Assembly: GCF_913057115.1 (NCBI RefSeq)
Contig: NZ_CAJXNN010000001.1
Coordinates: forward strand, 118,441 to 150,440
From: an uncultured Roseovarius sp.
GTDB taxonomy: Bacteria > Pseudomonadota > Alphaproteobacteria > Rhodobacterales > Rhodobacteraceae
Direction: 5' to 3'
Length of the DNA: 32,000 bases
Translations under genes and position numbers: made by a program
In this document: positions 1 to 32,000 of the stretch, piece by piece
How positions within the stretch are numbered: position 1 is the first letter of the stretch
Layout of the letters: each line of letters starts with the position of its first letter
The notes under the pieces: generated by a model
What the model was told of the DNA's origin: nothing
Seen by the model: the letters and a program-made list of their open reading frames with translations, nothing else
Database searches by the model: none

Positions 1-1946
1 CCGTGGCGACCGGGGTGGAACCATTCCGGCCCGTCGCGCAGGATTTGCACCTTCACAGGCGCGCCCATGGCCGACAGGATCGCCTCGGCATCGGCCTTGG
101 CATCGTAAAGATCCACGGGCCGGGAGGCACCGTGCACATCCTTCGGCCCGTTGCGCCCGACCAAAAGGCCGGTGACCTGCACATGCTGTTGTTCAGGCTC
201 ACCGCCTTCAAAAGCGTGGCCCACTTCGAAAAGCGCCAAATCGCTCATGCCGCGGGCCTGATTGCGGGCGGCGGCTTGTAGCAGACCGGGTAGCAGATCG
301 GGGCGCATATGGCTCATTTCCGAGCTGATCGGGTTGGCCAGCATGGTGGCATCGCCGCCGCCGCCAAAGCGCGCGGCACTGGCTTGGTCAATGAAGCTAT
401 AGGTGACACATTCGTTATAGCCCAAGGCCGCCGTGGTGCGGCGGGCGGCCTGTTCGCGGCGCTGCATGGGGCTGAGGATCGGTTTCGGCACACCCACCTG
501 ACCCCGCGCCAAGGGCTTGCCTTCCAGCTTGGTCAGGGAGGCCACCCGCGCCACCTCTTCCACCAGATCGGCCTCGCCCATCACGTCGGGGCGCCAGCTT
601 GGCACATGGGCCATGTCGCCCTCAAGGCGGAAGCCTAGGGCGGTCAGGGTCTGGCGTTGCTCGGCCTCGGGGATGTCCATGCCCACAAGCGATTGCACGC
701 GGGCGGGATCAAGCCGGTAGGCGCGGCTGACATCGGGGACTTCACCGGCGATGATCACCTCGGACGGCTCGCCGCCGCAAAGGTCCAGGATCATCTGGGT
801 GGCCAGCTCGATCGCCTGCATGTTGAAGGCCGGATCAATGCCGCGTTCGTTGCGATAGCGCGCGTCGGAATTGATCTTGAGGGCGCGACCCGTAGTGGCG
901 ATTTGCACGTGGTCCCAAACCGCGGCCTCAAGGAAGACATTGGTGGTCTCATCGGTGCAACCCGTTGAAAGGCCACCCATAATTCCGCCGATGCTTTCCA
1001 CGCCGGTGTCATCGGATATCACCACTTGGCCGGGGCCGAAGGTGTATTCCTTTTCGTCCAAGCCCATCAGGGTTTCGCCGCCCGTGGTGCGGTGCACCCG
1101 CAGGTCACCGGTGACCTTGTCGGCATCGAAAACATGCAAGGGGCGGTTGCGGTCGAAGGTGAAGAAGTTGGTCACATCCACCAGCGCCGAGATGGGGCGC
1201 AGGCCGATGGCGCGCAGGCGGTCTTGCAGCCATTCGGGCGATGGGCCGTTCTTGATACCGCGGATCAGACGCCCGGCGAAAACCTCGCAGCCACCTTCAC
1301 GGGTATCTTCGTCAATCGTCACGGCGATCGGGCAAGGGAATTGCCCCTCCACCTGCGCCTCGGGGGCGGGCTTCATCGTGCCAAGGCCGCGCGCAGCCAG
1401 ATCAAGCGCGATACCGCGCACGCCCAAAGCATCGGGGCGGTTGGGGGTGATGGCGATCTCGATCACCGGGTCCACCTTGGCGGGGTCATGGACCGCCAGC
1501 CAGTCGGTGAACCGCTCGCCCACCTCGCCCGAGGGCAACTCTATGATGCCGTCGTGTTCTTCCGACAATTCCATCTCGCGCTCGGAGGCCATCATCCCGT
1601 AGCTTTCGATGCCACGGATCTTGCCAACGCCAATTGTTGTATCAATTCCAGGGACATAGACGCCCGGCTTGGCCACCACCACGGTGATCCCTTCGCGTGC
1701 ATTCGGCGCGCCGCAGATGATCTGTGTCTGCCCCTCGTCGGTCTCGACCTGACAGACCTTCAGCTTGTCCGCATCGGGGTGCTTCTCGGCGGAGACCACC
1801 TTGCCGATGGTAAACTCAGAAAGTCGCTCGGCGGGGTTGGAAATCTCTTCCACCTCAAGGCCCAGATCGGTCAGGGCCTCGGCAATCTCGGCCACGCTGG
1901 CCTCGGTCTCAAGATGGTCTTTCAGCCACGACAGGGTGAATTTCAT
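1..1946 (-). CDS. pheT: Phenylalanine--tRNA ligase beta subunit, partial (C-terminus runs off the left edge)
   Basis: Manual minus-strand translation from the ATG at 1946 gives MKFTLSWLKDHLETEASVAEIAEALTDLGLEVEEI...FTIGKVVSAEKHPDADKLKVCQVETDEG..IICGAPNA, the typical PheT N-terminus with tRNA-binding domain. The frame stays open to position 1. It is missing from the ORF track because the stop lies outside the window. Confidence 0.95.
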   Translation of the reverse strand, partial: MKFTLSWLKDHLETEASVAEIAEALTDLGLEVEEISNPAERLSEFTIGKVVSAEKHPDADKLKVCQVETDEGQTQIICGAPNAREGITVVVAKPGVYVPGIDTTIGVGKIRGIESYGMMASEREMELSEEHDGIIELPSGEVGERFTDWLAVHDPAKVDPVIEIAITPNRPDALGVRGIALDLAARGLGTMKPAPEAQVEGQFPCPIAVTIDEDTREGGCEVFAGRLIRGIKNGPSPEWLQDRLRAIGLRPISALVDVTNFFTFDRNRPLHVFDADKVTGDLRVHRTTGGETLMGLDEKEYTFGPGQVVISDDTGVESIGGIMGGLSTGCTDETTNVFLEAAVWDHVQIATTGRALKINSDARYRNERGIDPAFNMQAIELATQMILDLCGGEPSEVIIAGEVPDVSRAYRLDPARVQSLVGMDIPEAEQRQTLTALGFRLEGDMAHVPSWRPDVMGEADLVEEVARVASLTKLEGKPLARGQVGVPKPILSPMQRREQAARRTTAALGYNECVTYSFIDQASAARFGGGGDATMLANPISSEMSHMRPDLLPGLLQAAARNQARGMSDLALFEVGHAFEGGEPEQQHVQVTGLLVGRNGPKDVHGASRPVDLYDAKADAEAILSAMGAPVKVQILRDGPEWFHPGRH

Positions 1947-2269
1947 CGGCTTTCATCCACGGATAAACAAGGGTTTCACGCGCGTTTAGCCCATATGAAT
2001 GACCGGGAAAACCCCAAGCCAAATCCCTTTCTTCTGGCCTTAAATATCCTGGGGGTGAATTGGCCGAAGGCCAAGAGGGGGCAACGCCCCCTGCCCCATC
2101 CCCGCGAATCACACCTAAGCCCTTGGTAAACAAACAAAATACTTATCAGCATTGCGTCGGCAAAACGTCGGTATTGCGTCGGTGCGATGCCTCTCAAACC
2201 CGCAGTTTAACAAGGCGCGCGGCGCAAAACGTACAAAACCTACGTGACTTTCGTACGCAGCCCCGCCGC

Positions 2270-2551
2270 TCAATCTCGGGCGCGTTGTGCCAGTTGATCA
2301 AGGTTGCCCATGCGCCAAAGCTGCACCTCGCGCGCAAGGCGCAAGCTGGGTTTGAGGCAGAAGAAGACCGAGCCGATGACGAACAGCCAGATCGCTGTCG
2401 TTTCCACCGAGGGCCAGAAAAACAAGATCGAGCCGACGAGAAAGGAAATCGCCGCGATGAAATCGGCCACGGTATGGGCAATTTCATAGGCGGCGTAAAC
2501 GCGGCGGGTATCAGCGCTGCGCTGACGGGCTTCGTGGGTAAACAGGCGCAT
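2270..2551 (-). CDS. Small YrhK-like membrane protein (93 aa using the internal Met)
   Basis: ORF 2270..2707(-). The start is placed at MRLFTHEARQ (ATG at 2551) because a terminator hairpin at 2651-2672 lies inside the longer ORF. Two hydrophobic helices (FIAAISFLVGSILFFW, AIWLFVIGSVFFCL) resemble the YrhK-like family. Confidence 0.6.
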   Translation of the reverse strand: MRLFTHEARQRSADTRRVYAAYEIAHTVADFIAAISFLVGSILFFWPSVETTAIWLFVIGSVFFCLKPSLRLAREVQLWRMGNLDQLAQRARD

Positions 2552-2633
2552 GACGGGCCTCCGGCTTGCATCGGGTTTACCTGGAGGGTGGCGGGTTGAC
2601 CTTGGAGAGGCAAGAGCGGCGGCGAGGCGTTTT

Positions 2634-2672
2634 CTTGAAAAGAAAACGGCCCGGAATTTTTGAAAATTCCGG
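2634..2672 (-). terminator. Rho-independent terminator downstream of pheS
   Basis: Perfect inverted repeat ccggaatttt (2651-2660) / aaaattccgg (2663-2672). On the minus strand it is followed by gccgttttcttttc (T-rich). Confidence 0.55.
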
Positions 2673-2808
2673 TCATTCGCCGGAACAAGCCGCGCCCTGC
2701 CGCTCATCAGCCCTTACGGGCTTCATCGCGAAGAACGCAAGTGATGAGCGGTGCCAGAGCAGTCGTGCGCATGAATGCGCACCCTACGGGCATTGGTCAG
2801 GATTTGAC

Positions 2809-3882
2809 TTAGCGACTCAACCCACCGTGCAACGTCGGCTGATCCAAACTCGCAAACCCGTAGTGGCGCAGCCAGCGGAGGTCGGAATCGAAGAAGGCGC
2901 GCAGGTCGGGGATGCCGTATTTCAGCATGGCGATCCGGTCGATGCCCATCCCGAAGGCAAAGCCCTGCCATGCCGCCGGGTCTATGTCGCCTGCCATCAG
3001 CACCTTGGGGTGCACCATGCCGGAGCCCAGAATCTCAAGCCAGTCGTCGCCTTCGCCGATTTTCAGGGTGCCATCGGCCCATGAGCAACGAATGTCGACC
3101 TCGGCCGAGGGTTCGGTGAAGGGGAAGTGCGAGGCGCGGAAGCGCAGCTCTACCCCGTCCACCTCGAAGAACGCGCGGCAGAACTCCTCCAGCACCCATT
3201 TCAGGTTGGCCATGGAGATGTCTTTATCAATCGCCAGCCCCTCGACCTGATGGAACATCGGCGTGTGGGTCTGGTCATAATCGGCACGGTACACACGGCC
3301 CGGACAGATCACGCGGATGGGGGCGCCTTGGGCCTCCATCGAGCGGATTTGCACCGGCGAGGTATGGGTGCGCAGCACATGCGGCGGGCGGTCGTCATCT
3401 GCGGCGCGGTGCATGTAGAAGGTATCCATCTCGGCCCTTGCGGGATGGTGGCCGGGGATGTTGAGCGCATCGAAATTGTGCCAATCGCTTTCCACCTGCG
3501 GGCCTTCGGCCACGGCAAAGCCCATGTCGGCGAAGATCGCGGTGACCTCTTCGGTAACTTGGGACACCGGGTGGATCGTACCCATGCGGCGGCCCCGCGC
3601 GGGCAGCGTGACATCCAGCCATTCGGCGCGCAGGCGTTCATCGAGTGCGGCATCCGAAAGCGCCTGTTTCTTGGCGGCAAGGGCCGAATTGATTTCGTCC
3701 TTGAGGGCGTTGAGTTTCGGCCCCATGATCTGCCGTTCCTCGGGGGTCATCTTGCCCAACTCGCGCATCTTGAGGCTGATCTCGCCCTTTTTGCCGACGG
3801 CCTGCACGCGCAGGTCTTCGAGGGTGGATTCGTCGCCTGCGTTTGCGATGGCGGCAAGGTACTTGTCTCTGAGGTCGTCCAT
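2809..3882 (-). CDS. pheS: Phenylalanine--tRNA ligase alpha subunit
   Basis: 357-aa ORF with class-II aaRS motifs typical of PheS ([52 protein letters not shown]). Confidence 0.97.
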
Positions 3883-3949
3883 GAGCCTATCCCTTTGGTC
3901 TTGGCCGCTCTGCTATACCTTTGGGGCGCGTGAGACAAGGTGCTTGGGG

Positions 3950-4834
3950 CTAGAGGTCGCGGACATATTCGGCGGTGAAGCGGGCGTAGCCGTGGGCGGT
4001 GACGCGGTGCTGGCCTTTCATGTGCTCATGCAGCGCGGGAAGCTGGTGAAAGGGCACCTGTGGCAGGCTGTGGTGTTCGACATGGTAGGGCATGTTCCAC
4101 GCCAGAAAGCGCACCGCGCGGTTGGTGAAAGTGGTGCGGGTGTTTTCCAGCATATTGGCGACAAAGGCGCAGCGACCATGTTCAGCAAGTAGGTAGAGGC
4201 GCAGGAAGGGTTGGCCGATGAGGCAGGGCAGGAGCCAGACCCAGAACAGCAGCGGTGTGACCGTGATGCTGAGGGCGCAAAGGGCGTAGCCTGCCAGCAT
4301 GATACGGGCCTCTTGGCGGATACGGGTGTGGGCGCGCGCGGGCACGTATTCGCCGGGGTCGCGGCCCAGCGCATTGCCGATGGTTTGCCGCGCCATGCCC
4401 CACCAATAGGGCACCCCGCTGATGTGAATGAGGTAAGCGGGCCATGTTTCGGGCTTGGCCCCCGAGAGCAGTTCGGGGTCTTTGTCGGGGATATTGGTGT
4501 GGCGGTGGTGGGCGAGGTGGAAATAGCGGAACCATTCGAACGGATTGAGGATCAGGAAACCGGTGATGCGGCCCGCCCATTCATTGAGCCACGGCGTGGC
4601 GAAGGGGCTTTTATGGGTTGCTTCATGTTCCAGCGTGAAGAGAAAGCAGATCGAGATGCCCTGCCCGACAAGCGCCAGTTGCCAGAGCGGCCAGCCTTGG
4701 GCGATCCAGAGACCAAAGCCCACGATTAACGCCAAATGACCCGCGAGGTGACGCAGGCCGGGGGCATCAGACAAGGCATTGAGCCGTGCCAACTCATCTT
4801 TTGGAAGGGTGGCTATAAGGGCTTTGTGATCCAT
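3950..4834 (-). CDS. Membrane fatty-acid desaturase family protein
   Basis: 294-aa ORF with the three histidine boxes of membrane desaturases (HEATHKS, HLAHHRH, HVEHH) and several hydrophobic helices. Confidence 0.85.
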   Translation of the reverse strand: MDHKALIATLPKDELARLNALSDAPGLRHLAGHLALIVGFGLWIAQGWPLWQLALVGQGISICFLFTLEHEATHKSPFATPWLNEWAGRITGFLILNPFEWFRYFHLAHHRHTNIPDKDPELLSGAKPETWPAYLIHISGVPYWWGMARQTIGNALGRDPGEYVPARAHTRIRQEARIMLAGYALCALSITVTPLLFWVWLLPCLIGQPFLRLYLLAEHGRCAFVANMLENTRTTFTNRAVRFLAWNMPYHVEHHSLPQVPFHQLPALHEHMKGQHRVTAHGYARFTAEYVRDL

Positions 4835-4869
4835 GGTGGCGGCAGTTTAGGCCGCCGCCGAGGATCGTG

Positions 4870-5031
4870 TCACGCGACTTCTGAGTAGGGCGCGTGATCG
4901 CGGCGCGCGAATTCGACTTTCGAGGCCTTTTCACCCTTATTGCGACCAACTTCACGGTCGTGGGCCTCCAGAAGGCGGCGGGCCTTCTCACTCAGAAAGG
5001 GGGGCTGCTCGTGGCTTGCGTCAAAGGGCAT
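4870..5031 (-). CDS. Hypothetical small protein (53 aa), weakly supported
   Basis: Internal Met of ORF 4870..5172(-), preceded by aaggaa. The product MPFDASHEQPPFLSEKARRLLEAHDREVGRNKGEK... is charged and has no recognisable motif. Confidence 0.2.
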   Translation of the reverse strand: MPFDASHEQPPFLSEKARRLLEAHDREVGRNKGEKASKVEFARRDHAPYSEVA

Positions 5032-5174
5032 GATGCGTTCCTTCGCTCTGCTTCTGCATCTCTTCGGCCTTCTGGCCTTGATGCAGAAGATGGCAGGCGA
5101 TTCGGGAGGCATTAGGGCCGAAAGGTGATTTCCGTAGCGATTGCCGCCACAATCCGGCCATGAACCGCACAACG

Positions 5175-5205
5175 AAAAACGCCGCCGGGTTTGTCCCGAC
5201 GGCGC
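5175..5205 (-). terminator. Rho-independent terminator downstream of rplT
   Basis: The minus strand reads GCGCCGUCGGG-acaaa-CCCGGCGGCG followed by UUUUUCG. This is a 10-bp GC-rich stem with one G-U pair, about 25 nt after the rplT stop. Confidence 0.7.
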
Positions 5206-5231
5206 TTTTTGTTGTCCCTCGTGCGACTGGC

Positions 5232-5597
5232 TTATTGGGCCAGGGCGCTTTTTGCCTGATCGACGATGGCGCCGAAAGCGGCCGGTTCGCGCACGGCGAG
5301 ATCGGCCAGAACCTTACGGTCCACTTCGATGCCGGCCAGGTTGAGGCCATTGATGAAGCGCGAGTAAGTCAGTGCTTCGTCATGTGCGCGCACAGCGGCG
5401 TTGATCCGCTGAATCCACAGCGCGCGGAAATTGCGCTTGCGGTTCTTGCGGTCGCGTGTGGCGTACTGGTTGGCCTTGTCGACGGCCTGAGTGGCCACCT
5501 TGAAGGTGTTCTTGCGGCGGCCATAGTAGCCTTTGGCGGCCTTGGTGATTTTCTTGTGACGGGCGTGGGTTACTGTCCCACCTTTAACGCGTGCCAT
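5232..5597 (-). CDS. rplT: 50S ribosomal protein L20
   Basis: 121-aa [33 protein letters not shown]..., the canonical L20 N-terminus. Confidence 0.97.
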
Positions 5598-5616
5598 ATG
5601 TCAGTTCTCCTTGGCC

Positions 5617-5817
5617 TTAGCGGGAATAGGGCATCATCGGGCGGACGATCTTGGCGTCTGCCTCGGACATGACCGTGGTGCCACGGGCATCGCGGATGAA
5701 CTTGTTGGTACGTTTGATCATGCCGTGGCGCTTACCGGCTTGGCCGGTTTTGATTTTGCCATTGGCCGTGACCTTGAACCGCTTTTTGCAGCTCGACTTC
5801 GTCTTCATCTTGGGCAT
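5617..5817 (-). CDS. rpmI: 50S ribosomal protein L35
   Basis: Internal start [36 protein letters not shown]... (66 aa) preceded by aaggag. It lies immediately upstream of rplT, as in the conserved rpmI-rplT operon. Confidence 0.95.
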
Positions 5818-6070
5818 TTCCGGCTCCTTTTCCTTCGGGTCGGTCATTATGCGCGACTCGGCATGCCACTTAGGCCGGTCCCGCGGACAGGGGGGCCATA
5901 TACGCCCGCTTTGGTCTGATGGCAAGGGAAAATCGGAGGCGCGCACGGGGGGCGTGCTGACGATGGTACAATCCTGTCATTGCCACCTATCTGATCCCGC
6001 GGCAACAGCCCGCCGCGACGAAATCAGCACTCCTGACGCCCTGCGCAACCGGCTGCGGAATGCTGCGCCT

Positions 6071-6295
6071 TCACGTCAGATACTTCGCCACCACGCGCAC
6101 GAAGGTGTCGGGGATATCCTCGATCGGGTAGCCACCCGGTTTTTCGCTGATGGACCAGACCATCAATGCGCCACCCGCGATAATCGCGAAGGCGGCGACG
6201 CGCGGGGCGCGACCTTCGGTAATCGCGGACATGATCGAGGGAATGGAAAACACCGTCAGGATGATGCCAATGATGAAGGCCAGATCGGGATCCAT
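6071..6295 (-). CDS. Small integral membrane protein (74 aa)
   Basis: The start MDPDLAFIIGIILTVF is preceded by ggagg. There are two hydrophobic helices and no family is recognised. Confidence 0.5.
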   Translation of the reverse strand: MDPDLAFIIGIILTVFSIPSIMSAITEGRAPRVAAFAIIAGGALMVWSISEKPGGYPIEDIPDTFVRVVAKYLT

Positions 6296-6336
6296 TGTAA
6301 ACCTCCGGTAACCTCTCAAAAGAGGATTACCCGAGG

Positions 6337-7782
6337 TTACCCCGGTTCGGTCGAATAAATCAAACTTTCCTGACAGGGCGCCACACGCAGGATGTTCGTG
6401 GTGCCCGGCACGTTGAACGGGACACCGGCGGTGACGACGATCTGATCCAGCGCTTCGGCGTAACCGTGTTCGCGGGCGGCGCGCGCGGCGCTGAGCACCG
6501 CTTGTTTGAAGCGTTCAAGCTCGCCTGTCATCACGCAGTTCACGCCCCATGTCAGGGCCAGACGCCGCGCGGTACCACGCATGTTGGTCATGGCGATGAT
6601 CGGCACGCGGGGGCGTTCGCGCGCTGTCAGAAGCGCGGTGGTGCCCGATTGGGTGAAACAGCAGATCGCCTTGATGTCGGTGGTTTCCGCAATTTCACGA
6701 GCGGCGGCGACGATCCCGTCGGCCACGGTTGTACGCTCGGCCCGGCGCGAGGCTTCGATCACCTCGCGATAGGTCGGGTCGTCCTCGACCTCGCGGGCGA
6801 CGTTGTCCATCGTGGTCACGGCTTCGACCGGATAGTCGCCCGCCGCCGATTCCGCCGACAGCATGATGGCATCGGAGCCTTCGTAGATGGCGGTGGCCAC
6901 GTCCGAGACCTCGGCCCGGGTGGGCATGGGCGACTCGATCATCGATTCGAGCATCTGGGTGGCGACGATCACCGGCTTGGCCATCGACCGGCACTTGCGC
7001 ACAAGACGTTTCTGGATCGGCGGCACGTTCTGCACGGGCAGTTCCACGCCCAGATCACCGCGGGCCACCATGATACCGTCGGAGGCGTCGAGAATCGCAT
7101 CGAAGCGGGCCACCGCGGCGGGCTTTTCGATCTTGGACAGGATCGCGGCGCGGCCCTTGGCCAGGTCGCGGGCCTCGGTCACGTCTTCTGCGCGTTGTAC
7201 GAAGCTGAGCGCGAGCCAGTCGATACCGAGGTCACAGACGAATTCAAGATCCTTGCGGTCCTTTTCGGACAGGGCAGCCACCGGAAGCACGACATCCGGC
7301 ACGTTGACGCCCTTGCGGTTGGAGATTGTACCGCCGGTGACGACTTCGGTCTGGGCGAAATCCTTGCCGCAGTCGGTGACGCGCAGGCGAATCTTGCCGT
7401 CATTGACCAGCAGGCTCGCCCCCACTTCAAGCGCCTCGAAAATCTCGGGATGGGGCAGGCAAACGCGGGTGGCGTCGCCTTCGGCCTCATCAAGATCAAG
7501 ACGGAACGACGCCCCTTCCTCAAGCTCTTCTTCGCCATTGGCAAAGGTGCCAACGCGCAGCTTGGGGCCTTGCAGGTCGGCAAGAATTGCAATGGGGCTT
7601 TTCAGGTCTTCCTCGACCTGCCGGATGATGCGGTGTTTCTCGGCAATCTCGTCATGGATGCCGTGGCTCATGTTCAGACGAAAAACATCTGCCCCGGCCT
7701 CGTGCAGCGCGCGGATGGTCTCGTAATCGGAGGACGCGGGGCCAAGCGTGGCCACGATCTTGACGTTGCGGTGGCGTCTCAT
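6337..7782 (-). CDS. pyk: Pyruvate kinase
   Basis: 481-aa ORF MRRHRNVKIVATLGPAS...FRLNMSHG...MVARGDLGVELP...ATQMLESM, the hallmark pyruvate kinase motifs. Confidence 0.97.
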   Translation of the reverse strand: MRRHRNVKIVATLGPASSDYETIRALHEAGADVFRLNMSHGIHDEIAEKHRIIRQVEEDLKSPIAILADLQGPKLRVGTFANGEEELEEGASFRLDLDEAEGDATRVCLPHPEIFEALEVGASLLVNDGKIRLRVTDCGKDFAQTEVVTGGTISNRKGVNVPDVVLPVAALSEKDRKDLEFVCDLGIDWLALSFVQRAEDVTEARDLAKGRAAILSKIEKPAAVARFDAILDASDGIMVARGDLGVELPVQNVPPIQKRLVRKCRSMAKPVIVATQMLESMIESPMPTRAEVSDVATAIYEGSDAIMLSAESAAGDYPVEAVTTMDNVAREVEDDPTYREVIEASRRAERTTVADGIVAAAREIAETTDIKAICCFTQSGTTALLTARERPRVPIIAMTNMRGTARRLALTWGVNCVMTGELERFKQAVLSAARAAREHGYAEALDQIVVTAGVPFNVPGTTNILRVAPCQESLIYSTEPG

Positions 7783-7972
7783 GCGGTAGGGTGTCCTTGT
7801 CGTCTTGTTGTCTTTGCGGTGTCACGCGCCGGGCGGTGACTGTCAATGGCGCATAAGGGAAAGGCGGGGGAACACCCTGTCCGTTAGCGCTAACACACTT
7901 CAAAGTCCTTATTACGCATTTCACATCCCCATGCAACTGTCATAAACCCTGCGCAAAGGACATGACAGGCAC

Positions 7973-8713
7973 ATGACGTACACCCCGTTTTTCATCGAAG
8001 GGGCCGACCGCCCCGCGCGTTGGCTGATTACCTGTGACCACGCGGCCAATACCGTGCCGCCCTTCGTGGGCGGCGGAAGCCTTGGGTTGTCCGAGGCCGA
8101 TATGACCCGGCATATCGCCTATGACGTGGGCGCCAAGGGCTTGGCGCGGGGCTTGGGCGCGGCCTTGGATGCGCCGGTGATCGAGACGAATTTCTCGCGG
8201 CTCGTGATTGACCCGAACCGCGGCGAAGATGACCCGACGCTTTTGATGAAGCTCTATGACGGGACGATCATCCCGGCCAACCGGCATGCCGGGGCCGAGG
8301 AACTGGAGTTGCGGCTGAACCGCTGTTACCGGCCTTATCACACGGCCTTGGCCGAATTGGCCGCGCGGCGCGACGATACGATCATTGTCTCGATCCACAG
8401 CTTTACACCGCAGTTGCAAGGCCGCCCGCCCCGGCCTTGGCATGTGGGGGTTCTGTATGCCGCCGACGAGCGGTTGAGCCGACCCTTGATCAACCGGTTG
8501 CATCAGGAGCATGACCTGTGCATCGGGGAAAACCAGCCCTATGGCGGGCACCTTCCGGGTGACGCCATCGCGCGTCATGCGATTGCCTATCAGCGGCCCA
8601 ATGTCCTGATAGAATTGCGCAATGACCTGATCAGGGCGGAGGCGGACCAAGCAGCATGGGCCGAAAGGCTGGCCCCGCTTCTGGAAGAGGCGGCGGACCG
8701 CGCAGGAGTTTAA
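7973..8713 (+). CDS. N-formylglutamate amidohydrolase family protein
   Basis: 246-aa ORF. The pattern ITCDHAANTVP...SRLVIDPNRG...SIHSFTP is the FGase-family metal-binding signature as I remember it. Confidence 0.8.
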   Translation: MTYTPFFIEGADRPARWLITCDHAANTVPPFVGGGSLGLSEADMTRHIAYDVGAKGLARGLGAALDAPVIETNFSRLVIDPNRGEDDPTLLMKLYDGTIIPANRHAGAEELELRLNRCYRPYHTALAELAARRDDTIIVSIHSFTPQLQGRPPRPWHVGVLYAADERLSRPLINRLHQEHDLCIGENQPYGGHLPGDAIARHAIAYQRPNVLIELRNDLIRAEADQAAWAERLAPLLEEAADRAGV

Positions 8714-8714
8714 G

Positions 8715-9110
8715 TCAATCCGCTGTGTATGTGCCGTGCAAGCAGCCACTTTCGGCATCGAACCTCGGCGAGGTATGCAGCCGGTCGGATAACTCGAACT
8801 GGGCGCATATTTCATAGGCCGTATCGGACAGGCGCGCATAGCGATAGGGGGCATCGGTGAAACGGTCCGTCAGTTGCGGCGCGGGGCAATCCCGGGTCTC
8901 GTCCAAAACCTGCGGCAAGGTGTTGCCCTTGGTTCTGGCAAGGCAGGTCACATGAGCCTGAAGGCTGTGCAGGTCGGACATCCGCTTTTGATCGCGGTTT
9001 TCCATGCGGGCGGCCTCGGGCCCGCCGATAAGCCAGAACCCGGCAGCCAAGGCCGCCACGACACCGGCGCCAAGCAGGAATTGGGGAAGCGCCTTATTCG
9101 CCATCGTCAT
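8715..9110 (-). CDS. Hypothetical membrane-anchored protein
   Basis: 131-aa ORF with an N-terminal hydrophobic anchor (FLLGAGVVAALAAGFWLIG). A GGAGG box favours the ATG at 9104 over 9110. It overlaps the end of the upstream gene, which suggests an operon. Confidence 0.5.
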   Translation of the reverse strand: MTMANKALPQFLLGAGVVAALAAGFWLIGGPEAARMENRDQKRMSDLHSLQAHVTCLARTKGNTLPQVLDETRDCPAPQLTDRFTDAPYRYARLSDTAYEICAQFELSDRLHTSPRFDAESGCLHGTYTAD

Positions 9111-9732
9111 CCTCCGCCAGTTGCGCCCGGTAATAAAGGAAGATCACGCCTGACACCGCCGCGACGACGGCGGACTTGGCGAGGAATTGAAGCGTTGCCT
9201 CGCCGTCCAGAAAGGTGAAAAGCACGAAAACGAGGGTTCCCAGAAGCGACAGCGCGGCGAGGAACAGAACGATATAGCCCACCCATTTGCGCACCACCGA
9301 GCGGCGCGCGCCCTTGTCGGCCATGGTCGCACGTTCCGCCCGGCGGTTGAGCCATGCAAAAAGCGGGAAAAAGACGATAAGCGTCGCCATGGACCAACGA
9401 ATGGAGGACAGGCGATAGACCCCGCCGCCCGCTCCATCCGGGTCGGGCCATGCATAGTCGATCAGGTGGATTCCCAGCATCACCAGATGCCACGCGGTCA
9501 TGCCCAGCGCGATGAAAATCAGGCCATAGAGAAACGCCTCGCGCGCAGAAACAAAGGGGCGGGGGCGCGGCACCGGCGGCAGGAAGGCGGTATCGTCCCA
9601 TGCCCTGAGGCCGGTGTCGATTTCGCTGTTGGTCCAACCGGCCTGATGCAGGGCTTGCTGAATCTCGGTGCGCGAGCGGCCCGCGTTCAGCGCCTCATGC
9701 ACGAAGGCGGCGATTTGATCGGAGTTCTTCAT
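9094..9732 (-). CDS. Integral membrane protein of unknown function (soluble N-terminal helical domain plus about 4 TM helices)
   Basis: 212-aa ORF with several long hydrophobic segments. I am not confident of any family assignment. Confidence 0.6.
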   Translation of the reverse strand: MKNSDQIAAFVHEALNAGRSRTEIQQALHQAGWTNSEIDTGLRAWDDTAFLPPVPRPRPFVSAREAFLYGLIFIALGMTAWHLVMLGIHLIDYAWPDPDGAGGGVYRLSSIRWSMATLIVFFPLFAWLNRRAERATMADKGARRSVVRKWVGYIVLFLAALSLLGTLVFVLFTFLDGEATLQFLAKSAVVAAVSGVIFLYYRAQLAEDDDGE

Positions 9733-9822
9733 GGATCCCCTTTCCGGCCATCTGGCTGTAACAGATCACACGAATACCGGACGGCACGCCATGACAGCGG
9801 TCAAGTCAGGGTTTGCCGCAGA

Positions 9823-10221
9823 TCACAGCCAGTCGCGCAGGATCGGGATGAGTGGGATATCCGCTGGCGGCATGGGGTAGTTGCGCAGTTCGTTCACCCG
9901 CGCCCACTTGAGGGTTTGCCCCTCGCGGCCTTGCGGGAAGCCCTGCCACTTGCGGCAGGCATAGAGCGGCATGAGCAGGTGAAAATCCTCGTAGGAGTGG
10001 CTGGCGAAGGTCAAAGGGGCAAGACAGCTTTCCCATGTGTCGATGCCCAACTCTTCCTGCAACTCCCGAATGAGGGCGTGCTCGGGGGTTTCGCCGGGTT
10101 CGACCTTGCCGCCCGGAAACTCCCACAAGCCCGCCATGGATTTGCCTTCGGGGCGTTGGGTCAGAAGGATGCGGCCCTCGACGTCAATCAAGGCCACAGC
10201 CGAGACAAGAACGGTTTTCAT
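9823..10221 (-). CDS. mutT: NUDIX hydrolase, MutT-like 8-oxo-dGTP diphosphatase
   Basis: 132-aa ORF with the Nudix box GGKVEPGETPEHALIRELQEELG. Its start overlaps the argJ stop by 4 nt. Confidence 0.85.
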   Translation of the reverse strand: MKTVLVSAVALIDVEGRILLTQRPEGKSMAGLWEFPGGKVEPGETPEHALIRELQEELGIDTWESCLAPLTFASHSYEDFHLLMPLYACRKWQGFPQGREGQTLKWARVNELRNYPMPPADIPLIPILRDWL

Positions 10222-11447
10222 GACCGGTAATCCGCGTTGATCTCGATATACCCATGGGTCAGATCGCAGGTCCAGACATGCGCAGTGCCGCCGCCAAGAC
10301 CAAGGTCCACATGGATCACCAGTTCTTGGTTTTTCATGTAGGCGGCGGCCTCGTCCTCGCTGTAGTCCGGGCTGACCCAGCCGTCCTTGGCGACCAATGT
10401 ATTCCCGAACCAGATCGACAGGGTATCGCGGTCGGCCTTGGCGCCGGATTTGCCGACAGCCATGACCACCCGGCCCCAGTTGGGGTCTTCACCGGCGATG
10501 GCGGTTTTCACGAGCGGCGAGTTGGCGATGGCAAGCGCATGGGTGCGGGCATCTTCATCGCTGGCGGCACCGGTAACCGAAACCTCGACGAACTTTGTCG
10601 CCCCTTCGCCGTCGCGCACCACTTGGTGCGCGAGGTCCAACATCACGCTGCGCAGCCCTTCCATGAACCCGACGCTGGTGTCGGTCACCCGGATACCCGA
10701 GGCCCCGGTCGCCCCCACCAGAAGCGTGTCGGAGGTGGAGGTATCGCTATCAACCGTGATGCAGTTGAAGGTCTTGTCATTCAGGGCCGAGACCATGGTT
10801 TGCAGGGTCGGCTGATCAATCGCGGCATCGGTGAAGATATAGACCAGCATGGTGGCCATATCCGGCGCGATCATGCCCGATCCCTTGGCGATACCGGCGA
10901 TATGGACGGGTTGCCCGTCGATATGCACGGTGGTGCCTGCGCCCTTGGGGAAGGTATCGGTCGTCATGATGGCGCGGGCGGCATCCTCCATCGTGGCGGT
11001 GCCGAGCGCTGCGGTCAAATCCTCGACCTTCTCGGTGATCTTGTCATGCGGCAGACGCTCGCCAATCACCCCGGTGGAGGAAGTGAACACGCGCGACGCA
11101 GGCAGGCCCGTGGCTTTTGCCACAGCCTCGCAGATTGCCGCGACCGAGCCTTCGCCCGCCTTGCCGGTGAAGGCATTCGAGTTGCCCGAATTGACGATGA
11201 TCGCCGCGCCCTCATCCGATTGCCCGCCGATCTTGGCCTGACAATCCAGCACATTGGCCGAGCGAGTGGCCGAGCGGGTAAAGGCCCCTGCCATCACGCT
11301 TCCCGGTGCCAGCCGCGCCAGCATCACATCGGTACGGCCTTCGTAACGAACACCGGCCTCGATGGTGGCAAGCCTGACGCCGCCGACCTCGGGCAATACC
11401 GGAAAGGCCGCAGGGGCCAAGGGGGAACGCGGCGGCGTGGCACCCAT
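10218..11447 (-). CDS. argJ: Bifunctional glutamate N-acetyltransferase / amino-acid acetyltransferase
   Basis: 409-aa ORF with typical ArgJ segments (GFTRS...NSGNSNAFTG, ATMLVYIFTDA autoproteolytic site region, GEDPNWGR, IEINADYRS C-terminus). Confidence 0.95.
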   Translation of the reverse strand: MGATPPRSPLAPAAFPVLPEVGGVRLATIEAGVRYEGRTDVMLARLAPGSVMAGAFTRSATRSANVLDCQAKIGGQSDEGAAIIVNSGNSNAFTGKAGEGSVAAICEAVAKATGLPASRVFTSSTGVIGERLPHDKITEKVEDLTAALGTATMEDAARAIMTTDTFPKGAGTTVHIDGQPVHIAGIAKGSGMIAPDMATMLVYIFTDAAIDQPTLQTMVSALNDKTFNCITVDSDTSTSDTLLVGATGASGIRVTDTSVGFMEGLRSVMLDLAHQVVRDGEGATKFVEVSVTGAASDEDARTHALAIANSPLVKTAIAGEDPNWGRVVMAVGKSGAKADRDTLSIWFGNTLVAKDGWVSPDYSEDEAAAYMKNQELVIHVDLGLGGGTAHVWTCDLTHGYIEINADYRS

Positions 11448-11450
11448 GGA

Positions 11451-12308
11451 TCAATCCTCCAAAAGGGTCATGTCGTTGATGGCGGCAGGATCAATGCCCG
11501 AGGTATCGGCGCGGTCCACGTCGCCGCGCGCTTCGAGTGTCTTGACGTAATCCTCGAAGGCGGCCTGGCGCAGTTCCTCTTCCAACTCGGCGCGCACGTC
11601 CTGAAGCGAGGGCTGGTCCTTGATCCGGGTTTCGTTGAGCTTGATCACATGCCAGCCGAATTGCGTTTGCACGGGCGCCGAGACCTCGCCCGCCTCAAGC
11701 GCGGTGACCGCGTTGAAAAATTCTTCGACCATCGTGCCCTCGCCGAACCAACCCAGATCGCCGCCATTGGCGCCCGAGGGTCCGACCGAGTTTTCCTGCG
11801 CGAGCGTTGCGAAGTCCGCACCGCCCTCAAGCTCTTCTATCAGGGCCTTGGCCTCGTCCTCGGATTCGACAAGGATATGCGCGGCGCTGTATTCGGTTTC
11901 GTCTTCGGCGTTGCCGTATTTTTCGTCATAGGCGGCCTGAACGGCCTCGGCGTCCGGATCGGCGCCCATCACCTCGGTGATGACCTCGCCGGCGACCACG
12001 GCACGCCGCTCGTTTTCGATAAGCAGTTCGCTCTGGCGCGAAAGCTCGCCTTCGAAATCCTGCATCAGAAGGGTTTGTTGAACCAATTGTTCAAGGATGC
12101 CGTTGAACAGCACCTCGGGGGGCAATTGTGCGTATTGTTGCGGCAGGCCCGAGCGCAGGGCAATCATATGGCCCAGCGTGATATCGGTACCGTTCACAGT
12201 GGCAACCACTGTTTCGGGGTCGGGGGTGTCCTGTGCGGCGGCGGGCGCGGCTGTCAGAAGGCCCGCGGCCAGTGCCATTGCGGAGAAAAACGGGGTGCGG
12301 ATAAGCAT
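11451..12308 (-). CDS. Periplasmic parvulin-type peptidyl-prolyl isomerase (SurA/PpiC-like)
   Basis: Start chosen at MLIRTPFFSAMALAAGLLTAAPAAAQD (signal peptide, ATG at 12308). The PpiC/rotamase signature AHILV...A..S.GPS...GGDLGWF....MV.EF lies in the C-terminal half. Confidence 0.85.
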   Translation of the reverse strand: MLIRTPFFSAMALAAGLLTAAPAAAQDTPDPETVVATVNGTDITLGHMIALRSGLPQQYAQLPPEVLFNGILEQLVQQTLLMQDFEGELSRQSELLIENERRAVVAGEVITEVMGADPDAEAVQAAYDEKYGNAEDETEYSAAHILVESEDEAKALIEELEGGADFATLAQENSVGPSGANGGDLGWFGEGTMVEEFFNAVTALEAGEVSAPVQTQFGWHVIKLNETRIKDQPSLQDVRAELEEELRQAAFEDYVKTLEARGDVDRADTSGIDPAAINDMTLLED

Positions 12309-12499
12309 GAAAGACCTTTCCTTGCGTTCGAGGCTGACCGCCACGCGGCTTTGCGTGACGTTGACACTCATTCGGCGGCCCCTTACATCGCCTTGAAGCC
12401 AAGGCAAAGCCGCCATTCCCTGCCCGTTCTAGGGTGGCAGGACAGACGGGGCAAGCAATTGCCTTTCACGCACAAGCAAAAGACCGGAACGGATAGCAC

Positions 12500-15211
12500 A
12501 TGTTGGGTATTGGAACCGTCGCCAAGAAGATCTTCGGCACCGCGAATGACCGCAAGATCAAGGCGACACGCCCTCTGGTCGCCAAGATCAACGCATTGGA
12601 ACCCGAATTCGAGGCCCTGAGCGATGAAGGGCTGATCGAAAAAACCGCCGAATTCAAGGCGCGGGTCGAGAACGGCGAGAGCCTTGATTCCATCCTGCCC
12701 GAAGCCTTTGCCAACTGCCGCGAGGGCGCGCGACGCGCCTTGGGCCTGCGGGCCTTCGATGTGCAGTTGATGGGCGGTATCTTCCTGCACCAAGGCAATA
12801 TTTCCGAAATGAAGACTGGCGAGGGCAAAACCCTTGTCGCCACCTTCCCCGCCTACCTCAATGCCCTGACCGGCAAGGGCGTGCATATCGTCACGGTCAA
12901 CGATTACCTTGCCCGCCGTGACGCCGACTGGATGAGCAAGGTCTATGGCGCCTTGGGCATGACCACCGGGGTGGTTTATCCGCAGCAGCCCGACGATGAA
13001 AAACAGCAGGCCTATGCCGCCGACATCACCTATGCGACCAACAACGAGCTGGGCTTTGATTACCTGCGCGACAACATGAAATCCTCGCTTGAGGAAATGA
13101 GTCAGCGCGGCCACCATTTTGCTATCGTCGACGAGGTGGACAGCATCCTGATCGACGAAGCACGGACCCCGTTGATCATTTCCGGCCCGGCGCAGGACCG
13201 CAGCGATCTCTATGTCGCCATCGACGCACTGATTCCCGAACTGACCGACGAGCATTACAGCATCGAAGAAAAATCCAAGACCGTGACCTTCACCGACGAG
13301 GGCAACGAATTCCTTGAAGAGCTTTTGCATTCCAAGGGTCTGCTGGACGAGGGACAGTCGCTTTACGACCCCGAAAGCACCACCATCGTGCACCACGTCA
13401 ACCAAGGGCTTCGGGCGCACAAGATGTTCCTGAAGGACCGTGATTACATCGTCCGCGATGGCGAGGTGATGCTGATCGACGAATTCACCGGCCGGATGAT
13501 GGCCGGGCGGCGTTTGTCAGAAGGCCTGCATCAGGCCATCGAGGCCAAGGAAGGCTGCGAGATCAAGCCCGAGAACGTCACGCTGGCGCAGGTGACCTTC
13601 CAGAACTATTTCCGCCTTTACGAAAAACTGTCGGGCATGACCGGCACTGCCTCGACCGAAGCCGAGGAATTCGCCGAGATTTATGGCCTTGGCGTGGTCG
13701 AAGTGCCCACCAACAAGCCCATCGCCCGAATTGACGAAGACGACGCGGTTTATCGCACCGCGCAGGAGAAATTCGACGCCATCGTCGACTCGATCCGCAA
13801 GGCGCATGAAAAGGGCCAGCCGATCCTTGTGGGGACCACCTCGATTGAAAAGTCTGAGGTGTTGAGCCAGCTTTTGACGCAGGCGAAAATCACGCACAAC
13901 GTGTTGAACGCCCGCCAGCATGAGCAGGAGGCGCAGATCGTCGCCGACGCCGGGAAGCTGGGCGCGGTGACCATCGCCACCAACATGGCCGGACGCGGCA
14001 CCGACATCAAACTGGGCGGGAACGTCGATTTCAAGATCATGCAGGCGCTGGAGGCCGACCCCGAGGGCGACCCCGAGGCAATCCGCGAAAAGATCGAGGC
14101 CGAACACGCCGCCGATGAACAGGCGGTTATCGAGGCCGGGGGCCTGTTCGTTCTGGCCACCGAACGCCACGAAAGCCGCCGCATCGACAACCAGCTGCGC
14201 GGCCGGTCGGGCCGTCAGGGCGACCCGGGGCGCTCGGCCTTCTTCCTGTCGCTGGATGATGACCTGATGCGCATCTTCGGCTCGGAACGCTTGGAAAAGG
14301 TGCTGTCCACGCTGGGCATGAAAGAGGGCGAGGCGATCGTTCATCCTTGGGTGAATAAATCGCTTGAGCGCGCACAGGCCAAGGTGGAAGGGCGCAACTT
14401 CGACATCCGCAAGCAGCTTCTGAAGTTCGACGACGTGATGAACGAGCAGCGCAAGGTGATCTTCACCCAGCGTCTGGACATCATGAAAGCCGAAGATCTT
14501 TCCGAAATCGTGCAGGACATGCGCGGCGAGGTGATCGACGATCTGGTCGAACAATACATGCCCCCCAAGACCTATGCCGACCAGTGGGATACCGAGGGCC
14601 TGCACGCGGCGATCATGGAACAGATGAACATGGATCTGCCGATTCAGGAGTGGGCCGAGGAAGAAGGCGTGGATGACGACGACATCGCCGACCGTATTGA
14701 AAGCGCCGCCGATGACATGATGGCGCAAAAGGCCGTCGCCTTCGGCCCGGACAACATGCGCTCCATCGAAAAGCAGATCCTGCTGCAAACGATAGATCAG
14801 AAATGGCGCGAGCACCTTCTGACGCTGGAGCATTTGCGCAGCGTCGTGGGTTTCCGGGGATACGCGCAGCGCGATCCGCTGAACGAATACAAGAACGAGG
14901 CCTTCCAACTGTTCGAATCGATGCTGGACAGCCTGCGCCAGGACGTGACCCAACGCCTGTCGCAAATCCGGCCCATGACCGAGGAAGAACAACAGGCCAT
15001 GTTGGCCCAGATGCAAGAACAGCGCGCCCAGATGGAGGAAGCCGCCAAGGCCCGCCACCCGGGCAGCAAGGTGGCCGAACCCGGCGGCGAAGCGGCTGCG
15101 CAAGGCTTCGATGAAAACGATCCTTCGACATGGGGCAACCCCGGCCGGAACGAGCCCTGCCCCTGCGGATCGGGCAAGAAATTCAAGCATTGCCACGGGC
15201 GTTTGGCTTAG
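12500..15211 (+). CDS. secA: Preprotein translocase ATPase SecA
   Basis: 903-aa ORF with a Walker A-like [42 protein letters not shown] and a C-terminal zinc finger [17 protein letters not shown]. The last 10 nt (15202-15211) are AT-richer and appear to be island-derived. Confidence 0.98.
15182..15201. repeat. attL core: left copy of the 20-bp direct repeat ttcaagcaYtgccacgggcg
   Basis: ttcaagcattgccacgggcg here versus ttcaagcactgccacgggcg at 24638-24657 (19/20). The base-composition switch occurs directly after this copy. Confidence 0.8.
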
Positions 15212-15264
15212 TCAATGAAATCAAGAACTTAGCAGATTGAATTGCAAATAAAAGTGTTGTACAC

Positions 15265-15316
15265 TTGTTAGGCAAAATAGGATTTTTGCTGTGGTGTCAG
15301 GCATTTGTTAGGCAAA
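15265..15316 (+). repeat. Two direct copies of ttgttaggcaaa (15265-15276 and 15305-15316), candidate integrase arm-type sites at attL
   Basis: Exact 12-mer repeated 40 bp apart. Related TTGTTAKGCA copies occur near attR (24560-24580). Confidence 0.45.
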
Positions 15317-16594
15317 GAAAACCCTGAATATGCTGAAAAGCTAATGGATGGAAAGGTGCTGTTGTGGACGCGCAATAGCATCTTTCAAGTGCGCTTATAC
15401 GCAGGCAATCGGCGCTACATTTACAAATCACTAAAAACACGAAACTTAGACGAAGCACGTGAAAAAGCTGTGCGTGCTTACTACGAGCTAGAGTTTCGCA
15501 AAGAGCAAAAGCTGCCAACACGGCAAAAGCGATTCAACGATGTAATCGACGAATACATTGCGATGCGTCAAAGCCAATATGAGCGAGGCACCCACAAGCA
15601 AAGCAACAAACAAAATCAACAACACAGAGGCGCTGATATGCTCCGGCAAATAAAGCGTGTGAGCAAATTTTGGCGTGAATATTGTGGTGGAAAGCAAGTC
15701 GACACAATCGACGACGCCTTGCTGCGCGACTATGTTAACTGGCGGCGCGATTACTACAGACGCATGCCTACACATGAAATGCCTAAAAATGCAAAGCTCA
15801 ACCCAGCCGACAAGACATTGGAATGGGAAACGACATTTGCGCTAACTTTGTTAAAATATGCCCATGAGCGGGGCTATCGAGGCAATAAACCGCTGCCAAA
15901 ATATCGTTACAAAGCCAGTCGTAATAAAACGCGTCCGGCTTTTACACTAGACGAGTATCGCAAGCTTTATAAAGGGTTGCGGCGCTGGATACATGAAGAG
16001 AAGAACAACGCAAAAAAGCGGTATGCGCGCGAGCTATTGCGCGATTATGTGCTGATACTGTCAAACAGTGGAATGCGCGTAGGTGAAGCTAACAATTTGC
16101 GCGAAAGCGATTTGGTGGAAATTACAGATGATAACGGACGCACGTTATATGGCTTCAATGTTGACGGCAAAACAGGCAAGCGTTTTGTCGTGCTGCGTTC
16201 CAACGGAAAACGCTATGTAGACAGGGTTTTAGAACGCAATAAGAAGTGGGCTGACAACTGGGAATTAGCATCAAAAAATGATGTAAAGCAGCATAATCGA
16301 CGTAATGCTGATCGTGGTGATTGGCTTTTTAAAATGGCTGATGGGAACAAAATCATCACGCTTATAGATCAGTTTAACAAAGTGCTTGAGCGCGAAGGCA
16401 TTACTTACAATCCAGACGGTGAAAAGTACACGCTATACAGTTTAAGGCATTTTTACGCAGTGCAGATGCTTAGGACTGGTAAGGTAAACGTGTTTGACAT
16501 TGCAAGAAACATGGGTACCAGCGTGCAAATTATTGAAAGTTATTACGGAAAGCACGCAACCAGTAGGTTGCTAGCCACACGATTGGGTGGCTAG
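15305..16594 (+). CDS. int: Tyrosine-type site-specific integrase
   Basis: 429-aa ORF (TTG at 15305; first in-frame ATG at 15344). The catalytic-domain signatures are SGMRVGEANNL (Arg I), YSLRHFYAVQ (box II R-H) and MGTSVQIIESYYGKH (catalytic Tyr). It sits immediately next to attL. Confidence 0.9.
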   Translation: MLGKENPEYAEKLMDGKVLLWTRNSIFQVRLYAGNRRYIYKSLKTRNLDEAREKAVRAYYELEFRKEQKLPTRQKRFNDVIDEYIAMRQSQYERGTHKQSNKQNQQHRGADMLRQIKRVSKFWREYCGGKQVDTIDDALLRDYVNWRRDYYRRMPTHEMPKNAKLNPADKTLEWETTFALTLLKYAHERGYRGNKPLPKYRYKASRNKTRPAFTLDEYRKLYKGLRRWIHEEKNNAKKRYARELLRDYVLILSNSGMRVGEANNLRESDLVEITDDNGRTLYGFNVDGKTGKRFVVLRSNGKRYVDRVLERNKKWADNWELASKNDVKQHNRRNADRGDWLFKMADGNKIITLIDQFNKVLEREGITYNPDGEKYTLYSLRHFYAVQMLRTGKVNVFDIARNMGTSVQIIESYYGKHATSRLLATRLGG

Positions 16595-16747
16595 GCTCGG
16601 GAAGCCAAGGCTTGGACCAAGTGATCCAATCCAGAAATAAATTAATAATCCGTAGGAAATTTATGCTCTGCTAAACAGAATTTTACTGACACCGCTTGTG
16701 CAGATGCTAATGTTGCTGAACACAATATTCAGCGGGTGAGAAGAGAG

Positions 16748-17944
16748 ATGTTAAAACATATTGATTGTTTCGCTGGAGTAGGCGGAGTCGCCACTGGATT
16801 TCATGCTGCTGGCATCTCAACTTGTCTAGCGATCGAGAAAGTGGACACATGCGCAGAGACATATTCTGCAAACCATCCCAATACCCCCTTGATAAAAGGT
16901 GATATCAGAGATGTCCGTGATGCTGAGATTCGGCAGCATGTCGAAGGTGACGTTGATGTTGTTACTGCGGGCATGCCGTGTGAAACTTTCAGCACTGCAG
17001 GCTCGTCAAGCCGCAGTTTCTACGATCATCGTCAAACTCTTTTTGAAGAGGCTATTAGAATAGCTGATACAGTTAATTCAAAATTTATCCTTTTTGAGAA
17101 TGTGCCAGGCTTCGCGAACAAAAAAGTTGCAAAAGACTCTTCAGAGCTTGTTATCGACTTATTGCGTAAAAGTTTGCAAGAACACGGCTATAACAACAAA
17201 ATCGAAATCGTATTGAACGCCAAGGACTATGGTGTCCCTCAAAGCCGACAGCGACTTTTTGTATTGGCGTCTAGAGAAAACGTTCAATTAACCGCACCGC
17301 ATGCATCAAATAATCGTGTTACGGTTGGCGAAGCTTTTGCTAATTTGCCACATGTCGACACAGCTGGACCAATCATTTCTGATGAATTTCTTCCAGTTAC
17401 AAACGATTATCTTTCATTATTGGCTAACCATAAGTTTTGGAATATGCCGAATGGTTCCAAGTGCACTTACCAAAAGTCTCCTAAGCATCGCCCCCATACC
17501 ATCAAACGATTCGAACTGATTCAAACGGGTGAAGGGCTCAAATCCCTTTTTGATCGGTTGCCGCAACATGAAGTTGAAAGACTGCAAAGTGAGCGGATTC
17601 TTCCTAAAAAGTGGTATATTCAACGTAATAGGCGTTTAAACCCCGCGGATGTTAGCCCGACGGTTACATCACATTGTATAGATGAACTTCTTCATCCAAC
17701 ACTCAACAGAGCAATAACTGTACGTGAAGCTGCGAGACTGCAAAGCTTTCCAGACTCTTACGATTTTATTGGTGGACCCGAAATTTGCCCGCATGTCTAT
17801 GAAACACAAGACAAATACGAGCAAATTGGTGATGCAGTTCCTCCTCTGATGGCTTATTCTTGGGCTGTCAAATTGAAGGAGTTGCTTAATGCCGGAAGAG
17901 GAGCGCCAAGAGCAAATTATAGCTCGATGTGTGGAGCTTTATGA
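16748..17944 (+). CDS. DNA (cytosine-5)-methyltransferase (Type II)
   Basis: Ordered C5-MTase motifs: I DCFAGVGG, IV GMPCETFS, VI ENVPGF, VIII QSRQRLF, IX TVREAARLQSFPD, X IGDAVPP. ATG at 16748, with an alternative GTG at 16736. Confidence 0.93.
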   Translation: MLKHIDCFAGVGGVATGFHAAGISTCLAIEKVDTCAETYSANHPNTPLIKGDIRDVRDAEIRQHVEGDVDVVTAGMPCETFSTAGSSSRSFYDHRQTLFEEAIRIADTVNSKFILFENVPGFANKKVAKDSSELVIDLLRKSLQEHGYNNKIEIVLNAKDYGVPQSRQRLFVLASRENVQLTAPHASNNRVTVGEAFANLPHVDTAGPIISDEFLPVTNDYLSLLANHKFWNMPNGSKCTYQKSPKHRPHTIKRFELIQTGEGLKSLFDRLPQHEVERLQSERILPKKWYIQRNRRLNPADVSPTVTSHCIDELLHPTLNRAITVREAARLQSFPDSYDFIGGPEICPHVYETQDKYEQIGDAVPPLMAYSWAVKLKELLNAGRGAPRANYSSMCGAL

Positions 17945-18728
17945 TAGCGAGTTTGCTGCGTGTGAGCGTGCTGGTGAATCTGAAACAGACGCACAACGTC
18001 ACGCAATATCGAAAAGCTTTGAACTTGCAGTCGGTGAATTTGGCGTAAAGGATGCGAGCTTTATATGGCGCGCAATAGACAGCGCTCATGTAAAAAGAAA
18101 ATCTGGAGCGCTCATTGAACCTGAAGTAATTGATGGTGTGCGAGCTGCCAGTCAAAGCTGGAATAAATCTAGTGGGCATGCTTTCGAGCAAAGTTTTTGT
18201 TCGGTAATGAATGAAAAATTGCACAATACCAATATGCGATTTTTGCTACAAAGAGAAATTTCCGCTTTAATCAAAAATCAGTGTCTTCTTAATAAGGAGC
18301 GTGATCTTGCCTCAATAAATGGCTGGAATGCGTCAAGTGTCTTCGATGTGTTTGTCGCCCAAAAAGAACCAAATGAAGAGCTCTTTGAAGTTTTTGGATG
18401 CGTTCAATGTAAAACCAGCATTCGGGATCGGGTAACAAGAGATCGCGAGCCAAGTACTCAAGCAATGAATTCTTTTTTTTGGTCCATAGCTGTGGTTATT
18501 GATGGGCATTTTCTAAAGCTACCAAAATTTGAGCACATGGTTAACGGTGGAAGTAACGACTATCCGAATAATGGCTGGCACGGCATGTACGCTTTTAGCA
18601 ACTGCTCGAATGTTGACAGAGTTTTTCTGCTAGAAGACGGATTGGAACCTTTAATAGAACACTCTAAAAAAGCGTACCGAGCTTTCAATTCAGAGCGTCA
18701 ATGGCTAGATGCTGATTGGCGCCCTTAA
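17889..18728 (+). CDS. Putative Type II restriction endonuclease (PD-(D/E)xK; possible CCGG-family relative)
   Basis: 279-aa ORF with a strong RBS (aaggag). Its start overlaps the methyltransferase 3' end by 56 nt. It carries SVFD153VFV ... VQ173CK175TSIR179D180R181 (nt 18405-18431), that is D...(Q)xK followed by K-x3-R-D-R. Confidence 0.65.
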   Translation: MPEEERQEQIIARCVELYDSEFAACERAGESETDAQRHAISKSFELAVGEFGVKDASFIWRAIDSAHVKRKSGALIEPEVIDGVRAASQSWNKSSGHAFEQSFCSVMNEKLHNTNMRFLLQREISALIKNQCLLNKERDLASINGWNASSVFDVFVAQKEPNEELFEVFGCVQCKTSIRDRVTRDREPSTQAMNSFFWSIAVVIDGHFLKLPKFEHMVNGGSNDYPNNGWHGMYAFSNCSNVDRVFLLEDGLEPLIEHSKKAYRAFNSERQWLDADWRP

Positions 18729-18745
18729 GTGTGTCGTTGTCAATT

Positions 18746-18797
18746 TACAGTTATCTTTTTTCAGCGTCTAAACGAACGCTTGGAACTGTAGTTTTTG
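18746..18797 (+). terminator. Candidate terminator between the convergent REase and DpdA-like genes
   Basis: Nested inverted repeats tacagtt (18746-18752) / aactgta (18784-18790) and agcgt (18763-18767) / acgct (18776-18780), followed by gttttt. The stems are weak. Confidence 0.3.
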
Positions 18798-18798
18798 A

Positions 18799-20079
18799 TT
18801 AGCTTAGCACAGCCTGAATTTTGTTGAGATTTTCTCGTATGCGTGTTGGCAGTTTGTCCCAATCTGCGTTGTCGGCGAACACTTGGTTGCAGGCTATTAT
18901 AGCTGCACGATGGTAAACGTATATGTTGTGATTGGTAAGCAAGCAGGCGCTGAGCTTGTCGAAAAAAGTCTGTGCAAACAGCCCGCGCTCCACATGCAAA
19001 TCATTGATGCTAAAGCGCTTACTAATCGGTGACTGAATATCCTCCAAATAGCGAACATCGTCTTGTTTTTTGTATTTGGGATGCTGTGGGAATGGCATGC
19101 TTGGGATGCGCCAGGTTTTAATATCACTCGTTAAGGCGGGCATTTGACAAATTTTTTCGTATTTACCTGCTGTTTGAAACGGTGAGCTGCTGTCGTAGCT
19201 GACTGTGATTTCTGTGCCGAGCAGCCGGCGAAGTTGTTTCTGAATTGCCGTGCAATAAACCGCATGTTCTGCGGGAGATAGCATCAGTATGTGCAACCAT
19301 TCTGCGTGATCAAGTTTTTGATCGTCCAGCAAACGTCGTATCCATTTCAAGATAGGATCAAGCCCGCTTTTTGTGTCGCCACCAAAAGCCCATCCTTCAA
19401 AATCAAAGTCTTTAACAGCGTGGTACCAAGCTTCACCTGTGCCGTTTCCAGCGTCTTGCAAGACATTGAGGTATTTTGCTTTGGCACCTGTTGCCTTGCC
19501 TCTGTTGTCAGCAAAGTAACGTAAGTTTTCCACACTTAGTTCAATCAGCTGTTCGGTGTTGAGGTTAATAAACGGTGAAGACTTTGCCTGTGGATTTGTA
19601 TGCACCCAAAGCGGCATATCCAGTGTCATCGCATAGTCACTGTTTGTATCAAGCCAGCGTAAAATATTGTCGCGTACGCTTCGCCGTGCAAGCCATTGGT
19701 GGTACACAGCGTTAGGCTGTTTGCTATACTTTTGCAAATCGCTGACAGCTTTCAGGCTTCCCATGCCAATTTGGAAGCCGCCACTGTCTCCTAAAACAAC
19801 AGTGTCTTTGCTGCGCCGTGCAACCATGTCTGTGGCAGGCAATGTAGCTTTTTCGAACTGCCCGGCGCTATAGAGCACATATTTGCAGTGCCACAGATTG
19901 TTGTTGGGATTCAAAAAATCCAAATCAGCAAGATTGCATCCTTGGGGTAAATTACCATCGCGCACAGACGCGACATCGCTGTAGGGTAAGTTGGCATAAC
20001 CGCGTTGGAGTGACGGCAAATAGATTGCATACCCTTCGTACTGAGCAGTTAGATTTTCACCGATTGAATGCACAGGCAT
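18799..20079 (-). CDS. tRNA-guanine transglycosylase superfamily protein, DpdA-like (putative DNA 7-deazaguanine transglycosylase)
   Basis: 426-aa ORF with colinear TGT-like motifs: VLGDSGGFQ (nt 19771-19788; cf. TDSGGFQ), TLDMP (cf. FDEC), GWAFGG (cf. GYAVGG), HILMLSPAEH (cf. YLMGVGKPED), YDSSSPFQTAGK (cf. FDCVxPTRxARxG), NHNIYVYH (cf. HNLxFY). No CxCxxC Zn cluster was seen. Its start overlaps the upstream stop (TAATG). Confidence 0.7.
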   Translation of the reverse strand: MPVHSIGENLTAQYEGYAIYLPSLQRGYANLPYSDVASVRDGNLPQGCNLADLDFLNPNNNLWHCKYVLYSAGQFEKATLPATDMVARRSKDTVVLGDSGGFQIGMGSLKAVSDLQKYSKQPNAVYHQWLARRSVRDNILRWLDTNSDYAMTLDMPLWVHTNPQAKSSPFINLNTEQLIELSVENLRYFADNRGKATGAKAKYLNVLQDAGNGTGEAWYHAVKDFDFEGWAFGGDTKSGLDPILKWIRRLLDDQKLDHAEWLHILMLSPAEHAVYCTAIQKQLRRLLGTEITVSYDSSSPFQTAGKYEKICQMPALTSDIKTWRIPSMPFPQHPKYKKQDDVRYLEDIQSPISKRFSINDLHVERGLFAQTFFDKLSACLLTNHNIYVYHRAAIIACNQVFADNADWDKLPTRIRENLNKIQAVLS

Positions 20080-21761
20080 TATGCTTGCTCAGGCAAATCT
20101 GTGTATTGCTCATAAGCAGGCAAATAGCTTTGATAGCGAGCCAAGTCTGTTTCGTATTCCAACATCATCCCACTAGCGTTCCCGCGCATAACGATGTCAT
20201 GCTTGTCTAGTGGCAGTGTCGCTATTGCGCTAAACAACAGCATGGCGTCTTTGGGGTAAAGATTGATGGTGGGAGTGCTGGTGCTGATTTTTGCTTGCGC
20301 CGCTTTGCCCAATTCAAACTGTTTTTGCTCTGAAAAGCTTTTGTTTTTGGCATCCCACCAGTAATCAAATCGCACACTACTTTCACTGAAATGCAGAGCG
20401 ATTTTGCGGCTTTGTGGTTTGTTGAAAAAGCTGCGTATACGCGTGATCCAGTGTTGTACGCAATTTGCGTCAAATTCCGCAAACCATTGAGCATTTGCTG
20501 TAACGCGCCAACTGCTTTTAAAGCGTGTTTCTGGATCAATCATCATACCCACTATGCTTTCCTCTGGCATTTCCTCGCAGTCGTAAAAGTAAATGCTGCG
20601 CTTGTGATGTGTCGCTTCGCTGTTGAGGTGCAAACTGTATCGGGTGAGTCGATCTGTTGAATTCTCAATCAGCCTATCTTTGGGCTCAGCAGTATAAAGC
20701 GAGAGCTTTTGGCTGTTTATCAATTCCCGTTCAATCCAGCTGCGATCAGAGCCCCGCAATACAAGTGAATTGCCGTCGTGCAGCTGCATGCGCTTGGGAA
20801 TTACATGAGTGACAGCAGTGGTTTTGTAAGGCGTTTTTGTAACCACGATGTCTTTTTGGGCTGGGCGCACTAATAATGTGGTATTGCAAGGGACATGCAC
20901 GGTTTTGCCGTGTCTATCCGTGCGCGTAACTGTGCTACTCAAGTCAAAGAAACGCTTGCGATATTTTTCTAGAGGTGCAGGTACAGTATGTGGCTGCAGT
21001 GCCTCTGCAATTAAGCGCAAGCTGGGCGTAACGCCAGCTCTGTCAATATCTGTGCAAGCAAGCAGCGCGGTATCAATCAAATCATCAGTGTAGTTACTGC
21101 CCACAACTTCCAGCTCGCCTGTTTCGTTGTTTCGCCGCGCCAGCATTACAACAAAGTCATCGCTGTTGGTGACGGCGGAAGCAAAGGCAGGGAGGCTTGC
21201 CTTGGGTTTTACGCTTTTGGCATGCTCCACTTTGTTGTTGAAAACTGCAGCGTTGCCAGTGCTTCCAGTTTTGCGTCCGCGTCCATCTTGTTCTTCAAAA
21301 TCAGCAGCTTCTTCCTCGTCAGCCAGCTCTTGCGCTGTCATACGCCTTTCACCGCGCAGCTCGCCCAATCCACCCATGTCGTGTATGTGATTGATCAGTG
21401 CTGTGCGGGCATCGTTGCTAAAAAGATGTGGTTTTTCAGCATAAGTCTCGTGCAACGCTAGTAGGGATTTGGACCAGTTGCTTATGGTGCTTGCGTGCTT
21501 TTTTACGTCCATTTGCCAAATCATACGTACCAAAGGGTAAAAGTTTGGCTGGTTGCTCGGCTTTCGCCGCGTGCGAATACCGCGTTCGTCGTAAAGCTGT
21601 TTTAAATAATCGCCCTGCTGCTCCGCAGCCCGCCACCACAAGTATGCATCGACTATGTTTTGGTACAGCTGATTTCTGCTGCTTTCATACGCAGCTGTTT
21701 GCGACTGCGCAGCTGCTTCAAGTTGCTGAAGCTGTCGATCCAAATCGTTGTTATTTGTCAT
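20079..21761 (-). CDS. Hypothetical 560-aa protein, translationally coupled partner of the DpdA-like gene
   Basis: Long uninterrupted ORF in AT-rich DNA. It has a coiled-coil-like N-terminus, an acidic linker (ELADEEEAADFEEQDG) and a beta-rich C-terminal two-thirds. I recognise no catalytic motif. Confidence 0.75.
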   Translation of the reverse strand: MTNNNDLDRQLQQLEAAAQSQTAAYESSRNQLYQNIVDAYLWWRAAEQQGDYLKQLYDERGIRTRRKPSNQPNFYPLVRMIWQMDVKKHASTISNWSKSLLALHETYAEKPHLFSNDARTALINHIHDMGGLGELRGERRMTAQELADEEEAADFEEQDGRGRKTGSTGNAAVFNNKVEHAKSVKPKASLPAFASAVTNSDDFVVMLARRNNETGELEVVGSNYTDDLIDTALLACTDIDRAGVTPSLRLIAEALQPHTVPAPLEKYRKRFFDLSSTVTRTDRHGKTVHVPCNTTLLVRPAQKDIVVTKTPYKTTAVTHVIPKRMQLHDGNSLVLRGSDRSWIERELINSQKLSLYTAEPKDRLIENSTDRLTRYSLHLNSEATHHKRSIYFYDCEEMPEESIVGMMIDPETRFKSSWRVTANAQWFAEFDANCVQHWITRIRSFFNKPQSRKIALHFSESSVRFDYWWDAKNKSFSEQKQFELGKAAQAKISTSTPTINLYPKDAMLLFSAIATLPLDKHDIVMRGNASGMMLEYETDLARYQSYLPAYEQYTDLPEQA

Positions 21762-21778
21762 TAGGGAGCCCGAAAAAT

Positions 21779-21801
21779 TTTACATCGAAAGGTGATGCAA
21801 G
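21779..21801. repeat. Candidate recombinase core site B (tttacatcg-aaagg-tgatgcaag)
   Basis: Its reverse complement cttgcatca-ccttt-cgatgtaaa matches site A (22532-22554) at 18/23 positions. It lies in the 42-nt gap between the recombinase stop and the 560-aa ORF start. Confidence 0.45.
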
Positions 21802-21803
21802 AG

Positions 21804-22379
21804 TTATCCTACAAGCTCCACAGCTGCCCGCAACTTTTTATCGTTTAATTCAATATAGCGTTGTGTGGTGTTGAGGTGCTTGTGGCGCGCGAGCGCCTGT
21901 ACAACACGCGCATTCAACCCCTTGTCTGCCAACTCAGTCACAAACTGCCGCCTGCCGCTGTGACTGCTCGCCCCATCAATGCCAGCAGCAGTGTAAAGCG
22001 TGTAAAATAGGTTCACCATCGTCTGCGCGCTAAAGCCGCCACCTTTTGCACTAAAAATCAGCGGTGCCTCAGGCTGCTGTAGGCGGCGCGGGTATTGTTT
22101 AGCATACCGAGTCAAAGCTTGCGCGGTGCGGCGGTTGATTAAAACTGTGCTGGTGCAGCTGCCTTTGGTTTGTGTCGCTTGCAGCAGCACGAACTCACGC
22201 ACAGCGCCTGTGCTTTCAAATACGTCACCAACGCGCAAAGCTGCTATCTCACATGCGCGCATACCAGCATAAAAGCTCAGCGCTACGGCTGTATGATTAC
22301 GTGTTGGATAGCGCCGACTGTTAATCACGGCTGACAGGCGTTTGAACTCTACTTTGTTGAGTAGTTTTGCTTGTTTCAT
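21804..22379 (-). CDS. Short (191-aa) tyrosine recombinase, catalytic domain only (FimB/FimE-sized)
   Basis: Carries YAGMRACEIAAL (Arg I), SSHSGRRQFVTE (H-x-x-R) and ARHKHLNTTQRYIE (His plus catalytic Tyr). There is a good RBS (gagga, 8 nt upstream) and no N-terminal arm- or core-binding domain. Confidence 0.85.
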   Translation of the reverse strand: MKQAKLLNKVEFKRLSAVINSRRYPTRNHTAVALSFYAGMRACEIAALRVGDVFESTGAVREFVLLQATQTKGSCTSTVLINRRTAQALTRYAKQYPRRLQQPEAPLIFSAKGGGFSAQTMVNLFYTLYTAAGIDGASSHSGRRQFVTELADKGLNARVVQALARHKHLNTTQRYIELNDKKLRAAVELVG

Positions 22380-22531
22380 TTTGAAGTCCTCAGTAATGTG
22401 TGGATTTGCTTTAAGTTATTATAAAGTCACACATTTTCGCGGACGATCGGAATTTACATTTTTGCTAAGTCGCTGTTTTAATTGAGGCTTGGAGCGAAAT
22501 GTTAGGGATTACATATTAGCTAACATTATTG

Positions 22532-22554
22532 CTTACATCGTTTTTCGATGTAAG
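22532..22554. repeat. Candidate recombinase core site A (cttacatcg-ttttt-cgatgtaag; perfect palindromic arms)
   Basis: Perfect 10-bp inverted repeat gcttacatcg (22531-22540) / cgatgtaagc (22546-22555) around a 5-nt spacer, about 150 bp upstream of the recombinase start. Confidence 0.5.
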
Positions 22555-22630
22555 CCACAGTTCGTACATAGCCGCGCAAAATAAACTCGTTAACCGACTA
22601 ATGCTAAATATTGCTGAAGGGGTAACGAGT

Positions 22631-22918
22631 ATGAACAAGCGAACAACTGACGCATTGCTTAAAGAAATGCGCCAACACATCAGGCGATTGCCGAAAGCAG
22701 AAAAAATTGAGCTGGCTGAAAAACTCCTGCAAATTGCTTCGACGGCAATAAATTGGCTGCGGGAAGACGACAAAGGTGGCACAACAGCTTCGCGCCGACG
22801 CAAGCTGCAAGGACGGGAAACCAAGCTGGATGCGAACAAACCTGTTTCGCCAGTAACTGTTGCTGAGCCGCATAAGCCAAAACCGATGAAATACAAAGGC
22901 AAGCACAGAGATGACTAA
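22631..22918 (+). CDS. Hypothetical protein (95 aa), basic C-terminus
   Basis: ATG at 22631 preceded by gaagggg. The product MNKRTTDALLKEMRQHIRRLPKAEKIELAEKLLQIA... looks helical and charged. Its stop overlaps the next start (ATGACTAA). Confidence 0.5.
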   Translation: MNKRTTDALLKEMRQHIRRLPKAEKIELAEKLLQIASTAINWLREDDKGGTTASRRRKLQGRETKLDANKPVSPVTVAEPHKPKPMKYKGKHRDD

Positions 22919-23252
22919 GTGCGCAGTAGTGCGTGTTTATGACGTGCTGTCCCAAAACGAGTTAGTGCATACAGCTGAAGACTTTGGTGTGAATTGGTGC
23001 GGCAAATGCAAGAGCTGGTATGCGGAGCGTAAACACGCTAGGCGCGATTTTGGCGTTGCAGCTGCTACAGCGTGCTATCGCGCTATTCACCATAAACTTG
23101 AGCAAGTGCGCAAAAGCAGACTTCGTATCGGCGCTGTGCTTGATGATGAAGTTGAAGCACTTGAAGCAGCACGTGATTTAGTGCAGCGCTATCTGCTTGA
23201 GCATCACAGCATCTCAGCTGTTTTGGTTGATGAAAAGCACGAGCTTGTTTGA
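22911..23252 (+). CDS. Hypothetical protein (113 aa) with a CxxC element
   Basis: Translationally coupled to the previous ORF. Contains NWCGKCKSWY and later ACYRAIHH. No family is recognised. Confidence 0.5.
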   Translation: MTKCAVVRVYDVLSQNELVHTAEDFGVNWCGKCKSWYAERKHARRDFGVAAATACYRAIHHKLEQVRKSRLRIGAVLDDEVEALEAARDLVQRYLLEHHSISAVLVDEKHELV

Positions 23253-23314
23253 ATTGGTATCTGGAATCAGTTTATCCGTTCTTTTATTTAAAGGCTCAAA
23301 AGTCTTTTGAACGC

Positions 23315-23357
23315 TTAGGCTGTGATTTGAGTATACTAAAGATTAGCAACAGCCTAA
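23315..23357. repeat. Stem-loop (9-bp perfect stem, 25-nt AT-rich loop), candidate rolling-circle origin or terminator
   Basis: ttaggctgt (23315-23323) / acagcctaa (23349-23357) with loop gatttgagtatactaaagattagca. It lies in the non-coding gap just downstream of the Rep-like gene. Confidence 0.35.
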
Positions 23358-23445
23358 CGGCGTCACTTCTAATATATCTCAAGTTATAGCCCTCTAGTGC
23401 CGTCAGCATCGCCGCGTCGCACCGTGTGAAGACAATCACTCGTGC

Positions 23446-23985
23446 TTAAGAAATGGGCTTAGTGCCATAGTTTGCTTTAACGAGCCGTCGCAAATATCGC
23501 ATTTGATCAAAATCGGATGCATTCATCGACACTGTATTTGTGTAGCTAAGCTGCGGGTTAAATGTGTCTTGTTTAAGCTGTCCATATTCATGCAGGCAAT
23601 ACACGCTAGCCGCGTGTTTGTTGCGTATAAGCTCAACTCTTGATGTTGCACAGCTTTCGTCAAAGCTGCTCCAAAGCGTCTTAAGTGTATTGCAGAAAGT
23701 TGTAGTGCCGCCAAAGCTTTTGAAGGCAACGTGAAAGTGTGTGTTAAAACCACTCTTTCCGTAGTGCTTAAACACAAAGCGTTCAATACGCCTTCCAAGC
23801 TTGCATTCTGTTTTCCCCAAAAACGTCCTGTCTGCTTTGTTCAAGAATACCCGCAAAACTTGCTCTGCTTGTGCATCGCTAATGTCGTAGCCATTCGCAA
23901 ATTTGAGCGTGGCAAACACGTCTACGTCAGAATTTCGTATCCAGTTTATGTATTGATTTTGTATGTCTTGATTGCACGCTAACAC
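23446..23985 (-). CDS. HUH-type rolling-circle replication initiator-like protein (179 aa)
   Basis: GTG start with GGAG 6 nt upstream. The three RCR motifs are colinear: I VFATLKF, II NTHFHVAF (HUH; nt 23731-23739), III ASVYCLHEY (Tyr). Confidence 0.55.
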   Translation of the reverse strand: MLACNQDIQNQYINWIRNSDVDVFATLKFANGYDISDAQAEQVLRVFLNKADRTFLGKTECKLGRRIERFVFKHYGKSGFNTHFHVAFKSFGGTTTFCNTLKTLWSSFDESCATSRVELIRNKHAASVYCLHEYGQLKQDTFNPQLSYTNTVSMNASDFDQMRYLRRLVKANYGTKPIS

Positions 23986-24109
23986 CGTTTACTCCGCTTG
24001 CTTTTATTTATTTATCCTTAGCGCGCTAAAGTGAAGTTTTTTGATTTTGATCGTCCAAGCTACTGCTAGAGCTTAATATTTTTTGAGCCGCTGAAATTTG
24101 GAGGACAAA

Positions 24110-24541
24110 ATGGCTTTATTAGACGAACTCAAGCTCACAACATACGAGCCGGGCGCATTCTCAAACCCCGTTTCTAATCGTCGGCACAAGTTCGCAGCAA
24201 AGATTGACGAGCAAATTAAGCTTGCTGTTGATCCAGATTATCAGCCTAAAAAGCTAATCTGGCGTGAAGATGCACACGGTAATAGGACGCGCGTTGAAAT
24301 GCCAAAACGTATTAAACCATGGTGGAGTCAAAGTCCGGACGGAACTGTGCTTTTGACATTGCGCTACGGCAGTAAAGCTTTGGAATTAGCTAAGGGTAAG
24401 AATGCTGTTGAAGTGTTGAGTAAAGAAGACGTGGAAGGAACGTTGCGTAAAATAAAACTGGCTGTTTTGGCTGGTGAATTTGATGCTCTGCTTGAAAAGC
24501 ACATAGTCAAAAAGAAACCGATAGAAGCAAATAAAAGCTGA
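24110..24541 (+). CDS. Conserved-looking hypothetical protein (143 aa)
   Basis: ATG at 24110 is preceded by ggagga, so the TTG at 24098 is unlikely. The product MALLDELKLTTYEP...PKRIKPWW...LTLRYGSKALELAKGKNAVEV... recalls small proteins I associate with mobile elements, but I cannot name the family with confidence. Confidence 0.6.
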   Translation: MALLDELKLTTYEPGAFSNPVSNRRHKFAAKIDEQIKLAVDPDYQPKKLIWREDAHGNRTRVEMPKRIKPWWSQSPDGTVLLTLRYGSKALELAKGKNAVEVLSKEDVEGTLRKIKLAVLAGEFDALLEKHIVKKKPIEANKS

Positions 24542-24559
24542 GCAAAAACAATGAGTTAA

Positions 24560-24613
24560 ATGTTATGCAATTGTTATGCACAGCTGCATGTGTATGATAA
24601 TGCATTGTTATTA
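24560..24613 (+). repeat. TTGTTAKGCA-like direct repeats near attR (atgttatgca 24560-24569, ttgttatgca 24571-24580, ttgttattat 24604-24613)
   Basis: Same orientation and near-identical core to the ttgttaggca copies at attL. These are candidate arm-type integrase binding sites. Confidence 0.4.
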
Positions 24614-24637
24614 TTGAATAAATCGCAATCCGTTTGA

Positions 24638-24657
24638 TTTCAAGCACTGCCACGGGC
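24638..24657. repeat. attR core: right copy of the 20-bp direct repeat
   Basis: ttcaagcactgccacgggcg. GC-rich host-like sequence resumes exactly here. Confidence 0.8.
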
Positions 24658-24667
24658 GGCTCGCCTA
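24638..24667 (+). other. Displaced native 3' end of secA (encodes ...FKHCHGRLA-stop)
   Basis: ttc aag cac tgc cac ggg cgg ctc gcc tag translates to FKHCHGRLA*, identical to the end of the intact secA ORF at 15182-15211 but with GC-rich synonymous codons. Confidence 0.75.
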
Positions 24668-24727
24668 GCGTGAGCCGACGGGCGGCGGCCTTCTGACCCG
24701 ACATTACAAGCCCTAAAGACTCCGCGG

Positions 24728-24752
24728 GGCTGCCACATAGCGGCCTCTTTCC
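24728..24752 (+). terminator. Candidate original secA terminator, now separated from secA by the island
   Basis: GGCUGC-cacaua-GCGGCC (one G-U pair) followed by UCUUUCC. The stem is short. Confidence 0.3.
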
Positions 24753-24796
24753 GGGGGTAGGTTCCTGCTGACCTATTCCAGGTGTGGAGGAATGTT

Positions 24797-25831
24797 ATGT
24801 CCAAGGTACGGCGTTTTATCACCGCTGGCGGCACCCTGTTTTGCGCCCTCGGCATCGGCTTTTTGATGCAGACCAATGCCAAGCAAGACAAAGAAGCCAC
24901 CCTCGCACCCGAACCGGTGGAAGCCAGCCTGTTGCAGGACGAGGTCAGCCCGGCTGACCCCTCGGGCAGCGATCATGTGGAGATTTCCGATATCCAACTG
25001 ACAGCGGCGACCGGGGTGACCCCGCCCAAGGCCGCGCCTCAACCAAAGACCCTTCCCGAGATCGCGATCACCCGCGCGGCCTTTGATCCCGCGACCGGAG
25101 CTGAAACACCCGTTGGCGACCTTCCCAAGGAAGAACCCGCACCGGAATTTTCCTGTGAGTTCAACCTGACAGCGACGCCCGCTGCCGCCGCCATGGTGAC
25201 CCTTGACCTTGAAGCCCCCTGCATGGTCAACGAGCGCTTCACCCTGCATCATAACGGCCTGATGTTCACGGCAGCGACCGATCAGGACGGCATGAGCCGA
25301 ATGACCGTTCCTGCGCTGTCCAAGCATGCTGTCTTTATCGTGGCCTTCGCCAATGGCGACGGCGCGGTGGCCAACGCCGAGGTGTCGTCGGTAGAGTATT
25401 ACGACCGCTATATCGTGCAATGGCAGGGGCAGTCCGGCCTTCAGGTGCACGCCCTTGAATATGGTGCAACCTATGGCGAGGACGGCCATGTCTGGGCCGA
25501 TGCCAAACGTGACATGGGCATCGCCGCGCGCGGCGAGGGCGGCTTCATCATGCGGCTCGGCGCGCGGGACATGGAAAACGCACGCATGGCTGAAGTCTAT
25601 ACCTTCCCGACGCTCACGGCGCAAAAGCCGGGCGAAATCGACCTGAGGCTCGAAGCGGCGGTGACGCGCGCAAACTGTGGCCGCGATATCGAGGCGCAAA
25701 GCCTGCATATTTCCGGCACGCAGGCCCCTGTCGCCAGCGATTTGACGCTCGCCATGCCCGAATGTGACGCTGTTGGTGATTATCTGGTGTTGAAAAACAT
25801 GTTCAATGACCTGAAGATCGCCCGCAACTGA
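24797..25831 (+). CDS. Hypothetical membrane-anchored or exported protein (344 aa)
   Basis: ATG at 24797 after ggagga, with an N-terminal hydrophobic segment (GGTLFCALGIGFLM). It is GC-rich and host-like. No family is recognised. Confidence 0.6.
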   Translation: MSKVRRFITAGGTLFCALGIGFLMQTNAKQDKEATLAPEPVEASLLQDEVSPADPSGSDHVEISDIQLTAATGVTPPKAAPQPKTLPEIAITRAAFDPATGAETPVGDLPKEEPAPEFSCEFNLTATPAAAAMVTLDLEAPCMVNERFTLHHNGLMFTAATDQDGMSRMTVPALSKHAVFIVAFANGDGAVANAEVSSVEYYDRYIVQWQGQSGLQVHALEYGATYGEDGHVWADAKRDMGIAARGEGGFIMRLGARDMENARMAEVYTFPTLTAQKPGEIDLRLEAAVTRANCGRDIEAQSLHISGTQAPVASDLTLAMPECDAVGDYLVLKNMFNDLKIARN

Positions 25832-25855
25832 TCCGCAGTATTCGGGGGCACCCAG

Positions 25856-27415
25856 ATGTCATTGGTACGTGCGGCGTTTCGCGCCGCACTTTTTCTTTTT
25901 TGCATGGCGACAGCCGGGCTTGCACAGGATGTGACGCTGACCTCGCGGGATGGCGATGTCGAGATCTCCGGTAACCTTCTTGGCTTTGATGGCGAGTTCT
26001 ATCGCGTTGACACGGTTTATGGCGAATTGACCGTGGATGGCTCGGGCGTCCTGTGCGACGGGCCGGGATGCCCGAACCTCGAGAACTATGTCGCACGGGT
26101 GACCCTGTCCGGGGCGCCGGTGATTGGCCGGGTTCTCATGCCCGCGCTGCTTGAGGCCTTCGCCATCCGCAACGACTATGGGCTGGAGCGGATTTCGGAT
26201 GAGGACCGAGGCATCACATATGCCCTGAGCGATGGCAAATCCGGTCGCCTGATCGGGGAGTTCACCTTTCGCCTGACCAACACCGACGAGGGTTTCGCCG
26301 ATCTTCTCGCGAATGAGGCAGACATGGTGATGTCACTCCGCGAGGCGCGCCGGAACGAAGTGCGCCGCGCCCGCGACGCCGGCTTGGGAAACCTTGAGGC
26401 CCGAGGTCGCAGCCGGGTTCTGGCGCTTGACGCCTTGGTTCCCGTGGTGGCGCCCAGCAACCCGGTACAGGCGATCACCGTGCCCGATCTGGCGCGCGTT
26501 CTGGCCGGGGAAATCGACAACTGGCGCGATCTGGGTGGCCAGAACGCGCCGATTGCCGTGCATCTACGCGATGCGCGCTCGGGCCTGGGGCAGGCGACTG
26601 TCAACCGCCTGCTTGGGCCGCTGCGCAAACCTCTTGTCCAGAGTGCCATCCGGCACGACGATACCCCCAGCCTCATCCGCGCGGTCACAGAGGACCCGTT
26701 TGCAATTGGTGTGACCAGCCATTCGGAAACCGGAAACACATGGGAGCTGGCTCTGAAGGGGGATTGCGGATTCGCGCTGCGGGCCACGCGACGTGCGGTA
26801 AAGACCGAGGATTACCCACTGACCGCGCCGCTGTTTCTATACATGCCCGCGCGGCGCTTTCCCAAGCTGGTGCGCGAATTCCTGTCCTACATGCGAGACC
26901 CTTCGGCGCAATTGGTGATCCGGCGGGCGGGCTTTGTTGATCAATCCCCCGAAGAGATCGAGATCAACGCCCAAGGGGATCGTTTCGCTAATGCCATCGC
27001 CCGCGCCGGAAGTGAGGTTGGCCTGCGCGAGTTGCAACGCATGGTCAAAACACTGGCCCCTCTGCGACGGTTGACCACAACCTTCCGGTTTGAGGCGGGG
27101 TCTGCCCGGTTGGATGCGCAATCGCGCTCCAACGTGCGGCAACTGGCCCGCGCACTTGAGGTGGGGCTTTACGATGCGCGGCGCCTCGTCTTCGTAGGGT
27201 TCAGCGATGGCGAAGGCCCCGCCGCCGCCAATCGCGATATTGCCATGCGCCGCGCACAAACGGTGCGCGATGCCGTGACCACAGCCGCCGAAACCGCCAA
27301 CCTTGCGCGCATACAGCTTGAGGTCGAAGCCTTTGGCGAGGCGATGCCCATGGCCTGCGACGACAGCGCATGGGGCCGCCAAGTCAACCGCCGGGTCGAG
27401 GTCTGGGTGCGCTGA
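25856..27415 (+). CDS. Periplasmic substrate-binding-like domain fused to a C-terminal OmpA-family domain
   Basis: Signal peptide MSLVRAAFRAALFLFCMATAGLAQD. The C-terminus RFEAGSARLD...FVGFSDGEG....N..IAMRRAQTVRDAV...N.RVEVWV is a typical OmpA_C peptidoglycan-binding domain. Confidence 0.8.
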   Translation: MSLVRAAFRAALFLFCMATAGLAQDVTLTSRDGDVEISGNLLGFDGEFYRVDTVYGELTVDGSGVLCDGPGCPNLENYVARVTLSGAPVIGRVLMPALLEAFAIRNDYGLERISDEDRGITYALSDGKSGRLIGEFTFRLTNTDEGFADLLANEADMVMSLREARRNEVRRARDAGLGNLEARGRSRVLALDALVPVVAPSNPVQAITVPDLARVLAGEIDNWRDLGGQNAPIAVHLRDARSGLGQATVNRLLGPLRKPLVQSAIRHDDTPSLIRAVTEDPFAIGVTSHSETGNTWELALKGDCGFALRATRRAVKTEDYPLTAPLFLYMPARRFPKLVREFLSYMRDPSAQLVIRRAGFVDQSPEEIEINAQGDRFANAIARAGSEVGLRELQRMVKTLAPLRRLTTTFRFEAGSARLDAQSRSNVRQLARALEVGLYDARRLVFVGFSDGEGPAAANRDIAMRRAQTVRDAVTTAAETANLARIQLEVEAFGEAMPMACDDSAWGRQVNRRVEVWVR

Positions 27416-27427
27416 CCGGCCAAGGGC

Positions 27428-27471
27428 CAAGGATTTTGCAAAATCCTTGCAAGCGGTTTCCAAACCGCTTG
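27428..27471. repeat. Two tandem perfect 22-bp palindromes between convergent genes
   Basis: caaggatttt-gc-aaaatccttg (27428-27449) is immediately followed by caagcggttt-cc-aaaccgcttg (27450-27471). No T-tract follows on either strand. Confidence 0.6.
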
Positions 27472-27478
27472 CCGGCCC

Positions 27479-28243
27479 TCACAAAAAACCTTCGGCGCGA
27501 AAGCTCAACTCGCAGGATTTGCCGATGATGATGTGATCGTGCAGCGTCAGGCCCAGCGCCTCGGCGGCGGCGCCGATTTGCGCCGTCATGGCGATGTCAG
27601 CCTCTGACGGCGTCGGGTCGCCGGAGGGGTGATTATGCACCAAGATCAGCGCGCTGGCATTGAGATGAAGGGCGCGTTTGACCACCTCGCGCGGATAAAC
27701 CGGCACATGATCCACCGTACCCTGCGCCTGTTCCTCATCGGCGATAAGGACGTTCTTGCGATCAAGGTAAAAAACACGAAACTGCTCGGTCTCACGATGC
27801 GCCATGGTGGTGTGGCAGTAATCCAGCAGGGCATCCCAGCTTGAGATCACCTGCCGCTGCAAGACCCGCGCCCGCGACAGGCGGTGCGCAGCGGCCTCGA
27901 TGACCTTCAATTCGCAAATCACCGCCTCGCCCACGCCAGACACCTGTGCCAAGCGTTCCTTCGGGGCCGAGAGCACGCCGTTGAAATCCCCGAACTGATC
28001 CAGAAGCGTGCGCGCCAGTGGCTTTACATCCCGCCTGGGGATGGCGCGAAACAGGACAAGCTCCAAAAGTTCGTAATCCGGCATGGCCTGTGCGCCGCCG
28101 TCCAGAAACCGCGCGCGCAACCTTTTGCGATGATCCTTGATATAGGAGGGCAGCGCCCCGCCACCCATGACCGGCGCGGCGGGGGCTTCGTCGCTTTCGA
28201 AAAGCGGCAGGGGCATCTCGGAAAAGGCGTTTTGCTGCGACAT
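27479..28243 (-). CDS. radC: RadC-family JAB/MPN domain protein
   Basis: 254-aa ORF with the JAMM motif HNHPSGDPTPSEADIAMT and the helix-hairpin-helix-like region typical of RadC/UPF0758. Confidence 0.9.
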   Translation of the reverse strand: MSQQNAFSEMPLPLFESDEAPAAPVMGGGALPSYIKDHRKRLRARFLDGGAQAMPDYELLELVLFRAIPRRDVKPLARTLLDQFGDFNGVLSAPKERLAQVSGVGEAVICELKVIEAAAHRLSRARVLQRQVISSWDALLDYCHTTMAHRETEQFRVFYLDRKNVLIADEEQAQGTVDHVPVYPREVVKRALHLNASALILVHNHPSGDPTPSEADIAMTAQIGAAAEALGLTLHDHIIIGKSCELSFRAEGFL

Positions 28244-28289
28244 GGGAAAACCCTGCCGCAGCGAGATGAACGAAGGGTTAACGCAGGGC

Positions 28290-29687
28290 TTAACTGGCGG
28301 CTTTCATCAGCCCCTCATCCTGCAACCGCGCATGCGCGGCATCCAGCGCCTTGGTGGCGCGTTCGATCAGCGTGTCGATCTCGGGCTTGGTGATCACCAA
28401 AGGCGGCGAAATCACCATGCGGTCGCCCACATGACGCATCACCAGATTGTTGGCGAAACACGCCTCGCGGCAGATCAACCCGGCGGTTCCCACATCGGCG
28501 GCGAACTTGGCGCGGCTGGCCTTGTCCGGCGTCAGGGCGATAGAGCCCATGAGCCCGACAATCTCGGCCTCGCCCACCAGCGGGTGATCGACCAGACCTT
28601 CCCATTTTTCTTTCAGGTACGGCGCGGTGTCCGATCCGGCCCGCTCGACAATGCCTTCCTCGTCCAGAATACGCAGGTTTTCCAACGCCACGGCACAAGC
28701 CACGGGATGACCGGAATAAGTGTAACCATGCGCAAACTCGCAGGCGTTCATCACCTCGGCCACCTCGTCACAGACGATCGAGCCACCGATTGGCGCGTAG
28801 CCCGAGCTTAGCCCCTTGGCGATGGTCATGATATGCGGGCGGATGCCGTAGGTTTGCGAGCCGAACCACTGTCCGGTCCGGCCAAAGCCGCAGATCACCT
28901 CGTCCGCGATCAGCAGGATACCGTATTTGTCGCAAATCCGCTGGATCTCGGGCCAGTAGGTCTCGGGCGGCACGATCACACCGCCCGCCCCTTGAATCGG
29001 CTCGGCGATAAATCCGGCAACGCGGTCTTCGCCCAATTCCAGAATCGCCTCTTCCAATTCCTGCGCCCGGGCAAGGCCGAATTCCTCGGGGGTCATTTCG
29101 CCTGCCTCGGCCCACCAGTTGGGTTGGTTGATGTGGTGAATATCAGGGATCGGCAGCCCGCCTTGCGCATGCATCCCCTGCATCCCGCCAAGGCTGGCGC
29201 TGCCGACAGAGGACCCGTGGTAGGCGTTCTTGCGGCTAATGATGATGTTCTTGTCGGGCTTGCCCTTCTGCGCCCAATAGGTGCGCACAAGGCGGATATT
29301 GGTGTCATTCGCCTCGGACCCAGACCCGGCATAGAACACGTGGTTCAGATCACCCGGGGCAAGTTGCGCCAAGCGTTCCGAAAGCGCGATCACCGGTACA
29401 TGGGTCGTCTGGAAGAAGGTGTTGTAATAGGGCAGTTCCTTCATCTGCCGGGCGGCGGCTTCGGCCAGTTCTTCGCGGCCATAGCCGATGTTCACGCACC
29501 ACAGCCCGGCCATGGCATCAAGGATTTCGTTGCCGTCGCTGTCGGTCAGGGTGACGCCCTTGGCGCGGGTGATGACACGCGCGCCTTTCGCGTTCAACTC
29601 ATCACCATGGGTGAAGGGGTGCATGTGGTGCGCGGCATCCAGCGCCTGAAGTTCGGCGGTGGGCATATGGTTGGTGATCAGGGTCAT
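28290..29687 (-). CDS. Class-III (omega) aminotransferase, putrescine/beta-alanine--pyruvate transaminase-like
   Basis: 465-aa ORF with GSGSEANDT, LIADEVICGFGRTG and the PLP-lysine region TIAKGLSSGY. The polyamine context comes from the adjacent potF/potA-like genes. Confidence 0.9.
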   Translation of the reverse strand: MTLITNHMPTAELQALDAAHHMHPFTHGDELNAKGARVITRAKGVTLTDSDGNEILDAMAGLWCVNIGYGREELAEAAARQMKELPYYNTFFQTTHVPVIALSERLAQLAPGDLNHVFYAGSGSEANDTNIRLVRTYWAQKGKPDKNIIISRKNAYHGSSVGSASLGGMQGMHAQGGLPIPDIHHINQPNWWAEAGEMTPEEFGLARAQELEEAILELGEDRVAGFIAEPIQGAGGVIVPPETYWPEIQRICDKYGILLIADEVICGFGRTGQWFGSQTYGIRPHIMTIAKGLSSGYAPIGGSIVCDEVAEVMNACEFAHGYTYSGHPVACAVALENLRILDEEGIVERAGSDTAPYLKEKWEGLVDHPLVGEAEIVGLMGSIALTPDKASRAKFAADVGTAGLICREACFANNLVMRHVGDRMVISPPLVITKPEIDTLIERATKALDAAHARLQDEGLMKAAS

Positions 29688-29787
29688 GACCGGGCCTTTC
29701 GGGATCAGGGTTTCGCGGTAAACGGGCCATGCGCGGCCCTTTTGCCCCAGAATATGATCAAATTAATCCCTGTCAATCGAATCAGCG

Positions 29788-30477
29788 TCATACCTCGGGA
29801 TCATCGAGTGACTGGCGCACTTGCTCCATTCCCTGGATCACATCTTCGCGGATCGCCCTGGCCGCACCCTCGGCATCGCGGGCGCGCATCGCTGCCATCA
29901 GCTCCTTGTGTTTGTCGGGTAAATTTTGCGTTCCCATCCGCCCGCAAACCACCCGGAGTGACGGCCCGAACCGCAACCAAAGACCATCTGCCATATCCGC
30001 CAGAATAGGTGCCGCCGCGAGGTCATAGAGCCGCTTGTGGAAGCGGTAGTTCGATTCCAGATAGCCGCGCAAATCGCCCCGCGTGATCGCCGTATCAAGA
30101 GCGGCGTCCAACTCTTCCAGATGGTCAAGGTCTTCAGGCGATGCACGCTCGGTCGCGCGCAGGGCCAGATGCGGGTCAAGCCATTGACGTGCAAGTATTA
30201 ATTCGCTCACATGATCGGCTGTCAAAAACGGCACGCAAACCCGTCTGTTGCCCTGGAACTCCAGTGCGCCCTCAGCCGTCAGACGGCGGATCGCCTCGCG
30301 TACCGGGGTCATGCCAGCCCCCGTTTGATCGGTCAGGCCCTGAATGGTCACCGCCTGCCCGGGCGCAAGATCACCGAACAGCACCAAACCTCGCAATTGC
30401 CGGTAAATGACCTCATGCGCGGGCAGCCGCCTTCCCGGCGCAGGATCAGCGGTTAAATTCTGTGCAACTTTGGTCAT
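29788..30477 (-). CDS. GntR-family transcriptional regulator (FCD/FadR subfamily)
   Basis: N-terminal winged HTH (VIYRQLRGLVLFGDLAPGQAVTIQGLTDQTGAGMTPVREAIRRLTAEGAL) and a helical FCD-like C-terminus. The start is uncertain, with in-frame candidates at 30477, 30498 and 30531. Confidence 0.85.
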   Translation of the reverse strand: MTKVAQNLTADPAPGRRLPAHEVIYRQLRGLVLFGDLAPGQAVTIQGLTDQTGAGMTPVREAIRRLTAEGALEFQGNRRVCVPFLTADHVSELILARQWLDPHLALRATERASPEDLDHLEELDAALDTAITRGDLRGYLESNYRFHKRLYDLAAAPILADMADGLWLRFGPSLRVVCGRMGTQNLPDKHKELMAAMRARDAEGAARAIREDVIQGMEQVRQSLDDPEV

Positions 30478-30626
30478 TGTCCGGGCCTTTGCGCGCATTG
30501 CGAAACTGTCATTGCTTGCGAGTTTATCCACTGCATGAAAACATTACCATATTGCCATCGGCGGATATTTTTGATCAAATCTGCCATCAAGGTATCACAA
30601 AGATGCCATCCAACGGGAGACCAAGT

Positions 30627-31712
30627 ATGAGAAACCTGATTCTGACCGCAACCGCCACCCTGGCCCTTGGCGCAATGACCGCGCAGGCCGAAGAGGTGCG
30701 CGTGTACAACTGGTCCGACTATATCGACGAAGACCTGCTGACCAAGTTCGAGGAAGAAACCGGCCTCGATCTTATCTACGACGTCTTCGACAGCAACGAG
30801 TTGCTGGAAACCAAGATGCTGGCCGGTGGCTCGGGCTATGACGTCGTGGTGCCGTCCGGCACCTTCCTGCAACGTCAGATCACGGCAGGTGCGTTCCAGA
30901 AGCTGGACAAGTCGCAGCTTCCGAACCTCGACAACATGTGGGACGTGGTGCAAGAGCGCACCGCCGCCTATGACCCCGGCCATGAGTATTCGATCAACTA
31001 CATGTGGGGAACCACCGGAATCGGCGTGAACGTCGGCAAGGTGAAGGAAATCCTTGGCGAAGACGCCCCGATCAACAGCTGGAGCCTCGTGTTCGAGCCG
31101 TCGAACATGGAAAAGCTGGCAGACTGTGGCGTACACTTTCTTGACGCCCCGGCCGAGATGATCCCCGCGGCGCTGAACTATATCGGGGAAGACCCCGATA
31201 GCCACGATCCGGATGTCATCGCCAAGACCGAAGAAATCTACATGGGCATCCGCCCGCATATCCAGAAATTCCACAGCTCGGAGTACATCAATGCACTGGC
31301 CAATGGCGATATCTGTGTCGCCGTGGGCTGGTCGGGTGATATCCTTCAGGCCCGTGACCGCGCGGCCGAGGCCGACAACGGTGTCGAAGTGGCCTATCAC
31401 GCGCCGAAAGAGGGCGCGCAGATGTGGTTCGACATGATGGCGATCCCCGCCGATGCCCCCAACCCCGAGGGCGCGCATACCTTCCTGAACTTCATCATGG
31501 ATGCGCAGAACATGGCGGCGGCGTCGAACTATGTGTACTACGCCAACGGCAACAAGGCCTCGCAGGAATACCTTGTGGACGACGTGATCAACGATCCGGC
31601 GATCTATCCGGATCGGGAAACGCTGGACAACCTGTTCACCACCACACCCTATCCGGCCAAGGTTCAGCGGGTTGTCACCCGCCTCTGGACCAAGATCAAA
31701 TCGGGCACCTAA
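30627..31712 (+). CDS. potF: Putrescine/spermidine ABC transporter periplasmic binding protein
   Basis: Start at MRNLILTATATLALGAMTAQAEEVRVYNWSDYI (signal peptide, gggaga RBS). The YNWSDYI and MWGTTGIG motifs are typical of PotD/PotF. Confidence 0.9.
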   Translation: MRNLILTATATLALGAMTAQAEEVRVYNWSDYIDEDLLTKFEEETGLDLIYDVFDSNELLETKMLAGGSGYDVVVPSGTFLQRQITAGAFQKLDKSQLPNLDNMWDVVQERTAAYDPGHEYSINYMWGTTGIGVNVGKVKEILGEDAPINSWSLVFEPSNMEKLADCGVHFLDAPAEMIPAALNYIGEDPDSHDPDVIAKTEEIYMGIRPHIQKFHSSEYINALANGDICVAVGWSGDILQARDRAAEADNGVEVAYHAPKEGAQMWFDMMAIPADAPNPEGAHTFLNFIMDAQNMAAASNYVYYANGNKASQEYLVDDVINDPAIYPDRETLDNLFTTTPYPAKVQRVVTRLWTKIKSGT

Positions 31713-31722
31713 GCCCATTTCC

Positions 31723-31752
31723 CGGCCCGCGCGACACACCTCGCGCGGGCCG
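31723..31752 (+). terminator. GC-rich intercistronic hairpin (attenuator or terminator) between potF and the ABC ATPase gene
   Basis: Perfect 12-bp inverted repeat cggcccgcgcga (31723-31734) / tcgcgcgggccg (31741-31752), followed by ctttcc. Confidence 0.5.
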
Positions 31753-31776
31753 CTTTCCTCTTGAGGTGGGGCAGGT

Positions 31777-32000
31777 ATGAACCAATCCGTTTTCGAACCC
31801 TGGAACGACCCAAACGCCAAGCCATTGATCCAGTTCAAGGGCGTGACCAAGCGGTTCGGTGAATTCACCGCGATCGACAACCAGACATTCGACATCTACG
31901 AGAAAGAATTCTTTGCCCTGCTGGGCCCCTCGGGCTGTGGCAAGACCACCATGATGCGCATGCTTGCCGGGTTCGAAGCCCCCACCGAAGGGCAAATCTG
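31777..32000 (+). CDS. potA: Polyamine ABC transporter ATP-binding protein, partial (runs off the right edge)
   Basis: Manual translation from the ATG at 31777 gives [67 protein letters not shown], which includes a Walker A motif. Confidence 0.85.

Follow-up and report, generated by a model that had tools for sequence, protein, structure and literature searches.

Structure of the secA locus

The window analysed here is a 32,000-nt stretch from an uncultured marine Roseovarius sp. (GCF_913057115.1, contig NZ_CAJXNN010000001.1, positions 118,441-150,440, forward strand). It contains an intact secA gene, whose product matches each of the five Pfam domains of SecA, with SEC-C at residues 883-901, followed by a tyrosine integrase gene and a set of predicted cargo and backbone genes (Table 1). 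A repeat search of the window returned a family of direct repeats (30 nt, 83% identity) with one copy at each end of this gene set. The initial 20 nt, TTCAAGCA[T/C]TGCCACGGGCG, agree between the copies at 19 of 20 positions, and this pattern occurs twice in the window versus zero times expected (100 shuffles). The left copy (15182-15201) lies where the initial annotation had placed it, whereas the right copy starts at 24639 and not at 24638; the island between the repeats measures 9,457 bp.

Table 1. Genes and attachment-site features at the secA locus, in positions of the window.
Feature	Coordinates	Strand	Remarks
secA	12500..15211	+	903 aa, intact; codons from about 15190 on probably island-supplied
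attL core region	15182..15211	+	direct repeat (2 matches vs 0 expected), family-wide left identity boundary, inverted-repeat analysis
attL octamer TTCAAGCA	15182-15189	+	putative overlap/crossover region
attL core-type site TTGCCACGG	15190-15198	+	encodes Cys-His-Gly
attL tail and stop, probably island-supplied	15199-15211	+	
P' arm	15212..15316	+	conserved block TCAATGAAATCAAGAACTTA and two tandem pairs of arm-type repeats
P' arm pair 1	15255-15263, 15266-15274		TGTTGTACA with TGTTAGGCA
P' arm pair 2	15295-15303, 15306-15314		TGTCAGGCA with TGTTAGGCA; overlaps integrase start codon
Tyrosine integrase	15305..16594	+	429 aa, TTG start, 93 nt past secA stop
C5 cytosine DNA methyltransferase (type II), cargo	16748..17944	+	PF00145 E 2.9e-59; PADLOC MTase_II E 3.7e-106; TIGR00675
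BsaWI-family type II restriction endonuclease, cargo	17889..18728	+	PF18643 E 4.5e-13; PADLOC REase_II E 4.8e-73
TGT/DpdA-like TIM-barrel protein, cargo	18799..20079	-	426 aa; AlphaFold2 model pLDDT 91.3; Foldseek
Protein with helical N-terminal region and C-terminal PCNA/sliding-clamp-like fold, cargo	20079..21761	-	560 aa; AlphaFold2 pLDDT 76
Short canonical tyrosine recombinase, backbone	21804..22379	-	191 aa, catalytic domain only; PF00589 E 1.7e-21
95-aa ORF	22631-22918	+	weak HTH-like match
DUF6626-like ORF	22911-23252	+	113 aa; DUF6626 E 1.2e-4, under cut-off
Candidate HUH (rolling-circle Rep or relaxase-like) protein	23446..23985	-	179 aa; motifs FATLKF, HFHVAF, Y..HE
DUF6641 protein, backbone	24110..24541	+	PF20346 E 3.4e-21; phrog_31551; in 17 loci
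P arm	24542..24638	+	tandem arm-type repeats TGTTATGCA at 24561-24569 and 24572-24580
attR core region	24639..24668	+	same as L081 empty-site sequence
attR octamer TTCAAGCA	24639-24646	+	
Displaced native secA tail CTGCCACGGGCGGCTCGCCTAG	24647-24668	+	in attR
Host gene	24797..25831	+	344 aa, without family match; directly after secA in island-free relatives (gene order L081 vs L082)

Read in the secA frame, the left tail is cgt ttg gct tag and the right tail is cgg ctc gcc tag, each encoding Arg-Leu-Ala-stop, in agreement with the initial annotation. Its observation that composition flips at the junctions also holds: GC content is 0.452 in the island as against 0.613 and 0.625 in the flanks (genome 61-62%), and along the sequence it runs at 0.41-0.52 inside and 0.59-0.65 outside, with the switch falling in both 500-nt bins that hold the repeat. 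The coincidence of the repeat with the GC switch, together with its two occurrences where none are expected, speaks for an island. We consider it very likely that this segment is a mobile island of ~9.5 kb, integrated within the final secA codons by its own tyrosine integrase through site-specific recombination.

Empty site and independent assemblies

The predicted empty site was found in an island-free relative, L081 (GCA_965660585.1), whose flanks are 98.7-98.9% identical to the window. Positions 1-12702 of L081 align to window positions 2501-15201 and positions 12683-20044 to 24639-32000; the stretch shared by both alignments is precisely the 20-nt repeat, which places 15201 directly next to 24659 at the empty site. 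The SecA protein encoded at this empty site matches that of the window at every residue, and the occupied sites encode SecA of the same sequence. Island presence thus differs between strains whose flanks diverge by merely ~1.2%.

The same attL was recovered from four further assemblies, namely ERZ27241896 (L082 and L083, a single contig), ERZ27241910 (L084) and JGI 3300000547 and 3300000517 (L085 and L086), and this ruled out an assembly artefact as the source of the junction. Both ENA assemblies, ERZ27241896 and ERZ27241910, also contain attR.

The integrase and its clade

The 429-aa integrase ORF starts at the distance from secA originally described, and its TTG start is backed by homologues that open with the same conserved N-terminus, MLGK. 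The protein matches the PHROG 216 integrase (E 2.7e-12) and scores 26.9 bits against Pfam PF00589, for which the cut-off is 27.1. The catalytic residues R245, K276, R368 and Y401 (416-aa numbering) are present, as judged from an alignment to XerA (4a8e) and from the invariant columns of the family, and the N-terminal region looks like an arm-binding domain. Tyr365 and Thr392 (416-aa numbering) stand where integrases usually have two histidines; the lack of both and the sub-cut-off Pfam score were counted against the island reading.

An integrase with 42% identity or more was found in 61 genomes, and in 55 of these it lies on the same strand as secA, ~95 nt past the end of that gene. Of the other six loci, contig ends truncate three, and an attP-like junction occurs in one. 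The secA-linked clade, which is apparently large and undescribed so far, spans at least 55 species of Alpha- and Betaproteobacteria. This linkage and the empty site of L081 bear out the earlier proposals that attB is the DNA encoding the SecA zinc-finger tail and that homologous integrases would also lie downstream of secA. More distant relatives (27-31% identity) show the same geometry at tRNA genes (tRNA-Arg, Leu, Cys, Phe and Pro), which they follow at a distance of 160-270 nt.

The initial annotation had further suggested a broad-host attachment site. This holds for the family but may not extend to any single element, since integrase identity tracks host taxonomy within the clade and the octamer differs by group (TTCAAGCA in most Rhodobacterales, TACAAGCA in most Betaproteobacteria). 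A distant, lower-GC donor, also suggested there, is not borne out: all nine islands for which both ends were recovered (6.7-11.2 kb) lie 10-25 points under their host in GC, island GC climbs with host GC, and the nearest integrases (70-74% identical) come from other Rhodobacteraceae. In each of these nine the supplied secA tail has the native length, and in five it is the same as the displaced tail; synonymous re-encoding is therefore true of the window host and not of the family as a whole.

The mere existence of a flanking direct repeat would also be expected of a transposase target-site duplication, or could arise by chance or as an artefact. Profile searches found no transposase in the island, the copies diverge codon-synonymously, unlike a fresh duplication, several assemblies concur, and 55 species share the architecture. 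We regard these explanations as having a negligible probability; they were rejected on the family survey, the L081 empty site and the nine-island comparison.

Crossover position and attachment-site architecture

In all nine islands attL/attR identity starts at T[T/A]CAAGCA, and its right end varies from 9 to 29 nt. On either side of this octamer stand CCGTGGnAA and CTGCCACGG, an imperfect inverted repeat whose halves match at 7 of 9 positions in five of the nine attR sites. The P-side half-site of the window island is a weak inverted repeat (5/9), a point that we counted against the island reading. Given the fixed left boundary, the flanking inverted core sites and the base at position 9 of the repeat, where attL alone differs from the empty site, the crossover probably falls within the first 8 nt of the repeat, TTCAAGCA, as opposed to its 20-nt end. 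The island would then provide seven codons and the stop (HCHGRLA-stop), and not just the last three codons as first proposed; the supplied codons would probably include those for Cys and His in the latter half of the zinc motif.

Strand exchange by the same integrase could instead have occurred in the second identity block, TGCCACGGGCG (15191-15201), with three codons supplied and the T/C at position 9 of the repeat (T in attL, C in attR and in the empty site) being an ordinary strain polymorphism. This 11-nt block is the longest perfect attL/attR identity in the window, and the ~1.2% flank difference permits one chance difference. We nevertheless hold this placement to be unlikely: the identity across the nine islands is fixed at its left end and variable at its right, L012 is mismatched within the block, which coincides in part with the right inverted half-site and not with the spacer, and a flank site differs with a probability of about 0.012 versus about 5/22 for island-derived tail positions. 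The placement within the octamer depends on one polymorphic position, possibly a strain difference, and on comparison across the family, from which we infer the exact cut positions.

Both arms carry tandem repeats at conserved positions (consensus TGTTnnnCA), and in the P' arm these positions are kept across integrases of 56-74% identity. Locus L034 has different repeats at the same positions, indicating covariation. The core and arm repeats are putative integrase-binding sites.

In the attP core that we propose, two 9-bp integrase-binding sites, inverted and imperfect, frame the 8-bp spacer, in which strand exchange would take place. Spacer and right half-site would correspond to the DNA for Phe/Tyr-Lys-His-Cys-His-Gly in the zinc-binding tail of SecA, and the chromosome would thus present the same sequence as attB. 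After integration, attL would comprise secA up to the spacer, completed by seven terminal codons and a stop from the island. SecA thereby keeps its length and, in the window host, its exact sequence; attR would retain the native secA tail, untranslated. The tandem arm-type repeats in both arms and the arm-binding-like N-terminus of the integrase suggest a lambda/P4-type intasome.

The island could also be a fixed remnant that has lost mobility, the empty relative being ancestral in this respect or having lost the island long ago, and recombination having ceased. Neither an excised circle (attP) nor a second host context for the window island was found in JGI metagenome contigs, which also counts against the island reading itself, and the host context is identical for all recovered copies. 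Against such a remnant, the integrase ORF is intact with its catalytic Arg, Lys, Arg and Tyr, the att arms and repeats are intact, presence varies between closely related strains, and a related element in L036 shows an attP-like or tandem junction. We judge loss of mobility improbable and infer that the window island may still be mobile today.

Cargo and backbone genes

The island likely benefits its host through defence or DNA modification, given a type II restriction-modification pair and a TGT/DpdA-like and clamp-like pair. The 426-aa and 560-aa proteins of the latter belong to families that co-occur, and HMM searches gave no match for either. For the 426-aa protein, the best Foldseek matches are TGT (5jsw, E 1e-7) and DpdA (7ui4, E 2e-5), and its family has an invariant GDSGGxQ motif (columns G97-Q103). 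In Foldseek the 560-aa protein matches PCNA chains at E about 1e-9 with a target-normalised TM of about 0.6.

The backbone 191-aa recombinase, found in 22 loci, matches the Fim-type invertase model NF007370 over its full length (E 6e-10, under the cut-off of that model). A family relative of the 113-aa ORF, in L001, matches DUF6626 at E 2.4e-29. In the candidate HUH protein, F24, T26, H83, H85, Y129 and E133 are invariant across 5 homologues; two family members give weak matches to PF23343 REP_ORF2-G2P (E 0.013 and 0.047), and a PDB sequence search returned no relative. The island could conceivably move between cells as a small replicon or as a mobilisable element, with the help of this protein. 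Profile searches found no confident excisionase, relaxase or replication gene in the island, which we counted against the island reading.

A degenerate prophage or phage satellite (PICI-like) would share the 7-11 kb size and the integrase at one end, and the DUF6641 protein has a match among the PHROG families of unknown function. However, no genes for phage functions or conjugation were found in the island. Apart from the two recombinases, PHROG searches gave no match in a phage category, capsid, terminase and primase included, and 2.9 million IMG/VR viral contigs and 50,697 phage records yielded no relative of the integrase. A phage origin is thus highly improbable, and a plain genomic island is preferred.

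Comparison with known integration systems

The layout resembles that of tRNA-targeting (P4-like) integrases, in which the target gene, about 100-270 nt and int follow on the same strand and the 3' end of the gene is re-supplied; the relatives of the window integrase at 27-31% identity are of this type. The secA clade differs in the replacement of two conserved histidines and in its protein-coding target, because of which the re-supplied segment is constrained at the codon level.

Tn7 inserts at attTn7 downstream of glmS by TnsABC+D transposition. There too, an essential gene provides the landmark for a safe insertion site in many hosts through its conserved C-terminal coding sequence, but the mechanism is unrelated, and insertion past the stop codon leaves no coding sequence to replace. 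The 3' end of guaA hosts islands, and SXT/R391 elements integrate at the 5' end of prfC. SGI1-family islands occupy the 3' end of trmE (PMC8409611). These elements likewise enter site-specifically at the end of a conserved protein-coding gene that is not inactivated; they use other targets and integrases and either conjugate themselves or depend on known conjugative plasmids for mobilisation, whereas the secA island has no identified transfer machinery.

For phage 21 and e14, attB lies in the 3' end of icd; the element brings a substitute 3' end, the gene works, and the displaced end is left as a pseudo-fragment at the far junction. This mechanism was reportedly described by Hill in 1989 and in Campbell's work. 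Both elements integrate into icd of E. coli (PMC12540744). As in the secA islands, the 3' end of a housekeeping gene is replaced by an element copy; phage 21 and e14 are, however, a prophage and a prophage remnant of one species with another gene and integrase lineage, whereas the secA islands are small and form a family that spans two classes of Proteobacteria.

The dusA-associated integrases form a large proteobacterial tyrosine integrase clade that targets a single conserved protein-coding gene with a housekeeping role (Farrugia et al., 2015; PMC4482086). In those islands the integrase alone is universal, the cargo is highly variable, and integration was proposed to restore the gene (PMC4482086). 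Both clades are thus dedicated to a single gene in Proteobacteria; compared by target and layout, dusA islands enter the 5' end of a non-essential tRNA-modification gene and the islands described here the 3' end of secA.

Sister islands in Rhodobacteraceae lie at clpS (L088) and rpsI (L090), each with its integrase beside the 3' end of the conserved gene. Both share with the window island the short recombinase, DUF6626 and the pair of ~570-aa and ~420-aa proteins, and L088 also carries the same methylase and BsaWI-like pair. Their integrases are 25-29% identical to that of the window and use these other target genes; the shared backbone and cargo alongside divergent integrases and targets imply an exchange of integration modules.

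The secA Junctions and the Empty Site

At the left junction of the island (attL), the secA gene ends in aag aaa ttc aag cat tgc cac ggg cgt ttg gct tag, and a copy of this end, ttc aag cac tgc cac ggg cgg ctc gcc tag, is found 9,457 bp downstream at the right junction (attR). A repeat search of the window paired 15182-15211 with 24639-24668 (30 nt, 83% identity). The first 20 nt of the repeat are identical at 19 of 20 positions, and this pattern occurs twice in the window and in none of 100 shuffles. The bounding repeat, its left copy and both secA tails are as described in the initial annotation, which had placed the right copy 1 nt too low. Outside the island, GC content is 0.59-0.65, and inside it 0.41-0.52; the switch falls in the bins that hold the repeats. 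Both junction repeats lie inside the 3' end of secA, and no tRNA gene was detected in the window. The integrase gene adjoins one of the two junctions, its start lying 93 nt from the secA stop codon.

An exact look-up of the 903-aa SecA sequence led to two places, an island-bearing contig that is 99.6% identical to the window (L082) and a relative with an empty site (L081, GCA_965660585.1). In the latter, secA is directly followed by the 344-aa gene that, in the window, borders the island on its right. L081 aligned to window positions 2501-15201 (98.7%) and 24639-32000 (98.9%), and the two alignments share exactly the 20-nt repeat; L081 joins window position 15201 to 24659, and its junction reads ...aaattcaagcactgccacgggcggctcgcctagcgtgagcc... 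Thus, the empty site that had been anticipated in an island-free relative exists and is precise, and the proposal that the SecA protein stays intact is borne out by the identical 903-aa product encoded with and without the island. Because the same attL was present in four other assemblies, two of which also contain attR, the arrangement is not an assembly chimera. With a direct repeat at its ends, a precise empty site and a preserved gene product, the block is best read as a site-specific integrative island that restores the 3' end of its target gene.

Features of the island and of the adjoining secA gene (window coordinates)
Feature	Position	Strand	Remarks
secA	12500-15211	+	903 aa; all five SecA Pfam domains; SEC-C zinc motif at residues 883-901
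attL	15182-15211		
P' arm tandem 9-mer pairs	15255-15274; 15295-15314		second pair overlaps integrase start
Tyrosine integrase	15305-16594	+	429 aa; TTG start; 93 nt past secA stop
C5 DNA methyltransferase	16748-17944	+	PF00145; PADLOC MTase_II, E 3.7e-106
BsaWI-family endonuclease	17889-18728	+	PF18643 RE_BsaWI; PADLOC REase_II, E 4.8e-73
426-aa protein	18799-20079	-	no HMM match
560-aa protein	20079-21761	-	no HMM match
Inverted repeat	21780-21801; 22532-22553		flanks short recombinase gene
Canonical tyrosine recombinase	21804-22379	-	191 aa; Pfam
Two small ORFs	22631-23252	+	one DUF6626-like
Candidate HUH protein	23446-23985	-	179 aa; motifs and weak Pfam matches
DUF6641 protein	24110-24541	+	
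P arm tandem 9-mer pair	24561-24580		
Weak promoter-like match	24571-24598		P arm; consensus scan
attR	24639-24668		

The Probable Crossover Site and the Supplied secA Tail

Both ends could be reached in nine islands of 6.7-11.2 kb, that of the window and those of loci L001, L011, L012, L013, L015, L024, L025, and L034 from other genomes. In all nine, the identity between attL and attR starts at T[T/A]CAAGCA, which covers the Phe/Tyr-Lys-His codons, and its right end varies. A fixed left boundary and a variable right one are expected if the overlap lies at the left, the rightward similarity existing because the P' side (the attL side, between secA and the integrase gene) imitates the secA tail. 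The ninth position of the junction repeat is C in the empty site, C in attR and T in attL, which suggests that this base of attL derives from the island and that exchange occurs 5' of it. In attR, the octamer formed by the first 8 nt of the repeat is flanked by imperfect inverted repeats (consensus CCGTGGnAA, T[T/A]CAAGCA, CTGCCACGG) that match at 7/9 positions in five of the nine islands and at just 5/9 in that of the window. Core-type sites around a 6-8-bp overlap are the classical arrangement. The right half-site, CTGCCACGG, is the DNA that encodes Cys-His-Gly of the zinc motif. Taken from sequence comparison, the exchange of strands thus probably lies in the octamer T[T/A]CAAGCA. The initial annotation had implied exchange in an 11-nt block instead, a reading that needs the T/C difference at position 9 to be a coincidental polymorphism where the flanks diverge by 1.2%. 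With the octamer as the site of exchange, the predicted attP junction would read ...AATCCGTTTGAT, TTCAAGCA, TTGCCACGGGCGTTTGGCTTAGTCAATG... and the restored attB junction ...GGCAAGAAA, TTCAAGCA, CTGCCACGGGCGGCTCGCCTAGCGTG...

The part of SecA supplied by the island would then be seven codons and the stop (His-Cys-His-Gly-Arg-Leu-Ala), and would include two of the four metal ligands if the motif is read, as we read it, as CxC...CH. The supplied tail has the native length in all nine islands. Its amino acids equal those of the displaced tail in five, and 1-3 residues differ in the others, as in L013 (SLK against KLS); the synonymous re-encoding proposed for the window island therefore holds there and is not a rule. 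Escherichia coli tolerates deletion of the metal-binding domain at 37 C, staying viable, though not in the cold (PMC6620043), so that the targeted segment of secA is important, though not strictly essential.

The Integrase and Its Putative Arm Sites

The integrase scores 26.9 bits against PF00589 (gathering cut-off 27.1, E 4.8e-6), matches PHROG 216 "integrase" with an E value of 2.7e-12, and has no match among NCBIfam models. The ATG at 15344, which gene callers choose as the start (416 aa), was dropped for the TTG at 15305, as homologues share an N-terminus beginning MLGK. When the family profile is aligned to XerA (4a8e), R245, K276, R368, and Y401 (416-aa numbering) fall on the catalytic positions, and these residues are invariant in 22 family members as Arg I, the beta-hairpin Lys, Arg II and the Tyr nucleophile. 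The two conserved His (or His/Trp) residues of the pocket are absent, with Tyr365 aligned to His I and Thr392 to His II of XerA. Both replacements are invariant or nearly so across the integrase clade; the active site is divergent, and the gene is not disrupted. Judged by these residues, the enzyme is a divergent tyrosine recombinase.

Across 18 family members, the gap between the secA stop codon and the integrase gene contains a common block (TCAATnAAATCAAnnnCTTA) and two tandem pairs of 9-mers, TGTTnnnCA-nn-TGTTnnnCA. The tandem-pair layout, with a further pair in the P arm on the attR side of the window island, is found in eight of nine complete islands. L034 has a different repeat (ACCTryACA) at the same arm positions and an integrase that is 45% identical, so that repeat and enzyme covary. 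The tandem 9-mers are most simply read as putative arm-type binding sites of the integrase. TTGTTAKGCA is not above chance in the window as a whole (5 occurrences, 3.05 expected); the arm-site reading is based on how the repeats cluster in the arms, on their conservation in the family and on this covariation.

Counts from promoter and terminator scans of the window were within shuffle expectation. A consensus scan detected no terminator-like site between the secA stop and the integrase start (15212-15304), so read-through from secA into the integrase gene could occur, and this would possibly couple the behavior of the island to secA expression. The same kind of scan gave a weak promoter-like match in the P arm that points across the core and would face the integrase gene in a circular form.

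A Clade of secA-Linked Integrases

The protein database contains 925 relatives of the integrase. Loci were surveyed in one genome per species with a 22-sequence integrase alignment as the query, and the best 80 of 104 hits were examined, with the secA context taken from tblastn searches with the window SecA. A genome-contig scan with the integrase as a single-protein query had given no matches. Among these 80 best hits, integrases at least 42% identical to that of the window are preceded by secA, ending about 95 nt upstream on the same strand, at 55 of 61 loci. The check named in the initial annotation, whether homologues also sit downstream of secA, thus came out positive. Three of the six exceptions are cut by contig ends, two (L057 and L060) have no secA, one of these two integrases being truncated, and in the sixth (L036) core and tail follow P-arm-like DNA that is not secA. 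The secA-linked hosts include Rhodobacterales, Maricaulales, Sphingomonadales, Acetobacteraceae, Hyphomicrobiales and Rhodospirillales on the alphaproteobacterial side, as well as Burkholderiales and other Betaproteobacteria.

More distant relatives, with integrases 27-31% identical (19 loci, L061-L079), are mostly situated 160-270 nt downstream of a tRNA gene, in the same geometry and orientation; these genes are tRNA-Arg-CCG, Leu-CAA, Cys (GCA), Phe, and Pro. This suggests that the secA clade is a specialized branch of a tRNA-targeting integrase group. The spacer, i.e., the octamer, is TACAAGCA in 31 loci and TTCAAGCA in 19 of the best 80 of 104 hits, a split that is largely taxonomic, and integrase identity likewise follows host taxonomy. 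Thus, single elements probably circulate inside host clades. The idea of a broad-host attachment site applies to the integrase family, but individual elements are probably clade-bound.

The low GC content had been taken as a sign of a distant, lower-GC donor. In each of the nine complete islands, GC content is 10-25 points lower than in the host, island GC climbs with host GC, and the closest integrases among the best 80 of 104 hits are in other Rhodobacteraceae (70-74% identity). Given nine low-GC islands and integrases from the same family, low GC reflects the usual AT bias of mobile DNA and is not evidence of a distant donor.

Island Type and Backbone

Clustering of the ORFs from all loci (best 80 of 104 hits) showed that the backbone is a mosaic and surrounds cargo that varies, restriction-modification genes of types I and II among it. 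The backbone comprises the integrase (all loci), the short recombinase (22 loci), the DUF6641 protein (17 loci) and a 265-aa protein (8 loci), and further an HUH-like protein, a DUF6626 protein and a small AAA ATPase. In the window island, the adjacent methyltransferase and cognate-family endonuclease genes encode a predicted type II restriction-modification system.

Pfam and NCBIfam detected no type IV secretion, coupling protein or relaxase families in the ten island ORFs, and 9.5 kb is too small to hold a conjugation apparatus. Apart from the two recombinases, PHROG matches in the island fall in one family of unknown function, and searches of IMG/VR viral contigs and of phage records gave no relatives of the integrase. 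A prophage or phage satellite was rejected on these PHROG, IMG/VR and phage-record searches, which detected neither phage structural, packaging or replication genes nor relatives in viral collections. A plasmid-borne reading was also dropped; plasmid records gave distant integrase matches alone (25-32% identity). As phage and conjugation genes and viral integrase relatives are lacking in these searches, we call the element an integrative genomic island, possibly mobilizable or briefly replicative.

In the 179-aa protein, residues of HUH motifs I-III (F.T, H.H, Y...E) are invariant in five homologues, and matches of the HUH-like family to PF23343 are weak (E 0.013 and 0.047). Searches for this protein gave no sequence relative in the PDB and no plasmid match, and a replication origin was not identified.

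The short recombinase is about 190-230 aa long in the family, and candidate roles are those of a resolvase, an invertase or an enzyme of cargo capture. In the window, it is separated from the integrase by the restriction-modification genes and the 426/560-aa pair; in L001 and L008, the two recombinases are direct neighbors. The right arm of the inverted repeat that flanks its gene is a perfect palindrome, TTACATCG-N5-CGATGTAA, in the intergenic region that separates the recombinase gene from a divergently oriented 95-aa ORF. Possible functions are those of an operator or of a site for recombination.

A Candidate TGT/DpdA-Like and Clamp-Like Pair Shared With Sister Islands

The 426-aa and 560-aa genes have no match in Pfam, NCBIfam, PADLOC, or PHROGs. 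The predicted model of the 426-aa protein (pLDDT 91) has significant structural matches only to tRNA-guanine transglycosylase (TGT) and the DNA preQ0 insertase DpdA (E 1e-7 to 2e-5, TM 0.40-0.52), and a GDSGGxQ motif is invariant in its family. The predicted fold is probably TGT/DpdA-like. In the predicted structure of the 560-aa protein, the C-terminal half matches PCNA-type sliding clamps. Together, the two proteins could be a new DNA-modification or defense pair, and on these models they are a separate lead for the biology of either process.

The module of short recombinase, small ORF, ~570-aa and ~420-aa genes recurs in Rhodobacteraceae islands at other conserved genes. In a Roseinatronobacter MAG (L088, 7219-16552), the integrase gene closely follows the 3' end of clpS, and the same methylase and BsaWI-like pair is present in the island; in L090 (6520-15867), the integrase gene closely follows the 3' end of rpsI. 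The integrases of these two islands are just 25-29% identical to that of the window. Shared modules alongside such distant integrases indicate that integration modules have been exchanged on a common island chassis in Rhodobacteraceae.

Relation to Known Integration Systems

Elements that insert at the end of a conserved gene and bring a replacement for that end are well established, for example at tRNA genes and guaA. Other targets are icd, used by phage 21 and e14 (PMC12540744), trmE, used by an island (PMC8409611), and dusA, for which a dedicated integrase family was reported as novel in >200 bacteria (PMC4482086). The secA system works like the dusA-associated family and is set apart from it by its target, the dusA-associated integrases using the 5' end of dusA whereas the secA clade uses the 3' end of secA (55 of 61 loci among the best 80 of 104 hits). 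The mechanism, entry at a gene end and its restoration, is that of known islands and prophages and is not surprising in itself. Full-text searches of a literature library turned up no description of secA serving as an attachment site; the TIGER/Islander catalogue (1.75 million islands) may list such islands. The Integrase-On-Demand supplements make no mention of secA, and secA passages among the literature matches concern SecA2 or a eukaryotic-like secA cargo gene in phage WO rather than an integration site. What appears to be new is that the zinc-finger tail of secA is targeted, and that the clade which does so is so large and coherent (at least 55 species in two proteobacterial classes). We lean toward the view that these are an undescribed clade of Tyr/Thr-pocket integrases, specialized on SecA zinc-motif codons (spacer T[T/A]CAAGCA and half-site CTGCCACGG) across Alpha- and Betaproteobacteria, and moving small islands with exchangeable defense and DNA-modification cargo, including the new TGT/DpdA-like and clamp-like pairing.

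Since attB is present in most Alpha- and Betaproteobacteria, and on this view in nearly every member, such integrases could serve as safe-harbor integration tools, and they are candidate enzymes for inserting DNA into the chromosomes of marine and freshwater bacteria outside the model species. The att model, with core half-sites, spacer and covarying arm repeats, would allow specificity to be read directly against protein-coding constraint. For genome annotation, the region beside secA is a recurrent hotspot where defense cargo accumulates.

Possible Circular and Tandem Junctions

The predicted junction of an excised circle (P arm, core and P' arm), and then P arm and core alone, had no match in assembled JGI metagenome contigs, and there is thus no direct evidence of excision or of the window island in a second host. 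In L036 (1-70), a secA-tail core (TACAAGCACTGCCACGG..., encoding YKHCHGKYA-stop) follows P-arm-like DNA other than secA; this resembles the junction of an attP or of tandem islands, the left flank being just 34 nt long. In L024, which ends 148 nt after attR, the similarity between attL and attR (9863-9900 and 21016-21050) extends beyond the stop codon by ~30 nt, into sequence that resembles a P' arm, which suggests that attR is followed on its right by another island in tandem or by a remnant.

Follow-up and report, generated by a model that had tools for sequence, protein, structure and literature searches.

Two overlapping minus-strand genes, encoding a 560-aa protein and a DpdA-like 426-aa protein of the TGT superfamily, make up the core that is conserved among small integrative elements found in Alpha- and Betaproteobacteria. 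By analogy with DpdA, there is about an even chance that the pair acts as a clamp-assisted DNA transglycosylase using deazaguanine precursors of the host.

The gene pair and its integrative element

In the window (the whole 32,000-nt stretch of DNA that was analysed), three tightly packed ORFs run co-directionally on the minus strand: a 191-aa tyrosine recombinase (21804-22379), the 560-aa protein (20079-21761), and the 426-aa protein (18799-20079). The coordinates in the initial annotation are confirmed, as are the 42 nt between the recombinase stop codon and the 560-aa start codon and the TAATG overlap at the following junction (GCA-TAATG-CCT), where stop and start codons share 1 nt. The genes under study are not chance ORFs, because they have 631 and 100 homologs, respectively, and an identical island occurs on further assemblies. 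Strains that bear the element include Roseinatronobacter bogoriensis DSM 18756 and Marivita cryptomonadis CL-SK44. While the co-directional layout of the proposed three-gene operon stands, a functional unit of three does not. The mini-recombinase had been taken for a dedicated partner; its position and strand vary among relatives, which encode it at another site of the element or on the opposite strand, and the functional unit is therefore the two-gene pair of the 560-aa and 426-aa proteins. The pairing of these two is obligate: in all genome loci at ≥30% identity, the clamp gene abuts its TGT-like neighbour or overlaps it. The mini-recombinase, a catalytic-domain-only enzyme of FimB/Xer-like size (Pfam Phage_integrase 1.7e-21, 77.2 bits versus a cutoff of 27.1; phrog_216 integrase 1.3e-33) with the catalytic-type segments GMRACE, HSGRRQF, and HKHLNTTQRY in its translation, belongs to the element backbone and has no fixed place in the operon of the pair.

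The surrounding island is a low-GC element of 9,457 bp (~9.5 kb) at the 3' end of secA. Its extent, initially put at 9.4 kb, is borne out by a GC step (43-50% inside versus about 62% in the flanks) and by a 30-nt direct repeat (family D5) whose copies are 83% identical and spaced 9,457 bp apart. The attL-like copy (15182-15211, plus strand) is the final 30 nt of secA with its stop codon, and the attR-like copy (24639-24668, plus strand) repeats this 3' end of secA at a displaced position. A large tyrosine integrase (15305-16594, plus strand; Pfam Phage_integrase 4.8e-6) has homologs at the element ends in most related loci, again beside secA in L008 and L009. Three further backbone genes co-occur with the pair across loci, namely DUF6626 (22911-23252, plus strand), a 179-aa protein with an HFHVAF HUH-like motif (23446-23985, minus strand), and DUF6641 (24098-24541, plus strand). 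Convergent with the pair lies a type II restriction-modification (RM) system identified by library matches, consisting of a C5-cytosine methyltransferase (16736-17944, plus strand) and a BsaWI-like endonuclease (17889-18728, plus strand). This RM pair (16736-18728) is missing from most related elements and represents variable cargo, as does an MmeI-like RM system elsewhere in the element family. The view of the clamp/TGT-like pair as island cargo is thus reversed: the pair is conserved backbone, and what varies is the RM system next to it.

Among the 10 island ORFs, no FolE, QueC, QueD, QueE, DpdB, or DpdC match was found in Pfam, NCBIfam, or PADLOC, in agreement with the initial annotation; PADLOC and NCBIfam matches were restricted to the RM and recombinase genes, and Pfam revealed no clamp-loader or polymerase genes on the island. 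Deazaguanine-synthesis genes are likewise absent from every integrative-element relative.

A palindrome with 2 mismatches, TTACATCG-N5-CGATGTAA (21780-21800), lies 19 nt upstream of the 560-aa start and is followed by AATTTTT on the coding strand. It occupies the same place in L012, L013, L015, L016, and L032, among which a symmetric CG>CA/TG variant is seen, and is either a hairpin (attenuator) or an operator. A second, exact copy (22533-22553) is located upstream of the mini-recombinase gene and overlaps a promoter-like -35 element on the minus strand, giving two sites compared with 0.07 expected by chance.

The TGT-like protein

The AF2 model of the 426-aa protein (pLDDT 91, pTM 0.91) is a predicted TIM barrel. 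In the Foldseek comparison that had been suggested for both proteins of the pair, its sole PDB match at E≤1e-3 is DpdA (7ui4; E 1.4e-5, probability 1.0), in a loose superposition (TM 0.38, rmsd 7.9 Å, 14% identity). The runner-up is the TGT-like Cap10 (9ntn_B; E 0.036, not significant), generic TIM barrels (Endonuclease IV among these weak matches) follow from E 0.06, at least three orders of magnitude weaker than DpdA, and canonical Tgt does not appear among the best 50 matches. By sequence, the protein has no match in Pfam, NCBIfam, PADLOC, or PHROG, nor to curated TGT or DpdA models; it does not match the Pfam TGT model (PF01702) at E≤0.1 or reach its gathering score, and 3 of 70 diverse family members match that model weakly (best 0.0069). 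A profile of these 70 members (the A3 profile), when searched against PDB sequences, reaches Tgt as its only family (39 Tgt among 42 matches), with an alignment that is borderline (E about 0.05) and ends before the nucleophile Asp. The profile is in register with Z. mobilis Tgt at DSGGfQ/DSGGYQ, LDvP/FDEC, NVlqG/GIQQG, GWAfaG/GYAVGG, and nHN/EHN, and the E. coli Tgt motifs are likewise aligned. Structural match and profile alignment together support the assignment of the predicted fold to the TGT superfamily, with DpdA as the closest solved structure; this is the reading initially proposed, and the six TGT-like motifs quoted for it all occur in the translation. The gene is no orphan, as had been thought: its family comprises about 900 clusters at 50% identity, with at least 595 relatives on viral contigs.

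The catalytic constellation of the TGT fold also appears to be retained. In the model, strand ends carry D98 (DSGGFQ), D154 (TLDMP), Q208 (NVLQ), G233-G234 (GWAFGG), H263/L265, and D296 (YDSSSP), and D98, S99, G101, H263, and D296 do not vary within the family, even at identities as low as about 26%. The invariant D98 and D154 (LDMP), the latter kept in at least 90% of the 70 diverse members, align with DSGGYQ and FDEC of Tgt; the NHN His is weakly aligned with EHN. The invariant D296, at the end of predicted strand 292-297, has the spacing expected for the nucleophile Asp (Tgt D280/DpdA D256) at a position outside every Tgt/DpdA alignment. These conserved residues would correspond to D95/F99, D130, and D256 of DpdA, which are essential in vitro (PMC10164549). 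The lack of the CxCxxC...H zinc cluster, noticed earlier, holds for the sequence, which contains no Cys cluster, and for the family, which has no conserved Cys.

The reach of the sequence profile to Tgt and no other family would also fit an enzyme that, like Tgt or ArcTGT, modifies RNA, be it tRNA or some other RNA from the element or its host; the queuosine pool of the host could supply such an enzyme just as well. Such a substrate is nevertheless improbable, given that the closest structure is that of a DNA enzyme with canonical Tgt outside the best 50 matches, that the obligate partner has a DNA-clamp fold, and that the phage gene comes after PolB and a clamp-like gene. The zinc domain is lacking, the AF2 model displays no extra C-terminal domain, and the 32,000-nt window contains no tRNA genes.

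The clamp-like partner, phage relatives, and a proposed mechanism

The 560-aa protein, initially described as having no placeable motif, has a PCNA/sliding-clamp-like fold in its C-terminal half (about residues 275-555; 20097-20939, minus strand), with two tandem clamp domains per protomer. Foldseek returned 340 PDB matches for this half at E≤1e-3, and the best 50 of the 340 are all PCNA (target TM 0.52-0.61); matches in BFVD are viral PCNAs, beta clamps, and uncharacterised phage proteins of 235-239 aa (target TM 0.64). Sequence similarity of this half to clamp families was not detected, and hhalign indicates moderate homology to a phage 240-aa family (E 2e-4, probability 46%, controls <2%). 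The N-terminal domain (about residues 1-270; 20952-21761, minus strand) is mostly helical in the AF2 model, includes a disordered acidic linker at residues 139-166, has no PDB or Pfam match, and was not found in phage loci. It is the part of the partner kept in the most distant integrative-element relatives (iterated HMM; hhalign probability 91.6%, E 8e-7). Identity as a diverged DpdB/DndB was considered and rejected, as the fold is helical plus PCNA-like instead of ParB-like and there is no DpdB match.

The phage branch, which is widespread in large phages, places the family in a replication setting. The TGT-like gene is present in 80/80 viral loci, a stand-alone 240-aa clamp-like gene in 78 of them (directly upstream of the TGT-like gene in 70/77), and PolB in 76, with the TGT-like gene located after PolB and the clamp-like gene; in Phosso it is placed before primase and DnaB. 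FolE, QueE, or QueD occur in the flanks of 44/80 loci. One of the phages whose family member adjoins FolE and QueE is PA5oct, in which gp168 is the member (A3 profile, E 8e-138). In PMC12191111, the DNA of PA5oct is reported to resist five restriction enzymes, a result read as modified G in GA/GG; QueE (gp162) and PTPS (gp230) are reported as well, and the passages covered name no transglycosylase. The phage members are candidates for enzymes that write deazaguanine into phage DNA. The 240-aa protein of the phages may do no more than serve PolB as its replicative clamp.

The same surroundings would suit a module by which the element is replicated or maintained and in which a clamp-like processivity or loading factor works with a replisome-associated TGT-fold protein whose chemistry is not base exchange (e.g., a glycosylase or nicking initiator, either of them passing through a covalent Asp-C1' intermediate, or else a scaffold without catalytic activity). 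Consistent with such a module, the pair belongs to the backbone set and not to the cargo, the phage gene sits inside a replication module, and the HUH-like 179-aa gene is also found in close relatives of the element. Taken with all its variants, this explanation is unlikely: the full TGT set for base recognition and catalysis appears to be kept (two catalytic Asp, base-binding Asp, Gln, and Gly loop), which counts against a scaffold since a scaffold would not need it, in 44/80 phage loci the gene is accompanied by FolE, QueE, and PRTase, and phage synteny itself does not discriminate. A DNA glycosylase-type effector, which would remove or replace bases of foreign DNA for defence or anti-defence and leave self DNA unmarked, could be imagined from the variable defence cargo of the element (type II and MmeI-like RM) and the weak Endonuclease IV match. 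This has little probability, as PADLOC gives no match and the lytic-phage relatives sit beside base-synthesis genes, a location that favours writing over erasing. Tight gene coupling and the second rank of Cap10 would accord with conjugation of deazaguanine to a protein, possibly to the clamp-like protein with which it is translationally coupled, in a switch for regulation or defence like that of type IV CBASS. Given the non-significant Cap10 match, the lack of a QueC-like Cap9 or CD-NTase gene nearby, and a PA5oct phenotype at the DNA level (PMC12191111), this is very improbable.

Under the preferred reading, the pair would constitute a two-protein DNA base-exchange module, its enzyme a divergent, zinc-less TGT-superfamily protein most similar to DpdA, the enzyme that inserts preQ0 into DNA. 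If catalysis follows DpdA and Tgt, the nucleophile would be D296, attacking C1' of a deoxyguanosine in DNA, with D98 in the part of general acid/base and the base held by D154, Q208, and the G233-G234 loop; guanine would thereby be swapped for a 7-deazaguanine derivative, presumably from the host queuosine (preQ0/preQ1) pool. Engagement of DNA would be supplied by the translationally coupled 560-aa protein through a putative physical interaction, with the PCNA-like half, perhaps as a ring, encircling or riding DNA and tethering the enzyme (compare the ParB-like ATPase DpdB for bacterial DpdA), and with the helical domain possibly contributing to loading, targeting, or regulation. The element could benefit from the marking or protection of its own and host DNA. 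A broader and more doubtful proposal, though a possible one, is that the family is an unrecognised, clamp-tethered DpdA/TGT branch. Its phage members would write 7-deazaguanine, possibly further glycosylated, beside PolB into newly replicated DNA, and the small elements of Alpha- and Betaproteobacteria would have acquired clamp and enzyme together, with a new N-terminal domain joined to the clamp, and would now use host preQ0 to mark bacterial chromosomes with a deazaguanine, without linked restriction genes. If this is true, the transglycosylase left unnamed for PA5oct is gp168, and phrog_12062 gains a function.

Comparison with known systems

The closest known counterpart is DpdA of the Dpd system (Salmonella Montevideo, PDB 7UI4, PMC10164549), the only significant structural match. 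Both proteins have a TGT-fold TIM barrel (predicted for the 426-aa protein). The Gly loop, D95/F99, and D130 have equivalents, and D256 a presumptive one. The Dpd system also draws on preQ0 of the host in place of dedicated synthesis genes, as is proposed for the pair, and has an adjacent gene for a second, DNA-engaging protein, the role suggested here for the 560-aa protein. However, DpdA models do not detect the 426-aa protein by sequence, the zinc site that Tgt and DpdA conserve is absent, and in place of the ParB/DndB-like ATPase DpdB there is a partner that joins a PCNA-like clamp to a novel N-terminal domain. Neither DpdC nor the DpdD-K restriction genes lie beside the pair, which is instead the backbone of a 7-10-kb integrative element.

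Among phage enzymes (DpdA1-DpdA4, PMC10516641; e.g., phage 9g gp03), DpdA1 and DpdA3 resemble the phage members of the present family in their proximity to FolE, QueE-like, and replication genes. The family proteins are longer (426-550 aa versus 317 aa for 9g DpdA), and a 240-aa clamp-like gene precedes the phage members. The 426-aa protein does not match PF20314 (DUF6610, DpdA4) or PF01702, hhalign against 9g DpdA gives a probability of 0.2%, and tblastn with three family members retrieved no phage named as a DpdA carrier in the cited papers (no Cellulophaga, Campylobacter, or Flavobacterium phages), DpdA3 being compared through its named carrier phages.

Cap10 of type IV CBASS, the second-best structural match, is likewise a TGT-fold protein outside tRNA modification; its match is not significant, and the Cap9 and CD-NTase context is lacking. 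Tgt (PF01702) corresponds motif for motif, with similar spacing, at DSGGFQ, LD.., ..QG, G.A.GG, ..L.G, and.HN, and presumably at D, whereas the 426-aa protein falls below the Pfam threshold and is devoid of CxCxxC...H, and its partner and context point to DNA over tRNA. Sliding clamps, including PCNA, viral PCNAs, and phage clamps, share the two-domain protomer fold of the 560-aa C-terminal half, which differs in being fused to a 270-aa helical N-terminal domain and paired with a putative base-exchange enzyme in place of a polymerase.

Gene layout of the integrative element

Translation of the open reading frames (ORFs) places three minus-strand genes exactly where the initial annotation had them: a 191-aa mini tyrosine recombinase (21804-22379), a 560-aa protein (20079-21761), and a 426-aa protein resembling tRNA-guanine transglycosylase (TGT; 18799-20079). 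The 42-nt spacer between the recombinase stop and the 560-aa start was confirmed, as was the 1-nt overlap at the 560-aa/426-aa junction (GCA-TAATG-CCT). All of the TGT motifs listed earlier for the 426-aa protein are present in its translation, and CxCxxC was again not found. The genes lie on an island with a GC content of 43-50% (versus ~62% outside), bounded by a 30-nt direct repeat whose first copy spans the last codons of secA (15182-15211) and whose diverged copy lies 9,457 bp away (24639-24668). The low GC content and the bounding repeat of the secA end therefore identify an element integrated at the 3' end of secA. An identical island was found on other assemblies, and terminal overlaps indicating excised circular forms were sought in 17 whole contigs and not seen.

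Family matches identify a type II restriction-modification pair on the element (16736-18728), consisting of a C5-methyltransferase (Dcm) and a BsaWI-like restriction endonuclease. Being variable cargo and a self-contained type II system of the ordinary kind, it is not regarded as a cognate restriction arm of the 560-aa/426-aa pair. The two restriction-modification genes overlap by 56 nt (17889-17944) and are convergent with the TGT-like gene, the stop codons being ~70 nt apart. A 179-aa backbone ORF (23446-23985, minus strand), detected in closer relatives of the element only, contains an HUH-like motif (HFHVAF), weakly matches Pfam REP_ORF2-G2P (E 0.013), and may encode a small rolling-circle Rep-like protein. 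Membership of the mini-recombinase in the Gamma-mobile-trio was rejected, with GmtY matched by its last 50 residues only (30.6 bits versus a cutoff of 340).

Two copies of a palindrome, TTACATCG-N5-CGATGTAA, are present in the window, where 0.07 would be expected. The first copy (21780-21800) precedes the 560-aa start by 19 nt, with a T-run after it on the coding strand, and the second (22533-22553) overlaps a promoter-like site. In relatives the palindrome is kept 10-30 nt 5' of the corresponding gene start, with a symmetric variant CG>CA/TG (locus L012, 7805-7825 and 8225-8245; L013, L015, L016, and L032). It could act as an attenuator hairpin or a dimer operator; a promoter and terminator scan gave nothing above shuffle expectation. 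An invertible-promoter switch bounded by the inverted repeat I2 is unsupported, since the arms of I2 copy a palindrome located between the recombinase and clamp-like genes in relatives, with no flanked segment.

The TGT-like protein and its clamp-like partner

The 426-aa protein had no match in Pfam, NCBIfam, PADLOC, or PHROGs, and PDB sequence searches (phmmer and a close-family profile) also returned none. Homologs number 631 matches in a word-indexed search, and an exhaustive profile search at E<=1e-3 recovered 896 clusters (50% identity), of which 280 reached E<=1e-30. The AlphaFold2 model (38 homologs in the input) is a beta/alpha barrel with a pLDDT of 91 and a pTM of 0.91. Foldseek against the PDB gave a single match at E<=1e-3, namely the DNA preQ0 insertase DpdA (7UI4; E 1.4e-5, probability 1.0, TM 0.38, identity 14%). 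Cap10, a TGT-like protein of type IV CBASS, ranked second (E 0.036), and generic TIM barrels ranked below it (E>=0.06). Cap10-like protein conjugation is a rival to DNA modification, with Cap10 behind DpdA in this ranking.

Profile comparisons point to the same superfamily. When a profile of 70 diverse family members (A3) was compared with the PDB, 39 of the 42 matches were to Z. mobilis Tgt, at a borderline E of about 0.05, with motifs in register (A3/Tgt: DSGGfQ/DSGGYQ, tLDvP/AFDEC, NVlqG/GIQQG, eGWAfaG/DGYAVGG, and nHNvy/EHNIAFY); E. coli Tgt aligned in the same register. Pfam TGT was weakly matched by 3/70 diverse members, and when the family profile was aligned by hhalign to phage 9g DpdA and to E. 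coli Tgt, each as a single sequence, the only match was a local one, GWAFGG/GYAVGG. RNA modification, the activity of Tgt itself, is a second rival. Down to ~26% identity the family is invariant at D98, S99, G101, H263, and D296 and at least 90% conserved at G100, Q103, D154, and other positions, and the conserved residues of the model sit at the C-terminal ends of successive strands. In DpdA, D95 and D256 (named as equivalents) are essential for guanine exchange, while D130, H181, and G206-G207 bind the base (PMC10164549). A structural Zn site is conserved in Tgt and DpdA (PMC10164549), whereas the 426-aa protein lacks one. We conclude that the protein is a divergent TGT-superfamily enzyme with its catalytic constellation intact, and hold the fold and superfamily assignment with high confidence. 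D296 is the putative nucleophile, assigned from its invariance and position rather than from alignment. A glycosylase effector is a further rival reading of this protein. Two family members (P0071 and P0086) carry the JGI name 'flagellar hook protein FlgE', which looks like a misannotation, as nothing in the analysis backs it.

The 560-aa protein likewise had no match in Pfam, NCBIfam, PADLOC, PHROGs, or a PDB profile search. The model of this protein (pLDDT 82) divides into residues ~1-270, which are helical but include a disordered acidic linker (139-166), and a C-terminal remainder rich in beta structure. Against the PDB, the C-terminal half gave 340 matches at E<=1e-3, the best 50 of which are all PCNA (target TM 0.52-0.61); against a viral library it matched viral PCNAs, beta clamps, and uncharacterised phage proteins of 235-239 aa (target TM 0.64). 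The initial annotation had allowed that this protein might be a diverged DpdB/DndB homolog, which would make the system a known one. Because the fold is helical plus PCNA-like, homology to DpdB, ParB, or DndB is ruled out and that objection falls away. Profile-profile comparison of the clamp half with a stand-alone 240-aa clamp-like phage family (E 2e-4, probability 46%, 149 columns; controls 0.3-1.6%) is suggestive of a relationship between the two. Profiles of the N-terminal domain and of the 240-aa family gave chance-level ribosomal-protein matches only against the PDB.

Relatives in bacteria and phages

Bacterial context was taken from the neighbourhoods of divergent homologs and from 80 loci in species-representative genomes, with hosts mainly among the Alpha- and Betaproteobacteria. 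A small element recurs, comprising a large integrase, DUF6641, a mini tyrosine recombinase, and the clamp-like/TGT-like pair, often with DUF6626 and a ~200-aa HUH-like gene and with variable cargo alongside (e.g., an MmeI-like enzyme in Marivita). At every genome locus with >=30% identity, the clamp-like gene either runs up to the TGT-like start or overlaps it. The most distant element relatives (~28% identity) are from Rhizobiaceae, sphingomonads, and Azospirillum, where the adjoining 500-900-aa gene is often divergent, with detectable similarity in the N-terminal domain only (iterated HMM; hhalign probability 91.6%). Since the position and strand of the mini-recombinase vary among lineages, the proposed three-gene operon, though present here, is a local arrangement and the conserved unit is the pair. 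Directly downstream of secA in another lineage (L008/L009; 16569-20700 and 11099-15230) lies a related element whose internal genes are arranged differently and which has PIN and RNase_T genes in addition. Its integrase matches that of the window at E 1e-171, which suggests an integrase clade specific for the secA 3' end. Some genomes (L012, 2506-16388; L027, 4684-21244) contain a second integrase and mini-recombinase copy a few kb past the pair, and these may represent tandem or nested elements at one site.

A tblastn search found near-full-length homologs at ~26% identity in jumbo phages, namely a Vibrio phage, Sinorhizobium phage Phosso, and PA5oct with its relatives. The PA5oct gene order is PolB, gp170, gp169, gp168, and gp167, in which gp170 (248 aa; L092, 5930-6676) is a phrog_12062 member with a structural-protein annotation, the TGT-like protein is gp168, and gp167 shows a weak resemblance to glycosyltransferases; an epimerase, a phosphoribosyltransferase (PRTase), and the QueE-like gp162 lie further downstream. 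This phage layout recurs at loci that had been binned into MAGs of Bacteroidota, Planctomycetota, and archaea. Two marine contigs (30 kb and 357 kb) hold PolB, sugar-nucleotide genes, the 240-aa gene, and the TGT-like gene (E 1e-128 to 1e-135 against A3) together with PRTase, GTP cyclohydrolase I, and QueE-like genes. IMG/VR contains at least 595 relatives, all matches being at 27-34% identity. Of 80 such loci, 78 have the 240-aa gene, which is directly upstream in 70 of the 77 whose upstream sequence is long enough; PolB occurs in 76, and the 560-aa type or its N-domain in none. FolE was found in 41/80, QueE-like genes in 24/80, PRTase in 30/80, and at least one of FolE, QueE, or QueD in 44/80; among the genome loci, deazaguanine-synthesis genes were restricted to the four of phage type.

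For the 240-aa family (phrog_12062; 1,519 members) the annotations read 'structural protein' or 'unknown function', and most viral loci place it after PolB and before the TGT-like gene (besides L092: L053, L054, L065, L068, L069, L088, L095, and L097). It may be an unrecognised sliding clamp of these phages; Iyer et al. 2021 note jumbo phages with a clamp loader and no detectable PCNA-like clamp. Genes for glycosyltransferase-like, epimerase/dehydratase, phosphomannomutase, cytidylyltransferase, and 2OG-Fe(II) oxygenase proteins surround the phage-type TGT-like gene (L092, 8635-12341; L053, 12642-14887; L095, 7238-10004). Their presence hints at additional decoration of the inserted base, possibly by a sugar.

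The strongest rival to a DNA-modifying role is that the pair forms a replication or maintenance module, because it is backbone in the elements and adjoins replisome genes in the phages. Proximity to replication genes is shared by known DpdA genes.

Proposed mechanism and comparison with known systems

A clamp-assisted DNA guanine transglycosylase is the best-supported reading. DNA is the probable substrate of the 426-aa protein, and the mechanism in full has roughly even chances of being correct. The enzyme would work through double displacement as in Tgt and DpdA, D296 serving as the nucleophile and D98 as the acid/base, and the clamp-like partner would engage DNA, the job of DpdB for bacterial DpdA. 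Lacking synthesis genes, the integrative element would have to draw the base from the host queuosine-pathway pool. The observations of the initial annotation are confirmed, and its interpretation as a DNA-modification module is supported in part only.

To date, 7-deazaguanine DNA modification has been tied to bDpdA with DpdB or to phage DpdA1-4, and the present family (~900 clusters at 50% identity, at least 595 viral-contig relatives) is without annotation. Should the family act as a writer, a Zn-less scaffold on which a clamp-type helper replaces the ATPase would be added to what is known of DNA transglycosylation enzymology. The family would also supply a candidate for the unnamed transglycosylase of PA5oct-like therapeutic jumbo phages and of many marine phages. 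An undetected deazaguanine mark would be predicted in many Rhodobacterales, Sphingomonadales, Rhizobiales, and Burkholderiales genomes, the bacterial mark being installed by a small mobile element, with a bearing on restriction barriers, sequencing artefacts, and phage-host conflict. With several hosts in culture and PA5oct amenable to genetics, the hypothesis is open to direct testing.

The accessible portion of one account of PA5oct reports QueE (gp162) and PTPS (gp230) and names no transglycosylase (PMC12191111), and that of Iyer et al. 2021 mentions a deazaguanine synthesis and incorporation system in this phage without detail. A classification of DpdA into bDpdA and DpdA1-4 mentions neither Pseudomonas/jumbo phages nor a clamp (PMC10516641). 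Literature searches on DpdA with a sliding clamp, a PCNA-like protein with a transglycosylase, DUF6641, and DpdA5/DpdA-like proteins returned nothing relevant. An HMM and motif scan of Campylobacter phage CP220 (first 50 kb) did not find DpdA3. In phage 9g (L010, 2006-3960), the validated DpdA-type gp03 adjoins an annotated replicative clamp (gp02) and a DNA polymerase (gp01), a clamp/transglycosylase adjacency that the present family echoes. The Salmonella dpd island also uses the host queuosine-pathway pool. The 426-aa/560-aa system differs from the DpdA system in its scaffold without Zn and its clamp-like helper, and is best classed, on sequence and predicted structure, as a putative DpdA-like writer with these two features, widespread in phages and in a family of small integrative elements.
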